DNA from: Escherichia coli | GTDB taxonomy: Bacteria > Pseudomonadota > Gammaproteobacteria > Enterobacterales > Enterobacteriaceae | Assembly (NCBI RefSeq): GCF_044324875.1 | Contig: NZ_CP172185.1 | DNA: 64,000 nucleotides | Reading direction: 5' to 3' (one strand) | In this document: positions 1 to 64,000 of the stretch, one piece after another | How positions within the stretch are numbered: the first letter of the stretch is position 1 | Layout: each line of letters begins with the position of its first letter | Position numbers and translations under genes: made by a program | The notes under the pieces: generated by a model | What the model saw: only the letters and a program-made list of their open reading frames with translations | The model's database searches: none | What the model was told of the DNA's origin: nothing

Positions 1-197
1 GTAAAGGCTGGGTGGAAAGGTTGCCGAACCCGAATGACAAGCGCGGCGTACTGGTAAAACTTACCACCAGCGGCGCGGCAATATGTGAACAATGCCATCA
101 ATTAGTTGGCCAGGACCTGCACCAAGAATTAACAAAAAACCTGACGGCGGACGAAGTGGCAACACTTGAGCATTTGCTTAAGAAAGTCCTGCCGTAA
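1..197 (+). CDS. marR: MarR multiple-antibiotic-resistance repressor, C-terminal part (5' end outside window)
   Basis: ORF runs in frame to stop at 197; C-terminal translation matches MarR; followed by marA and marB. Confidence 0.85.
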
Positions 198-216
198 ACA
201 AAAAAGAGGTATGACG

Positions 217-600
217 ATGTCCAGACGCAATACTGACGCTATTACCATTCATAGCATTTTGGACTGGATCGAGGACAACCTGGAATCGCCACTGTCACTG
301 GAGAAAGTGTCAGAGCGTTCGGGTTACTCTAAATGGCACCTGCAACGGATGTTTAAAAAAGAAACCGGTCATTCATTAGGCCAATACATCCGCAGCCGTA
401 AGATGACGGAAATCGCGCAAAAGCTGAAGGAAAGTAACGAGCCGATACTCTATCTGGCAGAACGATATGGCTTCGAGTCGCAACAAACTCTGACCCGAAC
501 CTTCAAAAATTACTTTGATGTTCCGCCGCATAAATACCGGATGACCAATATGCAGGGCGAATCGCGCTTTTTACATCCATTAAATCATTACAACAGCTAG
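217..600 (+). CDS. marA: MarA AraC/XylS-family transcriptional activator (127 aa)
   Basis: Translation [31 protein letters not shown]... recognised as MarA; ATG at 217 (alternative ATG at 211). Confidence 0.95.
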
Positions 601-631
601 TTGATAACGTGACAACGTCACTGAGGCAATC

Positions 632-850
632 ATGAAACCACTTTTATCCGCAATTGCAGCTGCGCTTATTCTCTTTTCCGCGCAGGGCGTTGCGGAACAA
701 ACCACGCAGCAGGTTGTTACTTCCTGTGCCAATGTCGTGGTTGTTCCCCCATCGCATGAACAACCACCGTTTGATTTAAATCACATGGGTACTGGCAGTG
801 ATAAGTCGGATGCGCTCGGCGTGCCCTATTATAATCAACACGCTATGTAG
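632..850 (+). CDS. marB: MarB small periplasmic protein (72 aa)
   Basis: 72-aa ORF with signal peptide immediately after marA. Confidence 0.9.
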   Translation: MKPLLSAIAAALILFSAQGVAEQTTQQVVTSCANVVVVPPSHEQPPFDLNHMGTGSDKSDALGVPYYNQHAM

Positions 851-859
851 TTTGTTCTG

Positions 860-877
860 GCCCCGACATATCGGGGC
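860..877. terminator. Hairpin between convergent marB and eamA (likely bidirectional terminator)
   Basis: Inverted repeat gccccgacatatcggggc followed by T-rich run. Confidence 0.5.
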
Positions 878-880
878 TTA

Positions 881-1780
881 TTAACTTCCCACTTTTACCG
901 CTTTACGCCACCGCAAGCCAAATACATTGATATACAGCCCGGTCATAATGAGCACCGCACCGAAAAATTGCAGACCCGTTAAGCGTTCATCCAGCAATAG
1001 TGCCGCACTTGCCAGTCCTACTACGGGCACCAGTAACGATAACGGTGCAACCCGCCAGGTTTCATAGCGTCCCAGTAACGTCCCCCAGATCCCATAACCA
1101 ACAATTGTCGCCACAAACGCCAGATACATCAGAGACAAGATGGTGGTCATATCGATAGTGACCAGACTGTGAATCATGGTTGCGGAACCATCGAGAATCA
1201 GCGAGGCAACAAAGAAGGGAATGATTGGGATTAATGCGCTCCAGATTACCAGCGACATCACCGCCGGACGCGTTGAGTGCGACATGATCTTTTTATTGAA
1301 GATGTTGCCACACGCCCAACTAAATGCTGCCGCCAGGGTCAACATAAAGCCGAGCATCGCCACATGCTGACCGTTCAGACTATCTTCGATTAACACCAGT
1401 ACGCCAAAAATCGCTAAGGCGATCCCCGCCAATTGTTTGCCATGCAGTCGCTCACCGAAAGTAAACGCGCCAAGCACGATAGTAAAAAACGCCTGTGCCT
1501 GTAACACCAACGAAGCCAGACCAGCAGGCATACCGAAGTTAATGGCACAAAAAAGAAAAGCAAACTGCGCAAAACTGATGGTTAATCCATACCCCAGCAG
1601 CAAATTCAGTGGTACTTTCGGTCGTGCGACAAAAAAGATAGCCGGAAAAGCAACCAGCATAAAGCGCAAACCGGCCAGCATCAGCGGTGGCATGTTATGA
1701 AGCCCCACTTTGATGACCACAAAATTTAGCCCCCATACGACCACTACCAGTAGCGCCAACACCCCATCTTTTCGCGACAT
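881..1780 (-). CDS. eamA: EamA (YdeD) cysteine/O-acetylserine exporter, 299 aa
   Basis: Polytopic membrane protein translation starting MSRKDGVLALLVVVVWGLNF; internal start chosen within the longer ORF. Confidence 0.9.
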   Translation of the reverse strand: MSRKDGVLALLVVVVWGLNFVVIKVGLHNMPPLMLAGLRFMLVAFPAIFFVARPKVPLNLLLGYGLTISFAQFAFLFCAINFGMPAGLASLVLQAQAFFTIVLGAFTFGERLHGKQLAGIALAIFGVLVLIEDSLNGQHVAMLGFMLTLAAAFSWACGNIFNKKIMSHSTRPAVMSLVIWSALIPIIPFFVASLILDGSATMIHSLVTIDMTTILSLMYLAFVATIVGYGIWGTLLGRYETWRVAPLSLLVPVVGLASAALLLDERLTGLQFFGAVLIMTGLYINVFGLRWRKAVKVGS

Positions 1781-1974
1781 TCTACCGCCTCTGAATTTCA
1801 TCTTTTGTAAGCAATCAACTTAGCTGAATTTACTTTTCTTTAACAGTTGATTCGTTAGTCACCCTTTACGACGGCATTAATGCGCAAATAAGTCGCTATA
1901 CTTCGGATTTTTGCCATGCTATTTCTTTACATCTCTAAAACAAAACATAACGAAACGCACTGCCGGACAGACAA

Positions 1975-3162
1975 ATGAACTTATCCCTACGACGCTCTAC
2001 CAGCGCCCTTCTTGCCTCGTCGTTGTTATTAACCATCGGACGCGGCGCTACGCTGCCGTTTATGACCATTTACTTGAGTCGCCAGTACAGCCTGAGTGTC
2101 GATCTAATCGGTTATGCGATGACAATTGCGCTCACTATTGGCGTCGTTTTTAGCCTCGGTTTTGGTATCCTGGCGGATAAGTTCGACAAGAAACGCTATA
2201 TGTTACTGGCAATTACCGCCTTCGCCTGCGGTTTTATTGCCATTCCTTTAGTGAATAACGTGACGCTGGTGGTGCTCTTTTTTGCCCTCATTAACTGCGC
2301 CTATTCCGTTTTTGCTACTGTGTTGAAAGCCTGGTTTGCCGACAATCTTTCGTCCACCAGCAAAACGAAAATCTTCTCAATCAACTACACCATGCTCAAC
2401 ATTGGCTGGACCATCGGTCCGCCGCTCGGCACGCTGTTGGTGATGCAGAGCATCAATCTGCCCTTTTGGCTGGCAGCTATCTGTTCCGCGTTTCCCATGC
2501 TTTTCATTCAAATTTGGGTAAAGCGCAGCGAGAAAATCATCGCCACGGAAACAGCCAGTGCCTGGTCGCCGAAAGTTTTATTACAAGATAAAGCACTGTT
2601 GTGGTTTACCTGCTCTGGCTTTCTGGCTTCTTTTGTTAGCGGCGCATTTGCTTCATGCATTTCACAATATGTGATGGTGATTGCTGATGGGGATTTTGCC
2701 GAAAAGGTGGTCGCGGTTGTTCTTCCAGTGAATGCTGCCATGGTAGTTACGTTGCAATATTCCGTGGGCCGGCGACTTAACCCGGCTAACATCCGCACGC
2801 TGATGACAGCAGGCACCCTCTGTTTCGTCATCGGTCTGGTCGGTTTTATTTTTTCCGGCAACAGCCTGCTATTGTGGGGTATGTCAGCTGCGGTATTTAC
2901 TGTCGGTGAAATCATTTATGCGCCGGGCGAGTATATGTTGATTGACCATATTGCGCCGCCAGGAATGAAAGCCAGCTATTTTTCCGCTCAGTCTTTAGGC
3001 TGGCTTGGTGCGGCGATTAACCCATTAGTGAGTGGCATAGTGCTAACCAACCTGCCGCCTTCCTCGCTGTTTATCATCTTAGCGTTGGTGATCATTGCTG
3101 CGTGGGTGCTGATGTTAAAAGGAATTCGTGCAAGACCGTGGGGGCAGCCCGCGCTTTGTTGA
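1975..3162 (+). CDS. ydeE: YdeE MFS transporter, 395 aa
   Basis: 395-aa multi-TM ORF recognised as YdeE. Confidence 0.9.
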   Translation: MNLSLRRSTSALLASSLLLTIGRGATLPFMTIYLSRQYSLSVDLIGYAMTIALTIGVVFSLGFGILADKFDKKRYMLLAITAFACGFIAIPLVNNVTLVVLFFALINCAYSVFATVLKAWFADNLSSTSKTKIFSINYTMLNIGWTIGPPLGTLLVMQSINLPFWLAAICSAFPMLFIQIWVKRSEKIIATETASAWSPKVLLQDKALLWFTCSGFLASFVSGAFASCISQYVMVIADGDFAEKVVAVVLPVNAAMVVTLQYSVGRRLNPANIRTLMTAGTLCFVIGLVGFIFSGNSLLLWGMSAAVFTVGEIIYAPGEYMLIDHIAPPGMKASYFSAQSLGWLGAAINPLVSGIVLTNLPPSSLFIILALVIIAAWVLMLKGIRARPWGQPALC

Positions 3163-3288
3163 TTTAAGTCGAACACAATAAAAATTTAATTCAGCCTTCG
3201 TTTAGGTTACCTCTGCTAATATCTTTCTCATTGAGATGAAAATTAAGGTAAGCGAGGAAACACACCACACCATAAACGGAGGCAAATA

Positions 3289-3384
3289 ATGCTGGGTAAT
3301 ATGAATGTTTTTATGGCCGTACTGGGAATAATTTTATTTTCTGGTTTTCTGGCCGCGTATTTCAGCCACAAATGGGATGACTAA
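3289..3384 (+). CDS. mgtS: MgtS (YneM) 31-aa small membrane protein
   Basis: ATG at 3289 encodes MLGNMNVFMAVLGIILFSGFLAAYFSHKWDD with stop at 3382-3384; not in the ORF track because it is under 60 aa. Confidence 0.85.
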   Translation: MLGNMNVFMAVLGIILFSGFLAAYFSHKWDD

Positions 3385-3411
3385 TGAACGGAGATAATCC
3401 CTCACCTAACC

Positions 3412-3450
3412 GGCCCCTTGTTACAGTTGTGTACAAGGGGCCTGATTTTT
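3412..3450 (+). terminator. Rho-independent terminator of mgtS
   Basis: Stem ggccccttgt...acaaggggcc followed by tgattttt. Confidence 0.6.
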
Positions 3451-3459
3451 ATGACGGCA

Positions 3460-3560
3460 AAAAAAAACCGCCAGTAAACCGGCGGTGAATGCTTGCATGG
3501 ATAGATTTGTGTTTTGCTTTTACGCTAACAGGCATTTTCCTGCACTGATAACGGATCGTT
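3460..3560 (-). ncRNA. mgrR: MgrR small RNA (PhoP-activated), about 95-100 nt
   Basis: Minus-strand unit ending in terminator accgcc-N8-ggcggt plus T9 (3460-3488), preceded by a PhoP-box-like direct repeat at 3590-3610; lies between mgtS and dgcZ as in K-12; ends approximate. Confidence 0.6.
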
Positions 3561-3589
3561 GACACAGTAGCATCAGTTTTCTCAATGAA

Positions 3590-3610
3590 TGTTAAACGGA
3601 GCTTAAACTC
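3590..3610 (-). promoter_or_regulatory. PhoP-box-like direct repeat (GTTTAA-N5-GTTTAA) upstream of mgrR
   Basis: Minus-strand reads gaGTTTAAgctccGTTTAAcat, two hexamers with 11-bp periodicity; overlaps the dgcZ stop. Confidence 0.5.
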
Positions 3611-4493
3611 GGTTAATCACATTTTGTTCGTCAATAAACATACAGCGATTTCTTCCGGTTTGCTTACCCTCATACATTGCCCGGTCCGCTCTTCCAATGA
3701 CCACATCCAGAGGTTCTTCAGGAAATGCGCGACTCACACCTGCAGTCACGGTAATGTTGATATGCCCTTCAGAATGTGTGATGGCATGGTTATCGACTAA
3801 CTGGCAAATTCTGATACCTGCACGACATGCTTCTTCATCATTAGCCGCTTTGACAATAATGATAAATTCTTCGCCACCGTAGCGATAAACCGTTTCGTAA
3901 TCGCGCGTCCAACTGGCTAAGTAAGTTGCCAGGGTGCGTAATACTACATCGCCGATTAAATGCCCGTAGGTATCATTAACCAATTTAAATCGGTCAATAT
4001 CCAACAACATTAAATAAAGATTCAGAGGCTCAGCGTTGCGTAACTGATGATCAAAGGATTCATCAAGAACCCGACGACCCGGCAATCCCGTCAAAACATC
4101 CATATTGCTACGGATCGTCAGCAAATAAATTTTGTAATCGGTTAATGCCGCAGTAAAAGAAAGCAACCCTTCCTGAAAGGCGTCGAAATGCGCGTCCTGC
4201 CAGTGATTTTCAACAATAGCCAACATTAATTCCCGACCACAGTTATGCATATGTTGATGGGCAGAATCCATTAGCCGAACGTAAGGTAATTCATCGTTAT
4301 CGAGTGGTCCCAGATGATCAATCCACCGACCAAACTGGCACAGTCCATAAGAATGGTTATCCGTTATTTCTGGCTTACTGGCATCTCTCGCGACCACGCT
4401 GTGAAACATACTCACCAGCCACTGGTAGTGGGCATCGATAGCCTTATTGAGATTTAACAAGATGGCATCAATTTCCGTTGTCTTCTTGATCAT
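3603..4493 (-). CDS. dgcZ: DgcZ (YdeH) zinc-regulated diguanylate cyclase, 296 aa
   Basis: Translation MIKKTTEIDAILLNLNKAIDAHYQWL... with GGEEF motif (RYGGEEFIII). Confidence 0.92.
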   Translation of the reverse strand: MIKKTTEIDAILLNLNKAIDAHYQWLVSMFHSVVARDASKPEITDNHSYGLCQFGRWIDHLGPLDNDELPYVRLMDSAHQHMHNCGRELMLAIVENHWQDAHFDAFQEGLLSFTAALTDYKIYLLTIRSNMDVLTGLPGRRVLDESFDHQLRNAEPLNLYLMLLDIDRFKLVNDTYGHLIGDVVLRTLATYLASWTRDYETVYRYGGEEFIIIVKAANDEEACRAGIRICQLVDNHAITHSEGHINITVTAGVSRAFPEEPLDVVIGRADRAMYEGKQTGRNRCMFIDEQNVINRV

Positions 4494-4747
4494 TGCCACT
4501 CCTTTTTCACAGTTCCTTGTGCGCGCTATTCTAACGAGAGAAAAGCAAAATTACGTCAATATTTTCATAGAAATCCGAAGTTATGAGTCATCTCTGAGAT
4601 AACATTGTGATTTGAAACAAAATCAGCAGATAAAAAAGTGTTTAATTCTGTAAATTAAGCCTGCATTATCGCAATTAAAAGGATGACAAATAGCATAAAC
4701 CAATACCCTAATGGCCCAGTAGTTCAGGCCATCAGGCTCATTTATTT

Positions 4748-5140
4748 TTATTTCTGCAAATGAGTGACCCGAACGACGGCCGGCGCGCTTTTCTTATCCA
4801 GACTGCCGCTAATGTTGATCATCTGGTCCGGCTGAACTTCTCGTCCATCAAAGACTGCCGCAGGAATAACAACATTAATTTCACCGCTCTTATCGCGAAA
4901 AACGTAACGGTTCTCTCCTTTGTGAGAAATCAAATTACCGCGTAGTGAAACCGAAGCGCCATCATGCATGGTTTTTGCGAAATCTACGGTCATTTTTTTT
5001 GCATCATCGGTTCCGCGATAGCCATCTTCTATTGCATGAGGCGGCGGTGGCGCTGCATCCTGTTTTAAACCGCCCTGGTCATCTGCCAACGCATAAGGCA
5101 TGACAAGAAAACTTGCTAATACAATGGCCTGAAATTTCAT
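4748..5140 (-). CDS. ydeI: YdeI periplasmic OB-fold (YgiW/BOF family) stress protein, 130 aa
   Basis: 130-aa secreted protein with signal peptide. Confidence 0.85.
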
Positions 5141-5461
5141 ACTGACTCCTTAATTGCGTTTGGTTTGACTTATTAAGTCTGGTTGCTATTTTTATAATTG
5201 ACAAATAAGAATACTGCCAATTGTTATAAGGCATTTAAAATCAGGCAACTAGCTGTCAAATATTAAGAGAATTTAACTCACTAAAGTAAGAAGAAGATTA
5301 AAGAGTCTTAAACATATTTCAGAACAATCAGATTTATAAATTTGAAAATTATTATAACGGAAGGGTATACAAAAAAAGTAATTTTGCTGGCGACTGCGAA
5401 ACGGCATTCGCATTAGCGGTGAAGTTTGCCCCCACCCAGCTGCTGCAATTACTGCTCTAAC

Positions 5462-5500
5462 CAGGCTGGCCTGGCGATATCTCCAGGCCAGCCATTGGTG
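5462..5500. terminator. Hairpin just downstream of dcp
   Basis: Inverted repeat ggctggcctgg / ccaggccagcc directly after the dcp stop. Confidence 0.45.
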
Positions 5501-5504
5501 GTGT

Positions 5505-7550
5505 TTATATGTTCAAGCCACGATGTTGCAGCATCGGCATAATCTGAGGTGCCTTACCGCGCCATTGTCGATACAGGCGTTCCAGATCTTCGCTGTTACC
5601 TCTGGAAAGAATCGCCTCGCGAAAACGCCGCCCATTTTCACGCGTTAATCCGCCCTGCTCAACAAACCACTGGTAACCATCATCGGCCAACATTTGCGTC
5701 CACAGATAAGCGTAATAACCTGCGGCATATCCGCCACCAAAAATATGGGCGAAATAACTGCTGCGATAGCGTGGCGGTATAGCGGGAAGATCCATATTTT
5801 CTGCCACCAGCGCCCGCAATTCGAAATCATCGACATCCTGCATTGCTTCGTTTTCTTCCAGGCAATGCCAGCGCATATCGAGAAGTGCGGCGCTAAGCAG
5901 TTCGCTCATCTCATACCCTTTATTGAACAGGCTGGCATTACGCATTTTCTGTTGCAGTTCGTCAGGCATTGCTGCCCCGCTCTGATAATGCCGGGCGTAG
6001 CGAGCGAATACCTGCGGATGCGTTGCCCAGTGTTCGTTGATTTGCGACGGAAATTCGACAAAATCACGCGGCGTGTTGGTGCCGGAAAGTGTGGCATAAC
6101 GCTGGCGGGCAAAGAGGCCGTGCAACGTATGACCAAATTCATGGAATAAGGTTATGACATCATCCCAGAGTAACAACGCAGGCTCACCGGCAGCGGGTTT
6201 CTGATAATTGCAGACGTTATAAATTACCGGATGCGTTTCATTAAGCGTTGATTGCTCAACAAAATTGCCCATCCATGCACCGCCGCTTTTTGAATCACGG
6301 GCGAAGAAATCACCGTAAAATAACGCCAGCCCCACGCCATTATGATCAAAAATTTCCCATACACGAACGTCAGGATGGTAGACAGGAATATCAAAACGTT
6401 CGACAAACTTAATACCGAAGAGCTGATTCGCGGTCCAGAATACACCTTCATTCAACACCGTGTTTAATTCAAAATATGGCTTGAGCTGCGATTCATCGAG
6501 ATCGAATTTCTCACGTCTTACCTGCTCGGCATAAAATGCCCAGTCCCACGGCTGCGCGCTAAACCCGCCCTGCTGCTTATCGATAACCGCCTGTATGGAG
6601 GCTAATTCATCGCTCGCACGTTGACGCGCCGCTGGAACAATTTCCCGCATAAAGTTGAGTGCTGCTTCTGGCGTTTTTGCCATCTGATCGGCGATTTTCC
6701 ATGCGGCATAATGAGGGAAACCAAGCAGTTTCGCCTGCTGCGCGCGGATCTCCACCAGACGTTGAATGATAGCGCGGGTATCATTGGCATCATTTTTTTC
6801 CGCTCGCGTCCAGCCCGCAGTGAACAGTTTTTCACGCGTCGCGCGATCGCGCAGTTCAGCAAGCGCTGGTTGCTGGGTGGTATTCAGCAACGGAATCAGC
6901 CATTTGTTATCCAGACCTTTCTCGCGAGCCGCCTCTGCCGCCAGCGCAATCTCTTGCTCACTCATTCCTGCCAGCTGCGCGAAATCGTTCACAACCAGAC
7001 CGCCGGATTTATTTGCTGCCAGTAACCGCTGGTTAAACTGGCTGGTCAGGGTCGCAGCTTCTGTATTCAGGACTTTTAATTTTGCTTTATCAGCTTGTGC
7101 AAGTTTGGCTCCGGCAAGGACAAAACGTTGATGAATGACCTCCACCAGGCGGATGGATTCACTATCAAGTCCCAGGGATTCACGGCGTTGCCAGACAGCA
7201 TCTACCCGCGCGAATAATTCACCGTTCAGATAGATATCATTAGCCAGTTCCGCCAGTTCAGCGGAAAACTGTTCATCAAGACGCTGTAATTCATCATTAG
7301 TATGCGCCGCAGTCATCGCAAAAAAGACGCTGGTAACGCGGGTAAGTAATTCTCCGCTTTGTTCCAGTGCCAGAATAGTATTGTTGAAATCAGGTGTTTG
7401 CGGGTTAAGCGCGATGGCAGCAATTTCTGCCCGCTTTTGCTGCATTCCCTCATCGAATGCCGGGCGATAGTGATGATTGGCAATTTGATCAAAATGGGGA
7501 GCCAGATACGGCAGTGTGCTTTGCACAAGGAAAGGATTCATTGTTGTCAT
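5505..7550 (-). CDS. dcp: Dcp dipeptidyl carboxypeptidase II (M3 family), 681 aa
   Basis: Translation from MTTMNPFLVQSTLPYL...; HEFGH zinc motif present (LFHEFGHTLH). Confidence 0.93.
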   Translation of the reverse strand: MTTMNPFLVQSTLPYLAPHFDQIANHHYRPAFDEGMQQKRAEIAAIALNPQTPDFNNTILALEQSGELLTRVTSVFFAMTAAHTNDELQRLDEQFSAELAELANDIYLNGELFARVDAVWQRRESLGLDSESIRLVEVIHQRFVLAGAKLAQADKAKLKVLNTEAATLTSQFNQRLLAANKSGGLVVNDFAQLAGMSEQEIALAAEAAREKGLDNKWLIPLLNTTQQPALAELRDRATREKLFTAGWTRAEKNDANDTRAIIQRLVEIRAQQAKLLGFPHYAAWKIADQMAKTPEAALNFMREIVPAARQRASDELASIQAVIDKQQGGFSAQPWDWAFYAEQVRREKFDLDESQLKPYFELNTVLNEGVFWTANQLFGIKFVERFDIPVYHPDVRVWEIFDHNGVGLALFYGDFFARDSKSGGAWMGNFVEQSTLNETHPVIYNVCNYQKPAAGEPALLLWDDVITLFHEFGHTLHGLFARQRYATLSGTNTPRDFVEFPSQINEHWATHPQVFARYARHYQSGAAMPDELQQKMRNASLFNKGYEMSELLSAALLDMRWHCLEENEAMQDVDDFELRALVAENMDLPAIPPRYRSSYFAHIFGGGYAAGYYAYLWTQMLADDGYQWFVEQGGLTRENGRRFREAILSRGNSEDLERLYRQWRGKAPQIMPMLQHRGLNI

Positions 7551-7686
7551 TTTCTTCTCCTGAACGCGAGGTGTTCCATAGCGTAGGCTTACTGATAACG
7601 GAGTGCAATCTTGCAAACCAGTATTACCCGCTCTTAAGCATCACGTGCTATGTTATTGACACACAAAAGCGTTGAGGAACAGTGAG

Positions 7687-8433
7687 ATGATCGTTTTAGT
7701 AACTGGAGCAACGGCAGGTTTTGGTGAATGCATTACTCGTCGTTTTATTCAACAAGGGCATAAAGTTATCGCCACTGGCCGTCGCCAGGAGCGGTTGCAG
7801 GAGTTAAAAGACGAACTGGGAGATAATCTTTATATCGCCCAACTGGACGTTCGCAACCGCGCCGCTATTGAAGAGATGCTGGCATCGCTTCCTGCCGAGT
7901 GGAGCAATATTGATATCCTGGTAAATAATGCCGGCCTGGCGTTGGGCATGGAGCCTGCGCATAAAGCCAGCGTTGAAGACTGGGAAACGATGATTGATAC
8001 CAACAATAAAGGCCTGGTATATATGACGCGCGCCGTCTTACCGGGTATGGTTGAACGTAATCATGGTCATATTATTAACATTGGCTCAACGGCAGGTAGC
8101 TGGCCGTATGCCGGTGGTAACGTTTACGGTGCGACGAAAGCGTTTGTTCGTCAGTTTAGCCTGAATCTGCGTACGGACCTGCATGGTACGGCGGTGCGCG
8201 TCACCGACATCGAACCGGGTCTGGTGGGTGGCACCGAGTTTTCCAATGTCCGCTTTAAAGGCGATGACGGTAAAGCGGAAAAAACCTATCAAAATACCGT
8301 TGCATTGACGCCAGAAGATGTCAGCGAAGCCGTCTGGTGGGTATCAACGCTGCCTGCTCACGTTAATATCAATACCCTGGAAATGATGCCGGTTACCCAA
8401 AGCTATGCCGGACTGAATGTCCACCGTCAGTAA
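7687..8433 (+). CDS. ydfG: YdfG NADP-dependent short-chain dehydrogenase, 248 aa
   Basis: SDR Rossmann motif TGATAGFG near N-terminus; start MIVLVTG. Confidence 0.9.
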   Translation: MIVLVTGATAGFGECITRRFIQQGHKVIATGRRQERLQELKDELGDNLYIAQLDVRNRAAIEEMLASLPAEWSNIDILVNNAGLALGMEPAHKASVEDWETMIDTNNKGLVYMTRAVLPGMVERNHGHIINIGSTAGSWPYAGGNVYGATKAFVRQFSLNLRTDLHGTAVRVTDIEPGLVGGTEFSNVRFKGDDGKAEKTYQNTVALTPEDVSEAVWWVSTLPAHVNINTLEMMPVTQSYAGLNVHRQ

Positions 8434-8521
8434 TTTTTATACCCGGCGTAACTGCCGGGTTATTGCTTGTCACAAAAAAGTGGTAGACTCATGCAGTTAA
8501 CTCACTCACAAGCAAGAACGA

Positions 8522-9208
8522 ATGACCGTCGAAACGCAACTTAATCCCACACAGCCTGTCAATCAGCAGATTTATCGTATTCTTCGTCGCGACATTGTCC
8601 ATTGCCTGATTGCACCAGGCACACCGTTGTCGGAAAAAGAAGTTTCTGTTCGTTTCAATGTGTCACGCCAGCCGGTTCGTGAAGCCTTTATTAAACTGGC
8701 GGAAAACGGCCTGATTCAAATTCGTCCGCAGCGTGGCAGCTACGTCAACAAAATTTCCATGGCCCAGGTGCGCAACGGCAGTTTTATCCGTCAGGCCATT
8801 GAGTGCGCGGTGGCGCGTCGGGCGGCGAGCATGATTACCGAAAGCCAGTGCTACCAACTGGAACAAAATCTTCACCAGCAACGCATTGCCATTGAGCGCA
8901 AGCAACTGGATGATTTTTTTGAACTTGATGACAACTTCCATCAACTCCTGACGCAGATTGCCGACTGTCAACTGGCGTGGGATACCATTGAGAACCTGAA
9001 AGCGACCGTTGATCGCGTGCGCTATATGAGTTTCGACCACGTTTCTCCACCAGAAATGCTGTTACGCCAGCATCTTGAGATTTTCTCTGCCCTGCAAAAA
9101 CGTGATGGCGATGCGGTAGAACGTGCAATGACGCAACATTTGCAGGAAATCAGCGAATCCGTGCGCCAGATCCGCCAGGAAAACAGCGACTGGTTTAGCG
9201 AAGAGTAA
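8522..9208 (+). CDS. ydfH: YdfH (RspR) GntR-family transcriptional regulator, 228 aa
   Basis: N-terminal GntR-type HTH with FadR-like C-terminal domain. Confidence 0.85.
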
Positions 9209-9281
9209 TTCATTTCCTCTCATCCCATTCGGGGTGAGAGTCTCTCCCCCCGCCTTATGGCTCATGCATGCATCAAAAAAG

Positions 9282-9296
9282 ATGTGAGCTTGATCA
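9282..9296 (+). promoter_or_regulatory. Possible FNR half-site pair (TTGATcaaaAACAA) upstream of ydfZ
   Basis: Near-match to TTGAT-N4-ATCAA about 90 bp upstream of the ydfZ start. Confidence 0.3.
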
Positions 9297-9384
9297 AAAA
9301 CAAAAAATATTTCACTCGACAGGAGTATTTATATTGCGCCCGTTACGTGGGCTTCGACTGTAAATCAGAAAGGAGAAAACACCT

Positions 9385-9588
9385 ATGACGACCTACGATC
9401 GTAACCGTAACGCAATCACCACTGGCAGCCGTGTTATGGTTAGCGGCACCGGTCACACTGGCAAGATCCTGTCGATTGATACTGAAGGTCTGACCGCTGA
9501 GCAAATCCGCCGCGGAAAAACCGTAGTTGTTGAAGGTTGTGAAGAGAAACTGGCACCTCTGGACCTGATTCGTCTCGGCATGAACTAA
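9385..9588 (+). CDS. ydfZ: YdfZ small protein, 67 aa
   Basis: 67-aa ORF with strong SD (aggagaaaacacctATG). Confidence 0.85.
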
Positions 9589-9623
9589 GCGTGTGAATGC
9601 CGCCGATGGCGGCATTGCTTTTT

Positions 9624-11084
9624 TTACTTCACGGAATATTTCGCAACGGTCGCTTTCGCACCATGCGCTAATAAAGACAAGTACGCTTCCGTCACTTTTG
9701 CAGTAAACAAGCTATTGTCTGGCAAATCATCACCAAAGATCGCCTTAATCGCCAGCAATGACTGGACGCGCGCTTTCCCTTCGGCACTACTTTGTACAGC
9801 CTTCTGAATAACAGGTAACAGTGGGTCACTGCTTTCTATCGGATTTCCCTGTTCATCAACACCACCGACATAACGCATCCAACCTGCGACGCCCAGCGCC
9901 AGCAGATCGAACTTGCTGTCATGCGCCAGATGCCAGCGAACAGAATCCAACATCCGCTGTGGCAATTTCTGGCTGCCATCCATCGCAATCTGCCAGGTTC
10001 GATGACGTAGCGCCGGGTTGCTATAGCGTTCAATTAATCGGTTAGCGTAATCTTGCAAATCAACGCCCTGCACTTTCAACGTCGGCGCTTGTTCCTGCAA
10101 CATCAAGGCATACGCTGCATGACGATAATGTTCATCTTCCATGCAGTCATTAATGTGCTGATATCCGGCAAGATACCCCAGATACGCCAGGAATGAATGA
10201 CTGCCGTTGAGCATGCGCAACTTCATCTCTTCATAAGGCAGCACATCACTAACCAGTTCGGCTCCCGCTTTTTCCCATTCCGGACGTCCGGCAACAAAGT
10301 TATCTTCTATTACCCACTGGCGGAAAGGTTCACAGGCAACGCCAGCAGGATCGCGCACACCGGTAAGTTGTTCGATTTTCGCCAGCGTATCCTCTGTCAC
10401 TGCGGGCACAATACGGTCCACCATTGTTGATGGGAAAGTCACGTTTACTTCGATCCATTGTGCCAGTTTTACATCAACAGCTTGCGCGTAGGAAGTGACA
10501 ACGTCACGCATAACATGACCGTTTTCTGGCATGTTGTCACATGACATGACGGTAAATGCGGGAAGTCCTGCCGCTTTACGGCGAGCCAGCGCCTCAACAA
10601 TCACCCCTGTTGCAGTTTTCGGCTGGTGGGGATTTTGCACGTCGGCAGCGACCATCGGGTGATCGAGCATTAACTGTCCGGTCGCCGGAGAGTGGAAATA
10701 CCCTTTTTCGGTGATTGTCAGAGAGACAATCGCGATTTGCGGTTCACACATCGCAGCCAACACGGTTTCTAAGCCATCTATCTGTACGTGCAAGGCTTTT
10801 TTAACGACGCCAACGACGCGAGCCGTCCACGCATCGGCCGACATTTCCGCAACGGTATAAAGATTATCTTGCTGTTGTAAATCGGCAATTTGCTGTTCGC
10901 CGCCGATTAAATTGACCTCATAATATCCCCAATCACTGAAATGTTTTGTAGCAAGAATATCGGCATACACGCCCTGATGCGCACGGTGAAATGCGCCAAA
11001 GCCTAAATGAACAATTCTTGGGGCCAAGTTATTACGATCATAAACAGGGAGCGTCGCTTTTGCTGATAACAAATTATTTCCCAT
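9624..11084 (-). CDS. ydfI: YdfI mannitol/mannonate dehydrogenase-family oxidoreductase, 486 aa
   Basis: N-terminal NAD-binding motif [10 protein letters not shown]. Confidence 0.9.
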
Positions 11085-11173
11085 AACAATTCCTTAAATT
11101 TAAATATGGCAAGCTGCATGTTTTGTTATATGAATAAAAAATCCCCTCTCCGGTAAGAGAAGGGATGGAGGAT

Positions 11174-12541
11174 TTACAGACTTCTTGAAGGTTGCGCAGC
11201 TGTTACAACACGCGGTTGATCTTCCGCGGCATCTTCCAGTGCACTTAAATCACGGTCTCTCACTTCTGGCATTTTCAGCGCAGAGATTAAACCAATCACT
11301 GAATATGCCATGATCATAATGGCGATCGGATACCAGGATTCCGTCATGGTGCAGAAAATACCCGCCAGGATAGGACCAAAACCGGAAGCGATAAGACCAC
11401 CAATTTCTTTAGAAATCGCCATCCGGGTAAAGCGGTTTTTACAGCCGAACATTTCTGCCATGGTAATGTTTTCCAGAGCAAATAATCCCAGCACCGCACA
11501 GTTATGAATCACAATCAGTGCAACCATAATGGTGCTCGGGGCATAGCTTTTATCTACGATGATAGAAAGCATTGGCCACGCCAGCACAATCGCAGAGGTA
11601 TTCATAATAATATACGGGATCCGGCGACCTATTTTATCGGATAACCAACCAAGGAACGGAATGGTCATAAAGCCGAGAATCGAACTGATCATCAATGCAT
11701 CTGTTGGAATTGCTTTGTTAAACAATAACGTCTGCACTAAATAGCCTGCAAGGAAAGTCTGAATTAAACCGGAGTTACCAGCCTGACCAAAACGCAGCCC
11801 TGTTGCCAGCCAGAAGGATTTGCTCTGGAACATGCTACCAGCAGGTGCAGGTTTTGCTGTCGGTTGGTTGCTGTCGTTAACCTTCTCAAAGACCGGGCTT
11901 TCTTTCAGATTCATACGCAACCAGATAGCAAAGACCATCACGACAACGCTCGCCAGGAACGGTATACGCCATCCCCACGCAAGCAGTTCCTCTTTACTGA
12001 GAATGAAGAACATAAAGGCCCAGATTGCCGTTGCGCTCAAGGTTCCGCAGTTAGTCCCCATAGCAACAAATGAGGAGATAATTCCGCGCTTACCTTTTGG
12101 TGCATATTCCGCCAGCATCGTGCCGGCACCGGAAATTTCCGCGCCTGCCCCCAGCCCCTGAATAATACGCAGCGTCACCAGCAAAATTGGCGCAAACACA
12201 CCAATTTGTGCATAGGTCGGCAGCACACCAATTAAGGTAGTACAGATCCCCATCATAGTGATGGTAATAAAGAGCACTTTTTTACGCCCGATTCTGTCGC
12301 CCATTTTGCCGAAAATAAATGCTCCGACAATACGCGCCACATAACCTGCACCGTAGGTTCCCATTGCCAGAATTAACGCCATTGCCGTTGATGATTCAGG
12401 AAAAAATATTTCATGAAACACTAACGCTGCGCCGAGCGAATATAACTGGAAATCCATAAATTCAAGCGCAGTGCCCAGCCATCCCGATACTGCTGCTTTC
12501 ACCAAATCCTTAGTGCTTCTTTCGTGTTTTTCTATTGTCAT
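11174..12541 (-). CDS. ydfJ: YdfJ MFS transporter, full-length 455 aa
   Basis: Multi-TM MFS translation, uninterrupted. Confidence 0.85.
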   Translation of the reverse strand: MTIEKHERSTKDLVKAAVSGWLGTALEFMDFQLYSLGAALVFHEIFFPESSTAMALILAMGTYGAGYVARIVGAFIFGKMGDRIGRKKVLFITITMMGICTTLIGVLPTYAQIGVFAPILLVTLRIIQGLGAGAEISGAGTMLAEYAPKGKRGIISSFVAMGTNCGTLSATAIWAFMFFILSKEELLAWGWRIPFLASVVVMVFAIWLRMNLKESPVFEKVNDSNQPTAKPAPAGSMFQSKSFWLATGLRFGQAGNSGLIQTFLAGYLVQTLLFNKAIPTDALMISSILGFMTIPFLGWLSDKIGRRIPYIIMNTSAIVLAWPMLSIIVDKSYAPSTIMVALIVIHNCAVLGLFALENITMAEMFGCKNRFTRMAISKEIGGLIASGFGPILAGIFCTMTESWYPIAIMIMAYSVIGLISALKMPEVRDRDLSALEDAAEDQPRVVTAAQPSRSL

Positions 12542-12598
12542 AATGGTTATCTCTAAAAAAGAGGTAAGATGCGTACTACTTACTCGCCGTTATTGGTA

Positions 12599-13618
12599 TT
12601 ATTCAGAAAAAGTGAGTAAGACTTTGCAGCAATGCTTTTGATCCTGTTCAAATAAACTAATGGCATCAGCAACATGCTGGAAATCAAACGTATGGGTAAT
12701 TAGTTTTTCTGGTTTAATTAACCCTTTACTTAACCAGTCGATAACGACCGGGAATTTATTTGCATTTAAGCGTGAAGAGAAAATAGAGAGTTCTTTTCCG
12801 GTAATTCCTTGCTGAATCACTTCAGACGGTTCACTGGAGAAGCCCATCAATACAATACGTGCCGCTGGAGAAGCCAGCGTTACGGCTTCTTTCAGGATTG
12901 AAGGATGACAAGCCGCATCGATAATTAATGTCGGCTTTATGCCTTTTTCAGCGAAAATCTCGCCAAGCGGTGTCTGGCTGTTATTAATCGCCCAGTCTGC
13001 CCCGCTCTCTTTCGCTTTTTCCAGTCGTTCATCAATGCGATCGGCAACAATCACATTCTTAACGTTATAGACGCCTTTTAATACCTGAACGATCGTCAGG
13101 CCGATTGGACCGGCACCGTAAACCAGAACGGTATCATTTTCAGTCGGTTGACCATGACCGGTAACGTTAGCCGCAATGGTAAAAGGTTCGATCATCACCG
13201 CATATTGATCGGCCACTGCTTCAGGAATTTTCCACGCATTTTTTGCCGGCACCACGGCATATTCACTGAAACCACCGTCAGCGTGCACACCTAATACAGC
13301 CAGTGTCGTACAAACGTTCGGCTTACCTATAGAGCACGGATAGCAATGCCCACAGCTGACCACCGGATCGACAGCAACGCGTTCACCGACTCTGGCGCTT
13401 TCCACGCCTTCACCCACTGCATCAATGACGCCAAAGAATTCATGACCAATGACGCGCGGATATTTCGCAAAAGGATTATGCCCACGATAAATATGGCTAT
13501 CTGAACCACAAATTCCGGCAAGTTTCACTTTTACTCGTACTTCACCCGCTGACGGGGTGGGTATTTCGCGTTCGATAATTGCCAGTTGATTCGGTTTTTC
13601 AATTAAAATGCTTTTCAT
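12599..13618 (-). CDS. rspB: RspB zinc-type alcohol dehydrogenase-like starvation-sensing protein, 339 aa
   Basis: MDR signatures GHEFFG and GAGPIG; start MKSILIEK. Confidence 0.9.
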   Translation of the reverse strand: MKSILIEKPNQLAIIEREIPTPSAGEVRVKVKLAGICGSDSHIYRGHNPFAKYPRVIGHEFFGVIDAVGEGVESARVGERVAVDPVVSCGHCYPCSIGKPNVCTTLAVLGVHADGGFSEYAVVPAKNAWKIPEAVADQYAVMIEPFTIAANVTGHGQPTENDTVLVYGAGPIGLTIVQVLKGVYNVKNVIVADRIDERLEKAKESGADWAINNSQTPLGEIFAEKGIKPTLIIDAACHPSILKEAVTLASPAARIVLMGFSSEPSEVIQQGITGKELSIFSSRLNANKFPVVIDWLSKGLIKPEKLITHTFDFQHVADAISLFEQDQKHCCKVLLTFSE

Positions 13619-13629
13619 TATCTTACTCC

Positions 13630-14844
13630 TTACCAGTTCCACAGCGTGCCATCTTCCAGACGTGCGACTGGCAGATAAGCAGGTTCATAGGGATATTTCG
13701 CCGCCAGCTTTTCATCGAATTCGATGCCAAGACCCGGTTTGTCTCCCGGATGCATATAGCCGTTATCGAAAGTCCAGTTGTGCGGGAAGACTTCAAGCAT
13801 TTGTTCGGAATAACCCATGTATTCCTGGACACCGAAATTGGGGACCCACAGATCAAAGTGCAGCGCCGCAGCCATGCAGACTGGTGACAAATCGGAAGGA
13901 CCGTGTGAGCCAGTACGTACCTGATACAACGAAGCAAAATCGGCAATCCGGCGCATACCGGTAATTCCGCCTGCATGGGTCAGCGTGGTGCGGATATAAT
14001 CGATAAGTTGCTCTTCAATCAGTTGATTGCAGTCCCAGATGCTGTTGAAGACTTCACCCACCGCGATGGGTGTGACGGTATGTTGGCGAATGAGACGGAA
14101 GCATTCCTGGTTTTCCGCAGGCGTCGGGTCTTCCATCCAGAACATGCGATAATCTTCAATGCTTTTACCAAAGCGCGCCGCTTCAATAGGCGTTAAGCGA
14201 TGGTGCATGTCATGCAGCAAATGTTCATTAAAACCAAACTTGTTACGTACCGCGTCAAACAATTTCGGCATGAAATCGAGGTATTTCTCCGTCGACCACA
14301 ACTGCTCTTCCGGCCACTGTCCTTTGGTTGCGGGTTCATAAGCCAGACCTTTGCCTTTCGACATGCCGTAGGTGGTTTTCATACCAGGGATTCCGCACTG
14401 CACGCGGATGGCTTTGAATCCCAGCTCCTGATGACGGGCATAATCATCCAGAGCTTCATCAATACTGTGACCGGTGGTATGGCAATAAACCATCACCCCT
14501 TCACGAGACGCGCCGCCGAGTAACTGGTAAAGCGGCATGTTGGCAGCTTTGGCTTTAATATCCCACAGCGCCATATCAACCGCTGAAATGGCCGACATCG
14601 TCACCGGACCGCGACGCCAGTAAGCACCTTTATAGAAAAACTGCCAGATATCTTCGATACGGTGTGCATCGCGACCAATAAGCTGCGGACAAAGGTGATC
14701 CTGCAAATAAGAGGCCACGGAAAGCTCACGTCCATTGAGGGTGGCATCCCCAAGGCCCGTAATACCGTCCTCAGTGGTGATTTTTAATGTGACGAAATTA
14801 CGCCCCGGACAGGTAACAAAAACTTCAGCCTTTACGATCTTCAT
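13630..14844 (-). CDS. rspA: RspA enolase-superfamily mannonate dehydratase-like protein, 404 aa
   Basis: Translation [27 protein letters not shown]...; 11 bp upstream of rspB. Confidence 0.9.
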
Positions 14845-15049
14845 GTTCGATTCCTTGCATCGCTTGTCGTGATGCATGAAACCTACGCAACTGAGCTACT
14901 ACCATACAAGTATGAAGATCGAAAAAAGCCGGAGTGATCACAAAAAAAGGCGTATATTTGCGCCGGGAATGGTTGACAAAAGATGAAATAGAATACCTTT
15001 TGTCAGCTGACACTTCCTTGTATCTTATTGATAAAATGGATTTATGTCC

Positions 15050-15376
15050 TTACGCGCGCCCCCAGCCCGCAACAATGATCAACATGCCGCAAAGCGCAAT
15101 CAACGCCCCCGTCCAGTCATAAAGACTCAGTTTCACGCCATCCACAACGCGCAGCCACATCAACGCCGTGCAGACATAAACGCCACCATAAGCCGCGTAA
15201 ACACGCCCACTCGCCGCAGGATGCAACGTTAACAACCAGACAAACAGTGCCAGAGAAATCCCCGCCGGAAGCAACAGCCAGATACTGGCGTTTCGTTTTA
15301 ACCACAACCAGGGCAGAAAGCATCCAATAATTTCACACAGCGCAGTAGCAAAAAATAGTAACGTTGTTTTAATCAT
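15050..15376 (-). CDS. ynfA: YnfA UPF0060 inner-membrane protein, 108 aa
   Basis: Small 4-TM protein. Confidence 0.85.
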
Positions 15377-15510
15377 CTTTGTCACTTATTGACATCATGT
15401 ATAGTTATAGGACGACATAATATCATCAATATAAACATCCTCCTGGTACGTTTTGCGTTCGCAGTGGATGGTGTAGAATCACCTTTAATCATTCATACAG
15501 GGAATGAATT

Positions 15511-15852
15511 ATGAAAATTACTCTCAGCAAACGAATTGGCCTGCTCGCTTTTCTGCTGCCTTGCGCACTGGCATTGAGCACAACTGTTCATGCCGAAAAT
15601 AACAAACTGGTGATTGAGTCTGGCGACAGTGCGCAAAGCCGCCAGCACGCCGCTATGGAAAAAGAGCAATGGAATGACACGCGCAATCTGCGCCAGAAAG
15701 TGAATAAACGCACTGAAAAAGAGTGGGATAAAGCCGACGCCGCTTTTGATAACCGCGATAAATGTGAGCAAAGCGCCAACATCAATGCCTACTGGGAGCC
15801 AAATACTTTGCGCTGCCTGGACCGTCGAACTGGCCGCGTTATTACCCCCTAA
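15511..15852 (+). CDS. ynfB: YnfB secreted protein, 113 aa
   Basis: Signal peptide plus charged mature region. Confidence 0.85.
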
Positions 15853-15886
15853 CCTGTTATTGATTTAAGGAATGTAAGGACACGTT

Positions 15887-16447
15887 ATGCCAAGCGCCCA
15901 CAGTGTTAAGCTACGCCCGCTGGAGCGTGAAGATTTACGCTATGTACATCAACTCGACAATAACGCCAGTGTGATGCGTTACTGGTTTGAGGAACCCTAC
16001 GAAGCCTTTGTTGAACTCTCTGATCTGTACGATAAGCATATTCACGATCAGAGCGAACGGCGCTTTGTGGTGGAATGTGACGGCGAAAAAGCCGGTCTGG
16101 TGGAGCTGGTGGAAATTAACCATGTTCATCGCCGCGCAGAATTTCAGATAATTATCTCCCCGGAATATCAGGGGAAAGGTCTGGCAACGCGTGCCGCAAA
16201 ATTAGCAATGGACTATGGCTTCACCGTTCTCAATCTCTATAAGCTGTATCTGATCGTCGATAAAGAGAATGAAAAAGCGATACACATTTACCGCAAGCTT
16301 GGCTTTACGGTTGAAGGTGAATTGATACATGAGTTCTTTATTAATGGTCAATATCGGAATGCCATTCGCATGTGCATATTCCAGCATCAGTATCTGGCAG
16401 AGCACAAAACACCGGGTCAGACTCTCCTGAAGCCGACCGCACAATAG
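15887..16447 (+). CDS. speG: SpeG spermidine N-acetyltransferase, 186 aa
   Basis: GNAT-fold translation; stop TAG at 16445-16447 abuts the IS1 end. Confidence 0.93.
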
Positions 16448-16462
16448 GGTAATGACTCCAAC

Positions 16463-16966
16463 TTATTGATAGTGTTTTATGTTCAGATAATGCCCGATGA
16501 CTTTGTCATGCAGCTCCACCGATTTTGAGAACGACAGCGACTTCCGTCCCAGCCGTGCCAGGTGCTGCCTCAGATTCAGGTTATGCCGCTCAATTCGCTG
16601 CGTATATCGCTTGCTGATTACGTGCAGCTTTCCCTTCAGGCGGGATTCATACAGTGGCCAGCCATCCGTCATCCATATCACCACGTCAAAGGGTGACAGC
16701 AGGCTCATAAGACGCCCCAGCGTCGCCATAGTGCGTTCACCGAATACGTGCGCAACAACCGTCTTCCGGAGCCTGTCATACGCGTAAAACAGCCAGCGCT
16801 GGCGCGATTTAGCCCCGACATAGCCCCACTGTTCGTCCATTTCCGCGCAGACGATGACGTCACTGCCCGGCTGTATGCGCGAGGTTACCGACTGCGGCCT
16901 GAGTTTTTTAAGTGACGTAAAATCGTGTTGAGGCCAACGCCCATAATGCGGGCAGTTGCCCGGCAT
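16463..16966 (-). CDS. insB: IS1 InsB transposase component, 167 aa
   Basis: Translation [26 protein letters not shown]... recognised as IS1 InsB. Confidence 0.93.
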
Positions 16967-17160
16967 CCAACGCCATTCATGGCCATATCAATGATTTTCT
17001 GGTGCGTACCGGGTTGAGAAGCGGTGTAAGTGAACTGCAGTTGCCATGTTTTACGGCAGTGAGAGCAGAGATAGCGCTGATGTCCGGCGGTGCTTTTGCC
17101 GTTACGCACCACCCCGTCAGTAGCTGAACAGGAGGGACAGCTGATAGAAACAGAAGCCAC
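16885..17160 (-). CDS. insA: IS1 InsA, 91 aa
   Basis: Translation [30 protein letters not shown]...; overlaps insB in the -1 frame. Confidence 0.93.
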
Positions 17161-17225
17161 TGGAGCACCTCAAAAACACCATCATACACTAAATCAGTAA
17201 GTTGGCAGCATCACCCACAATAGCA

Positions 17226-17936
17226 TTAATAATAATCGATAGTATTTTTGATGGTGTAAACCCGTTCGATGGCGGGTTTTACTCCTTCATCAACAATGAT
17301 TAGCTGACAGTCCACCGGATTGGCGTGACTGTCATATTCACAGCTCTGTTTTACATTACCAACTCTTTGATTATTCAGTAAAGTAACCGCTGTGTAATCT
17401 AATTTTTTGATCGGGTCCGTTGATGGCGTGGCGCTAACAGATAATGTTTTGTCGTGACTTTTCGTGGTTTTACCCAGCGGATACCCCTGATCATCATAGC
17501 GATATTCCATCTGCATCTGTTTGCTGCTGGCTTTAATCACAAAGCCATTATCATCGGTTTCCCAACTCACCCCGGCAGAAGGTAATTCTGCTAGCTGGCA
17601 TTTTCCCTGCAAACGAACTCTTTTCTCCAGTGTCTGGGCATCACGGTAATAATTGGCGTCCAGTACCAGGGCAACCACGGTATTATTTTCCAGATCCAGT
17701 AATTCGAGTGAATCAAAACAGCCTTCTTCCGACAAAGTCCCCGAAACACGTTTCGTCACTTCACCTTGCTCATCCATTAATGTCTGAGTGAAATCTTTTA
17801 CCGGACCACGCAGCGGATCAAAATCGAATTCATTAGAGAAACTGGCCATCTCAGGGGTAAATGAAAGTGTTACCTCTGTTCGGTCACATCCTGTGAGGAA
17901 TATCGCGAGTAAGCATGGCAGTAATTTGTATTTCAC
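17226..17936 (-). CDS. ynfC: YnfC lipoprotein (UPF0257), 236 aa, probable GTG start
   Basis: Lipobox LTGC after signal peptide; start taken as the GTG encoding VKYKLLPC; stop TAA at 17226-17228 lies 3 bp beyond the IS1 target duplication. Confidence 0.85.
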   Translation of the reverse strand: MKYKLLPCLLAIFLTGCDRTEVTLSFTPEMASFSNEFDFDPLRGPVKDFTQTLMDEQGEVTKRVSGTLSEEGCFDSLELLDLENNTVVALVLDANYYRDAQTLEKRVRLQGKCQLAELPSAGVSWETDDNGFVIKASSKQMQMEYRYDDQGYPLGKTTKSHDKTLSVSATPSTDPIKKLDYTAVTLLNNQRVGNVKQSCEYDSHANPVDCQLIIVDEGVKPAIERVYTIKNTIDYY

Positions 17937-18043
17937 AACAGTCACCAGAGAGTAGAGATGATTCTCAATCATAGTAGCAAATACAGTACTTTACACGTTA
18001 AATGCTATGCTTAAAGAAGTTATCTTCGCGTAAGGAGCTTATG

Positions 18044-18349
18044 ATGAAACTCTCAACCTGCTGTGCCGCGCTTCTGCTCGCCCTCGCCTCACCCGCGGTA
18101 CTCGCCGCGCCGGGATCCTGTGAGCGCATACAGAGCGATATATCACAGCGCATTATCAATAATGGCGTACCCGAAAGCAGCTTCACGTTAAGTATTGTAC
18201 CCAATGACCAGGTTGATCAGCCTGATTCCCAGGTCGTCGGGCATTGCGCTAATGATACGCATAAAATTCTCTACACCCGCACCACCAGCGGTAACGTCTC
18301 TGCTCCCGCGCAGTCTACCCAGGATGGCGCGCCTGCCGAACCGCAGTAA
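18044..18349 (+). CDS. ynfD: YnfD secreted protein, 101 aa
   Basis: Signal peptide MKLSTCCAALLLALASPAVLA; SD aaggag upstream. Confidence 0.8.
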   Translation: MKLSTCCAALLLALASPAVLAAPGSCERIQSDISQRIINNGVPESSFTLSIVPNDQVDQPDSQVVGHCANDTHKILYTRTTSGNVSAPAQSTQDGAPAEPQ

Positions 18350-18547
18350 CACATTATCGACTGAACGCCGGATACGACACATCCGGCGATTTGAACATAC
18401 AACATAATCCCACCTTATTACTCATACCCTTCTATTGATATGGATTAATAATTCTTAACCCAAAATGGGTAGACTCCCTCTATTGTTAGCGCGCTAAATA
18501 TTCAATATATAAACTTTTATATAACGATAAAGATCAGGGAGTGAGTT

Positions 18548-20974
18548 ATGTCCAAAAATGAACAAATGGTGGGCATCAGCCGCAGAACACTCGTTAAATC
18601 TACCGCGATAGGTTCTCTGGCGCTGGCTGCAGGCGGTTTTTCTTTACCGTTCACCCTGCGCAGTGCAGCGGCAGCGGTACAGCAGGCCAGCGAGAAAGTG
18701 GTCTGGGGTGCCTGTTCCGTCAACTGTGGTAGCCGCTGTGCACTTCGTCTGCATGTTAAAGATAATGAAGTGACCTGGGTGGAAACTGACAACACCGGCA
18801 ACGACGAGTATGGCAATCATCAAGTACGTGCCTGTTTGCGCGGTCGCTCCATCCGTCGGCGTATTAATCATCCCGATCGCTTGAATTACCCAATGAAACG
18901 CGTGGGCAAACGCGGCGAAGGCAAATTCGAACGGATTAGCTGGGATGAAGCCCTGGATACTATCGCCAGTAGCCTGAAAAAAACCGTCGAACAATATGGC
19001 AATGAGGCTGTATATATTCAGTACTCTTCAGGGATCGTTGGCGGCAATATGACCCGCTCTTCGCCATCCGCCTCGGCGGTCAAACGCCTGATGAACTGCT
19101 ACGGCGGTTCACTCAACCAGTATGGCTCCTACAGCACCGCGCAAATTTCCTGTGCCATGCCCTACACCTACGGCAGTAATGATGGCAACAGCACCACGGA
19201 TATTGAAAACAGCAAGCTGGTCGTGATGTTTGGTAACAACCCGGCAGAAACCCGCATGAGCGGCGGTGGCATCACTTATCTTCTTGAAAAAGCGCGCGAG
19301 AAATCGAACGCAAAAATGATTGTTATCGATCCGCGATATACCGATACAGCTGCTGGTCGTGAAGACGAATGGCTACCTATTCGCCCGGGCACCGATGCCG
19401 CGCTGGTTGCGGGTATTGCCTGGGTATTGATTAACGAAAATCTCGTTGATCAACCTTTTCTCGATAAATACTGCGTCGGCTATGACGAAAAAACCTTACC
19501 CGCAGATGCACCAAAAAATGGTCACTATAAAGCCTATATTCTTGGTGAAGGAGACGACAAAACAGCGAAAACGCCGCAGTGGGCTTCGCAAATTACCGGT
19601 ATCCCGGTGGACCGTATCATCAAACTGGCGCGTGAAATTGGCACAGCAAAACCCGCTTATATCTGCCAGGGCTGGGGACCGCAACGCCAGGCAAACGGCG
19701 AGCTGACTGCACGCGCTATTGCGATGTTGCCTATTCTGACGGGCAATGTCGGCATCAGCGGCGGAAATAGTGGCGCGCGTGAATCGACCTATACCATTAC
19801 CATAGAACGCCTACCGGTGCTGGATAATCCGGTCAAAACGTCAATCTCCTGCTTCAGCTGGACAGATGCTATCGATCATGGCCCGCAAATGACGGCAATC
19901 CGCGACGGTGTCCGGGGCAAAGATAAACTGGATGTGCCCATTAAGTTCATCTGGAACTACGCGGGAAATACCCTCGTTAATCAGCATTCTGACATCAACA
20001 AAACGCATGAAATTCTGCAGGACGAATCGAAATGCGAAATGATTGTGGTCATCGAAAACTTTATGACCTCATCGGCAAAATATGCCGACATTCTGCTGCC
20101 AGACCTGATGACCGTTGAGCAGGAAGATATTATTCCTAACGACTACGCCGGTAACATGGGATATCTCATTTTCCTCCAGCCTGTCACCAGCGAAAAATTC
20201 GAACGCAAACCGATTTACTGGATCCTGAGTGAAGTCGCGAAACATCTTGGACCTGAAGTCTATCAAAAGTTCACTGAAGGTCGCACTCAGGAACAATGGT
20301 TACAACATCTGTACGCCAAAATGCTTGCCAAAGATCCGGCGTTACCGTCTTACGACGAATTAAAAAAAATGGGTATCTATAAGCGTAAAGATCCCAATGG
20401 TCATTTTGTCGCCTACAAAGCATTTCGTGACGACCCCGAGGCAAATCCACTTAAAACGCCTTCCAGTAAGATTGAAATTTACTCCAGCAAGCTGGCGGAA
20501 ATTGCCCGTACCTGGGAACTGGAAAAAGATGAAGTGATAAGCCCACTGCCGGTTTATGCCTCAACCTTTGAAGGCTGGGACACCCCTGAACGTAGTACCT
20601 TTCCACTGCAACTGTTTGGTTTCCATTACAAATCCCGTACTCACTCGACCTACGGCAACATTGATGTCCTGAAGGCAGCCTGCCGTCAGGAAGTGTGGAT
20701 CAACCCTATAGATGCACAGAAACGTGGGATTGCCAACGGCGATATGGTGCGGGTGTTTAACCATCGTGGCGAAGTTCGGCTACCAGCCAAAGTGACACCA
20801 CGCATTCTCCCTGGGGTTAGCGCTATGGGCCAGGGAGCCTGGCACGAGGCCAATATGTCTGGCGATAAAATCGACCATGGCGGCTGTGTGAATACGCTAA
20901 CCACTCTGCGCCCTTCACCACTGGCGAAGGGAAACCCGCAGCACACTAATCTGGTCGAGATCGAAAAAATATAA
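18548..20974 (+). CDS. ynfE: YnfE Tat-exported molybdopterin oxidoreductase catalytic subunit (DmsA paralog), 808 aa
   Basis: Twin-arginine signal (SRRTLVK) and Cys cluster CSVNCGSRC. Confidence 0.93.
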   Translation: MSKNEQMVGISRRTLVKSTAIGSLALAAGGFSLPFTLRSAAAAVQQASEKVVWGACSVNCGSRCALRLHVKDNEVTWVETDNTGNDEYGNHQVRACLRGRSIRRRINHPDRLNYPMKRVGKRGEGKFERISWDEALDTIASSLKKTVEQYGNEAVYIQYSSGIVGGNMTRSSPSASAVKRLMNCYGGSLNQYGSYSTAQISCAMPYTYGSNDGNSTTDIENSKLVVMFGNNPAETRMSGGGITYLLEKAREKSNAKMIVIDPRYTDTAAGREDEWLPIRPGTDAALVAGIAWVLINENLVDQPFLDKYCVGYDEKTLPADAPKNGHYKAYILGEGDDKTAKTPQWASQITGIPVDRIIKLAREIGTAKPAYICQGWGPQRQANGELTARAIAMLPILTGNVGISGGNSGARESTYTITIERLPVLDNPVKTSISCFSWTDAIDHGPQMTAIRDGVRGKDKLDVPIKFIWNYAGNTLVNQHSDINKTHEILQDESKCEMIVVIENFMTSSAKYADILLPDLMTVEQEDIIPNDYAGNMGYLIFLQPVTSEKFERKPIYWILSEVAKHLGPEVYQKFTEGRTQEQWLQHLYAKMLAKDPALPSYDELKKMGIYKRKDPNGHFVAYKAFRDDPEANPLKTPSSKIEIYSSKLAEIARTWELEKDEVISPLPVYASTFEGWDTPERSTFPLQLFGFHYKSRTHSTYGNIDVLKAACRQEVWINPIDAQKRGIANGDMVRVFNHRGEVRLPAKVTPRILPGVSAMGQGAWHEANMSGDKIDHGGCVNTLTTLRPSPLAKGNPQHTNLVEIEKI

Positions 20975-21034
20975 CCCACTACAACCATAAATTCTGACAT
21001 GACATTTTGTTTGAAAAGCAATAAGTGAGTAATG

Positions 21035-23458
21035 ATGAAAATCCATACCACAGAGGCGCTCATGAAGGCTGAAATCAGCCGTAGAAGTCTGATGAAAACC
21101 TCCGCACTTGGCAGTCTCGCGCTGGCAAGCAGTGCTTTCACTCTGCCATTTTCCCAAATGGTCCGAGCGGCAGAGGTACCGGTAGAAGAGAAAGCGGTCT
21201 GGAGTTCCTGCACCGTTAACTGCGGGAGCCGCTGTCTGTTACGTTTGCATGTGAAAGATGACACCGTGTACTGGGTGGAGTCTGATACGACAGGTGACGA
21301 CGTCTACGGTAATCATCAGGTTCGGGCGTGTTTACGCGGACGCTCTATCCGTCGACGGATGAATCATCCTGATAGGTTGAAATATCCCATGAAGCGTGTC
21401 GGCAAGCGCGGTGAAGGTAAATTTGAACGGATAAGTTGGGACGAAGCCCTGGATACCATCAGTGATAATCTTCGGCGGATCCTAAAAGATTACGGCAATG
21501 AGGCTGTACATGTTCTCTATGGAACAGGCGTAGATGGCGGAAACATCACCAACTCAAACGTCCCGTACCGTCTGATGAACTCTTGCGGTGGTTTTCTCAG
21601 TCGCTATGGCAGCTACAGTACCGCACAGATCAGTGCCGCAATGAGTTATATGTTCGGTGCCAATGATGGCAACAGCCCGGATGATATCGCCAATACGAAA
21701 CTGGTCGTTATGTTCGGAAATAACCCGGCAGAAACTCGGATGAGCGGCGGTGGTGTCACTTACTACGTCGAGCAAGCCCGAGAACGTTCAAATGCACGCA
21801 TGATCGTCATCGATCCACGTTATAACGACACAGCTGCCGGACGTGAAGATGAATGGCTGCCCATTCGCCCTGGCACCGATGGAGCACTGGCCTGTGCGAT
21901 TGCCTGGGTACTGATTACTGAAAACATGGTCGATCAGCCATTTCTCGACAAATATTGTGTTGGTTACGATGAAAAAACGCTGCCCGCCAACGCACCACGT
22001 AACGCGCATTATAAAGCCTATATTCTGGGCGAAGGGCCTGACGGCATAGCTAAAACGCCGGAATGGGCAGCAAAAATCACCAGCATACCGGCAGAAAAAA
22101 TTATCCATTTGGCACGAGAGATCGGTTCAGCAAAACCTGCTTATATTTGTCAGGGTTGGGGGCCACAACGACACTCCAACGGCGAACAAACGTCCCGCGC
22201 TATTGCCATGCTTTCCGTTCTCACCGGTAACGTCGGCATAAACGGCGGCAACTCAGGTGTACGCGAAGGTAGCTGGGATCTGGGGGTAGAATGGTTCCCG
22301 ATGCTTGAGAATCCTGTTAAAACGCAGATTTCCGTCTTTACATGGACAGATGCCATCGACCACGGTACGGAAATGACCGCGACCCGTGATGGTGTTCGTG
22401 GAAAAGAAAAACTGGATGTCCCCATCAAGTTTTTATGGTGCTACGCCAGTAACACATTGATCAATCAACATGGCGACATCAATCACACCCATGAGGTGCT
22501 TCAGGATGACAGCAAGTGCGAGATGATTGTTGGCATTGACCACTTCATGACTGCCTCGGCTAAGTATTGCGATATCCTGTTGCCCGACCTGATGCCAACA
22601 GAGCAAGAAGACCTTATCTCTCACGAATCTGCCGGGAATATGGGCTATGTGATCCTCGCCCAACCCGCAACCTCAGCAAAATTTGAACGCAAACCCATCT
22701 ACTGGATGCTGAGCGAAGTCGCCAAACGCTTAGGACCAGACGTTTATCAAACCTTTACTGAAGGCCGCAGTCAGCACGAATGGATCAAATATCTCCATGC
22801 GAAAACGAAGGAACGTAACCCTGAGATGCCCGACTACGAGGAGATGAAAACGACCGGGATCTTTAAGAAAAAATGCCCGGAAGAACACTACGTCGCTTTC
22901 CGCGCATTCCGTGAAGATCCACAGGCAAACCCGTTGAAAACACCTTCGGGGAAAATCGAAATTTATTCTGAACGACTGGCGACGATTGCGGATACCTGGG
23001 AATTGAAAAAAGATGAAATTATTCATCCCCTTCCTGCGTATACCCCAGGTTTTGATGGCTGGGACGATCCCCTGCGGAAAACCTATCCACTGCAGCTAAC
23101 GGGCTTCCACTACAAAGCGCGTACCCACTCCAGCTACGGCAATATTGATGTGTTACAGCAGGCCTGCCCACAAGAGGTGTGGATCAACCCTATTGATGCT
23201 CAGGCACGCGGTATCCGTCATGGCGATACCGTGCGGGTATTTAACAATAATGGAGAAATGCTGATTGCCGCAAAAGTGACTCCGCGTATTCTGCCTGGCG
23301 TTACCGCCATCGGGCAAGGTGCGTGGCTTAAAGCGGATATGTTTGGTGACCGGGTCGATCACGGCGGCAGTATCAATATTCTGACCTCTCACCGCCCTTC
23401 ACCGCTGGCAAAGGGAAACCCGTCGCACAGCAATCTTGTCCAGATCGAAAAGGTTTAA
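21035..23458 (+). CDS. ynfF: YnfF Tat-exported molybdopterin oxidoreductase catalytic subunit, tandem paralog of ynfE, ~807 aa
   Basis: Twin-arginine signal (SRRSLMK) and CTVNCGSRC; highly similar to ynfE; start could be 21032. Confidence 0.92.
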   Translation: MKIHTTEALMKAEISRRSLMKTSALGSLALASSAFTLPFSQMVRAAEVPVEEKAVWSSCTVNCGSRCLLRLHVKDDTVYWVESDTTGDDVYGNHQVRACLRGRSIRRRMNHPDRLKYPMKRVGKRGEGKFERISWDEALDTISDNLRRILKDYGNEAVHVLYGTGVDGGNITNSNVPYRLMNSCGGFLSRYGSYSTAQISAAMSYMFGANDGNSPDDIANTKLVVMFGNNPAETRMSGGGVTYYVEQARERSNARMIVIDPRYNDTAAGREDEWLPIRPGTDGALACAIAWVLITENMVDQPFLDKYCVGYDEKTLPANAPRNAHYKAYILGEGPDGIAKTPEWAAKITSIPAEKIIHLAREIGSAKPAYICQGWGPQRHSNGEQTSRAIAMLSVLTGNVGINGGNSGVREGSWDLGVEWFPMLENPVKTQISVFTWTDAIDHGTEMTATRDGVRGKEKLDVPIKFLWCYASNTLINQHGDINHTHEVLQDDSKCEMIVGIDHFMTASAKYCDILLPDLMPTEQEDLISHESAGNMGYVILAQPATSAKFERKPIYWMLSEVAKRLGPDVYQTFTEGRSQHEWIKYLHAKTKERNPEMPDYEEMKTTGIFKKKCPEEHYVAFRAFREDPQANPLKTPSGKIEIYSERLATIADTWELKKDEIIHPLPAYTPGFDGWDDPLRKTYPLQLTGFHYKARTHSSYGNIDVLQQACPQEVWINPIDAQARGIRHGDTVRVFNNNGEMLIAAKVTPRILPGVTAIGQGAWLKADMFGDRVDHGGSINILTSHRPSPLAKGNPSHSNLVQIEKV

Positions 23459-23468
23459 GGAGTAGCCC

Positions 23469-24086
23469 ATGACCACACAATATGGATTTTTTATCGATTC
23501 CAGCCGCTGTACTGGCTGTAAAACCTGCGAACTGGCGTGCAAAGATTTTAAAGATCTTGGCCCGGAAGTCAGTTTCCGCCGTATTTATGAATATGCTGGC
23601 GGCGACTGGCAGGAAGATAATGGCGTCTGGCACCAGAACGTGTTCGCTTATTATCTCTCCATCTCCTGTAACCATTGCGATGACCCCGCATGTACAAAAG
23701 TCTGCCCCAGCGGCGCAATGCATAAGCGTGAAGATGGCTTTGTGGTGGTTGATGAAGATGTTTGTATCGGCTGCCGCTACTGCCACATGGCTTGTCCATA
23801 CGGCGCGCCACAGTACAATGCTGAAAAAGGACACATGACGAAGTGCGATGGTTGTTATTCGCGCGTCGCCGAGGGGAAACAACCCATATGTGTCGAATCC
23901 TGCCCGCTGCGTGCACTTGAGTTCGGTCCAATTGAAGAGCTTCGCCAGAAGCACGGCACTCTGGCTGCCGTTGCGCCACTGCCGCGCGCGCATTTCACAA
24001 AACCCAATATCGTTATCAAACCTAACGCCAACAGCCGCCCGACCGGCGATACCACTGGTTATCTGGCTAATCCGGAGGAAGTGTAA
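23469..24086 (+). CDS. ynfG: YnfG 4Fe-4S ferredoxin-type electron-transfer subunit (DmsB-like), 205 aa
   Basis: Multiple CxxCxxCxxxCP ferredoxin motifs. Confidence 0.93.
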   Translation: MTTQYGFFIDSSRCTGCKTCELACKDFKDLGPEVSFRRIYEYAGGDWQEDNGVWHQNVFAYYLSISCNHCDDPACTKVCPSGAMHKREDGFVVVDEDVCIGCRYCHMACPYGAPQYNAEKGHMTKCDGCYSRVAEGKQPICVESCPLRALEFGPIEELRQKHGTLAAVAPLPRAHFTKPNIVIKPNANSRPTGDTTGYLANPEEV

Positions 24087-24087
24087 A

Positions 24088-24942
24088 ATGGGAAATGGAT
24101 GGCATGAATGGCCACTGGTTATCTTTACCGTATTGGGTCAATGCGTAGTAGGCGCGCTGATTGTTAGCGGAATTGGCTGGTTCGCCGCCAATAATGACGC
24201 AGACCGTCAGCGTATTGTCCGTGGCATGTTTTTCCTCTGGCTGTTGATGGGCATCGGGTTTATTGCCTCTGTCATGCACCTGGGATCGCCACTGCGAGCG
24301 TTTAACTCGCTGAATCGAATCGGTGCTTCTGGTCTGAGTAACGAAATTGCTGCCGGTTCAATATTTTTTGCCGTTGGCGGATTATGGTGGCTGGTGGCAG
24401 TCATCGGTAAAATGCCGCAAGCGTTGGGGAAACTCTGGTTACTTGTCAGCATGGCGCTCGGCGTCATTTTCGTCTGGATGATGACCTGCGTGTATCAAAT
24501 CGACACAGTGCCAACCTGGTATAACGGTTACACTACGCTAGCTTTCTTCCTGACAGTATTGTTGAGCGGTCCAATACTTGCTGCCACAATTCTGCGGGCA
24601 GCCCGCGTTACATTTAATACCACACCATTTGCCATCATTAGCGTTCTGGCGCTGATCGCTTGTGCCGGGGTGATTGTGCTGCAAGGTTTGTCTCTGGCGT
24701 CTATTCACTCATCCGTACAACAAGCCAGCGCACTGGTACCAGATTACGCCTCCTTACAGGTCTGGCGTGTGGTATTGTTATGCGCAGGTCTAGGATGCTG
24801 GCTTTGTCCGCTCATTCGTCGCCGTGAACCTCACGTTGCCGGACTTGTTCTGGGGCTAATCCTCATACTTGGCGGTGAGATGATCGGGCGTGTGCTCTTT
24901 TATGGCCTGCACATGACGGTAGGAATGGCTATTGCAGGTTAA
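24088..24942 (+). CDS. ynfH: YnfH membrane anchor subunit (DmsC-like), 284 aa
   Basis: Start at ATG 24088 (MGNGWHEWPLVIF) directly after ynfG; the ORF-track entry 23848..24942 is an upstream extension overlapping ynfG. Confidence 0.9.
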   Translation: MGNGWHEWPLVIFTVLGQCVVGALIVSGIGWFAANNDADRQRIVRGMFFLWLLMGIGFIASVMHLGSPLRAFNSLNRIGASGLSNEIAAGSIFFAVGGLWWLVAVIGKMPQALGKLWLLVSMALGVIFVWMMTCVYQIDTVPTWYNGYTTLAFFLTVLLSGPILAATILRAARVTFNTTPFAIISVLALIACAGVIVLQGLSLASIHSSVQQASALVPDYASLQVWRVVLLCAGLGCWLCPLIRRREPHVAGLVLGLILILGGEMIGRVLFYGLHMTVGMAIAG

Positions 24943-24984
24943 CAAATTGGTGCGGGGCAACCCGCACATTTCAGGATGTTAGGA

Positions 24985-25599
24985 ATGACCCATTTTTCAC
25001 AGCAAGATAATTTTTCTGTCGCGGCGCGCGTGTTGGGCGCGCTGTTTTATTACGCTCCAGAGAGTGCGGAAGCCGCCCCCCTGGTTGCGGTACTCACCCG
25101 TGACGGCTGGGAAACTCAGTGGCCTCTACCAGAAGCGTCATTAGCGCCGCTGGTGACTGCTTTTCAGACACAGAGTGAAGAGACTCACGCCCAGGCCTGG
25201 CAGCGTTTGTTTGTCGGCCCGTGGGCACTGCCGTCACCGCCGTGGGGGTCGGTCTGGCTGGATCGCGAATCTGTGCTGTTTGGCGATTCAACATTGGCAC
25301 TTCGTCAGTGGATGCGCGAGAAAGGCATTCAGTTTGAAATGCAGCAAAACGAACCGGAAGATCATTTTGGTTCACTGCTGTTGATGGCTGCGTGGTTGGC
25401 GGAGAATGGTCGCCAGACAGAATGCGAAGAATTGCTGGCATGGCACCTTTTTCCGTGGTCAACACGATTTCTTGACGTTTTTATCGAAAAAGCAGAACAC
25501 CCTTTCTACCGTGCACTGGGGGAACTGGCTCGCTTAACGCTGGCGCAATGGCAATCACAACTGTTAATTCCTGTCGCGGTTAAACCACTCTTTCGTTAG
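24985..25599 (+). CDS. dmsD: DmsD Tat proofreading chaperone, 204 aa
   Basis: Translation MTHFSQQDNFSVAARVLGALFYYAPESAEA... Confidence 0.92.
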   Translation: MTHFSQQDNFSVAARVLGALFYYAPESAEAAPLVAVLTRDGWETQWPLPEASLAPLVTAFQTQSEETHAQAWQRLFVGPWALPSPPWGSVWLDRESVLFGDSTLALRQWMREKGIQFEMQQNEPEDHFGSLLLMAAWLAENGRQTECEELLAWHLFPWSTRFLDVFIEKAEHPFYRALGELARLTLAQWQSQLLIPVAVKPLFR

Positions 25600-25793
25600 G
25601 ATCACCGTAATATTGCCGGATGGTGACGATTACGCGCAATTCGGCAATAATAGGTTACAGCGTCACGTTTTTTTATCTCTTAAAGCACGCACTGCTTTTG
25701 CGGCTGGCCTCTTTTGCCGCAAAATAGTCGCCCGTGTTTCATTGCCCATTTCTGCTCATGCATCATCTACACATCTATCCGGATCTGCGCACT

Positions 25794-27050
25794 ATGTTCC
25801 GCCGTCTGCTTATCGCAACAGTCGTCGGTATTCTTGCGGCCTTTGCCGTTGCCGGGTTTCGTCATGCAATGCTGCTACTGGAGTGGTTGTTCCTCAATAA
25901 TGACTCGGGCAGTCTGGTCAATGCAGCGACAAATCTTTCCCCATGGCGACGGCTGCTAACCCCGGCGCTCGGCGGACTGGCGGCGGGTTTGTTGCTGATG
26001 GGCTGGCAGAAATTTACCCAGCAACGCCCTCATGCGCCGACCGATTACATGGAAGCGTTGCAAACCGATGGGCAGTTTGATTACGCAGCAAGCCTGGTTA
26101 AATCGCTTGCCTCTCTGCTGGTAGTAACCAGCGGCAGTGCAATTGGTCGCGAAGGTGCGATGATTCTTTTAGCTGCCCTTGCCGCCTCCTGTTTTGCCCA
26201 ACGTTTTACGCCACGCCAGGAGTGGAAATTATGGATCGCCTGTGGGGCCGCGGCGGGAATGGCTGCGGCCTATCGTGCCCCGCTTGCTGGCAGTTTATTT
26301 ATAGCCGAAGTGCTGTTTGGCACTATGATGTTGGCCTCTCTCGGCCCGGTGATTATTTCCGCCGTCGTGGCGTTGCTGGTTAGCAATCTGATTAATCATA
26401 GCGACGCGTTACTCTACAGCGTACAACTCTCAGTGACGGTTCAGGCTCGTGACTATGCGCTGATTATCAGTACAGGTGTGCTGGCAGGTCTGTGCGGACC
26501 ACTGTTGTTAACGTTAATGAACGCCTGTCATCGTGGATTTGTGAGTCTCAAACTTGCGCCGCCCTGGCAACTGGCACTGGGCGGGTTGATCGTGGGTCTG
26601 CTTTCCCTGTTCACACCTACAGTGTGGGGCAACGGCTATAGCACCGTACAATCCTTTTTAACCGCCCCGCCACTGTTAATGATCATTGCCGGGATCTTCC
26701 TATGTAAACTGTTTGCCGTGCTGGCGAGTAGTGGTTCTGGCGCGCCCGGTGGTGTCTTTACACCGACGCTATTTATCGGTCTTGCCATTGGCATGCTGTA
26801 TGGTCGTAGCCTGGGATTATGGTTCCCTGATGGCGAAGAAATGACGCTTTTACTCGGATTGACCGGAATGGCGACACTGTTGGCGGCGACCACGCACGCG
26901 CCGATTATGTCGACGTTGATGATATGTGAAATGACCGGGGAATATCAGCTACTCCCCGGTTTATTGATTGCCTGCGTAATTGCGTCGGTAATTTCGCGGA
27001 CGTTACACCGTGACTCTATCTACCGCCAGCACACTGCGCAGCATAGCTAA
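25794..27050 (+). CDS. clcB: ClcB voltage-gated ClC-type chloride channel, 418 aa
   Basis: ClC motifs GSAIGREG and GxFxP (GGVFTP); start [10 protein letters not shown]. Confidence 0.9.
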
Positions 27051-27698
27051 GCGGATGTATTGCCCCAGTTCACGCTGTTCGGCGCGCGGCAGATAAGGCA
27101 GTTCACCAATGAGCGGTGCCGGAAGTTTTTTACCCAGCACATCAATGATTTCCGCATAATGCGCCAGTCCTGGATTGATTCGGTTAGCCACCCAGCCAAT
27201 GAGCGGTAGCCCGTCGTTGGCGATCGCCTGAGCTGTTAGCAGTGCATGGTTAATGCAACCTTCCTGAATACCGACAACCATCAACACCGGCAGTTGTTCC
27301 TGCACCACCCATTCAGAGAGCGGACGCAAATCATTCATCAGACTGCGCCAGCCGCCAGTCCCTTCTACCACCACATGATCGACTTTATCGGTCAGGTTTG
27401 CCAGGCCGTTTGAAATGAGGGTGTAATTGATTGGGCAACTGTGCGCCACGCTACTTTCTTCTTCGCTTAACGCGATAGGATTAACTGCTTCATAAGGCAG
27501 TTCGATGGTTGAAACACTCTGCAACACCAGGGCATCTTTATTACGCAGCCCTTCGGGTGTCTCTTTGCTCCCCTTCGCTACGGGTTTATATCCCGCAACC
27601 GTTTTTCCCTGGGAGGCTAACGCTTGTAGCAATGCGCGGGAAACCACCGTTTTCCCTACAGAAGTGTCTGTACCGGTAATAAAGAAACGCTTCAGCAT
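27003..27698 (-). CDS. ynfK: YnfK (BioD2) dethiobiotin synthetase paralog, 231 aa
   Basis: P-loop GTDTSVGKT; 3' end overlaps clcB by 48 bp (convergent). Confidence 0.9.
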
Positions 27699-27822
27699 CA
27701 CTAACTCCACCGTTATGCTTCACAAATATAAACCAGGAAAATAATTAACCTTGAAAGTCTAAGTTATGCTTTCCTGGCCCAAATTGAGATAGCGCAAATT
27801 TTGGTAGAACAGTTAAAAAATG

Positions 27823-29043
27823 TTAACCCTGCAACAGACGAATCAACAAAGAACCGTTATACATCGCGTCTTTTACCAGCGCAGCCCCTGCCATCGTACC
27901 CTGGTTAGAAAACTGAGTACTCTCAACGCTAATGTGCTGACTATACGCAGGAAGGGCCTGCTGACGGATGCTGTCCGAGATGACCGGGAAGAGGATATCT
28001 GCCGCTTTACTTAACGGTGAGCCAATCAGTATTTTTTGTGGGTTAAATAAATTCACCATGATGGCAAGAATGCGACCGACATGCGCGCCTACCCCGGTAA
28101 TGATGTCTTTTGCCAGTAGATCGCCGCGCAATGCCGCCTGACACAATGAGTCCACGGTTAACGGTTGTCCATGTAACATCGAGCTCATGGATTGATTGAG
28201 ACGCAGCTGTGCCAGCTCAAGAATACTGTCCACACTGGCGATGGTTTCGAGGCAACCGTGATTCCCGCAATAACAGCGTTTCCCATACGGGTCGACCTGT
28301 GTGTGGCCTATTTCCACGAGGCTACTGCTGCCTGCGTGTAGCAGATGACCATCGGTAATGACGCCCGCCCCCACGTTGTGATCGATAACCACCTGAATCA
28401 CATCGCGCGCCCCGCGTGAGGCACCAAACAAGGCCTCTGCCATCGTCCATGCGCTGATATCATGCTGAATATAAACCGGTACGCCGGTATGCTGCTCCAG
28501 CGCCTCGCCGAGCGGCATCTCTTTTACATCCTCGTAGAACGGCATGCGATGTACTATGCCATTTTCCGTATCAATAATTCCCGGCAAGGTTATGGCAATC
28601 GAAGTCAGACGCTCAAGTTTTTTCTGGTGGCGGATAAAAAACTGATCGATATGGGAAATGATACGATCCAGCAATGGTGAGTCATCTTTTAACGCCAGTT
28701 CCTGCGCCTCCTCCACCACCAGTTTGCTGCTCAGATCGCGCAGAGCAAGGAAAATCTCCCCGCGACTAATGCGCAGAGAAAGATAGTGCCAGGCTTCAGT
28801 TTCAACCACCAGCCCCACCGCCGGACGGCCACGGTTCCCCGCTTCTTTGATTTCCAGCTCTTGCACCAGGTGTGCTTCGAGCATCTCACGGACAATTTTG
28901 GTGATACTGGCAGGAGCCAGTTGCGCCAGACGGGAAAGATCGATACGCGAGACTGGACCAAGCTGATCAATCAGGCGATAAACCGCGCCCGCGTTGGTCT
29001 GCTTTATTTGATCAATGTGCCCAGGCTGGTTTTCAGCAACCAC
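27823..29043 (-). CDS. mlc: Mlc (DgsA) ROK-family global regulator, 406 aa, non-ATG start
   Basis: ROK signature with Cys cluster (CYCGNHGC); translation begins VAENQPGHIDQIK. Confidence 0.93.
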   Translation of the reverse strand: MVAENQPGHIDQIKQTNAGAVYRLIDQLGPVSRIDLSRLAQLAPASITKIVREMLEAHLVQELEIKEAGNRGRPAVGLVVETEAWHYLSLRISRGEIFLALRDLSSKLVVEEAQELALKDDSPLLDRIISHIDQFFIRHQKKLERLTSIAITLPGIIDTENGIVHRMPFYEDVKEMPLGEALEQHTGVPVYIQHDISAWTMAEALFGASRGARDVIQVVIDHNVGAGVITDGHLLHAGSSSLVEIGHTQVDPYGKRCYCGNHGCLETIASVDSILELAQLRLNQSMSSMLHGQPLTVDSLCQAALRGDLLAKDIITGVGAHVGRILAIMVNLFNPQKILIGSPLSKAADILFPVISDSIRQQALPAYSQHISVESTQFSNQGTMAGAALVKDAMYNGSLLIRLLQG

Positions 29044-29177
29044 CGCATACTCCCTATATTTTCGCGCTCCGAAATAATCTGTAGGCTATGGTGAAGCACT
29101 TCAATACGTGTCGTCAAATTTTTACTTAGGCATGTGATTAACAGCACATTTTTCGGGCTTTTTCGCTGAAATTTCCC

Positions 29178-30071
29178 TCACCTGAGAGCATTCAGCAGAT
29201 GAATACGAAAGTTACGCGCAGCCGGACTTTGTTCATGGTGTTTCGGCCAGACCAACCACATTTCAGAAACCGCATCCTCTTCAGCAATCGGCACCCAGCG
29301 CATTTCGTTGAGCTGAACACGTTTAAATGACGCAGGCAAAATTGAAACACCCAGACCAGCGGAAACCAGACCGATGATGGTCATTGCCTCACCCACCTCC
29401 TGAGTGATGACGGGCGTCAAATTGTAACGTCGCATCAGCCCGAGAATATCGTCATACAGCCCTGTCCCTACGTGCGGATCAAAAAAGACAAAGGGTTCTT
29501 TCGCCAGTTCAGCCAGCGTTACACTCGGGTTATTTGCCAAGGGATGATCGTGCGGGATCATCGCCATAAGCGGTTCATGGACGATGACTGCGTGTTCAAG
29601 CGTCTCCGGTAACGCTGTGTTACGCAGCAATCCCATATCCAGCGTTCCTTCAATGAGCGGAGCGATTTGCTCGCGAGTGTTCATTTCGCGGGTTTGTAAA
29701 TGGACATCGGGATAATCACGGCGAAACAGCGATAACGTATCGGACACTGCCCGAATAAAAGGAGCGGACGAAGTAAAACCAATGCGCAACTCCCCCGCTT
29801 CGCCCTGATGCAGCCTTTCAGCGCGAGCGGCAGCATCATCCACCATAGACAAGATTTGCCGACTATCTACAAGAAACTGTTTTCCTGCTGCCGTCAGCAA
29901 TACACTGCGATTGGTCCGTGCCAGCAGTCGGGCACCAATTTGTTGCTCCAGCGCCTGAATCTGTTGACTTAGCGGTGGTTGCGAAATATTCAGGCGGGCA
30001 GCGGCGCGCCCGAAATGCAGCTCTTCTGCAACCGCAACAAAGTAACGCAGATGACGAAGTTCAATATTCAT
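29178..30071 (-). CDS. ynfL: YnfL LysR-type transcriptional regulator, 297 aa
   Basis: N-terminal LysR HTH (LRYFVAVAEELHFGRAAARL); divergent from ynfM. Confidence 0.88.
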   Translation of the reverse strand: MNIELRHLRYFVAVAEELHFGRAAARLNISQPPLSQQIQALEQQIGARLLARTNRSVLLTAAGKQFLVDSRQILSMVDDAAARAERLHQGEAGELRIGFTSSAPFIRAVSDTLSLFRRDYPDVHLQTREMNTREQIAPLIEGTLDMGLLRNTALPETLEHAVIVHEPLMAMIPHDHPLANNPSVTLAELAKEPFVFFDPHVGTGLYDDILGLMRRYNLTPVITQEVGEAMTIIGLVSAGLGVSILPASFKRVQLNEMRWVPIAEEDAVSEMWLVWPKHHEQSPAARNFRIHLLNALR

Positions 30072-30177
30072 ATTTAAAACATCTTATTTGAGATTATTAA
30101 TATATTAGACAGAACAATTCGATTTTCCTAATCTATTCATAAGCCTGATCCACAGGCATATTTAGCAAGGATTTCAA

Positions 30178-31431
30178 GTGAGCCGTACTACAACTGTTGA
30201 TGGCGCTCCGGCAAGCGACACTGACAAGCAAAGCATTTCTCAGCCAAATCAATTTATTAAACGCGGTACGCCGCAATTTATGCGCGTCACCCTGGCGCTG
30301 TTCTCTGCCGGACTGGCAACCTTCGCACTTCTCTATTGTGTGCAACCTATCCTTCCGGTGCTTTCGCAGGAGTTTGGCTTAACGCCCGCGAACAGTAGTA
30401 TTTCACTGTCCATTTCCACGGCGATGTTGGCTATCGGTTTGCTGTTTACTGGCCCGTTATCCGATGCCATTGGTCGCAAACCAGTGATGGTCACGGCGCT
30501 ACTGTTGGCCTCCATTTGTACGTTACTTTCGACAATGATGACCAGCTGGCACGGCATTTTGATTATGCGCGCCTTGATTGGGCTTTCGTTAAGTGGCGTA
30601 GCAGCTGTTGGCATGACTTATCTTAGCGAGGAAATCCACCCCAGTTTCGTGGCCTTTTCGATGGGGTTGTATATCAGCGGCAACTCAATTGGCGGCATGA
30701 GCGGACGCTTAATTAGCGGTGTCTTCACGGACTTTTTCAACTGGCGAATTGCGCTGGCGGCAATCGGTTGTTTCGCGCTGGCCTCGGCGTTAATGTTCTG
30801 GAAAATCCTCCCTGAATCACGCCATTTTCGCCCGACTTCGCTGCGACCTAAGACGTTGTTTATCAACTTTCGTCTGCACTGGCGTGACCGGGGATTACCG
30901 TTATTGTTCGCAGAAGGCTTTTTGCTGATGGGGTCGTTCGTCACGCTGTTTAATTACATCGGCTATCGGTTGATGCTCTCCCCCTGGCATGTCAGCCAGG
31001 CCGTGGTTGGCTTATTATCGCTGGCTTATTTGACCGGTACATGGAGCTCACCCAAAGCCGGAACCATGACCACCCGCTATGGGCGCGGTCCGGTGATGTT
31101 GTTTTCGACGGGGGTTATGCTGTTTGGTTTACTGATGACCTTATTTAGCTCGCTGTGGCTGATCTTTGCCGGAATGTTACTCTTCTCAGCCGGATTCTTC
31201 GCAGCCCACTCAGTAGCCAGCAGCTGGATCGGCCCCCGCGCAAAACGCGCTAAAGGCCAGGCCTCCTCGCTGTATCTGTTCAGTTACTATCTGGGGTCGA
31301 GTATTGCCGGGACGCTGGGTGGTGTTTTCTGGCATAACTATGGCTGGAACGGCGTCGGCGCATTTATTGCTCTGATGCTGGTCATTGCTCTGCTGGTCGG
31401 GACGCGTTTGCATCGTCGTCTGCACGCCTGA
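30178..31431 (+). CDS. ynfM: YnfM MFS transporter, 417 aa
   Basis: 12-TM MFS translation. Confidence 0.88.
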   Translation: MSRTTTVDGAPASDTDKQSISQPNQFIKRGTPQFMRVTLALFSAGLATFALLYCVQPILPVLSQEFGLTPANSSISLSISTAMLAIGLLFTGPLSDAIGRKPVMVTALLLASICTLLSTMMTSWHGILIMRALIGLSLSGVAAVGMTYLSEEIHPSFVAFSMGLYISGNSIGGMSGRLISGVFTDFFNWRIALAAIGCFALASALMFWKILPESRHFRPTSLRPKTLFINFRLHWRDRGLPLLFAEGFLLMGSFVTLFNYIGYRLMLSPWHVSQAVVGLLSLAYLTGTWSSPKAGTMTTRYGRGPVMLFSTGVMLFGLLMTLFSSLWLIFAGMLLFSAGFFAAHSVASSWIGPRAKRAKGQASSLYLFSYYLGSSIAGTLGGVFWHNYGWNGVGAFIALMLVIALLVGTRLHRRLHA

Positions 31432-31449
31432 AAAAATAAATATCCTCCG

Positions 31450-32160
31450 GCATAGCCGGAGGTTTTTCAAATGCGCCTATAAGGCTCTCTTACCAGCCGC
31501 GCCCTAACAGGCGCACACGATCTGACATTTGCATCCAACTTCGTTACTTACGGCCCGTAAACGGGCTGCCCGGATAGGGAATCGATAACTGCTCTCCCAT
31601 TTTATCCTCTTCAAGCTGGTGCTTTATGTAATCCTGTATCTTCGCCGTGTTCTTACCCACCGTATCGACGTAATACCCTCTGCACCAGAACTCCCTGTTC
31701 CTGTATTTGAATTTCAAATCACCAAACTGCTCGTAAAGCATCAGACTGCTTTTCCCTTTCAGATATCCCATAAAGCCTGATACGCTCATTTTGGGCGGGA
31801 TCTCCACAAGCATATGGATATGATCTGCACAGCATTCAGCTTCCAGAATCCGTACACTTTTCCACTCACACAGCTTTCTCAAAATACAGCCTATTGCTCT
31901 ACGCTTCTCTCTGTAGAACACCTGTCTTCGGTATTTTGGCGCAAATACTATGTGATATTTACAGTTCCATCGGGTGTGCGCTAAGCTCTTTTCGTTCCCC
32001 ATTGGGACCCCCTTTTGATTTCTTGTTTGACACTTGCAGTTGCCAGACCGCAAGGTGTTTTAACAAATCAAAAGGGGTTTTAATAACTGGCTCAAAGCTG
32101 AAAGCTTTCCGGAACCCCCAGCCTAGCTGGGGGTTTTCTGTGCACAATAAGTCCGGACTG
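31450..32160 (-). mobile_element. IS200-like element (IS200/IS605 family), about 0.7 kb; ends approximate
   Basis: Contains Y1 (HuH) transposase gene; upstream of its ATG is a stem-loop that includes the SD, and further upstream a perfect palindrome ggaacccccagcctagctgggggtt at ~32103-32128; no terminal inverted repeats expected for this family. Confidence 0.7.
31544..32002 (-). CDS. tnpA: IS200-family TnpA Y1 transposase, 152 aa
   Basis: Translation MGNEKSLAHTRWNCKYHIVFAPKYRRQVFY... with HuH motif (ADHIHMLVEIPP) and catalytic Tyr region. Confidence 0.9.
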   Translation of the reverse strand: MGNEKSLAHTRWNCKYHIVFAPKYRRQVFYREKRRAIGCILRKLCEWKSVRILEAECCADHIHMLVEIPPKMSVSGFMGYLKGKSSLMLYEQFGDLKFKYRNREFWCRGYYVDTVGKNTAKIQDYIKHQLEEDKMGEQLSIPYPGSPFTGRK

Positions 32161-32566
32161 CGGTAAATACCCATCCGGACTTATTGCCTGCTCAAACCAA
32201 CGTTAATAGCCATCCTAAAATAGACGAAGCGCCAGCCAATTCCCGCAGCGCATCTAGTGTCATCAGGATTATAAATACCCAAATAAACGGATTCATTTTG
32301 CTGTGTGTCATTTATTACTGATGCGCAGTTATTCTACCGCTTTGTAAGTAGTAAAATAGTTAACCCGATCAAGACTACTATTATTGGTAGCTAAATTTCC
32401 CTTAAGTCACAATACGTTATTATCAACGCTGTAATTTATTCAGCGTTTGTACATATCGTTACACGCTGAAACCAACCACTCACGGAAGTCTGCCATTCCC
32501 AGGGATATAGTTATTTCAACGGCCCCGCAGTGGGGTTAAATGAAAAAACAAATTGAGGGTATGACA

Positions 32567-32875
32567 ATGAAAAAAGTATTAGCTCTGGTTGTTGCCGCTG
32601 CTATGGGTCTGTCTTCTGCTGCCTTTGCTGCAGAGACTGCGACCACACCTGCTCCGACTGCGACGACCACCAAAGCAGCGCCGGCGAAAACCACACATCA
32701 TAAAAAACAGCATAAAGCAGCACCTGCCCAGAAAGCGCAGGCGGCTAAAAAGCATCATAAAAATGCCAAAGCTGAACAGAAAGCTCCTGAACAAAAAGCG
32801 CAGGCAGCGAAGAAACACGCCAAGAAACACAGCCATCAGCAACCGGCAAAACCTGCTGCACAACCCGCAGCGTAA
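32567..32875 (+). CDS. asr: Asr acid-shock periplasmic protein, 102 aa
   Basis: Signal peptide then low-complexity Ala/Lys/His/Gln-rich repeats. Confidence 0.9.
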
Positions 32876-32967
32876 GTTATCAATAGTAATGCTGGCGCGC
32901 CCCCTCGCGCCTGAAAATTACGGTGCTAAGCGGATAACGTTTAGCACCGCCTTTAGCGGAGGGTAGT

Positions 32968-33051
32968 ATGGTGGGCCGTTATCGCTTTGAGTTCATTCTT
33001 ATCATCCTTATTTTATGCGCACTGATTGCCGCCCGTTTTTATCTTTCCTGA
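32968..33051 (+). CDS. ydgU: YdgU 27-aa small membrane protein
   Basis: ATG at 32968 encodes MVGRYRFEFILIILILCALIAARFYLS with stop at 33049-33051; SD ggaggg upstream. Confidence 0.7.
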   Translation: MVGRYRFEFILIILILCALIAARFYLS

Positions 33052-33150
33052 TCGTAGTTATCTGATTTTACTCCCACTTTCATCCCGTCCCGTCTATAGT
33101 ATTTATGAGGGTTTGCTTTTAATAATCATAATTACCCACCAGAGTGTGAT

Positions 33151-33972
33151 ATGCGTACAACCATTGCTGTAGTGTTGGGTGCAATTAGTTTGACGTCTGC
33201 TTTTGTGTTTGCAGATAAACCAGACGTTGCCAAATCGGCAAACGATGAGGTCAGCACCCTGTTTTTTGGTCATGATGATCGTGTGCCAGTGAATGACACG
33301 ACCCAATCACCGTGGGATGCGGTTGGCCAACTGGAAACGGCCAGCGGCAATTTATGTACGGCGACGCTGATTGCACCCAATCTGGCATTAACGGCAGGAC
33401 ACTGTTTATTGACGCCGCCAAAGGGTAAAGCCGATAAAGCGGTGGCGCTGCGTTTTGTGTCAAATAAAGGTCTTTGGCGCTATGAGATCCACGACATAGA
33501 AGGCCGCGTTGACCCGACACTGGGAAAGCGGTTAAAAGCAGATGGGGATGGTTGGATTGTTCCTCCCGCAGCTGCGCCGTGGGACTTCGGTTTGATTGTG
33601 CTACGTAATCCCCCTTCTGGCATTACACCATTGCCGTTATTTGAGGGAGATAAAGCCGCGCTTACCGCCGCATTAAAAGCGGCAGGTCGTAAAGTGACTC
33701 AGGCGGGATACCCTGAAGATCATCTCGATACGTTGTACAGTCATCAAAACTGTGAAGTGACTGGCTGGGCGCAAACGTCGGTGATGTCGCATCAGTGCGA
33801 TACCTTGCCGGGTGACAGCGGTTCGCCTCTGATGTTGCATACCGATGACGGCTGGCAATTAATTGGGGTGCAAAGTTCGGCTCCTGCCGCGAAAGATCGC
33901 TGGCGCGCCGATAACCGGGCCATTTCTGTTACCGGTTTTCGCGACAGGCTGGATCAACTGTCGCAAAAATAA
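33151..33972 (+). CDS. ydgD: YdgD secreted trypsin-like serine protease, 273 aa
   Basis: Signal peptide; TAGHC (His) and GDSGSP (Ser) catalytic motifs. Confidence 0.9.
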
Positions 33973-34010
33973 TGTTCAAACGCTGCCCGACAGCGCGGGC
34001 AGCGTGTTCA

Positions 34011-34340
34011 TCAGGCAAGTTTCACCATGATCATTCCAGCCAACAGCAAGACCAGGCCAATCCAGCCTTTACGATTTAACCGTTGACCAAACAAGATCCA
34101 ACCTGCGGCTAACGTGGCGGCAATACCAAACCCGCCCCACAATGCATAAGCGACAGACAAGTCGATCCCTTTAACGGCCTGAGAAAGCGCACTAAAGGCA
34201 GCCAGCACCGCCGCCAGAGAGAGCACGCCAAATATTTTGCGACGAAAGCCGTCAGAAAATTTCAAAAAAACGTTAGCAACGATTTCCAGCACGATTGCCA
34301 ATGCCAGCCAGGCGGCGTGAACCCATTCAAACTGCGCCAT
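34011..34340 (-). CDS. mdtI: MdtI SMR-family spermidine exporter subunit, 109 aa
   Basis: 4-TM SMR translation; overlaps mdtJ. Confidence 0.9.
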
Positions 34341-34692
34341 GGTTCACCTCCAGTTCAGGTTTACGCGCTTTACGGGTACCTGATTTGATCAACACAATCC
34401 CGGCCACCAGGGTGGTTAACCCGGCAATTTTCATCAGCGATAAACTTTCGTCGAATAACAAAACGCTAAACAAGGTAATAAATAAAATACCGATACCTTC
34501 CCACAGCGCATAAGCCACGCCTAAGGCGATCTTTTTAACGGCGAAAGAGAGAAATATATACGACAGAGAAATCATCACCAGCATTAAAATAAAGCCGCCA
34601 TTTCCCTCACTGACGCTCGCCCATTTCATGGACAGCGTACCGGTAATTTCTGTAGCAATAGCCAGACCTAATAAAATCCAATAAATATACAT
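34327..34692 (-). CDS. mdtJ: MdtJ SMR-family spermidine exporter subunit, 121 aa
   Basis: 4-TM SMR translation upstream of mdtI. Confidence 0.9.
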
Positions 34693-35103
34693 TGTCCTTC
34701 TCCTGCAAGAGAATTATTTTAATTTTCGCTTAATTCAGCGAAACCAAAGTAAAGTGGTCAAGCTCCGCGCATGGCGCAAGCTTAGGCAGAAGTAAGGACT
34801 AAAGCGCGTTGCGCCAGTGTTGCTCACCTACGAGCAAGATAGTGGATGAGGTACGAAGATGGGTAAATGTAGAAAATAACGCCCTGAACAAATTGTCCAT
34901 AATATTACAATTATCCGCAGTGTTGCTTCTCGTCATCGCGGATGATAATTGTCCTCGGTAGTTGAACACGCCTGATTTGTATCATAGCTTAAGAATTAAC
35001 TCAAAATATTTTCACTTCTTTACCTGAGCGGTTTGATTTTCGTTATGATGACGGAGCGAAAAAGACATTATTATTAGCAAAGGAAGAAAAAACGGGGACA
35101 AGC

Positions 35104-35240
35104 ATGGCAAAGCCGATCATCACGCTCAATGGCCTAAAAATCGTCATTATGTTGGGAATGCTGGTCATTATTCTCTGCGGTATCCGTTTTGCCGCCGAGA
35201 TCATCGTGCCGTTTATTCTCGCATTATTTATTGCTGTTAT
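35104..35240 (+). pseudogene. tqsA: tqsA (AI-2 exporter) 5' fragment, first ~45 codons, truncated by element insertion
   Basis: ATG at 35104 encodes [45 protein letters not shown], then the frame runs into AT-rich foreign sequence and stops within ~25 bp; the rest of the gene resumes at 50814. Confidence 0.88.
35232..35240. repeat. Left attachment-site core (attL), 9-bp TGCTGTTAT
   Basis: Same 9-mer recurs at 50813-50821, where the tqsA reading frame resumes. Confidence 0.7.
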
Positions 35241-35316
35241 ATATAACTTATTTCACTTAACACATTGATTTAATTAAATAATTTACACTACAAAAAGTGC
35301 CAAAAATCGCAAATTA

Positions 35317-35369
35317 ACTACACCATTAACTACACCGTTCGGCGCACTGTATGAAACAACGTGGAACAA
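35317..35369 (+). repeat. Left-arm repeat cluster: 2x ACTACACC (12-bp spacing) then GAAACAACGTGGAACAA
   Basis: ACTACACC at 35317-35324 and 35329-35336; 17-mer at 35353-35369 recurs inverted at 49334-49350. Confidence 0.6.
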
Positions 35370-35559
35370 ATAGGCACAAGAAATATAAAGGCGGGTAATT
35401 TTTAGGGGGCGTTAATGTCGATATGGGGATCCACATATCGAGATTGATACCTGGCTTTTTTTCCGGTTAACCTTTAATCAGGCTGGTGGGCTTTACCTGT
35501 TCTGTAGGAGTGGTCATTATGACCATTCAGCCAATGACCTTAATCAGAATTTTTCGCTA

Positions 35560-35590
35560 AAAAATGACGTTGGCCACGTCATCCGGAAAG
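35560..35590 (-). terminator. Probable terminator at the end of the packaging operon
   Basis: Palindrome atgacgttggccacgtcat followed by a T6 run on the minus strand. Confidence 0.45.
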
Positions 35591-35652
35591 CACAAAATCA
35601 CGTCGATTTTTAATGGATGGTTAAACCGTCTTTATCTCGATGTCCGTACGTA

Positions 35653-35943
35653 TTACGTACGCAGTCGTTCCGGCTTCTTCCAGTGGTACGTATTTTTCGC
35701 GCTCTCCCTCCGTTGTTGAGAACGGCGACGGTATGCCAGCAACTCAAGGACTCTTGTTCGTATGTTGCGCATATCCACGCCGTTAAGCTCAATACCATCA
35801 CGGCGCATCACCTCCGCAACAACACGCACATAATTTTCGGCGGTCACGCTGTCCGGCTGCGTGGCCTGTTCGTCATGCTGCTGGCTGATTCCGGTAACGC
35901 GGCGGATTAATCCCAGTAGTTCGGCTTCGCTCATTCTCGTCAT
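35653..35943 (-). CDS. Hypothetical protein (96 aa), start overlaps terL stop (ATGA)
   Basis: ORF start overlaps the terL stop; no recognisable motif. Confidence 0.4.
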   Translation of the reverse strand: MTRMSEAELLGLIRRVTGISQQHDEQATQPDSVTAENYVRVVAEVMRRDGIELNGVDMRNIRTRVLELLAYRRRSQQRRESAKNTYHWKKPERLRT

Positions 35944-37601
35944 ACCCCATCAAACGCCGCAAGCCGCTCTTTGTGGCTGTCGCTCATATCGAATGCAAAT
36001 TCCTCATGCTCTGCCTGGAATGTGCCAAACGCCATCAGCGCCGCAACGCTCGGGTCTATCTTGTTGGATGATTTTTTCTTGTTCGGCTTGATATTGGCGT
36101 TCGCGTCACTCTGCATCACAACATTACTCATTGACCAGGCCAGCACCGGATCACCACGATGCACAATCACCTTCCGGTTAACAAAAACTTCGAACGATTT
36201 CGCCGCCGGACTGAAACGAAGGTATGTTTGCGGGAACGGCTCCACCTCAAATCCCGCCCCCTGTAGCTGTGTTCTCAGGTGAGTGGCGTTCCATGTATCG
36301 AAGCCCACCAGCCTGATACTGAAATTCTCTGCATCCGCCATGATGTCATCACGGATACGGTCATAATCAATGCAGTCACCCGGTGTTGTGCGTATCCAGC
36401 CAGCCTTTACCCACTGGCGATAGATGGCGCGGTTTTTATTGGCGGGGTTCTGTAGCTGAAATTCCGGCAGATAGTGACGGGAAACCAGCATAATTTTTTT
36501 ACCGACCGGGAAGGCATAGCACACGCTGGAAATATCGCTGGTTGATGATAAGTCCAGCCCCGCGTAGCACTCCTGCCCGTATAAATCCGCCTCCGCGAAC
36601 GTTCCGGCGCACTCCGCCCATGCACCGTTACCCATCCACGGCGTAGCCCCCTGACACCAGATATTGAATCGCTTGGTGAGCATTTCCACCCACTGCGACG
36701 GAATACCCCGCGCTTTCTGGATGGTTGAGGCCAGTTTTTCACGATCGACGGAAACATCGATATTGGGATTCGCCTTTATCCACATCGCCGGATCGTCAAC
36801 CTCGCTTTCATCATCCAGCTCGTAAATCAGCACGAACATGGATTCGTTCACCTCTTCACCATCCAGTATCTGGCAGCAATAGTCATAGTGTTGTTTACAG
36901 GCTGAAACAACGTTGCTCCCCGATGTGGTGATGGCAAATAACAGCCCCTCCGGACGCGCCCCCATTCCCAGCTCAAGCGCGGAATAAACCCCGTTGTCAG
37001 GGTGCAGGTGATATTCATCCACAATGGCAAGACTCGGGTTTGTACCTTCAATGGTTGCCGCTTTTGCTGCCAGTGGCTTTAACAGGCTGTTGGTTTTCGC
37101 GTGTATCACCTTGTGTGCCTGAATATTTACCCGCTTTCGTAACGGTCGGGATAAAAGGCACATCTGACGCGCATCATCAAACACGATCCGCGCCTGATCA
37201 CGACTCACGGCGGCGGTGTAAATATCCTGCTGCCCGTTTTCCATAACCAGAAACCAGTTAGCCAGGATAGCGGCGACCGTGGATTTGGCATTTTTTCGCG
37301 GTACTTCAATGAATGCGCTGGTGTATTTGCGCCGTCCGGTGGCCTTAACCTTAAAGCCCAGGATGCACGCAAAGGCGAACTGCTGCCACGGCTCCAGCTC
37401 AATGGGGCTACCGCGCATTGCGCCTTTTACGTGCGGACACACCCTGGAAAAGGCAATAAACCGCTCCACGACCTCCGGATCGAACGTGTAAAGGGGGTTT
37501 TCAAGGTCAGAAAAATACCGTTTAACAGCCTGTTTCAGTCGTTTACAGGCCGTAATTTTGCCGTTTTTTACGCCTTCTGCGTACTCATGCCAGGCGGTCA
37601 A
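35940..37601 (-). CDS. terL: Terminase large subunit, 553 aa
   Basis: ATPase P-loop-like VPRKNAKST and Walker B-like LAIVDEYH, C-terminal nuclease-like region; overlaps terS 3' end. Confidence 0.85.
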   Translation of the reverse strand: MTAWHEYAEGVKNGKITACKRLKQAVKRYFSDLENPLYTFDPEVVERFIAFSRVCPHVKGAMRGSPIELEPWQQFAFACILGFKVKATGRRKYTSAFIEVPRKNAKSTVAAILANWFLVMENGQQDIYTAAVSRDQARIVFDDARQMCLLSRPLRKRVNIQAHKVIHAKTNSLLKPLAAKAATIEGTNPSLAIVDEYHLHPDNGVYSALELGMGARPEGLLFAITTSGSNVVSACKQHYDYCCQILDGEEVNESMFVLIYELDDESEVDDPAMWIKANPNIDVSVDREKLASTIQKARGIPSQWVEMLTKRFNIWCQGATPWMGNGAWAECAGTFAEADLYGQECYAGLDLSSTSDISSVCYAFPVGKKIMLVSRHYLPEFQLQNPANKNRAIYRQWVKAGWIRTTPGDCIDYDRIRDDIMADAENFSIRLVGFDTWNATHLRTQLQGAGFEVEPFPQTYLRFSPAAKSFEVFVNRKVIVHRGDPVLAWSMSNVVMQSDANANIKPNKKKSSNKIDPSVAALMAFGTFQAEHEEFAFDMSDSHKERLAAFDGV

Positions 37602-37941
37602 GCTCGTCCTCTTCCTCTGTTTCCGGTGGATTTCTGCGGCGGCTTACCGGGTCAAAACCCAGCAAAGAAGCCATTTTGATCATTATTCTTTCCGCGTCAG
37701 CCTTTGCGCTCAGGGCGGGGTTTCTGCTCTCGCTGCCCTGACTGTTAACAATGCTGAACCCGCGCGTGGCAAGGTCTTCGACGGCTTTGCGGTATATGGA
37801 GTAGTTAACGCAATACAGCTCCAGATTGCTCCAGTCGGCGGGAGTAAGGTCTTCCCGTCCGGAAAGCTGGCGCGATTTTTCCTTCCACTGCCTGACCGCG
37901 ATTTCATCCAGGTAAGCGGGGGCTTTTGGTGGTCTTGCCAT
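37585..37941 (-). CDS. terS: Terminase small subunit (P27-type), ~118 aa
   Basis: Translation MARPPKAPAYLDEIAVRQWKEKSRQL...; overlaps terL start by 17 nt. Confidence 0.7.
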   Translation of the reverse strand: MARPPKAPAYLDEIAVRQWKEKSRQLSGREDLTPADWSNLELYCVNYSIYRKAVEDLATRGFSIVNSQGSESRNPALSAKADAERIMIKMASLLGFDPVSRRRNPPETEEEDELDRLA

Positions 37942-38004
37942 GTTCTTTTTTCGCCCAATTATTTTCAAAAAAATTCCCGTGCACAAAAATTTGAGCAGGC
38001 GGTC

Positions 38005-38060
38005 GGTTCTGGGCGGGGTCGGGTTCGTCCTGAAAACTCCCCCCCACCCCGTCCGGCTGC
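38005..38060. other. Candidate cos/packaging-initiation region (GC-rich, lambda-cosN-like)
   Basis: gggcggggtcgggttcgtcc and ctcccccccaccccgtccggc between the HNH module and terS; resembles the lambda cohesive end GGGCGGCGACCT. Confidence 0.35.
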
Positions 38061-38064
38061 CTCA

Positions 38065-38247
38065 TCAGCGATTGCGGAAACATTCCATAACCTCGCGGTC
38101 ACGGTCGTTTAATCGCGTCGCTGTGATGCGTTCTGCGCGTCCTGATGCTTTATCTTTATGCCCTGTTTCCTGTGCCTTCCATGCGTCACGCTGCCTTATC
38201 AGTCCACGAATAAGGCTGTTTTGTTCCCGTTCATTCATCAGCGTCAT
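38065..38247 (-). CDS. Possible small hypothetical protein (60 aa) between HNH and terS
   Basis: Internal ATG of the 38065..38481 ORF, starting just before the HNH stop. Confidence 0.3.
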   Translation of the reverse strand: MTLMNEREQNSLIRGLIRQRDAWKAQETGHKDKASGRAERITATRLNDRDREVMECFRNR

Positions 38248-38671
38248 ACATCCAGTTATTGCGGTTGGCTGCCCGTTCTTCCTCCTCACGGAATCCGCCA
38301 ACTGCACGCTTGTTTTTTGTGGCCGGATCAAGCCATTTCGTTTTCTGGTTATGACACGCCTGACACAATGGCTGATGATTCCACTCAGGCCAGAAGAGAA
38401 CATCATTACCGCCATCGATGGGGATAATGTGATCCACCACCACGGCGGGCGTGTATATTCCTTTTTCCAGGCAATGCGCACATAACGGGTTTTTACTCAG
38501 GTACATAGCGCGGTATTTCTCCCACTGCCTCGTATACCCTCGCTCCCTGCTGCTGCCTCTCCGGCTGTCCTGCTGCTGGCGTGCGCTGCGTCTGTGCTCC
38601 TCACACTTGCCGGACTTCACGCGCCTGTTGCAGCCTGGTTGTGTGCATCGTCTCAATGGTTGCCACGGCAT
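38231..38671 (-). CDS. HNH endonuclease (terminase-associated), 146 aa
   Basis: Zn-finger/HNH motifs CTQPGCN...CEEH, CAHC, VDHIIPIDGGND, NHQPLCQACHNQK. Confidence 0.85.
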   Translation of the reverse strand: MPWQPLRRCTQPGCNRRVKSGKCEEHRRSARQQQDSRRGSSRERGYTRQWEKYRAMYLSKNPLCAHCLEKGIYTPAVVVDHIIPIDGGNDVLFWPEWNHQPLCQACHNQKTKWLDPATKNKRAVGGFREEEERAANRNNWMYDADE

Positions 38672-38967
38672 CAGTACACCCCCACATCACGATAAACCGA
38701 CCAGAGCGCGGAAATCGTCAGGGGAATTTCTTTTGTATCGGTATCGCCAAGCGTTGTCCGGTACTCGTACAGTTGCGAGATGTACATCAGGCAACCAATT
38801 TTTATTGCAGGGGTAAATTCCAGGCCGTCATCAAAACGCCTGCCAATATGCTTCTGGCATACCTCCAGCGCCGCGCTTATGTATGCCTGAATCAGTGTGT
38901 CTTCTGTGTTACCATCTATGCGGCAGTGAAGTTTGGCCTCTTCCAGGGTTATTTTTTCTGCTGTCAT
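38671..38967 (-). CDS. gp6-like head-tail connector protein, 98 aa
   Basis: N-terminal LEEAKLHCRID...DTLIQAYISAALE signature. Confidence 0.65.
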   Translation of the reverse strand: MTAEKITLEEAKLHCRIDGNTEDTLIQAYISAALEVCQKHIGRRFDDGLEFTPAIKIGCLMYISQLYEYRTTLGDTDTKEIPLTISALWSVYRDVGVY

Positions 38968-39302
38968 TTTTCTGTACCCACCTTTGCCAGAATTTCCAGC
39001 CGGGTTCTTTTCGCATCAGGTAAGGGGATCCCGATGATATTAAGCGTGCTCCCGGCAAAAGCGCCGGTAAGCACTTTCAGGCGACTGGCGGCGGATATGT
39101 CGCCACGATAGCGAACCCATACCCGAATCGTTGCAGGTGCGGTTTCTGCGCCTGCGGTCAGTAATTCCCGTCCGCTGATCCCCTTGACCTCTGCCCAGAT
39201 GGTTTCCCCTTCCGTCCATATCTGCTGGATCGCACCTGACGGCAGGCGCTGTGTGGTAAATGTCATAATCGTCACCCGGTCCCGCATCTTTCCGGCTATC
39301 AT
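38964..39302 (-). CDS. Head-tail joining / head closure protein, 112 aa
   Basis: Size, position next to portal, and the typical RDRVTI...WAEVKGISGRE pattern. Confidence 0.6.
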   Translation of the reverse strand: MIAGKMRDRVTIMTFTTQRLPSGAIQQIWTEGETIWAEVKGISGRELLTAGAETAPATIRVWVRYRGDISAASRLKVLTGAFAGSTLNIIGIPLPDAKRTRLEILAKVGTEK

Positions 39303-40516
39303 TCGTCACCGCCCTTACTGTTCTTGCTGATTGTCACTTCCTGCTTCCATGCCTGGCTGAACTCGTCGCCACCTTCACGCGGCGGCATTCCCTCACGCTC
39401 ACGGGCTTCGTTCGGATTGATGATCCCGTTCTTAATCCCTTTCTCATACGTGGCGTAACGTTCGGTAGGGGTGGCGCGTAATAAATCGGCTGAATCAAAC
39501 TCAACCAGATAACGGGTACCAGGTACGGGAGAAGCCACCAGCAAAGCAGCCTTGATTTGCTGTTCGAAGTTCGCCAGCCACGGGCGCATTGTCATGGTCA
39601 GAAACGCGCGGCTTGCCTCACTGAAATTGCTGTAGGTGCTGTTGCTGTATTCCTGCAAAAAAATCGGCGAGACGTTGAACATTCGGGCGATGTCTTCAAT
39701 GGTAAAGCGACGGGAGGCCAGCCATTCAGCATCCTGATTACTCATGCCCAGCTGCTGATAGCTCATACCCCCTTCAAGGATGGGCGTTTTTCCGGCGTTT
39801 CTGGCCCCTTTGTAGCGTTCCAGTGCGGCTAATGCCTGTTTGCCCTTCACGCCGTCCAGCCATTCGCCTGACGTGATAACCCCTGCCGCCATCATGCCAT
39901 CACGCATCACGCTCGCGCCGTGGCGTTGTTGGGCCAGCCCAAGCCCCAGCGATTCGCGGCAGATGGTTACAGGTGAGCGCCCCATAAAGCCGTCATCCGT
40001 GGAGTAACGAAGGTGGAGAACCTCCCACGGTAAATAGTTGCGGGTGTTTCCGGTGTAGGCGTCAGTGATGCAGTAGCGCCAGTTATGCTCACCTGTCTGC
40101 TCCACGTTCACCGACTGCGGCGGGTAAGGATGTAAAGCCACCGGAAAACCATCACGCCCCCACTGAATAACCGCATAAGCATTACCGTTTAACAGGCAGT
40201 GGCGGATCATCATTCGCTTAAACTGGTAGGGGGTTTGCCATGCGTTCGGGCGCTCGTTGAGGATGTGATCGACCGGATGAGAATCAAGCCACTCGCGGGC
40301 CTCCTTCCCCTTCTCATTGCGTACCAGGTACAGGTAACACGGCATGGTAGCCACCGCCTCAGAGATGACCGTCACGGCGTTCATGACGGCGGGCAGTGAT
40401 TCCGCTGTCCCCGATGATACGTACTCACCCGCCCCCGTGTTCGATGTGCCCGCCAGCGCCATAAATTCATCAAGCGTCATGCTGCGCTGCTCTTTTTTTC
40501 TTCTGAAAAGCCACAT
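39299..40516 (-). CDS. Portal protein (HK97-type), 405 aa
   Basis: Length and position between protease and connector genes; HK97-portal-like translation. Confidence 0.8.
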   Translation of the reverse strand: MWLFRRKKEQRSMTLDEFMALAGTSNTGAGEYVSSGTAESLPAVMNAVTVISEAVATMPCYLYLVRNEKGKEAREWLDSHPVDHILNERPNAWQTPYQFKRMMIRHCLLNGNAYAVIQWGRDGFPVALHPYPPQSVNVEQTGEHNWRYCITDAYTGNTRNYLPWEVLHLRYSTDDGFMGRSPVTICRESLGLGLAQQRHGASVMRDGMMAAGVITSGEWLDGVKGKQALAALERYKGARNAGKTPILEGGMSYQQLGMSNQDAEWLASRRFTIEDIARMFNVSPIFLQEYSNSTYSNFSEASRAFLTMTMRPWLANFEQQIKAALLVASPVPGTRYLVEFDSADLLRATPTERYATYEKGIKNGIINPNEAREREGMPPREGGDEFSQAWKQEVTISKNSKGGDE

Positions 40517-40517
40517 A

Positions 40518-41090
40518 TCACACCCCCGCTAAATCCACCCACCAGCGGCGATTATCCGCACGCGGCATTTTTTCGGGGTGCTGCTCATACAGGGAACGGC
40601 GGGCCAGCTCCACGCCAGAATCGGGGTAAGCCGGTACCGATGTAACGGTAATTTCGTACAGTTCCGCCACCAGCACGGTACGAACGCATGGATCTGTTGT
40701 GGTATCCCATACATCCTTACGGGAGCGAAAGCCAAAGCTCATGCCGGATATATCACCGCGTTTAACCAGTTCGATAACGTCGCGCCCTGTACTGGTATCC
40801 GGTGGGGTCAGTTCAAAGCGTAACCCTGTTTCGTCCTCTTCCAGTTTCAGCGTGCCGGAACGGGTGCGCCCCAGTAACATGCTGTGGTCATGCTCATACA
40901 GGCCGCGAACGTCATTACCCGCCGCAAGCCATTCAGTAAACGCCCCCCGCTGGAATTTTTCGTAAAACTCACCCCATAACAGTTCTGAAAGCTTATCCCA
41001 GCGAACAACGTAGCCCGTCAGCGTACCGGCTCCGCTCGTGGTGATTTCCGATGACCGGATTTCCATACTCTTCATAATTTTTTCACCCAT
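40518..41090 (-). CDS. Prohead protease (HK97 family), 190 aa
   Basis: Translation resembles HK97-type prohead protease; lies between capsid and portal. Confidence 0.75.
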   Translation of the reverse strand: MGEKIMKSMEIRSSEITTSGAGTLTGYVVRWDKLSELLWGEFYEKFQRGAFTEWLAAGNDVRGLYEHDHSMLLGRTRSGTLKLEEDETGLRFELTPPDTSTGRDVIELVKRGDISGMSFGFRSRKDVWDTTTDPCVRTVLVAELYEITVTSVPAYPDSGVELARRSLYEQHPEKMPRADNRRWWVDLAGV

Positions 41091-41129
41091 AAAACACTAA
41101 AGGGGCTTTTAAGCCCCTTCTGTATGCTG

Positions 41130-49033: not shown

Positions 49034-49316
49034 TATTGCCCCCTTTCGTTTCTTAAAGAGTTATTTCGTGTTCTATTGCGTTGGTATGTGTCTGATTGTG
49101 TCAGGGTGATTCAGAGTTGGCAAATGTTGGTGGCGGGTATTTTACAGAAACGGGGTAATTTTAATAAAAAACATTTTAATTCAGTATTATGCAAAGGCAT
49201 AAAATCTCGTTTTATGCCTTTTTTCTCACTATTTAAAGCGTTATTCGCTAATGTATAAAAAACCAGTTGAGCATTAAAAATCAGCAACTTATAAGTCTGT
49301 ATACTTTTTCGCCTCT

Positions 49317-49359
49317 TGTTCGTGGTTGTTCCACGTTGTTTCACATTGTTCGCCGTTGT
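49317..49359 (-). repeat. Phased GAACAA-type repeats between int and alpA, inverted relative to the other copies
   Basis: Minus strand reads CAACGGCGAACAATGTGAAACAACGTGGAACAACCACGAACAA; contains both 17-mers found at 35353-35369 and 42512-42528. Confidence 0.6.
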
Positions 49360-49407
49360 ATCTGTGTGCTTATCCAGTATGCGCATACTGAAAAAACACG
49401 AAAAAAA

Positions 49408-50637
49408 TTATTTTCTTCTGGCTACTGGTAGCGTGGTTACGTTTTCATGTGCTCCCGCCAGTATCTCCAACCGCTCCACCCACATATCCAGCGCATTGCG
49501 TTTCGCATCCAGATAACGGGAATGATTATAAACTCGCTGCATTCCTGGCATCTGGTGGCCTGTAAGCTGCTCCACGACATGCGGATCAACGCCTAAATCG
49601 TTCAGCATGGTTGTAAAGGTGCGCCGGATGTCATGCAGTGACCAGTGAGGGTGTTTAAGCCTCCTGTGCGCTAATCTTCCATACTGCGATACGCTGGCCT
49701 CCTGTTTCACTTCCCCCAGCAATAAGCCCGTGTGCCTGTTCTGCTCCACCAGCTGCGTGACGAACGGCAGTATCGCTTCCGGTATGGGCCGGAATATGGC
49801 TACCTTCGTTTTGCTGTGCTCCTTCGGAACGGTCCATAGCATTTCGGTAAAATCCCACTCCCCGATCTCCGATAGCCTCAGTTCTACTGTCCTGGCTCCG
49901 AAGACAATCAGGAGGCGGATTAGTGCGACGTAGTAAGGGGAAAATATTTTTTTATCCAGCGCCTGCAATAACTCGCCCAGTTCTTTGGTGCTTAAGACAC
50001 GTTCGCTTATATCCGGTTTTTTCCCAACGTCCGCCACGTTCAGATCGTCCAGAACGTTGCTGATTGCATAGCGCCGCCTACGGCAAAACTTAAGCGCCTG
50101 TTTGCACGCCTGTAGCACGAATCCGGCAGTAACAGGCGTTCGCTTTGCCACCTGGTCAAAACAGGCCAGCCAGTGCCGTAGCTCGCATTTATCCAGCGGC
50201 ATAGCACCAATGTGCTGTATTACGTGATTATTAACTCGCCTTTTCAGGGCGATATAATCCACGCGGTTTTCCTTTACGTAAGACTCAAGCCAGTAGGTGA
50301 GCGCATCGCCAACCGTTACCGGCTTTAACGCTTCCTGTACGGCGTAATTCATCTCATGGCGTGGATTTTTCCCCTCCGCCAGCCATGCGCGACACTGGGC
50401 GGCTTTTTCCCTGGCTGCTTTCAGGCTCAGATCAGGATAATTTCCCAGCTTAATACGTTCCGGTCGTGTCTCTCTTCCCGTTCCTGCCCTGTAAGTGAAA
50501 TACCAGGTTAATATCCCTGATGTTAAATATTTCACGCTCAGATTTCCGCCATCGCTATAAAACGTGTTTTTCTCCGCTGGCTTACCATGAAGTTTCCTTA
50601 GCAAGGTATCGCTCAGTTTGTTCATTGCTCTGCTCAC
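49408..50637 (-). CDS. int: Tyrosine integrase (P4-like family), ~405-409 aa
   Basis: C-terminal catalytic region HDIRRTF ... RVYNHSRY; adjacent to the att junction. Confidence 0.88.
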   Translation of the reverse strand: MSRAMNKLSDTLLRKLHGKPAEKNTFYSDGGNLSVKYLTSGILTWYFTYRAGTGRETRPERIKLGNYPDLSLKAAREKAAQCRAWLAEGKNPRHEMNYAVQEALKPVTVGDALTYWLESYVKENRVDYIALKRRVNNHVIQHIGAMPLDKCELRHWLACFDQVAKRTPVTAGFVLQACKQALKFCRRRRYAISNVLDDLNVADVGKKPDISERVLSTKELGELLQALDKKIFSPYYVALIRLLIVFGARTVELRLSEIGEWDFTEMLWTVPKEHSKTKVAIFRPIPEAILPFVTQLVEQNRHTGLLLGEVKQEASVSQYGRLAHRRLKHPHWSLHDIRRTFTTMLNDLGVDPHVVEQLTGHQMPGMQRVYNHSRYLDAKRNALDMWVERLEILAGAHENVTTLPVARRK

Positions 50638-50664
50638 GCTTTACCCCTTGTTTACGAAAAAGTG

Positions 50665-50728
50665 ACTACACCAGTGACTACACCGATCGTTGCACAAAGG
50701 GCTACAACGTGAAACAAGCTGGAACAAG
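50665..50728 (+). repeat. Right-arm repeat cluster: 2x ACTACACC (12-bp spacing) then GTGAAACAAGCTGGAACAAG
   Basis: ACTACACC at 50665-50672 and 50677-50684; GAAACAA/GGAACAA repeats at 50709-50728; same layout as the left arm. Confidence 0.6.
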
Positions 50729-50812
50729 AAAAATCACAAATTTGTTTATAATCAAAAACATAATGAACAAACTGAAACATTATGAAACGGCAAAAAACAC
50801 TAATTGATAAAA

Positions 50813-50821
50813 TGCTGTTAT
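50813..50821. repeat. Right attachment-site core (attR), 9-bp TGCTGTTAT
   Basis: Direct repeat of 35232-35240; tqsA frame resumes here. Confidence 0.7.
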
Positions 50822-51719
50822 TCTTAACCCGCTGGTGCAACACATGGTCCGCTGGCGTGTGCCGCGTGTACTGGCAGTGTCGATTTTGATGACCATCATC
50901 GTGATGGCGATGGTGTTGCTATTAGCTTATCTGGGTTCCGCGCTCAACGAGTTGACGCGGACGTTACCGCAATATCGCAACTCTATTATGACGCCGCTGC
51001 AAGCGATTGAACCGTTGTTGCAACGCGTAGGGATTGATGTCTCAGTTGACCAACTGGCGCATTACATTGATCCGAACGCGGCGATGACGTTGCTCACCAA
51101 CTTATTGACGCAGTTATCTAATGCCATGTCATCAATATTTTTATTGCTGCTGACGGTGCTGTTTATGCTGCTCGAAGTGCCACAATTGCCCGGAAAATTT
51201 CAGCAAATGATGGCGCGTCCGGTTGAAGGGATGGCGGCGATTCAGCGTGCGATTGACAGTGTTTCTCATTATCTGGTGCTGAAAACAGCCATCAGCATCA
51301 TCACCGGCCTGGTCGCCTGGGCGATGCTCGCCGCACTCGATGTTCGCTTCGCTTTTGTCTGGGGATTGCTGGCCTTTGCGCTTAATTACATCCCGAATAT
51401 TGGTTCAGTTCTCGCGGCAATCCCCCCTATCGCTCAGGTATTGGTGTTTAATGGCTTCTACGAAGCGTTGCTGGTGCTGGCGGGATATCTGCTGATTAAT
51501 CTGGTCTTCGGCAATATTCTGGAGCCACGCATCATGGGGCGTGGGCTGGGGCTTTCCACGTTGGTGGTATTTCTGTCGTTGATTTTTTGGGGATGGTTGT
51601 TAGGACCGGTGGGTATGCTGCTTTCCGTGCCGTTGACAATTATTGTCAAAATTGCGCTTGAACAAACAGCGGGAGGTCAAAGCATCGCCGTTCTGTTAAG
51701 CGATCTCAATAAAGAGTGA
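50814..51719 (+). pseudogene. tqsA: tqsA 3' fragment (codons ~44 to end); no in-frame ATG upstream of the junction
   Basis: Frame continues ...[22 protein letters not shown]... to stop at 51719; in-frame stop TAA at 50808-50810 inside the element; only internal GTG/ATG starts available. Confidence 0.85.
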
Positions 51720-51742
51720 CGGCCTCCGCAGAGGCCGTCAGG
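51716..51742. terminator. Hairpin between convergent tqsA and pntB
   Basis: gacggcctc-cgca-gaggccgtc. Confidence 0.5.
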
Positions 51743-51743
51743 G

Positions 51744-53135
<1,392 letters not shown>

Positions 53136-53142
53136 TTACCCC

Positions 53143-54738
<1,596 letters not shown>

Positions 54739-55198
54739 TCATGTACGAGCTAAATGTTACTCCGTTAAAATAAATTAGTAACAAACGCCCTATAACGTAC
54801 TGAAAATTATGCCTGTGATCTAGCGCCAAAAATCAGTATTTCGGCGTGAACTCGCAAAATATTAACGATTCAGCCGTGATAGTGGGATAAACACCTTAGA
54901 ACGCCGGATAAAGACTGATAATTGTCTTCGACGGTCGGGTAAAACGTGATATCGCCCCGGCACGAATCACTACTTAACATTAAATTAACTTATACAATTC
55001 AGTTGTTTCAGTAGTATTGATGCTGATACGGCTGTTTTTTAAGCATAGACGGTCATTTGAGCAGGATTAAAATTGGCTTAAGGAATGTGATATGAAAAAT
55101 GACGCAGACAGTTACACCGTTTAAATGCAATAATCAGCCACGTTTCTCGTTAATAACAATACCAGTACCTGGTTTGCGCAAGGCGAAGGATTATTTTT

Positions 55199-56143
55199 AT
55201 GAAGCTTAAGAACACCCTCCTGGCGTCGGCACTGCTTTCTGCTACGGCATTCTCCGTTAACGCAGCAACAGAACTGACACCGGAGCAAGCGGCAGCGGTT
55301 AAACCTTTTGACCGTGTAGTGGTTACCGGTCGTTTTAATGCTATTGGCGAAGCGGTGAAAGCCGTTTCTCGTCGCGCAGATAAAGAAGGTGCCGCCTCTT
55401 TTTATGTTGTCGACACTTCTGATTTTGGTAACAGCGGTAACTGGCGTGTGGTCGCTGACCTCTATAAAGCCGATGCTGAAAAAGCAGAAGAAACAAGTAA
55501 TCGCGTAATTAACGGTGTTGTCGAACTGCCGAAAGATCAGGCTGTTCTGATTGAACCGTTTGACACGGTCACCGTCCAGGGCTTTTATCGTAGCCAGCCA
55601 GAAGTCAATGATGCCATCACCAAAGCGGCAAAAGCGAAAGGTGCCTACTCTTTCTACATCGTTCGTCAAATCGATGCCAACCAGGGCGGCAACCAGCGTA
55701 TTACTGCATTCATCTATAAAAAAGATGCTAAGAAACGTATCGTCCAGAGCCCGGATGTGATCCCGGCAGATTCCGAAGCAGGACGTGCAGCTCTGGCTGC
55801 CGGTGGCGAAGCCGCGAAGAAAGTTGAGATCCCGGGTGTTGCGACTACCGCATCACCAAGTTCTGAAGTCGGTCGCTTCTTTGAAACCCAGTCATCAAAA
55901 GGCGGGCGTTACACCGTCACGCTCCCGGATGGCACTAAAGTCGAAGAACTGAACAAAGCGACCGCAGCGATGATGGTCCCGTTCGACAGCATCAAATTCT
56001 CTGGCAACTACGGCAACATGACCGAAGTCTCCTATCAGGTTGCGAAACGTGCCGCGAAGAAAGGTGCTAAGTATTACCACATCACCCGCCAGTGGCAGGA
56101 ACGTGGTAATAACCTGACCGTCAGCGCAGATCTGTATAAATAA
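55199..56143 (+). CDS. ydgH: YdgH periplasmic protein with three DUF1471-like repeats, 314 aa
   Basis: Signal peptide and three internal repeats. Confidence 0.88.
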   Translation: MKLKNTLLASALLSATAFSVNAATELTPEQAAAVKPFDRVVVTGRFNAIGEAVKAVSRRADKEGAASFYVVDTSDFGNSGNWRVVADLYKADAEKAEETSNRVINGVVELPKDQAVLIEPFDTVTVQGFYRSQPEVNDAITKAAKAKGAYSFYIVRQIDANQGGNQRITAFIYKKDAKKRIVQSPDVIPADSEAGRAALAAGGEAAKKVEIPGVATTASPSSEVGRFFETQSSKGGRYTVTLPDGTKVEELNKATAAMMVPFDSIKFSGNYGNMTEVSYQVAKRAAKKGAKYYHITRQWQERGNNLTVSADLYK

Positions 56144-56328
56144 CTATTCAGTTACTCCTATAAGGCGGCTTGATGCCGCCTTTCGCATTTTTAGTCACAA
56201 ATTTCCCCGCGACCATTGCATGCAGACACATCTCTTCGTAAAATCCCGCGCTTCAGTGGCAAACTCCATTTTTATGCGTTTTGCCCTAATATTTATTCTT
56301 CTTATCACGTTTTAATCACTGGATATCG

Positions 56329-57711
56329 ATGGAAAAGAAACTGGGACTGAGCGCACTCACCGCGCTGGTATTAAGCTCAATGCTGGGCGCGGGTGTTTTC
56401 AGTCTGCCGCAAAATATGGCGGCAGTTGCCAGCCCGGCAGCACTGCTCATCGGCTGGGGTATTACTGGCGCAGGCATTTTATTGCTGGCCTTTGCCATGC
56501 TGATCCTCACGCGCATTCGTCCCGAACTTGACGGCGGTATCTTTACCTATGCCCGCGAAGGGTTTGGCGAGCTAATCGGCTTTTGTTCCGCATGGGGATA
56601 CTGGCTGTGCGCGGTCATCGCCAACGTCTCCTATCTGGTGATCGTTTTTTCCGCGTTAAGCTTTTTTACGGACACGCCGGAATTGCGCCTGTTTGGCGAT
56701 GGTAATACCTGGCAATCGATCGTCGGTGCATCGGCTTTATTGTGGATTGTTCACTTTTTGATCCTGCGCGGGGTGCAAACCGCTGCCAGCATTAACCTGG
56801 TGGCGACACTGGCAAAATTGTTGCCGCTGGGTCTGTTTGTTGTGCTGGCGATGATGATGTTCAAACTGGATACCTTCAAGCTCGACTTCACCGGACTTGC
56901 ACTTGGCGTACCCGTTTGGGAACAGGTGAAAAACACCATGCTGATCACCCTGTGGGTTTTCATTGGTGTGGAAGGTGCCGTGGTTGTTTCTGCGCGTGCG
57001 CGTAATAAACGTGATGTTGGCAAAGCGACACTGCTGGCGGTTCTCTCCGCTCTGGGCGTTTACTTGCTGGTAACGCTGCTTTCGCTGGGCGTGGTGGCAC
57101 GTCCTGAACTGGCTGAAATTCGTAACCCGTCAATGGCCGGTCTGATGGTGGAAATGATGGGACCATGGGGCGAAATCATCATCGCTGCCGGTTTGATCGT
57201 TTCCGTTTGCGGCGCGTACTTAAGCTGGACCATCATGGCGGCAGAAGTTCCGTTCCTGGCAGCCACTCATAAAGCATTCCCGCGCATTTTTGCGCGCCAG
57301 AACGCACAAGCTGCGCCATCCGCTTCACTGTGGCTGACCAATATCTGCGTGCAAATTTGTCTGGTACTCATCTGGCTGACCGGTTCCGATTACAACACAT
57401 TGCTGACCATCGCCTCAGAGATGATTCTGGTGCCCTATTTCCTGGTCGGCGCGTTCTTGCTGAAAATCGCAACCCGTCCACTGCATAAAGCGGTAGGTAT
57501 CGGTGCCTGCATTTATGGCTTATGGTTATTGTACGCCTCTGGTCCAATGCACTTGCTGTTATCCGTTGTTCTGTATGCGCCGGGGCTGCTGGTTTTCCTG
57601 TATGCGCGTAAAACGCATACACATGATAATGTACTGAACCGTCAGGAAATGGTGCTGATTGGCATGCTGTTAATTGCCTCAGTTCCGGCGACCTGGATGC
57701 TGGTGGGATAA
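56329..57711 (+). CDS. ydgI: YdgI APC-family amino-acid antiporter (arginine/ornithine-type), 460 aa
   Basis: 12-TM APC transporter translation. Confidence 0.88.
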   Translation: MEKKLGLSALTALVLSSMLGAGVFSLPQNMAAVASPAALLIGWGITGAGILLLAFAMLILTRIRPELDGGIFTYAREGFGELIGFCSAWGYWLCAVIANVSYLVIVFSALSFFTDTPELRLFGDGNTWQSIVGASALLWIVHFLILRGVQTAASINLVATLAKLLPLGLFVVLAMMMFKLDTFKLDFTGLALGVPVWEQVKNTMLITLWVFIGVEGAVVVSARARNKRDVGKATLLAVLSALGVYLLVTLLSLGVVARPELAEIRNPSMAGLMVEMMGPWGEIIIAAGLIVSVCGAYLSWTIMAAEVPFLAATHKAFPRIFARQNAQAAPSASLWLTNICVQICLVLIWLTGSDYNTLLTIASEMILVPYFLVGAFLLKIATRPLHKAVGIGACIYGLWLLYASGPMHLLLSVVLYAPGLLVFLYARKTHTHDNVLNRQEMVLIGMLLIASVPATWMLVG

Positions 57712-57747
57712 CGTTCATCCCATCGTTGGATAGCAAAGGAGATAACG

Positions 57748-58470
57748 ATGGGTAAAACCCAGCCCTTGCCAATATTAATTACTGGCGGAGGTCGTCGCAT
57801 CGGCCTCGCACTCGCCTGGCATTTCATTAATCAAAAGCAACCGGTGATTGTCAGCTATCGGACGCACTATCCAGCCATTGATGGACTAATTAAGGCAGGT
57901 GCGCAGTGTATTCAGGCTGATTTTTCGACCAACGACGGTGTGATGGCGTTTGCCGATGAAGTACTAAAAAGTACCCATGGTCTGCGTGCTATTTTGCATA
58001 ACGCCAGCGCGTGGATGGCGGAAAAACCGGGTGCGCCACTGTCCGACGTACTGGCTTGCATGATGCAGATCCACGTTAATACCCCATACCTGCTCAACCA
58101 TGCGCTAGAAAGATTACTGCGTGGGCACGGACACGCCTCCAGCGATATCATTCACTTTACCGATTATGTGGTGGAGCGCGGTAGCGACAAACATATTGCC
58201 TATGCTGCAAGCAAAGCGGCACTGGATAATATGACTCGCTCGTTTGCCCGCAAGCTGGCACCGGAAGTGAAAGTGAATTCTATTGCGCCATCGCTGATCC
58301 TGTTTAATGAACATGATGATGCCGAATATCGACAACAGGCGCTGAATAAATCACTGATGAAAACCGCGCCTGGCGAGAAAGAAGTGATCGACCTGGTCGA
58401 TTACTTACTTACCAGCTGCTTTGTCACCGGACGCAGTTTCCCTCTTGATGGCGGTCGTCATCTGCGTTAA
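57748..58470 (+). CDS. folM: FolM dihydromonapterin/dihydrofolate reductase (SDR), 240 aa
   Basis: SDR N-terminal motif ITGGGRRIG. Confidence 0.9.
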   Translation: MGKTQPLPILITGGGRRIGLALAWHFINQKQPVIVSYRTHYPAIDGLIKAGAQCIQADFSTNDGVMAFADEVLKSTHGLRAILHNASAWMAEKPGAPLSDVLACMMQIHVNTPYLLNHALERLLRGHGHASSDIIHFTDYVVERGSDKHIAYAASKAALDNMTRSFARKLAPEVKVNSIAPSLILFNEHDDAEYRQQALNKSLMKTAPGEKEVIDLVDYLLTSCFVTGRSFPLDGGRHLR

Positions 58471-58802
58471 TGCAGCTTTATCCAGCATATAATCAACACC
58501 CATGCGCTTATCCCCCAACACGCAACAGAACCAACAAAAGCGGCGGGCAAGCGCATCATTCCGGTGAAATACCACAGCGACGCCAGGTAAACAAAATAGG
58601 GAATAATCGACCACATGCTAAAAATGATGGTTGCGCGTAAGGCTTCAATGCCGCGTTCGCTGGCAACAATATAATGCGCGATGAGCGCAAAGGTCGGGAA
58701 AAGTGGGATCAGCCCGGCGATATAATAATTTTTCGTTTTTGCTAAAACACCAATCAACAGCACTACCAGCGCACCGAGCGCGGCTTTGATTACCAGCCCC
58801 AT
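58467..58802 (-). CDS. ydgC: YdgC GlpM-family inner-membrane protein, 111 aa
   Basis: Small multi-TM protein. Confidence 0.85.
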   Translation of the reverse strand: MGLVIKAALGALVVLLIGVLAKTKNYYIAGLIPLFPTFALIAHYIVASERGIEALRATIIFSMWSIIPYFVYLASLWYFTGMMRLPAAFVGSVACWGISAWVLIICWIKLH

Positions 58803-58930
58803 CTTTTTACCTTAACACTTCCATAACAAGTCATCAGTAGAATACCTGATGAAAACTTGTTTAGAAACGATTGATAGTAAGTAAAAACAGCGCGGTGTAT
58901 TGTGACGTTTTTATATCTACCGTGAATAAT

Positions 58931-59650
58931 ATGAACACTATCGTATTTGTGGAAGATGATGCGGAAGTCGGTTCACTGATTGCCGCGTACCTGGCAAAAC
59001 ATGATATGCAGGTTACCGTAGAGCCGCGCGGCGACCAGGCCGAAGAAACTATTCTGCGAGAAAATCCGGATTTGGTGTTACTCGACATCATGCTACCAGG
59101 CAAGGACGGCATGACCATTTGTCGTGATTTACGCGCAAAGTGGTCCGGACCAATTGTTCTTCTAACCTCTCTCGATAGCGATATGAACCACATCCTGGCA
59201 CTGGAAATGGGAGCCTGCGACTATATTCTCAAAACGACGCCCCCTGCTGTTTTGTTAGCGCGTTTACGTTTGCATTTGCGTCAGAATGAGCAAGCCACAC
59301 TGAGCAAAGGTCTTCAGGAAACGTCTCTGACTCCCTACAAAGCCCTGCATTTCGGCACGTTGACCATCGATCCTATCAACCGCGTAGTCACCCTGGCTAA
59401 CACTGAAATCTCGCTCTCGACAGCTGATTTCGAATTATTGTGGGAATTAGCTACCCATGCCGGGCAAATCATGGACCGCGATGCATTGCTGAAAAATTTA
59501 CGTGGCGTCAGTTATGACGGACTGGATCGTAGCGTGGACGTGGCTATTTCGCGGTTAAGAAAAAAACTGCTCGATAACGCCGCAGAACCTTATCGCATTA
59601 AAACTGTGCGTAACAAAGGCTATCTTTTTGCGCCTCATGCATGGGAATAA
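58931..59650 (+). CDS. rstA: RstA OmpR-family response regulator, 239 aa
   Basis: Receiver domain from MNTIVFVEDDAEVGSL... with winged-helix C-terminus. Confidence 0.92.
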   Translation: MNTIVFVEDDAEVGSLIAAYLAKHDMQVTVEPRGDQAEETILRENPDLVLLDIMLPGKDGMTICRDLRAKWSGPIVLLTSLDSDMNHILALEMGACDYILKTTPPAVLLARLRLHLRQNEQATLSKGLQETSLTPYKALHFGTLTIDPINRVVTLANTEISLSTADFELLWELATHAGQIMDRDALLKNLRGVSYDGLDRSVDVAISRLRKKLLDNAAEPYRIKTVRNKGYLFAPHAWE

Positions 59651-59653
59651 GCG

Positions 59654-63361
<3,708 letters not shown>

Positions 63362-63477
63362 GGCCTGCTCCTCACCTGATTAATTTTTTCTTTCTGTTTT
63401 GCTTTCGTTAAGCAACTTTTAGCTCACTCATTATTTACTATTTGATAACAAATGTTTGGTCTTTCGTGCCATGTAAA

Positions 63478-63503
63478 AAAACCGCCCCGAAGGGCGGCTC
63501 TGT
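63478..63503 (-). terminator. Rho-independent terminator of fumA
   Basis: Minus strand reads gccgcccttcggggcgg followed by a T-run. Confidence 0.6.
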
Positions 63504-64000
63504 TTATTTCACACAGCGGGTGCACTGTGTGAGTTGTATCTGCTGGAAGAAGTCATTTCCTTTATCATCCACAAGGATAAATGCCGGGAAATCTTCCACT
63601 TCAATTTTCCAGATGGCTTCCATTCCCAGTTCCGGATATTCAACACATTCCAGGCTCTTAATACTACCCTGCGCCAATACAGCGGCCGGACCACCGATAC
63701 TGCCAAGGTAGAAGCCGCCGTGTTTTTTACAGGCATCCGTCACCTGCTGGCTGCGGTTGCCTTTCGCCAGCATGATCATACTTCCGCCCTGCGCTTGCAG
63801 TTGATCGACATAAGAATCCATCCGGCCGGCGGTCGTTGGGCCAAGAGAACCGGAAGCATAACCTTCCGGCGTTTTGGCCGGACCCGCGTAGTAAATCGGA
63901 TGATCTTTAATGTACTGCGGCAGCCCTTCACCGTTATCCATCCGCTCTTTCAGTTTGGCGTGAGCAATATCACGACCAACGATAATCGTGCCATTCAGCG
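63504..64000 (-). CDS. fumA: FumA class I fumarate hydratase, C-terminal part (5' end outside window)
   Basis: C-terminal translation ends ...[13 protein letters not shown]; reading frame is open to the window edge. Confidence 0.85.

Follow-up and report, generated by a model that had tools for sequence, protein, structure and literature searches.

An island interrupting tqsA in Escherichia coli resembles the tail-less, capsid-encoding cf-PICI EcCIEDL933

Insertion site and contents of the island

Aligning E. coli K-12 with the window (the whole 64,000-nucleotide stretch of E. coli DNA analysed here) by BLASTN defined the inserted DNA as exactly 35241..50812, or 15,572 bp, within tqsA; these are the ends that a preliminary description, made from the sequence, had given for an insertion of ~15.6 kb. 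The K-12 alignment ends at 35240 and restarts at 50813 with a 9-bp overlap, TGCTGTTAT, which is found at both ends as the att core (Table 1). This core is short, and both copies are intact. The reading frame of the 5' fragment of tqsA enters the island and reaches a stop at 35268. In a genome with the same insertion, the counterpart of this fragment carries a pseudogene annotation, and the 3' part is labelled 'missing N-terminus'. The published literature already lists tqsA as an integration target. The remainder of the window matches K-12 collinearly from marR to fumA, so the island does not run on into a larger prophage; on both sides ordinary chromosome reaches the att cores, in line with the boundaries first proposed. 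No helper prophage was found in the 64 kb.

Table 1 Features of the island and its borders (window coordinates; identities are to the EcCIEDL933 homologue).
Feature	Position	Strand	Basis	Identity
tqsA (AI-2 exporter) 5' fragment, cut by insertion	35104..35240	+	98.4% identity to K-12 up to 35240	
attL core TGCTGTTAT	35232..35240	.	9-bp overlap of two K-12 alignments	
Island, 15,572 bp	35241..50812	.	K-12 alignment; relative GCA_016108705.1	
AACAA-N5-AACAA motif, ~115 bp inside attL	35355..35369	+	position kept in related islands with related int/alpA	
93-aa ORF after terL	35653..35934	-	phrog_1561	80%
TerL, 553 aa	35940..37601	-	phrog_9, E 3.5e-180	93%, equal length
TerS (P27 family), 118 aa	37585..37941	-	phrog_83	88%
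Candidate cos region, G+C-rich, conserved, 123 bp	37942..38064	-	between HNH/60-aa ORF and terS	
60-aa ORF in packaging module	38065..38247	-	phrog_3173	93%
HNH endonuclease, packaging cofactor	38231..38671	-	phrog_144	88%
Head-tail adaptor Ad1 (Phage_connect_1), 98 aa	38671..38967	-	phrog_40; divergent allele	68%
Head closure Hc1 (Phage_HCP), 112 aa	38964..39302	-	phrog_25; divergent allele	54%
Portal, 405 aa	39299..40516	-	phrog_12, E 1.7e-118	95%
HK97-family prohead protease, 190 aa	40518..41090	-	phrog_80	97%
HK97-fold major capsid protein, 385 aa	41130..42287	-	phrog_10	98%
Two phased AACAA-N5-AACAA motifs	42504..42528	+	between divergent capsid and accessory gene starts	
157-aa accessory gene, strand opposite to neighbours	42603..43076	+		
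Terminator-like hairpin, bidirectional	43080..43105	.	between convergent genes	
82-aa ORF	43112..43360	-	phrog_1957	
PerC-family regulator, 93 aa	43406..43687	-	phrog_994, phrog_10396	
SSB (single-stranded DNA-binding protein)	43698..44108	-	phrog_44	98%
Two small ORFs, 101 and 83 aa	44118..44671	-	phrog_27268, phrog_1231	
Iteron array, GTGGGGAR x9, one inverted	44671..44856	-	directly 3' of repA	
RepA-family helicase (AAA_25), 468 aa	44873..46279	-	phrog_2850, E 1.7e-185; PF13481	46%, first 122 aa only
DUF4222 protein	46276..46563	-	family match	
Three small ORFs, 77, 73 and 79 aa	46569..47257	-	function-less PHROG families	
icd2 (second Icd-like gene), 57 aa	47247..47420	-	NCBIfam NF033153, 51 bits (cut-off 25)	
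C4-type antisense RNA	47472..47559	-	Rfam RF01695, 72.3 bits (gathering score 45)	
a1/b1-type upstream C4 target sequences	47621..47676	-	Rfam RF03163, 44 bits (just below gathering score 46.7)	
icd1 (first Icd-like gene), 65 aa	47707..47904	-	NF033153, 65 bits; phrog_29966, phrog_1743	
YlcI/YnfO-family small protein	48089..48268	+	NF041551, 63 bits; phrog_949	
63-aa ORF	48326..48517	+	100% identity in classical PICI of strain PKF11	
AlpA-family regulator/excisionase, 62 aa	48845..49033	-	phrog_2790	94%
Three phased exact AACAA-N5-AACAA motifs	49316..49350	-	between int 3' end and alpA	
Tyrosine integrase (Arm-DNA-bind_3 + Phage_integrase)	49408..50625	-	phrog_1; Pfam	91%
AACAA-N5-AACAA motif	50713..50727	+	between int start and attR	
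attR core TGCTGTTAT	50813..50821	.	9-bp overlap of two K-12 alignments	
tqsA 3' part, without ~first 46 codons	50813..51719	+	K-12 alignment	

All 27 ORFs of the island are open. Coding sequence makes up 83% of it, and unassigned gaps reach at most 412 bp. We defined a cf-PICI by the 11 SatelliteFinder core components together with the lack of tail and holin genes. The integrase, AlpA, Rep, major capsid protein, prohead protease, portal, head-tail adaptor, head closure protein, HNH, TerS and TerL that make up this core were all detected (11 of 11), each with a strong PHROG match, and PHROGs agreed with the preliminary description on its integrase, AlpA, SSB and whole head and packaging set (capsid, protease, portal, two connectors, HNH, TerS and TerL). 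None of the 27 ORFs matched a tail or lysis family, as had been claimed, and none was a membrane-spanning candidate (the 19-residue hydropathy mean never exceeded 1.73). As far as sequence allows a test, the island has all the features that define a cf-PICI. The protein previously called RHH appears from its family matches to belong with the YlcI/YnfO-family small proteins (NF041551, phrog_949), and the statement that every ORF is accounted for was too strong because ~10 small ORFs have no known function; family searches with the 63-aa ORF gave no significant match. Genes of the same size as alpA and the PerC-family gene carry PF05930 and PF06069, respectively, in L013 and L016.

Within the head module, the capsid protein aligns over residues 1-385 with the major head protein of PDB 9GYI (~98% identity, E 3e-252), a chain assigned to EcCIEDL933 from sequence and paper, and it has a STGVPAD cleavage-site motif. 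The Hc1 protein is 63-69% identical to those of Klebsiella temperate phages and Escherichia phage Fraca, and the adaptor and closure allele occurs at 97.5% identity or more in 16 of 5,426 complete genomes. The stretch upstream of terS is conserved in an alignment with four related islands including EcCIEDL933. From HK97-type gene order, we take cos to lie at 37942..38064; cos ends have been reported for cf-PICIs. Judged by gene order, the neighbouring 60-aa ORF may be homologous to 'gene 1792', a gene in which mutation caused a severe drop in transfer.

The replication protein, described earlier as a RecA-like/AAA protein with adjacent iterons, is indeed a RepA/AAA_25 helicase, and 9 of the 10 GTGGGGAR matches in the window (3.07 expected window-wide) fall within 44671-44856, directly 3' of repA, suggesting that this array is the probable origin. 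The AACAA-N5-AACAA motif shows a similar confinement, with all seven window matches inside the island against 0.36 expected. The copy at 35355..35369 is a candidate integrase arm-type or AlpA site, and AlpA targets within the island are thus far predicted ones. The position between the capsid and accessory genes is occupied in all examined cf-PICIs with this int/alpA type, yet the classical PICI L014 has no motifs there despite having the same int/alpA. The integrase, for which there is an alternative GTG start at 50637, is 97% identical to that of another tqsA-site island and 90-92% identical to integrases of roxA/phoQ-site islands.

The preliminary description mentioned neither the C4 antisense RNA and its targets nor the two icd-like genes. 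The C4 loop, UCCUGUAGUG, can pair without mismatch with CACUACAGGA at 47439-47430, which lies ~10 nt before the icd2 ATG (47420), and the targets upstream of the RNA have UUGACAG and ACUACAG complementarities. A C4-family RNA in an operon leader, followed by an icd-like gene and with target repeats on both sides of the RNA, is likewise found in P1/P7 immI (c4-icd-ant) and the P4 CI RNA. In contrast to P1/P7 immI, which precedes an antirepressor, the island cassette precedes satellite replication genes and has an additional icd-like gene ahead of it; its function is a predicted one.

Relatives and identity of the island

Between 2022 and 2025 the cf-PICI family was described and analysed by experiment, with EcCIEDL933 of E. 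coli O157:H7 EDL933 as its prototype (Alqurainy et al. 2022, bioRxiv 10.1101/2022.09.08.507074; He et al. 2025, bioRxiv 10.1101/2025.02.11.637232). The family is reported to occur in 13% of Enterobacteriaceae genomes. The two islands are of similar size (15.57 kb vs 15.4-15.5 kb), with identical gene order, nearly equal protein lengths and, for most packaging proteins, high identity (Table 1). The region upstream of terS is kept, and AACAA-N5-AACAA motifs stand at the same four places. They differ in integration site, which is roxA/phoQ for EcCIEDL933, in the closure and adaptor proteins, in the small ORFs downstream of alpA and in Rep, which in the prototype is a DUF927 protein resembling RepA in the first 122 residues only. 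EcCIEDL933 also lacks the cassette made up of the C4 RNA and the second icd gene, as well as the 157-aa accessory gene.

Among 5,426 complete E. coli genomes, the head module is present in 402 and the attR junction in tqsA, raised in the preliminary description as a possible recurrent site, in 246. Islands with this gene set occur at tqsA and at roxA/phoQ with differing integrase alleles. At tqsA, the draft genome GCA_016108705.1 is 99.84% identical over 18,128 gapless bp, flanks included, and the public E. coli genome GCA_044091775.1 likewise carries a cf-PICI. LH50-c (NZ_CP100500.1), at roxA/phoQ, matches the island from o83 through the adaptor gene with proteins 99.7-100% identical, the accessory gene and the adaptor/closure pair among them, but differs in its site and integrase allele (90%) and has neither the C4/icd2 cassette nor the YlcI-like gene. 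In the literature searched, we found no experimental work on these three islands. Classical Gram-negative PICIs (EcCICFT073 type; PKF11, GCA_018047765.1) have the integrase, AlpA, icd, C4, DUF4222, Rep, SSB and PerC half in common with the island, and the one in GCA_018047765.1, which also occupies tqsA, has a C4 RNA and this RepA protein. Unlike the island, they lack a portal, protease, adaptor, closure protein, HNH and TerL, and have only capsid-remodelling genes (a Phage_cap_E-type capsid and a head decoration protein), with TerS in addition in PKF11.

We conclude that the island is very probably an intact cf-PICI and a close relative of EcCIEDL933, placed at the 9-bp core by its own tyrosine integrase with inactivation of tqsA. 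The tail-less, capsid-encoding satellite first proposed is borne out by the complete core set and by the gene order, size and protein identities in common with EcCIEDL933. Because of this close relationship the island represents an established family well, rather than a novel type of element. We counted against this reading the window without a helper prophage, the short att core, the divergent adaptor/closure pair, the Rep type other than the prototype's, and the predicted status of the cos site, origin, C4 function and AlpA targets.

A cf-PICI by descent could also have become a fixed remnant, inherited vertically at tqsA and neither inducible nor compatible with available tails. The window without a helper phage fits such a history, repA is frameshifted in one related tqsA island, and the 99.84-99.86% identity of the two closest tqsA-site copies could mean clonal descent. 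However, no ORF of the island itself is interrupted, its packaging proteins, including the capsid and terminase, have about the lengths of those of the functional prototype, and both att cores are intact. Furthermore, LH50-c has a near-identical back half, many of its proteins 100% identical, at another site and with another integrase allele, which argues for recent movement or exchange, and we regard the fixed remnant as improbable.

It is more improbable still that the island is what deletion of the tail and lysis modules left of an HK97-like prophage. Its head and packaging genes are phage-derived, of HK97-type PHROG families, and outside the cf-PICIs their nearest structural relatives are phage- and GTA-type capsids. 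Against this, hundreds of genomes contain the same 15.4-15.6 kb unit, its ends unchanged, at two att sites, the half for regulation and replication belongs to the PICI type (AlpA, icd, DUF4222, PerC) common to classical PICIs, chromosome reaches the att cores on both sides, and published gene-repertoire comparisons set cf-PICIs apart from phages. The C4/CI-type RNA with icd-like genes, the P4-type integrase with its arm-binding domain and the AlpA/Vis-like regulator might instead suggest a P4-like satellite or a P4/PICI hybrid with an immunity RNA as its main switch. This we consider hardly credible: the island has a capsid, portal and terminase of its own, which P4 does not, no ORF matches PHROG families annotated as Psu, Delta, Sid or alpha-type primase, and the C4 cassette is optional among cf-PICIs, missing from EcCIEDL933 and three other relatives.

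Proposed life cycle

For a cf-PICI of this kind we propose seven steps, of which 1 and 5 are drawn from the island sequence and the others from experimental work with EcCIEDL933 and islands related to it. In quiescence (step 1) the leftward early operon (icd1, C4 RNA, icd2, small ORFs, DUF4222 and repA) would be held down, with the C4-type antisense RNA contributing by pairing with the sequence immediately before the icd2 start codon, in the manner of P1 immI. A helper phage would then turn alpA on (step 2), AlpA being needed for induction, as experiments on cf-PICIs found; excision would be followed by replication by the RepA helicase from the iteron origin 3' of repA, with the island's SSB (step 3). 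The packaging operon would provide the HK97-fold capsid protein, protease and portal for small T=4 heads of ~15.5 kb (step 4). cf-PICIs indeed form small capsids; the capsid is T=4 and 47.5 nm, with a capacity of 15.5 kb. TerS, TerL and HNH would cut and package island DNA at cos, putatively in the 123-bp region upstream of terS (step 5), and Ad1 and Hc1 would close the portal and make the tail-docking surface (step 6). Each packaging gene is required for cf-PICI transfer, tail-less capsids are released and the phage supplies only tails, the adaptor/connector pair determining which ones fit. In the last step the phage would likewise provide lysis and tails, with the adaptor/closure pair setting which tails can be used. 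Because the adaptor and closure proteins are only 68% and 54% identical to those of the prototype, the compatible tails of the island may differ from those of HK106.

Boundaries and gene content of the tqsA island

By BLASTN, the K-12 region aligned to 32146-35240 of the window and resumed at 50813-52772, the two alignments sharing 9 bases, and direct repeats were present at both ends of the intervening DNA. This overlap and the repeats place the island limits at 35241..50812 (15,572 bp of inserted DNA), so the coordinates of the preliminary description were exact. In an ORF map of 33-53 kb, mdtJI and the 5' stub of tqsA precede the leftward gene block, and the rest of tqsA and pntB follow it. 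The AI-2 exporter gene tqsA is cut after approximately codon 46, with no in-frame replacement from the island, and its inactivation may matter for quorum-sensing phenotypes. The remainder of the window keeps the K-12 gene order from marR to fumA at ~98% identity, with exceptions at Qin and at IS1 and IS200-type elements. The cryptic K-12 prophage Qin is absent at 12446-12464, where ydfJ is directly joined to ynfP/rspB; relative to K-12, an IS1 copy (insA/insB frames) lies between speG and ynfC at 16448-17212, and an IS200-type element with a Y1 transposase TnpA on the minus strand lies between ynfM and asr at 31440-32145. Collinearity of both flanks with K-12 ruled out a larger prophage continuing past 35241..50812, a possibility that the preliminary description had raised, and no helper prophage was found within the 64-kb window. 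As expected of a capsid-forming phage-inducible chromosomal island (cf-PICI), the island is a discrete integrated unit of ~15 kb with its own att sites, outside any prophage.

We translated the 27 island ORFs and scanned each against PHROGs. None matched a tail or lysis family, and the highest 19-residue hydropathy mean among them was 1.73. The island has a coding density of 83% and no unassigned stretch longer than 412 bp; as annotated, it has no space for a tail module. The earlier claim that tail, holin and endolysin genes are missing thus held, as did that of iterons adjacent to the rep gene: the 64 kb window contains ten GTGGGGAR matches, nine of them in one array directly 3' of repA. The SatelliteFinder cfPICI model comprises an integrase, AlpA regulator, primase/replicase, capsid, prohead protease, portal, head-tail adaptor, head-tail connector, HNH, TerS and TerL. 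Judged by PHROG matches per component against the published model definition, 11/11 core components are present, with the RepA/AAA_25 helicase provisionally counted as the Rep component, for which the model has five profiles. The same RepA was found in other islands with the same packaging module. Tail and holin/lysis components, which are forbidden in cf-PICIs, were absent from the 27 ORFs.

Features of the tqsA island in order along the window
Feature	Position	Strand	Remarks
tqsA fragments	35104-35268; 50813-51719		
Direct repeats (att cores) TGCTGTTAT	35232-35240; 50813-50821		9 bp
AACAA-N5-AACAA site near attL	35355-35369		~115 bp inside attL
Packaging genes			in order: major head protein, head maturation protease, portal, Hc1, Ad1, HNH, 60-aa ORF, TerS, TerL, 93-aa ORF
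Adaptor/closure pair (Ad1, Hc1)	38671-39302	-	
Terminator-like hairpin	41099-41120	-	between capsid and protease genes
AACAA-N5-AACAA site, two phased copies	42504-42528		between divergent capsid and accessory gene starts, upstream of capsid operon
157-aa gene	42603-43076	+	rightward, between replication and head modules
Two small ORFs, SSB, PerC-family protein, 82-aa ORF			left of iteron array
Iteron array	44671-44856		directly 3' of repA
RepA/AAA_25 helicase, 468 aa	44873-46279	-	phrog_2850; PF13481
Three small ORFs (function unassigned), DUF4222 protein			left of icd2
C4/icd2 cassette	47247-47706	-	460 bp; between icd1 and replication operon
Icd-like gene, C4 antisense RNA with upstream targets, second Icd-like gene			next leftward of the small rightward genes
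Two small rightward genes, one YlcI/YnfO family			after alpA from right end
AlpA-type regulator/excisionase			second from right; phrog_2790
AACAA-N5-AACAA site, three phased copies	49316-49350		between int 3' end and alpA, upstream of alpA
Integrase			right end, first in order; phrog_1
AACAA-N5-AACAA site near attR	50713-50727		between int start and attR

Two ORFs of 361 and 194 aa that a mechanical ORF list placed over 47247-48792 were rejected as artefacts that run over the two icd-like genes, the C4 RNA and, on the opposite strand, the two small genes. PADLOC matches to ZorE (E 0.008) and a methyltransferase (E 0.025) were weak and were taken as chance. The terminator-like hairpin at 41099-41120 might raise capsid expression relative to that of the genes downstream.

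Comparison with EcCIEDL933 and alternative origins

cf-PICIs move DNA across strains, and even genera, in their own DNA-filled capsids joined to phage tails, and SatelliteFinder, whose cfPICI model forbids tails and holins, finds them in 13% of Enterobacteriaceae genomes. The prototype, EcCIEDL933, is a 15.4 kb element that carries int, alpA, rep and all genes for heads and packaging but none for tails; its induction by helpers HK106 and HK446 needs alpA, its small capsids are island-encoded with only phage tails required from the helper, and transfer is lost on mutation of any packaging gene except one hypothetical gene, whose mutation causes a severe reduction (Alqurainy et al., bioRxiv 10.1101/2022.09.08.507074). 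Its capsid, of which the structure is solved, has T=4 geometry and a diameter of 47.5 nm, and tail-less cf-PICI capsids are released and can join the tails of other phages, with compatibility set by the adaptor/connector pair (He et al., bioRxiv 10.1101/2025.02.11.637232).

The tqsA island has the same gene order as EcCIEDL933, which is located between roxA and phoQ in the EDL933 chromosome, and the same protein lengths except for the portal (405 aa, compared to ~403). Identities are 97.9% for the capsid, 97.4% for the protease, 95.0% for the portal, 93.1% for TerL, 88.4% for HNH, 88.0% for TerS and 93.3% for the 60-aa ORF, with SSB at 97.8%, AlpA at 93.5% and the integrase at 91.1%. Across the packaging module the range is 54-98%, or 88-98% without the adaptor/closure pair; the modules of family members have been reported to be 50-90% similar (Alqurainy et al.). 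The capsid protein matched the 385-residue chain of PDB 9GYI (E 3e-252) with eight substitutions (~98% identity), and its STGVPAD sequence fits the SxGxxAD maturation motif reported from EcCIEDL933. The lengths, order and identities, together with the 9GYI match, indicate that the head and packaging genes are intact and not the degraded pseudogenes that would have spoken against a satellite. By its gene content the island is therefore a so far unstudied member of the known, experimentally characterized cf-PICI family, in agreement with the preliminary description of a tail-less, capsid-encoding, cf-PICI-like satellite in tqsA.

For the island itself the parts list alone is established; we infer its induction, capsid size, cos site, origin, C4 action and tail choice from sequence. 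It most likely works as EcCIEDL933 does. A helper would trigger alpA expression and then excision, RepA would replicate the element from the iterons, and T=4 heads would be assembled and filled by TerS, TerL and HNH from a cos site in the conserved region upstream of terS, predicted to fall inside 37942-38064. The adaptor and closure proteins would then seal the heads, and helper-mediated lysis would be followed by joining to phage tails.

Other origins fit the data less well. A classical PICI uses the helper capsid and may not carry portal, connector or adaptor genes, but here genes for portal, Ad1, Hc1 and TerL accompany a full capsid gene. A functional HK97-like temperate prophage has a tail module, a lysis cassette and a genome of ~40 kb, compared to only 15.6 kb here; descent from such a prophage by deletion is very unlikely, since the island recurs as a unit with the same ends at two sites, and its left half is of PICI type. 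Even less credible is a P4-like satellite, which would depend on a helper capsid: the island has its own capsid and terminase genes, and PHROG annotation gave no match to Psu, Delta, Sid or alpha-type (primase-helicase) functions. The island could instead be a cf-PICI copy that has become fixed and can no longer be mobilized. We consider this improbable, though less so than prophage deletion or a P4-like satellite, as the ORFs and att cores are intact and modules have been exchanged with the island of strain LH50-c (NZ_CP100500.1).

Exchangeable modules of the cf-PICI

As a cf-PICI the island adds nothing conceptually new. It is, however, a clean example of natural variation, in which three modules (the Ad1/Hc1 pair, the Rep type and an optional C4 cassette) are swapped on an almost constant head module, and such variants are useful for testing the determinants of tail compatibility and the silencing of Gram-negative PICIs. 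Interest remains in four features: the divergent pair for tail docking, the RNA immunity cassette as an optional module, the conserved AACAA sites and an accessory gene with no assigned function.

The adaptor/closure pair is far more divergent from EcCIEDL933 (Hc1 54% and Ad1 68% identical) than the flanking portal and HNH genes (95% and 88%). Hc1 is closer to proteins of Klebsiella temperate phages and Escherichia phage Fraca, at 63-69% identity, than to its EcCIEDL933 counterpart. Ad1 has no sequence relative among solved structures. The pair is a minority allele, found at >=97.5% identity in 16/5,426 complete E. coli genomes. Swapped adaptor/connector pairs on near-identical packaging modules have been reported and tied to tail choice (He et al.), and thus the tails compatible with the island may differ from those of HK106.

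The Rep proteins also differ: EcCIEDL933 has a DUF927 protein where the tqsA island has a RepA-type helicase. The two are related only over the first 122 residues, at 46% identity (compared with 4139-4519 of locus L007, EcCIEDL933), which suggests a shared N-terminal Rep module. Both Rep types are preceded by a DUF4222 gene. The same RepA also occurs in other cf-PICIs and in classical PICIs.

The third swap is a cassette containing a C4-family RNA (72.3 bits, compared to an Rfam gathering score of 45), a1/b1-type upstream and a2/b2-type downstream target repeats and a second icd-like gene. The C4 loop UCCUGUAGUG is an exact 10-nt complement of CACUACAGGA at 47439-47430, ~10 nt upstream of the icd2 start codon (47420), and we read the AGGAG inside this stretch as a putative ribosome-binding site. 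A single-stranded CUGUCAA of the C4 RNA is complementary to UUGACAG on both sides of the RNA, and 7-nt complements to the C4 RNA are found at the b1, b2 and a1 positions. This arrangement is that of the P1 immI c4-icd system. The cassette is not shared by the whole family, as Rfam detected no C4 RNA in EcCIEDL933 and in three other relatives; it is present in two near-identical tqsA cf-PICIs and two classical PICIs, and at >=80% coverage in 134/5,426 genomes. Matches of the Rfam C4 and isrK models to several Gram-negative PICIs have already been noted in print. The C4 cassette is thus known in PICIs at the bioinformatic level; experimental accounts of cf-PICIs describe no RNA switch of this kind.

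The Ad1/Hc1 pair and the C4 cassette allow a joint reading that we put forward as a tentative and rather doubtful one, in which the minority Ad1/Hc1 allele docks capsids on other phage tails and the C4/icd cassette is a helper-independent RNA immunity switch of the P1/P4 style. If true, the retargeting of tails would change which species the island reaches, and the switch would exert helper-independent control over the replication operon.

The sequence AACAA-N5-AACAA has seven matches in the window, all within the island, where 0.36 would be expected. The motif is 10-bp-phased and occupies four intergenic places: inside attL, between the int start and attR, between the int 3' end and alpA, and between the capsid and accessory genes. 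EcCIEDL933 and other cf-PICIs with closely related int/alpA carry it at the same four places, whereas in a classical PICI sharing this int/alpA it is limited to the first three, and in an island with the same RepA but different int/alpA it is absent. The motif thus goes with the integrase/AlpA module. Those sites that lie near att resemble arm-type sites, and those near promoters suggest AlpA or integrase as a regulator; candidate binders are the integrase arm domain and AlpA. None of the papers covered was found to describe these sites.

Distribution and the accessory gene

The literature describes tqsA as a gene disrupted by integrative elements, and six attB sites have been reported for cf-PICIs. 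The int-side tqsA junction is present in 246/5,426 complete E. coli genomes (~4.5%), which makes tqsA a recurrent site, a point that the preliminary description had proposed to check; by this measure, E. coli commonly lacks an intact tqsA. The head module, from capsid to portal, was present at >=80% coverage in 402/5,426. The exact island was not found among complete RefSeq genomes, the best match being LH50-c at the roxA/phoQ site (96.5% over 90%). A near-identical copy is, however, already in public assemblies: in the draft GCA_016108705.1, island and flanks give an ungapped match of 18,128 bp at 99.84%. Integrase alleles go with the site, with 97% identity to another tqsA island and 90-92% to roxA/phoQ islands. 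In an exact-sequence look-up, the integrase from its ATG start gave no match and RepA gave one.

The 157-aa accessory protein had no match in the families searched, and its confident structural model gave no informative fold match. It has ~20 homologue clusters, and every named source among them belongs to the Enterobacterales. An Edwardsiella cf-PICI has a homologue in the equivalent slot, and another homologue adjoins a DUF2971 gene in a Raoultella element with int, AlpA and primase. The variable regions flanking the packaging operon are expected to hold immune systems (He et al.), and the protein could, at a guess, be a new defence or counter-defence factor. A PICI-like element of Raoultella planticola (GCA_053346595.1, comparison locus L009) contains int, AlpA, an AntA-domain protein, a DUF927 primase and tail-fibre-assembly-like genes. 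It appears to be set between a lambda-type portal gene and prophage capsid genes, and resembles published helper-embedded PICIs.

Follow-up and report, generated by a model that had tools for sequence, protein, structure and literature searches.

Two classes of repeated sites, probably for integrase and AlpA, on an EcCIEDL933-like phage satellite

Short repeats occur at both ends of an integrated element in Escherichia coli and again in two of its internal regulatory regions, which raises the question of which protein or proteins read them. A sequence-only reading of the 64-kb stretch of DNA analyzed here (the window) had proposed one set of binding sites for one protein, with AlpA or the integrase as candidates. 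With moderate confidence, we favor instead two site classes, wherein paired boxes would be integrase (Int) arm-type sites and units repeated in 10-bp phase would be AlpA sites.

The element is an EcCIEDL933-like capsid-forming phage satellite (cf-PICI), a 15.6-kb island at 35232-50821 that disrupts tqsA. Its gene set includes int, alpA, RepA helicase, SSB, PerC, capsid, protease, portal, connectors, HNH, TerS, and TerL. The two-armed, integrated state that had been assumed is borne out by the 9-bp core TGCTGTTAT, present at both 35232 and 50813, and by the existence of circular attP junction contigs (L012 and L071), of which L012 shows the right and left arms connected through this core. The arms are clearly paralogous over ~65 bp. 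Int carries an N-terminal Arm-DNA-bind_3 domain (PF13356, residues 4-91, E = 3.6e-17) in addition to a Phage_integrase domain (PF00589). An alternative GTG start for int is present at 50637.

Each arm contains one pair of ACTACACC boxes spaced 12 bp apart (35317 and 35329; 50665 and 50677), as had been noticed. This sequence is present in five copies in the 64-kb window versus 0.93 expected, and at least five copies were reached in none of 100 shuffles. The fifth copy, at 2384, is unrelated.

The other motif has the unit consensus nnn(G/C)(G/A)AACAA, and occurs in 10-bp phase at four places and nowhere else in the 64 kb. These are the two arms and the two internal regulatory regions that had been said to share a phased GAACAA set. 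The pattern AACAAN5AACAA yields seven matches (0.36 expected) and ACAAN6ACAAN6ACAA also seven (0.01 expected), all of them within 35353-35379, 42504-42528, 49316-49359 (minus strand), and 50694-50727. The single heptamer GRAACAA is unenriched in the window (30 versus 22 expected); the signal resides in the phasing and not in the lone heptamer. No array was found on scanning the 48 kb of host sequence that the window includes. Two exact 17-mers are shared between sites, where chance predicts none: GAAACAACGTGGAACAA at 35353-35369 (+) and 49326-49342 (-), and GGAACAACCACGAACAA at 42512-42528 (+) and 49316-49332 (-). Their second copies had been placed at 49334 and 49317, respectively. Arrays are indeed present in both arms, but their extents had been drawn too short, as the left array runs to 35379 (three units) and the right array (four units, 50688-50727) is joined by a second, core-proximal block of four units at 50761-50800, which stops 12 bp short of the core. 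The internal arrays at 42504-42528 and, inverted, at 49316-49359 were confirmed, with the latter comprising five strong units to 49365, located 283 bp 5′ of the alpA start (Table 1).

Table 1. Features of the island relevant to the proposed site classes (window coordinates)
Feature	Position	Strand	Remarks
attL copy of 9-bp core TGCTGTTAT	35232..35240	.	Within interrupted tqsA
Distal-arm ACTACACC pair, 12-bp period	35317..35336	+	+81 to +100 from core; proposed Int arm-type sites; P4-like layout (4151-4174)
Distal-arm array, 3 units	35350..35379	+	TATGAAACAA, CGTGGAACAA, ATAGGCACAA
Structured leader, predicted promoter to capsid ATG	42285..42450	-	MFE -65.3 kcal/mol, z = -5.9
Predicted capsid/packaging-operon promoter	42456..42483	-	-35 TTTACT (42478-83), 16-nt spacer, -10 TATTCT (42456-61)
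Capsid-operon array, 3 units, then + strand ATAATTTACAAAA	42499..42541	-	Capsid strand: TTTTGTAAATTAT-TTGTTCGTGG-TTGTTCCAGG-TTGTTC
Rightward promoter-like site TTTACA-17-TAAACT	42533..42561	+	For ORF 42603-43076
alpA, 62-aa winged-helix protein	48845..49033	-	Pfam PF05930, E = 5.6e-18; phrog_2790 "excisionase and transcriptional regulator"
alpA-proximal promoter-like site TTGCCA-17-CACAAT	49095..49123	-	TG precedes -10
Conserved hairpin GGCATAAAA-CGAGA-TTTTATGCC	49196..49218	-	Between array and alpA
int-alpA array, 5 strong phased units	49316..49365	-	ACAGATACAA, CGGCGAACAA, TGTGAAACAA, CGTGGAACAA, CCACGAACAA; alpA orientation
int, P4-type tyrosine integrase	49408..50625	-	Pfam PF13356 + PF00589
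int-proximal ACTACACC pair, 12-bp period	50665..50684	+	-152 to -133 from core; proposed Int arm-type sites
int-proximal array block 1, 4 units	50688..50727	+	CGTTGCACAA, AGGGCTACAA, CGTGAAACAA, GCTGGAACAA; between boxes and core
int-proximal array block 2, 4 weaker units	50761..50800	+	GAACAA, GAAACA, GAAACG, AAAACA; exact 10-bp spacing
attR copy of core TGCTGTTAT	50813..50821	.	

The repeats had been expected to recur in related islands, and this is what we find. Among ~125 related islands or loci, strong arrays are limited to the same four contexts, namely both arms, the int-alpA spacer (5-7 units in relatives), and, in cf-PICIs only, the sequence 5′ of the capsid operon (3 units). Array length varies in whole 10-bp units, as in locus L022, whose int-alpA array has exactly one additional unit. 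In the internal arrays, unit sequences and unit numbers differ among diverged islands, but the 10-bp phase is always preserved. The int-alpA array lies 31 nt from the next conserved block in two array types with differing intervening sequence, and the capsid-operon array lies 187-213 bp from the capsid start across islands. Among 26 distinct cf-PICI sequences, this latter array is conserved better than any other block of the PerC-capsid spacer, with flanks that diverge. Whole-unit length changes, fixed spacing, and conservation of the capsid-operon array are signs of selection on phasing.

A single motif class was rejected, as exact ACTACACC pairs are confined to arm-equivalent positions in the ~125 related loci and phased units are also found at two internal regions. 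In the Int classes compared, the boxes always form pairs or triplets (three copies in L147) with a 12-bp period, and are direct in both arms. Int classes A and C, with nearly identical N-terminal domains, have the same box sequence, but it is replaced by two copies of ACTGACCACACA in class D (Int 67% identical) and by two copies of TGCAATACACA in class E (Int 42% identical), a co-variation based on just four or five lineages. In addition, phage P4, which has an integrase of the same family with an arm-binding domain, carries a comparable arrangement. In its record, pairs labelled “attP arm sequence repeat” lie at 3942-3965 and 4151-4174 and have a 12-bp period and one orientation on both sides of the core at 4078-4097. 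The first P4 pair is 16-39 bp upstream of int, much like its counterpart here (28-48 bp 5′ of the int start), although the P4 box is TGCCCCC rather than ACTACACC. Based on the arm-only location, the change with the Int N-terminal domain, and the match to the P4 arm repeats, we therefore assign the boxes to Int, for which they are probably arm-type sites, and abandon the proposal of one set for one protein. The phased units would then be read by AlpA or by a third factor. Both original candidates are retained, but split by motif, with the phased units most likely serving as sites for AlpA.

Under this assignment, the N-terminal domain of Int would engage the box pairs, one per arm in the same orientation, to assemble the intasome. 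Because the int-proximal pair is so near the int start, Int probably also uses it to repress its own gene. AlpA is predicted to adopt an excisionase-like fold: the best match to its AlphaFold model (pLDDT 87.6) is the GIsul2 excisionase (8c3t, TM 0.80-0.86), and RdfS (8dgl), TorI (1z4h, TM 0.64), and BldC (6ama) are further matches. We propose that AlpA binds C-N-N-(G/C)-(G/A)-A-A-C-A-A units head-to-tail, with one protomer per helical turn, and that it probably uses these units at two promoters and in at least one of the two attachment arms. In the int-proximal arm, the two blocks would span the gap from the Int arm sites to the core, where AlpA could act as a recombination directionality factor (RDF; excisionase). 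Int classes C and D also have a core-proximal block analogous to block 2, despite different surrounding sequence. P4 likewise has three 10-bp-phased units (CGGACAA, CGGAAGA, and AGGACGA at 3983-4009) between its int-proximal pair and core, whereas the second core-proximal block and the distal-arm array are PICI additions, as are the long arrays that precede alpA and the capsid operon, the latter being absent from P4. P4 Vis, a small AlpA-family protein annotated as “excisionase and transcriptional regulator,” has a dual role in excision and promoter control. Vis also reduces Int via RNA binding (PMC2951348), and PICI and P4 gene content are otherwise unrelated (Fillol-Salom 2018, PMC6092414).

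AlpA is the published master activator of EcCICFT073/EcCIEDL933-type islands. In EcCICFT073, which has the same boxes and arrays and an AlpA that is 95% identical, AlpA alone activates PalpA, and its overexpression triggers int-dependent excision and replication with no increase in Pint; alpA transcription is induced by helper phages lambda and phi80 (PMC6092414). The array of 5-7 units between int and alpA would mediate the positive autoregulation of alpA known for that island. A point against this reading is that the array is ~190 bp 5′ of the sole good sigma-70-like promoter, with a conserved hairpin in between that shows one compensatory change (A-T to G-C) in L123. The 17-nt spacing of the promoter-like site is unchanged in variants with a 10-bp deletion.

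Several known systems resemble this proposal. RdfS of ICEMlSym R7A forms head-to-tail oligomers and binds both attP and its own promoter, and is modelled with one DNA turn per subunit, the mode in which BldC binds (PMC11963761). However, RdfS acts without a recognizable consensus motif, whereas the ACAA core is nearly invariant here, and it represses its own promoter while stimulating intS. In KplE1/HK620, as in the present island, transcription of int starts within the att arm, with the result that Pint overlaps both arm-type and RDF sites. The KplE1 RDF is TorI, a small winged-helix protein with five cooperative GTTCG/GATCG/GTCCG sites that form two blocks in the int-proximal arm (PMC2951348, PMC3509656), and its GTTCG-like core is the complement of CGAAC. 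In contrast to AlpA, TorI has sites that these sources describe only in attL, it represses PintS ~five-fold whereas PICI AlpA leaves Pint unchanged, and its second job is a protein-protein interaction (TorR inhibition) rather than promoter activation via the same DNA repeats. P2 Cox, according to PMC3936717, is one small protein that uses phased direct repeats, ~one per helical turn, for attP excision and promoter regulation, repressing P2 Pc and activating P4 PLL. However, Cox belongs to another protein family, has another box sequence, mainly represses its own phage's promoter where AlpA activates its own, and is not known to have arrays in both arms. Upstream of vis at 9176-9205, P4 itself has three TTAAAG repeats of 10-bp period, labelled “ori type 2 repeat” in its record, which we take to be Cox boxes.

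Some observations argue against AlpA as the reader of the phased units. The CGAACAA-like consensus is unchanged in classes C and D, where AlpA is only 53-68% identical and its predicted recognition region is CRTTRYELEK versus SRSCRYRLEK here. Either AlpA has kept its specificity or another protein binds the units. The alpA upstream region of these two classes has no long array, just a conserved CGAAC pair. AlpA had no measurable effect on an EcCICFT073 Pint fusion, in which the arm arrays should lie, although the fusion limits are unstated (PMC6092414). Moreover, an excisionase does not typically have arrays in both arms, the distal one is located beyond the Int sites, and the alpA and capsid-operon arrays are oriented differently with respect to the gene that follows. 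One possibility is that the assignment is reversed, such that Int reads the phased units as arm-type sites and also occupies the two internal regions, while the boxes belong to AlpA or another factor. Arrays in both arms are usual for arm-type sites, the arrays are constant whether the AlpA allele is A, C, or D, the Int N-domain core LTWYF.YR being conserved as well, and AlpA has no effect on Pint. We nevertheless judge this quite unlikely, since it is the boxes that vary with the Int N-domain, and they do not track AlpA because AlpA-C and AlpA-D are nearly the same yet their boxes differ. The annotated P4 arm repeats are 12-bp-period pairs positioned exactly as the boxes, and the far arm in class E has boxes but no array (which is kept in classes A, C, and D), so that arm would be left without Int arm sites. 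We also know of no reason for an integrase to bind 5′ of a capsid operon, and plasmid-supplied AlpA activates PalpA, albeit in a host strain whose Int status is unstated (PMC6092414).

Alternatively, the array binder might come from outside the island, either as a host response regulator of the OmpR/PhoB type, which use direct repeats spaced by a helical turn, or as the helper-phage inducer of alpA. Such a factor would explain why the array consensus is the same whichever AlpA allele or Int class (A, C, or D) is present, and the units presumably resemble GAAACA-type half-sites. Lambda and phi80 do induce alpA transcription, through an unidentified inducer, but pBAD-supplied AlpA suffices for PalpA activation and excision in a non-lysogen (PMC6092414). 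This explanation is unlikely also in view of the array-free host DNA of the window and the position of the int-proximal array, which matches KplE1 RDF sites and the P4 layout; it leaves unexplained why units fill the space between Int sites and core. That the internal arrays are functionless relics of arm sequence left by earlier recombination or duplication events, with the arm copies alone mattering, is suggested by the shared 17-mers and the paralogy of the arms, but is very unlikely given that these arrays persist in many diverged islands despite the divergence of the sequence around them, always in phase and at the fixed distances given above. Least plausible, to the point of being nearly dismissed, is that the repeats are iterons of the island replication origin bound by the RepA helicase/primase. 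Direct repeats with one-turn spacing and variable copy number are typical iteron features, but the replication gene (44873-46279) has none of the four sites next to it, two of them are inside attP, and the same arrays are found in primase-type islands (L002, L005, and CFT073) and in RepA-helicase-type islands (the window, L001, and L004).

If the phased units are indeed AlpA sites, then the array restricted to cf-PICIs would place the capsid/packaging operon under direct AlpA control, acting from ~60-90 bp 5′ of the start of a weak promoter that is itself 3′ of a terminator. The literature on EcCICFT073 and EcCIEDL933 that we examined describes neither AlpA or Int binding sites nor control of the packaging operon. 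The array ends 19 nt 5′ of the predicted -35 element and ~209 bp 5′ of the capsid ATG. Although the predicted promoter scores below the threshold of a consensus scan, the aligned columns in two otherwise diverged island types read TTTAC(C/A) and TAT(T/G)(C/T)T. The structured leader that would follow is kept in most aligned cf-PICIs, and its 3′ end forms a hairpin (GUCCUGG...CCAGGAC) followed by U8 immediately 5′ of the capsid ATG, which a simple terminator scan did not flag.

The interval 42450-42602, described earlier as a promoter region, retains that description, but its conserved predicted promoter points leftward to the capsid operon, and the rightward one is specific to the window and L001. 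The -35 of the latter sits within a conserved A/T block adjoining the array. ORF 42603-43076 and its -10 are found only in the window and L001, with a terminator at the equivalent place in other islands; in the window island, AlpA could also control this divergent accessory ORF. The EcCICFT073 and EcCIEDL933 prototypes have in common with the window copy the Int/AlpA module, the boxes and arrays, and the cf-PICI gene order; the window copy differs in its insertion site, which is tqsA and not the phoQ-roxA interval, and in having an additional plus-strand ORF.

Two kinds of motif recur across the island. The box ACTACACC is present in five copies in 64 kb, compared with 0.93 expected, and it forms pairs 12 bp apart in both arms exactly as the sequence-only reading had proposed. 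The second motif is a 10-mer unit, C-N-N-(G/C)-(G/A)-A-A-C-A-A with an almost invariant ACAA, repeated at 10-bp spacing. The phased repeats noted in that reading prove highly non-random: within the window, AACAAN5AACAA has seven matches (0.36 expected) and ACAAN6ACAAN6ACAA also has seven (0.01 expected), and every match falls in one of the two arms, the int-alpA spacer, or the region upstream of the capsid operon. These chance estimates rest on plain patterns because our position-weight array scan is circular, its matrix having been trained on the same sites. The two 17-mers thought to be shared between sites both exist, with their minus-strand copies lying a few bases from where they had been placed. 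The right arm is richer than had been described, since its four units are accompanied by a second block. The idea that boxes and units form one site set for a single protein did not survive. Instead, there are two motif classes, with the box pairs limited to the arms and tracking the N-terminal domain of the integrase.

The element is bounded by a 9-bp direct repeat and measures 15,581 bp from core to core. It interrupts tqsA, and most E. coli genomes match the two flanks only, as an intact tqsA. This AI-2 transporter gene is split near its 5′ end, an open reading frame restarts with GTG at 50835 in the remnant, and host tqsA is probably inactivated by the island. Genes were assigned from ORFs in the window, their PHROGs and NCBIfam matches, and the annotation of L001, a 96.5%-identical island; all core genes lie on the minus strand. 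Capsid-forming PICIs (cf-PICIs) have been defined with EcCIEDL933 as the prototype (10.1101/2022.09.08.507074), and the element has the corresponding features: it spans ~15 kb, is att-flanked, and carries int, alpA, a replication module, and a full capsid and packaging module, with no tail or lysis genes. Its gene set and size are therefore those of a cf-PICI of the EcCIEDL933 type. The gene closing the core list yielded no DNA-binding candidate by Pfam, PADLOC, or NCBIfam, and its PHROGs matches are to unknown-function families only. In two metagenomic contigs (L012 and L071), the right arm continues across the core into the left arm, which is the excised or tandem attP form.

Positions of island features in the window
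Feature	Position	Strand	Detail
tqsA, two parts	35104-35268 and 50835-51719		
Direct repeat TGCTGTTAT (core)	35232-35240 and 50813-50821		9 bp
Left-arm box pair	35317/35329		ACTACACC
Palindrome CGATATGGGGATCCACATATCG	35419-35440		between left-arm array and last gene
Conserved end gene	35653-35943	minus	96 aa
Capsid, protease, portal, head closure, connector, HNH, TerS, TerL	35940-37601 (TerL, end of list)	minus	
Capsid leader	42285-42450	minus	downstream of predicted capsid promoter
Capsid-promoter hexamers	42478-83 and 42456-61		-35-like and -10-like
ORF between PerC and capsid-operon array	42603-43076	plus	157 aa
Neighboring ORF	43112-43399	minus	95 aa; phrog_1957, unknown function
SSB and PerC		minus	after RepA-type helicase
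RepA-type helicase	44873-46279	minus	
Icd-like ORF	47247-47831	minus	
C4 antisense RNA	47472-47559	minus	RF01695, 72 bits, E = 1e-12
a1/b1 target element of C4 RNA	47627-47676	minus	RF03163, just under gathering score
Icd-like ORF	47707-48792	minus	361 aa
alpA	48845-49033	minus	62 aa
Promoter-like site upstream of alpA	49095-49123		TTGCCA-17-CACAAT
Palindrome CAGTATGCGCATACTG	49375-49390		perfect; between int stop and first array unit
int	49408-50625	minus	
Right-arm box pair	50665/50677		ACTACACC
Right-arm array	50688-50727		4 units
Second right-arm block	50761-50800		4 weaker units, exact 10-bp spacing; ends 12 bp from core

Islands whose integrases are 90-97% identical and whose arms are nearly the same occupy different chromosomal sites, some being in tqsA and others in the phoQ-roxA spacer. 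Their arms differ only in the last ~10-25 bp beside the core (GATAAAATGCTGTTAT versus GATAAAATATGTCCATACTT; window 50740-50821 versus L001 16765-16900), which looks like a recent change of core specificity. The palindrome CGATATGGGGATCCACATATCG is kept in L003, a class C island, and in the prototype PICI EcCICFT073, and may act as a terminator or, in packaging, as a cos element.

The window integrase has an N-terminal arm-DNA-binding domain (PF13356, Arm-DNA-bind_3; residues 4-91, E = 3.6e-17) and a catalytic domain (PF00589). Measured from the core, one box pair is at -152/-140, 28 bp upstream of int, and the other is at +81/+93. When related islands are grouped by Int identity to the window, all classes have boxes with a 12-bp period, direct in both arms. 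The box is ACTACACC x2 in class A (84-100% identity; N-domain taken as the reference) and in class C (~76%; cspD site), whose N-domain is nearly identical to that of class A. It is ACTGACCACACA x2 in class D (67%) and TGCAATACACA x2 (x3 in L147) in class E (42%), and in both of these classes the N-domain differs. Thus, box sequence tracks the Int N-domain: classes A and C are alike, and classes D and E and phage P4 differ in both, with the 12-bp paired layout kept, in a comparison of only four to five lineages. The boxes do not track AlpA, the island regulator, because the alleles of classes C and D (AlpA-C and AlpA-D) have an identical predicted recognition region and their boxes differ.

Most telling is the same layout in the P4 GenBank record, where the features annotated as “attP arm sequence repeat” form two tandem pairs of 12-bp period. 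The first pair, (A/T)(G/T)ATGCCCCCAA at 3942-3965, lies 16 bp upstream of the int start, the second is at 4151-4174, and the pairs flank the core (4078-4097) in one shared orientation. Based on this layout, the co-variation of boxes with Int, and the Arm-DNA-bind_3 domain, we assign the boxes as putative Int arm-type sites, and the island arms appear to be a P4-type attP. Int would repress its own gene via the int-proximal box pair. L129/L140 (1-10207) has two different PICI-type islands in tandem on the same contig; the first is a class D island, of which a part is present, and the second is a class E island in which alpA overlaps the int end.

Our comparison set comprised five annotated E. 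coli islands, EcCICFT073, and ~150 IMG/VR loci, of which ~125 related loci were covered by the position-weight scan. Strong arrays were found in four contexts only. The int-proximal arm has four units, 62 bp from the int start and oriented opposite to int; class C has three there, at 83 bp. The int-alpA spacer has five to seven units 262-296 bp upstream of alpA, in the orientation of this gene. In cf-PICIs, the PerC-capsid spacer has three units 187-213 bp upstream of the capsid start and opposite to capsid. The far arm has three units outside the box pair, pointing into the island. Exact ACTACACC pairs are located solely at arm-matching positions (56 loci). Array length varies by whole units, as with one extra 10-bp unit in L022 and five versus six units in the two main array types, and arrays persist where their flanks diverge. 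Thus, the repeats are kept in related islands, as the sequence-only reading needed them to be. A scan of species-representative genomes with the Int alignment returned one unrelated locus only, the peptide patterns being too specific. Islands pairing AlpA-A, the class A allele, with an unrelated integrase would separate the two proteins, and none was found in IMG/VR, where AlpA-A is always accompanied by an Int 84-100% identical.

Because the boxes account for the arm domain of Int, the arrays need another binder. AlpA is encoded near int, matches PF05930 (E = 5.6e-18) and phrog_2790, and consists of a wHTH alone. Its structural model (pLDDT 87.6) best matches the GIsul2 excisionase (TM 0.80-0.86), followed by RdfS and TorI, and also resembles BldC. 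Judged from sequence, model, and analogy, AlpA is the obvious candidate for the binder of the phased arrays. Both blocks of the int-proximal arm are direct repeats one helical turn apart, situated between the arm-type sites and the core; classes C and D have them at the same position, and class E has weaker A-rich units. The same arrangement is known for the KplE1 directionality factor (RDF) TorI. It has five cooperative sites, grouped into two blocks that overlap Pint in the int-proximal arm, and their cores (GTTCG, GATCG, and GTCCG) are the complement of CGAAC (PMC2951348, PMC3509656). P4 likewise has three 10-bp-phased units (CGGACAA, CGGAAGA, and AGGACGA; 3983-4009) in the same place as the int-proximal array.

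EcCICFT073 shares the boxes and the arm arrays, its int-alpA array has six units, and its AlpA is 95% identical. In that island, a PalpA fusion is activated when AlpA is supplied from pBAD, transfer is lost in alpA mutants, and AlpA overexpression leads to int-dependent excision and replication with Pint unchanged (PMC6092414). Excision without raised int expression would be the behavior of a directionality factor acting on att DNA. We therefore propose a model in which AlpA would act as an excisionase on the int-proximal arm. By sequence, the same repeat motif, identical 17-mers included, is found at att and at internal promoter regions. A single 62-aa AlpA would then drive excision, its own induction, and the capsid operon through one repeat code, and the arrays may define the complete AlpA regulon.

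Some features fit the excisionase pattern less neatly. RDF sites are expected in one arm, and classes A, C, and D also have the three-unit distal-arm array outside the Int sites; class E alone has a far arm without an array. This distal array breaks the one-arm rule for excisionase sites and has no obvious role. An asymmetry of position remains, in that units lie between boxes and core in the int-proximal arm only. The unit consensus is unchanged between AlpA-A and the 53-68%-identical AlpA-C and AlpA-D, and upstream of alpA, classes C and D have no more than a conserved pair of CGAAC motifs, which is found either ~130 bp before the gene or immediately ahead of the ribosome-binding site. Just past int, class C islands (L003 14850-14880, minus strand; L057-L080) also show three AATATC units phased at 10 bp, a place taken by AAGTTCG-type repeats in some islands whose AlpA is the same. 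As sites of AlpA-C, the AATATC units would have been an argument against one shared protein. They were rejected as such because they vary among islands with identical AlpA, the conserved CGAAC pair being present there instead.

The int-alpA spacer has a conserved order of array, block, hairpin, promoter-like site, and ribosome-binding site. The block, (C/T)TGATTTT...ACTGNTTTTTTATACA..GCGAAT, lies 31 nt past the array, a distance common to both array types though the intervening sequence differs, and the hairpin shows one compensatory change. The promoter-like site upstream of alpA is rated good and is ~190 bp from the array. A scan of the region adjoining the array gave no convincing promoter and none that is sigma-70-like, nor was a sigma-70-like promoter found for int. 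The palindrome CAGTATGCGCATACTG is kept in class A islands and is absent from the EcCICFT073-type spacer.

The capsid-operon site was examined in an alignment of 26 distinct PerC-capsid spacers, read on the capsid strand. All contain a strongly conserved block, TTTTGTAAATTAT-TTGTTCGTGG-TTGTTCCAGG-TTGTTC, and 19 nt past it are a -35-like TTTAC(C/A) and a -10-like TAT(T/G)(C/T)T that are kept in two otherwise diverged island types. This predicted capsid-operon promoter falls below the threshold of our sigma-70-like promoter scan. Because the scan supports no promoter at int, the int-alpA array, or the capsid operon, all promoter positions reported here are drawn from conservation. The array would lie ~60-90 bp upstream of the predicted start, which is where upstream activators usually bind. 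Except in the window, L001, and possibly L097, every aligned spacer has a terminator hairpin, whose sequence varies. We predict that AlpA directly switches on the capsid and packaging operon from a promoter that follows a terminator.

The leader downstream of this promoter is strongly structured (z = -5.9) and ends with a hairpin and U8 directly before the capsid ATG, an arrangement kept in most aligned cf-PICIs. This leader might serve in attenuation, as a target for antitermination, or as a signal for packaging. The window and L001 carry, in place of the terminator, the plus-strand 157-aa ORF, which has no match in PHROGs, NCBIfam, or PADLOC and has a predicted promoter (TTTACA-17-TAAACT) whose -35 element comes from the conserved A/T block. 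This ORF may be accessory cargo, and the neighboring 95-aa ORF appears to belong to the same insertion.

It is conceivable, but in our judgment improbable, that the arrays are not AlpA's own sites and serve instead as a landing platform for a helper-phage (or host) factor that activates Gram-negative PICIs. Such a factor would explain why the unit consensus is constant across divergent AlpA alleles and Int classes, and the possibility is kept alive by the unchanged Pint, the distal-arm array, and the presence of only a CGAAC pair upstream of alpA in classes C and D. If it were correct, the arrays would provide a defined DNA bait for identifying the inducer. We give even less credence to the reversed assignment, wherein the arrays are the Int sites, because it is contradicted by the co-variation of boxes with Int, the P4 layout, and the far arm of class E.

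Two other explanations were rejected. The arrays are not replication-origin iterons, since none lies beside repA and they are unchanged between primase-type and RepA-helicase-type islands. The AlpA of Pseudomonas aeruginosa is a Q-like antiterminator, a multi-helix protein of at least 142 residues that recognizes one 6-bp element lying between -35 and -10 and whose N-terminal segment makes a ring within the RNA exit channel (PMC9371919). This model does not suit the PICI protein, which has no ring domain and whose candidate sites are multi-unit arrays upstream of promoters. We favor AlpA as the binder of the arrays.

The pattern is real and functionally meaningful. The novelty lies in the recurrence of excisionase-type phased units, as long arrays, at the alpA region and, in cf-PICIs only, before the capsid operon; from this, three steps of the satellite cycle are predicted to be under direct control by AlpA. 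The site map extends the logic of P4 Vis, P2 Cox, and KplE1 TorI and is not a new principle. In the PICI literature, of which our coverage was incomplete, we found no description of an AlpA operator, integrase arm sites, or capsid-operon control. Satellites of the PICI and cf-PICI kinds are widespread and mobilize genes for virulence and defense, and in Gram-negative bacteria their whole cycle depends on AlpA. The map supplies four defined DNA targets with concrete predictions, and the combination of a 12-bp box pair with 10-bp phased units offers a search signature for att sites of P4-family integrases.

Two further features were observed in the early operon. A C4 antisense RNA and its a1/b1 target element sit among the two Icd-like ORFs, and by sequence the stretch from 47472 to 47676 appears to be a P1/P7-type c4-icd immunity module within a PICI early operon. 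Only the last ~70 residues of the 361-aa ORF match Icd-like or repressor families. This ORF is absent from the related loci L001 to L005, which have HicB, YlcI/YnfO, or BRO-N remnants there instead, and this position, immediately after alpA, seems to be a variable slot.

Follow-up and report, generated by a model that had tools for sequence, protein, structure and literature searches.

The prototype of the capsid-forming PICIs (cf-PICIs) is EcCIEDL933 (bioRxiv 10.1101/2022.09.08.507074), and a pair of cos sites, cos1 and cos2, has been reported for the classical E. coli PICI EcCICFT073 (PMC6092414, PMC6739421). The island described below has the gene set of a cf-PICI, including an HK97-type capsid, and shares the direct-repeat borders. 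In two cf-PICI preprints, a term search returned no passage on a terminator, on the terminal 93/96-aa gene or on a noncoding tail, and the few passages on cos contained no cos position. Furthermore, the cf-PICI and PICI literature that we searched contained nothing on the tail region between the last gene and the attachment site. In the island analysed here, this region carries two palindromes, which we designated as Pal1 and Pal2.

The island in tqsA

The window (the whole analysed stretch of 64,000 nucleotides of an E. coli chromosome) contains a 15.6-kb insert within tqsA. The island junctions are formed by the 9-bp core direct repeat TGCTGTTAT (35232-35240 and 50813-50821): the first 141 nt of tqsA stop at 35240, and the gene picks up again at ~50818. 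The search query was matched by 5422 of the 5426 complete E. coli genomes, mostly just over the tqsA stretch; in comparison with E. coli genomes, the tqsA homology stops at 35240, with the island/chromosome junction at 35240/35241. The chromosomal flanks carry ydgD, mdtI and mdtJ (33151-34692) on one side and pntB (51744-53132) on the other.

All island genes are located on the minus strand. According to PHROGs and Pfam matches, they encode an integrase (49408-50637), AlpA (48845-49033), an AAA_25 replication protein (44873-46279), SSB and PerC, the major capsid protein (41130-42332), protease, portal, head closure and adaptor proteins, HNH (38231-38671), TerS (Terminase_4; 37585-37986) and TerL, the terminase large subunit (35940-37601; phrog_9, E 3.5e-180). 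Tail or lysis genes were not found in the island with PHROGs or Pfam. With int, alpA and a replication module, its own capsid, protease, portal, connectors, HNH, TerS and TerL, a size within the cf-PICI range of 10-16 kb and att repeats at both ends, the island is a cf-PICI-like satellite, as classed from its genes and repeats. The minus-strand genes upstream of the palindromes (TerL, TerS, HNH, adaptors, portal, protease, capsid) bear out the initial annotation of this DNA, which spoke of a packaging operon and its last island gene. It had also placed the palindromes near attL. They are indeed roughly near the attachment junction (324 and 405 bp from it), but this end would be attR by prophage convention, because the integrase gene is located at the other end of the island.

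The att arm at this end contains the IHF consensus AATCAATGTGTTA (35258-35270, minus strand), which is conserved in islands at the tqsA and phoQ sites, and two direct repeats TTAACTACACC (35314-35336, plus strand). The latter are candidate arm-type integrase sites and resemble the two copies of GTGACTACACC beside int. The arm-type repeat regions of the two att arms (35311-35386 and 50659-50734) are 74% identical, and in both arms they consist of two copies of ACTACACC plus GAAACAA..TGGAACAA. When the tail was searched for duplications elsewhere in the island, only this region matched. Between alpA and int, there is a third copy of the arm repeat, partial and inverted (49314-49355; 81% over 42 nt). 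The 16-bp sequence CAGTATGCGCATACTG upstream of the integrase gene (49375-49390) is a perfect palindrome and may be an operator.

Among known RNAs, a C4 antisense RNA (RF01695, 72 bits) is encoded on the minus strand at 47472-47559, accompanied by an a1/b1 target (RF03163, just under threshold) and an isrK-like match. By these matches, the region 47472-47676 is classified as a P1/P4-type RNA immunity region within the island. These were the only matches to Rfam 15; no covariance model matched within 34600-35700 at E≤1. Pairing of the C4 RNA with the tail was considered and rejected, with the best duplex at -37 to -39 kcal/mol as against -39.8±3.2 kcal/mol for shuffled tails.

The terminal gene

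The last island gene (35653-35943, minus strand) encodes a protein of 96 aa (93 aa from the second Met) that matches phrog_1561 (E 3e-56). Its start overlaps the TerL stop, and the two genes are therefore expected to be co-transcribed. The protein has no Pfam and no PDB match; its identification with the structurally solved Rpp was rejected, since there is no PDB match. INPHARED phages queried with the protein and with the tail DNA gave no match. We found 1011 homologues of the protein; among the best 120 of them, those named by source come from E. coli, plus single entries from Salmonella enterica, Shigella sonnei and E. albertii. A search of genome contigs for related loci with this protein alone produced 165 pattern matches, none of which was confirmed.

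The phrog_1561 gene is terminal in every related satellite examined. The packaging modules of the E. coli satellites that end in the 93/96-aa gene differ widely (TerL/TerS-P27; lambda-type TerS with capsid/decoration; DUF1441 with a protease-capsid fusion), and such islands are integrated at tqsA, phoQ, thiM, clpS and yifB and, in one case, within a prophage.

A hairpin and T tract downstream of the terminal gene

Pal2 (35564-35582, minus strand) is a perfect 7+5+7 inverted repeat, reading ATGACGT-TGGCC-ACGTCAT on the plus strand and ATGACGT-GGCCA-ACGTCAT on the minus strand, with a 7-bp stem containing three G-C pairs and a loop of 5 nt. It is located on the operon strand, 71 nt past the stop codon of the last island gene, and a T tract (UUUUU in the RNA; 35559-35563, minus strand) lies directly 3' of the hairpin. 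The plus strand has six A's at 35559-35564, the sixth T of the minus strand being the last base of the Pal2 stem; the sequence directly after the stem on the minus-strand RNA is given as UUUUUU AG. The T6 run noticed at this place is thus TTTTT together with the last T of the stem, and both the run and the position of Pal2 had been annotated correctly.

The Pal2 RNA hairpin has a folding energy of -8.1 kcal/mol (-10.1 kcal/mol with two G-U extensions), as against -13.5 and -21.2 kcal/mol for two textbook terminators folded likewise. Intrinsic terminators have a stem of at least 5 bp with a loop of 3-8 nt, and Pal2 is at the weak end of this range; it also has the U tract and the position after a stop codon on the coding strand. 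No terminator-like site other than Pal2 is present on the gene strand of the 407-nt tail. This result comes from our own non-greedy scan, which replaced a built-in terminator scan that had missed Pal2, presumably because the G-T extension of the stem eats into the T tract. Between the stop codon and Pal2 there is an A/T-rich inverted repeat, AAAATC-ACGTC-GATTTT (35594-35610), which is variable in relatives.

As bare palindromes, Pal1 and Pal2 are not beyond chance. The window contains 9 perfect palindromes with 8-bp arms and loops of at most 5 nt (5.5±2.1 in dinucleotide shuffles) and 17 with 7-bp arms (21.0±4.7). In contrast, the combination of palindrome and T tract at the position of Pal2 is not chance-level: composite sites (perfect stem of at least 7 bp with at least three G-C pairs, loop of 3-8 nt, at least five T within the next 8 nt) occur 20 times in the window versus 1.9±0.9 in dinucleotide-type shuffles, an approximately 10-fold enrichment, and only about 0.006 such sites are expected by chance on one strand of the 407-nt tail. 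The other minus-strand composite sites that were checked are located just past ORF ends, at 51739 (pntB), 43103 and 41119 (capsid). The last of these sites, between the major capsid and protease genes (41100-41119, minus strand), is a strong hairpin AAGGGGCTTAAAAGCCCCTT (-17.3 kcal/mol) followed by UUUAGUGUUUUAU, and is likely a partial terminator setting the ratio of capsid to downstream expression.

Pal2 with its T tract is probably an ordinary, weak-to-moderate Rho-independent terminator of the island late operon. The late minus-strand transcript (capsid and packaging genes) would end 71 nt past the stop of its last gene, where AUGACGU-GGCCA-ACGUCAU would fold in the RNA and the following UUUUUU would allow the release of RNA polymerase. 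Of the two palindromes that the initial annotation had offered as a possible operon terminator, Pal2 qualifies by its strand, its distance from the stop codon, the U6 run, its being the sole site in the tail and the enrichment of its class; Pal1 has no T tract and is absent from almost all related islands.

A second site faces Pal2 from the opposite strand. The tail (35400-35670) folds better than its shuffles on both strands (z -2.95 and -3.01), and on the plus strand it contains a long imperfect hairpin with the core TCGATATGGGGATCCACATATCGA, followed 3 nt later by T7 (35407-35462; the hairpin itself, 35407-35452, -21.1 kcal/mol, z -4.5). Relatives retain the T run of this site; their hairpin is different and farther from the T run. 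This terminator-like, convergent site resembles a stop for transcripts that run in from the truncated tqsA'. Pal2 and the opposite-strand site, which would halt host transcription coming from the broken tqsA, would then give the conserved noncoding module (35406-35633) the role of two convergent stops placed between the island and the chromosome.

Conservation of Pal2 in a mosaic tail

The tail is a mosaic, whose segments are common to different islands in varying combinations. Its most widely shared piece (35406-35520) is present in many of the ~1000 matching genomes among the 5426 E. coli genomes, and the 98-bp piece bearing Pal2 (35536-35633) is covered to at least 80% in 191 of the 5426. 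Carriers of the latter piece include tqsA and clpS islands with different packaging modules. Relatives lacking the Pal2 segment mostly have no canonical terminator after the phrog_1561 gene. An IMG/VR scan with a flank pattern around Pal2 gave 8 matches, all of them unrelated chance ones.

Using a search pattern outside the palindrome, we aligned 23 copies of Pal2 from E. coli genomes and metagenomes, which represent 11 distinct sequences. The T tract is invariant in all 11. Four of the five loop columns vary, and the stem columns vary (3/14) at about the same rate as the flanks (13/46). No compensatory (double-sided) changes were found in the stem among the 11 sequences. The stem is weakened in 9 of the 11 (-6.5 to -4.4 kcal/mol), while a 5-bp core is kept in 9 of the 11. 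Seven variants (type B) carry ACGTCGT, so that one pair is mismatched (C-A) on the minus-strand RNA (-5.5 to -6.5 kcal/mol) and becomes G-U on the plus-strand RNA; in two other variants, two pairs are broken (-4.4 kcal/mol). A distant 54-bp homologue (81-85% identity) keeps just 3 bp of the Pal2 stem, and therefore what is conserved at Pal2 may be the sequence rather than the fold. This homologue (window 35545-35598 versus positions 1501-1554 of loci L040-L043, between ant/rha and icd-like genes) belongs to early regions of other PICI-like islands, where it has the sense orientation; the early region of the window's own island has no copy.

Conservation in related islands had been proposed as a check on the palindromes. 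Pal1 fails it. Pal2 keeps its sequence and T tract, but its stem is imperfect and uncompensated in the relatives. The conservation thus supports the T tract and the sequence of Pal2, and does not prove the fold.

The palindrome over the stop codon

Pal1 (35645-35661) is a perfect 8+1+8 palindrome, CGTACGTA T TACGTACG. Both palindromes thus exist as initially annotated, with coordinates off by at most 2 nt (Pal1 had been placed at ~35643-35660). The overlap of Pal1 with the end of the last island gene was confirmed as well, as its centre (35653-35655) is the minus-strand TAA stop codon of the 96-aa ORF. Pal1 is built of the tetranucleotide repeats CGTA and TACG, as (CGTA)2-T-(TACG)2, and its RNA would form a hairpin of about -10 kcal/mol on either strand. 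Neither strand has a T tract: the stem is followed by GACAUCGAGAUAAAG on the minus strand and by CAGUCGUUCCGG on the plus strand. Pal1 was consequently rejected as a terminator, being moreover missing from almost all related islands.

Of the 5426 E. coli genomes, 24 have the Pal1 segment. We found three types of island carrying it, namely the window island, L014 (at yifB) and L015 (at thiM). The L014 copy has one substitution, which still allows a G-U pair on the minus-strand RNA. Homology with most relatives breaks off at 35633 and restarts at 35660-35666, and the gene end in relatives reads ...GCGCAATTTTGCGTTATCGGGAATATCAGCAAGTTACCGCCG... In L015, the Pal1 version is a clean ~30-bp swap for the usual GGGAATATCAGCAAGTTACCGCCG end, with otherwise identical flanks. 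Synonymous codons preserve the C-terminus RLR(R/T)* of the protein across the replacement. Judged from these alignments, Pal1 is most likely a ~30-bp patch allele of the gene end, which is rare and self-complementary by coincidence, and most likely has no function; it forms at most an mRNA hairpin over the stop codon. A perfect palindrome on a stop codon can thus be an incidental allele.

Repeat units in the tails of relatives

The tails of the related satellites L001-L015 contain 1-5 copies of a ~54-bp unit in the same orientation (e.g., L015:2100-2400, L004:1900-2340), of which the window island has none. The unit consists of a 5-bp hairpin followed by TTTCGAAA and the IHF consensus WATCAANNNNTTR. 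The stems (CCTCA/TGAGG, CCCCC/GGGGG, CCTGC/GCAGG, CCACA/TGTGG) covary, with double-sided changes in 4 of the 5 pairs, and the observed score was reached in none of 500 shuffles. Many relatives have their last unit overlapping the terminal gene at its stop codon. In L001 and L009-L012, four direct GTCAC repeats with ~10-bp spacing (TGTCACGGTGTGTCACTGGTTGTCACTCTCCGTCACG) follow directly after the equivalent of 35633; this arrangement resembles a protein-binding array and is absent from the window island.

It is a speculative idea, to which we give little weight, that the tail between the last gene and att is a dedicated, exchangeable "boundary module" of hairpin cassettes in E. coli satellites. 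If so, the form in the window would be the convergent terminators (Pal2 and the 35407-35462 hairpin with T7), the form in the relatives would be the 54-bp arrays with a covarying 5-bp hairpin and an IHF site, and Pal1 would count as a further cassette variant instead of noise. A module of this kind would shield the satellite from read-through of host transcription, and it might also arrange the end of the DNA for recombination or for packaging. A mosaic tail common to satellites with different packaging modules and integration sites may merit a specialist's look, independently of Pal1 and Pal2.

Alternative explanations

Both palindromes might be functionless, neutral by-products of a mosaic, recombining tail, the T run of Pal2 being coincidental or serving something else. 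We regard this as unlikely, although it deserves the most serious consideration among the alternatives: the palindrome counts in the window are those of chance, the Pal2 stem decays in most variants with no compensatory changes, Pal1 is limited to 24 genomes, and the segments of the patchwork tail recur in various combinations. It has to be set against the ~10-fold excess of hairpins with T tracts over shuffles (0.006 expected in the tail), the invariance of the T tract, and a strand and position of Pal2 that are exactly those of an operon terminator. The initial annotation had also suggested protein-binding sites near the attachment arm, and the bound partner would be a dimeric DNA-binding protein (a regulator, an AlpA/Xis-like recombination factor or the product of the 96-aa gene). 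The half-sites of Pal2 are better kept than its hypervariable spacer (4/5 columns), ATGAC(C/G)/GTCAT-like words occur five times within 35512-35582, the GTCAC arrays of relatives (four repeats, 10-bp spacing) adjoin the Pal2 segment, and the distant homologue retains the sequence rather than the fold. Nevertheless, this explanation is improbable, as the half-sites of Pal2 are altered in 9 of the 11 distinct variants and Pal1 is missing from nearly all relatives. Moreover, the palindromes lie 324-405 bp from the core, past the recognisable arm elements, which are within ~100 bp of it, and share no motif with them; neither the integrase arm-type repeat nor the IHF consensus WATCAANNNNTTR is present at Pal1 or Pal2, such motifs being confined to 35258-35336. 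The suggestion thus has no support. To our knowledge, no protein is known or predicted to bind the Pal1 or Pal2 sites.

A coding role of Pal2 is highly improbable. Pal2 would be the start of a small plus-strand ORF (ATG at 35564, MTLATSSGKHKI...), or a leader or coding remnant of an early region that was moved into the tail. This ATG is invariant, the first 17 codons of its frame contain 13 substitutions, 8 of them synonymous (hand count), and the 54-bp homology to the ant/rha-icd-like interval of other islands is in sense orientation. However, there is no Shine-Dalgarno sequence, and the ORF is not stable in length (type B variants, 17 aa; others, 51-54 aa). The substitutions are distributed 7/3/3 over codon positions, an excess at position 3 that is not significant (hand calculation, chi-square p about 0.3), and the same third positions also fit a minus-strand frame that is just as short. 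In L040/L043, the longest ORF over this piece is in another frame, and the ATG frame has no specific support there. Small ORFs through Pal2 were consequently rejected on either strand as tiny, unstable, devoid of an RBS and without significant codon bias. Finally, that the palindromes are part of the packaging (cos) site of the island is scarcely credible. Some cos sites do show dyad symmetry, and PICI cos sites have been reported near this end in some islands (PMC6092414, PMC6739421), but the tail contains no lambda-type cosN (GGGCGGCGACCT; no match with at most 2 mismatches within 35000-51000), Pal1 is missing in nearly all relatives with the same terminase, and in the lambda-type relatives cosN is located upstream of the 93-aa gene. 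Indeed, L001, L003, L005, L009, L013 and L015 carry a cosN of the GGGCGGCGACCT type upstream of the terminal gene. In L001, L003, L009 and L013, two inverted lambda-like cosN (CGTTACGGGGCGGCGACCTCGCGG...) flank terS, matching cos1/cos2 of EcCICFT073. HK97-type machinery with HNH, TerS (P27) and TerL is expected to have its cutting site between HNH and terS. The 244-bp HNH-TerS gap (37987-38230, minus strand) contains a G-run/C-run motif, CGGACGGGGTGGGGGGGAG...CCCGACCCCGCCC, and would be a likelier candidate cos for an HNH-dependent terminase than the tail.

Comparison with known terminators, att arms and cos sites

With Pal2 read as a terminator, the late operon of a cf-PICI-like island gains a likely 3' boundary, which aids in annotating and engineering such islands and matters little alone. 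The result on Pal2 and Pal1 is a routine one at the level of annotation. The tail begins in the same way as the att arms of tyrosine integrases, with a core repeat, an IHF consensus and two arm-type repeats; Pal1 and Pal2 differ from such arms, as they are located 230-310 bp beyond the arm elements and contain neither motif. Compared to the lambda-type cos sites of EcCICFT073 (PMC6092414, PMC6739421), the palindromes are located in the same distal part of the island, but share no sequence with cosN or cosB. In comparison with the intrinsic terminators of E. coli and phages, Pal2 differs by its short stem, with only 3 of 7 pairs being G-C and about -8 kcal/mol, and, unlike in those terminators, this stem decays without compensation in most related copies. 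Nevertheless, it has the same architecture as they do, a stem-loop and then a U tract on the coding strand, just after the last stop codon of the operon.

Follow-up and report, generated by a model that had tools for sequence, protein, structure and literature searches.

A predicted HK97-type cos site next to the terS gene of a capsid-forming satellite island in Escherichia coli

Gene content and identity of the island

The window, that is, the whole stretch of 64,000 nucleotides analysed here (Escherichia coli, contig NZ_CP172185.1 of assembly GCF_044324875.1), harbors an island at approximately 35.6-50.7 kb, which is located beside mdtJI/tqsA in the E. coli chromosome and embedded in flanks that are 99% identical to E. 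coli genomes. All genes of the island are encoded on the minus strand, including an integrase gene (int, 49408-50637), a primase/replicase gene (44873-46279), the genes for SSB, a prohead protease, a portal protein and two head-tail connector proteins, and the gene for the major capsid protein (41130-42332). No tail genes were found in the island among its ORFs and their PHROG matches.

The packaging genes lie at the end of this array. An HNH endonuclease of 146 aa (38231-38671, minus strand; phrog_144, E 4e-43), whose role is that of a packaging accessory nuclease, is homologous to the D3 orf96 HNH protein (E 2e-06), and its counterpart in E. coli RM9245 is annotated as HNH. It is followed by a small ORF of 59 codons (38065-38244, minus strand; phrog_3173, E 1.8e-34; function unassigned), which overlaps the stop codon of the HNH gene, and then by a non-coding intergenic gap of 123 bp (37942-38064) directly upstream of terS. 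The terS gene (37585-37941, minus strand, ATG at 37941) encodes a protein of 118 aa that belongs to the P27/Terminase_4 family (PF05119, E 1.9e-23; phrog_83) and shares 39% identity with the TerS of EPP-1, and the adjoining terL gene (35940-37601, minus strand) encodes an HK97-type large terminase of 553 aa (phrog_9, E 3.5e-180) with 28% identity to HK97 gp2 over ~500 aa (E 3e-49). The combination of HNH, TerS and TerL that a sequence-only reading of this DNA had called HK97-like is thus indeed encoded by the island according to the PHROG, PF05119 and gp2 matches, with a TerL of the HK97 type. The placing of the site is likewise that of the HK97/D3/phi1026b type, between HNH and terS and directly upstream of terS-terL, plus one extra ORF.

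This extra ORF of 59 codons is conserved and annotated as a hypothetical protein in RefSeq relatives, whereas the annotations of Pasteurella Pmp8, D3 and phi1026b show no ORF in the corresponding place. The small ORF may correspond to the 'hypothetical gene 1792' of EcCIEDL933, the mutation of which severely reduced transfer.

The gene order, int ... pri/rep-ssb ... capsid-protease-portal-adaptor-connector-HNH-(small ORF)-terS-terL, is that of the EcCIEDL933-type capsid-forming PICIs (cf-PICIs), and the island is an EcCIEDL933-like cf-PICI on account of its gene content, its synteny with annotated E. coli relatives and the likeness of its TerS, which is 85% identical to that in the record of the virion-sequenced element of K. 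pneumoniae DSM 30104. Relatives of the island, with matching RefSeq annotation, are present in 491 of the 5,426 complete E. coli genomes. The cf-PICIs produce their own small capsids, package only themselves and borrow only tails from the helper phage (preprint 10.1101/2022.09.08.507074), and their packaging and that of an HK97-like helper are mutually exclusive (preprint 10.1101/2022.09.08.507074). The earlier suggestion that the island determines its own packaging specificity therefore agrees with what has already been shown experimentally for the cf-PICI family (preprint 10.1101/2022.09.08.507074). The DNA of cf-PICIs has also been reported to carry cohesive cos ends and to reanneal through them.

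The GC-rich segment and its lambda-like motif

The segment at 38005-38060 had been singled out as GC-rich, and this is borne out by its G+C content of 71.4% against a window mean of 49.7%, a value matched by 0.2% of 56-nt windows; the remaining half of the 123-bp gap has 38% G+C. It had also been placed between the HNH gene and terS. The segment is non-coding and directly upstream of terS as described, but the 59-codon ORF separates the HNH gene from the gap. Two features had been pointed out within it, namely gggcggggtcgggttcgtcc, located at 38011-38030 on the plus strand, and a C-rich tract that follows at 38037-38054. The former was thought to resemble the lambda cohesive end GGGCGGCGACCT, with which it shares 8 of 12 bases. 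This is the level of chance: in a comparison of the lambda cosN with the whole window, 278 sites had the same 4 mismatches and 45 had 3 or fewer, so that the likeness carries no information. Moreover, the 20-mer at 38011-38030 falls mostly within a variable spacer of 18 nt, which is the least conserved part of the gap.

Conservation of the gap

The conservation of the gap was followed in 80 loci retrieved from IMG/VR by the TerS protein alone, which, together with the window, E. coli RM9245 and an EDL933-derived contig, gave 50 distinct gap versions. A larger set of 176 distinct sequences was collected partly by the left-arm blocks themselves, and conservation of the left arm was consequently judged in the 50-variant set, the unbiased one. 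On the sense strand, the 50 variants share a succession of blocks of fixed length, consisting of a G-box, a spacer, CC..CTCAAATTTTT and ..GC.C.G..ATTTTTTTGAAAATAA; the spacer is followed by AAC or CAC and a C-rich 10-mer, and after the left-arm blocks, which extend to 37959, the sequence is variable up to the terS ATG. These cos blocks are common to all 176 distinct relatives. Pasteurella Pmp8, whose TerS is 60% identical, keeps the same blocks at the same 43-nt spacing.

The first block, the G-box ACGGGGTGGGGGGGAGTTTTCAGGAC (38027-38052, minus strand; near-invariant consensus ACGGGGTGGGGGAGGTTTTCAGGAC), begins 12 nt after the end of the small ORF and forms the right-end arm of the site. It is the tract that had been noticed as C-rich, and its mean top-base frequency among the 176 distinct relatives is 0.935, compared with 0.72 for the spacer and 0.745 for the third codon positions of terS. 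The exact G-box GGGGTGGGGG occurs a single time in the window. Its role would be that of a docking site for the terminase/HNH pair or of a termination signal.

The spacer (38009-38026, minus strand; GAACCCGACCCCGCCCAG on the sense strand) varies in sequence at a fixed length of ~18 nt, at least 10 sequences having been found at this constant length, and it differs even between elements with 100% identical TerS. Together with the G-box it forms an inverted repeat that is complementary at 11 of 13 positions in the lineage of the window only, the other lineages having 4-8 of 13. A hairpin or cruciform between the G-box and the spacer was rejected, as the repeat is confined to the window lineage and folding is no better than that of shuffled sequence.

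Downstream of the spacer lies the predicted cosN (37996-38008, minus strand), composed of the conserved AAC (38008-38006) and the predicted 10-nt cohesive end CGACCGCCTG (38005-37996 in the sense direction). Position -1 (37996) is a G in the window and a C in ~99% of the 176 distinct relatives and in all 382 loci first fetched. A mutation private to the window was considered and discarded, since E. coli LH50-c shares this G, as TUM1886 probably does with the same one-mismatch match. The left-end start, CTCAAATTTTT (37985-37995, minus strand), which would supply the first packaged bases, varies little or not at all among the 50 variants retrieved through TerS, and it is followed by GTGCACGGGAATTTTTTTGAAAATAA (37959-37984, minus strand; +12 to +37 from the predicted nick), which by analogy is a candidate TerS site of the cosB kind. 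Within the latter, T7-GAAAATAA is near-invariant among the variants and kept in Pasteurella Pmp8. The left-arm consensus matches the window once, with 0 matches expected by chance.

Physical ends in relatives

All of the evidence on DNA ends was obtained from relatives with a TerS ~85% identical to that of the island, or from phages with TerS at 34-39%. Linear DNA with unique ends at the cos locus was found for three relatives, namely vB_KppS-Ant, PQ569648.1 and the IMG/VR contig 3300022664_000095.

The vB_KppS-Ant record (LR881103.1, 'Escherichia phage vB_KppS-Ant') was assembled with SPAdes from Nextera XT reads of K. pneumoniae DSM 30104 particle DNA (PMC8006926), the strain being that whose cf-PICI KpCIDSM30104 was studied later. 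The record is permuted with respect to the integrated form, starting 22 nt before terS and ending in ...TTTTCAGGAC, and it is without 69 nt of the gap that are held by six loci 95-99.9% identical to Ant. Linear DNA is expected to lose terminal sequence in this way when the library is made by tagmentation. Its authors described the element as a filamentous ssDNA prophage; the genes that it carries are those of a cf-PICI, with one accessory gene annotated as a tape measure protein.

In PQ569648.1, the last 15.9 kb are a cos-permuted cf-PICI that breaks in the same gap and is joined to unrelated DNA. This record ('Klebsiella phage P12620-1', 106.5 kb) is chimeric, being composed of ~90.6 kb of unrelated sequence and the cf-PICI (90.6-106.5 kb of the record), which runs from the start of terS to the end of the small ORF.

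The base-level evidence is provided by contig 3300022664_000095, a permuted metagenome contig of 15,518 nt that is colinear with Ant, carries int in its middle and is without a terminal repeat. It reads from CTCAAATTTTTACGC... to ...CAGGACAAAACCCAAGCCGCAAGGCAC, so that it starts at CTCAAATTTTT and stops 10 nt short of it. In 24 of the 25 continuous relatives that match both ends, the interval between the matches is exactly 10 nt (consensus CACCCGCCCC), and in the one other it is 9 nt. Since filled-in 5' overhangs would be duplicated at both ends and blunt ends would abut, the 10-nt gap is the trace expected of 10-nt 3' overhangs after end polishing, the 3' polarity being read from this pattern in a single metagenome contig of unspecified library type. 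An assembly-graph bubble is an unlikely source of the 10-nt gap, for it would need variation at the first and last bases of the 10-mer, both of which are nearly invariant. A scan of metagenome_contigs with the left-arm motif (78 matches) and a second IMG/VR scan gave no second cos-terminated contig. Apparent ends at L212, L203 and L142 were discarded as boundaries of storage chunks rather than contig ends, while contig L061 truly begins at the stop codon of the small ORF, which is uninformative for the nick position.

Register of measured cos sites

Several phages with characterized ends were used as references. HK97 is cut at the junction of the end and start of its record with 10-nt 3' overhangs, and the cutting is stimulated by its HNH protein gp74 (PMC11331095, PMC9410871); its TerS site, CTAACCCGATTTTTT at +15 to +29, consists of a G:C run followed by an A-tract (PMC11331095). 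The cos of D3 is 9 bp, GCGCCCCCA (PMC12407980), and the last 9 nt of the D3 record are the published sequence. The phages phi1026b, phiE125 and phi644-2 have ten-base 3' extensions, 5'-CGCCCGCTTC-3' (PMC2920897), and the last 10 nt of the phi1026b record are this measured extension. The EPP-1 record was corrected with PhageTerm (PMC11043334). HK022 was dropped as an independent reference, its terminase module being the same as that of HK97.

Each nick-anchored junction of 107 nt was slid without gaps along both strands of the whole window, which amounts to 127,788 registers. The junctions of phi1026b (52/107, z = 5.6) and EPP-1 (51/107, z = 5.4) both ranked 1 of 127,788 with base -1 at 37996 on the minus strand, the very base that was obtained independently from the ends of contig 3300022664_000095, and the HK97 junction ranked 4 of 127,788 at the register with base -1 at 37996. 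The D3 junction was not significant in this test (rank 2074 of 127,788). The SfV junction, used after a shift of its record break, ranked 25 and is given little weight. Searches of the window by blastn-short with the HK97, D3, EPP-1, phi1026b and SfV junctions missed the site, which was found by the same search with the Pasteurella Pmp8 junction (E 0.001).

The arrangement around the nick is also held in common. In HK97, D3, EPP-1, phi1026b and the cf-PICIs alike, 40-44 nt separate the end of the G-box from the nick, 'AC' stands directly before the overhang in all eight sequences compared, and the overhang is C-rich and the left end T-rich. In the same register, phi1026b starts with GTCAAATTTTC (in longer form GTCAAATTTTCACGCC, versus CTCAAATTTTTGTGCACGG here) and EPP-1 with CCCCAATTTTT. 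The SfV record (NC_003444.1) breaks 17 nt upstream of the register of EPP-1, phi1026b and the cf-PICIs despite having the same motifs, and its G-box comes within the range of 40-44 nt only after the break is shifted by these 17 nt; the start of SfV as deposited may differ from its real cos end.

The predicted cut and competing explanations

As both the physical ends of relatives and the measured cos sites point to the gap upstream of terS, the cos of the island is placed there. The region of ~37959-38052 is probably the cf-PICI cos, of the HK97/D3/phi1026b type with HNH assistance and 3' overhangs. The predicted nicks lie at 37996|37995 on the gene-sense (minus) strand and at 38005|38006 on the other strand, leaving a 10-nt 3' overhang, CGACCGCCTG; these positions are chosen because the contig ends, the breaks of virion assemblies within the gap and the registers of phi1026b and EPP-1 agree. 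A first guess, made by aligning the site with HK97 by eye and setting the nick after CTCAAA, was abandoned because it is 6 nt off according to the contig ends.

The proposal of a candidate cos site thus stands as regards the packaging site in the gap upstream of terS and fails as regards the cohesive end, which is not the flagged 20-mer. The segment at 38005-38060 is the right-hand arm of the cos, and the predicted cohesive end (37996-38005) overlaps only its first base. The cut most likely falls ~10 bases to the side of the highlighted motif and is of the HK97/phi1026b kind, not of the lambda kind, and the 20-mer, judged from its variability among relatives, appears to be the one dispensable part of the cos region.

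The nicks might instead be displaced by a few bases within the same cos region, or their stagger might not be 10 nt. The base-level ends are taken from one contig, and bases at contig termini may be dropped or gained in assembly; the stagger is 9 nt in D3 and one relative has the 9-nt interval, and the SfV record breaks outside the common register. Nevertheless, three independent references, the contig ends, phi1026b and EPP-1, agree to the base, and the 'AC' before the 10-nt block is conserved in 8 of 8 sequences compared, which makes such a displacement improbable, if somewhat less so than the following two explanations.

A second explanation equates the lambda-like 20-mer at 38011-38030 with the cosN, where a cut of the lambda kind would produce 5' cohesive ends of ~12 nt. 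The motif is GC-rich and situated in the correct gap, its imperfect inverted repeat with the G-box in the window lineage loosely recalls the symmetry of cosN, and the Ant record has its right end at the edge of the 20-mer. However, the inverted repeat is specific to that lineage, the match to lambda is a chance match, and conservation within the gap is lowest in the motif, which differs among elements with identical TerS. The terminase is of the HK97 type with a Terminase_4 TerS and not Nu1/gpA, 5' overhangs would have duplicated the contig ends where a 10-nt gap is seen, and the register tests point 6-15 nt away. A lambda-manner cut is therefore highly improbable, and the island site is not of the lambda type.

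Least probable of all is that the conserved blocks are transcription or translation signals of terS-terL and that packaging is initiated elsewhere or is headful (pac). In favor of this reading, the A/T-rich block just upstream of terS could hold a promoter or UP-like sequence, and the predicted secondary structure is weak (z = -1.6) but present. Against it, the measured ends of phi1026b, D3 and HK97 are flanked by these very motifs, and virion-derived assemblies of relatives end uniquely here and are not permuted. On the gene strand of the gap no sigma-70-like promoter or intrinsic terminator was predicted, the gap matched no Rfam family, and its folding was no better than that of shuffled sequence. 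Headful packaging was set aside for the fixed ends that the virion and metagenome assemblies of relatives have in the gap.

Proposed mode of action

The gene content, the conservation of the gap, the end signatures of relatives and the agreement in register with measured cos sites are observed. Under the preferred reading, an HK97/phi1026b-type cos with 10-nt 3' ends, we infer that cleavage takes place in the window's island and which protein reads which element. After induction, the island would excise and replicate, and its TerS would bind the G:C-plus-A-tract site at 37959-37984, just downstream of the cut. With the help of the HNH protein, TerL would then nick the sense strand at 37996/37995 and the other strand at 38005/38006, which would result in 10-nt 3' cohesive ends with CGACCGCCTG on the sense strand. 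The terS side would enter the small capsid made by the island first; this left end reads CTCAAATTTTT, then CACGGGAA plus T7 at +15 to +29, with the terS ATG at +55. Last to enter would be the arm with the G-box (38027-38052), which lies 43 nt upstream of the cut and would probably help to place the terminal cut at the following cos, or to set it off.

The TerS site is assigned by analogy only, because no similarity is detectable between HK97 gp1 and the Terminase_4 TerS of the island. As for the G-box and the adjacent 'AC', it is conceivable, if rather doubtful, that they form a shared element for recognition or termination which the conserved TerL/HNH pair reads and TerS does not, a suggestion based on the sharing of this GGGGTGGGG-like element by phages with unrelated TerS proteins (HK97 gp1 versus the Terminase_4 proteins of phi1026b, EPP-1 and the cf-PICIs). 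If this were true, the discrimination between satellite and helper would reside entirely in the downstream TerS site, and cos specificity would be modular and swappable.

Relation to known packaging sites

The closest counterparts are phi1026b, phiE125 and phi644-2, which, like the island, have an HNH gene upstream and a Terminase_4 terS downstream of the site (TerS 34% identical). In phi1026b, the G-box ends 42 nt before the nick, 'AC' is followed by a C-rich 10-mer, and the left end starts with (G/C)TCAAATTTT; its best ungapped match in the whole window lies exactly in the nick-anchored register. The differences include the cohesive end (CGCCCGCTTC in this group versus CGACCGCCTG in the island), the spacer, and the downstream A/T-tract block, which is specific to the island in comparison with phi1026b. 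Furthermore, the island is a tail-less satellite of 15 kb, whereas phi1026b is a phage of 55 kb.

HK97 shares the order HNH-cos-terS-terL and homologous TerL and HNH proteins with the island, and its G-run ends 42 nt before the nick. The G:C run and T7 tract span +17 to +29 in the island versus +19 to +30 in HK97, and the terS ATG is at +50 in HK97. In contrast, the TerS of HK97 is without detectable sequence homology to that of the island, and its module runs HNH-cos-terS-terL-portal-protease-capsid, whereas the island puts the capsid genes before HNH.

The cf-PICIs EcCIEDL933 and KpCIDSM30104 have the same gene set and order as the island and a size of ~15 kb, and the island TerS is 85-100% identical to that of many cf-PICI members; the island is set apart from other cf-PICIs by its mdtJI/tqsA insertion, its rare spacer type and the rare G at -1. 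The lambda cos (cosQ-cosN-cosB) has the same general logic, with a nicking site between a terminase-binding site that is packaged first and an upstream element that is packaged last. It differs in its 12-nt 5' overhang GGGCGGCGACCT of opposite polarity and in its terminase families, and the island system involves an HNH protein.

The cf-PICIs are recently described and widespread satellites, and the predicted site would represent their DNA signal for self-packaging at the level of bases. Packaging through cos and cohesive ends were already known for cf-PICIs, and no paper giving the base-level cos of E. coli cf-PICIs was found in the searchable literature, subscription literature lying outside the search; what is added here is a well-supported in-silico map of the expected site. 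The map offers a testable minimal packaging signal in four parts, namely the G-box, a tolerant spacer, the 10-nt 3' cohesive end and the candidate A-tract TerS site, which could be utilized for constructing cos-plasmids for cf-PICI capsids, for spotting cf-PICI termini in virome data, and for studying how satellite and helper phage are kept from packaging one another's DNA. It leaves the picture of how such cos sites work unchanged, the site being ordinary for its kind and useful rather than surprising.

Additional features of the island and its surroundings

A C4 antisense RNA (Rfam RF01695, 72 bits, E 1e-12) lies at 47472-47559 (minus strand) in the regulatory region of the island, where it adjoins the ORFs at 47247-47831 and 47707-48792, whose C-terminal ends look duplicated. 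Iteron-like direct repeats at 44662-44875, consisting of three copies of TTTTGCTCCCCACTTTTT ~84 nt apart and a pair of 46-nt repeats, are directly downstream of the primase/replicase gene and are probably the replication origin of the island. Outside the island, between ynfM and asr, an ORF at 31544-32053 (minus strand) resembles TnpA of the IS200/IS605 type, as judged by eye from its translation.
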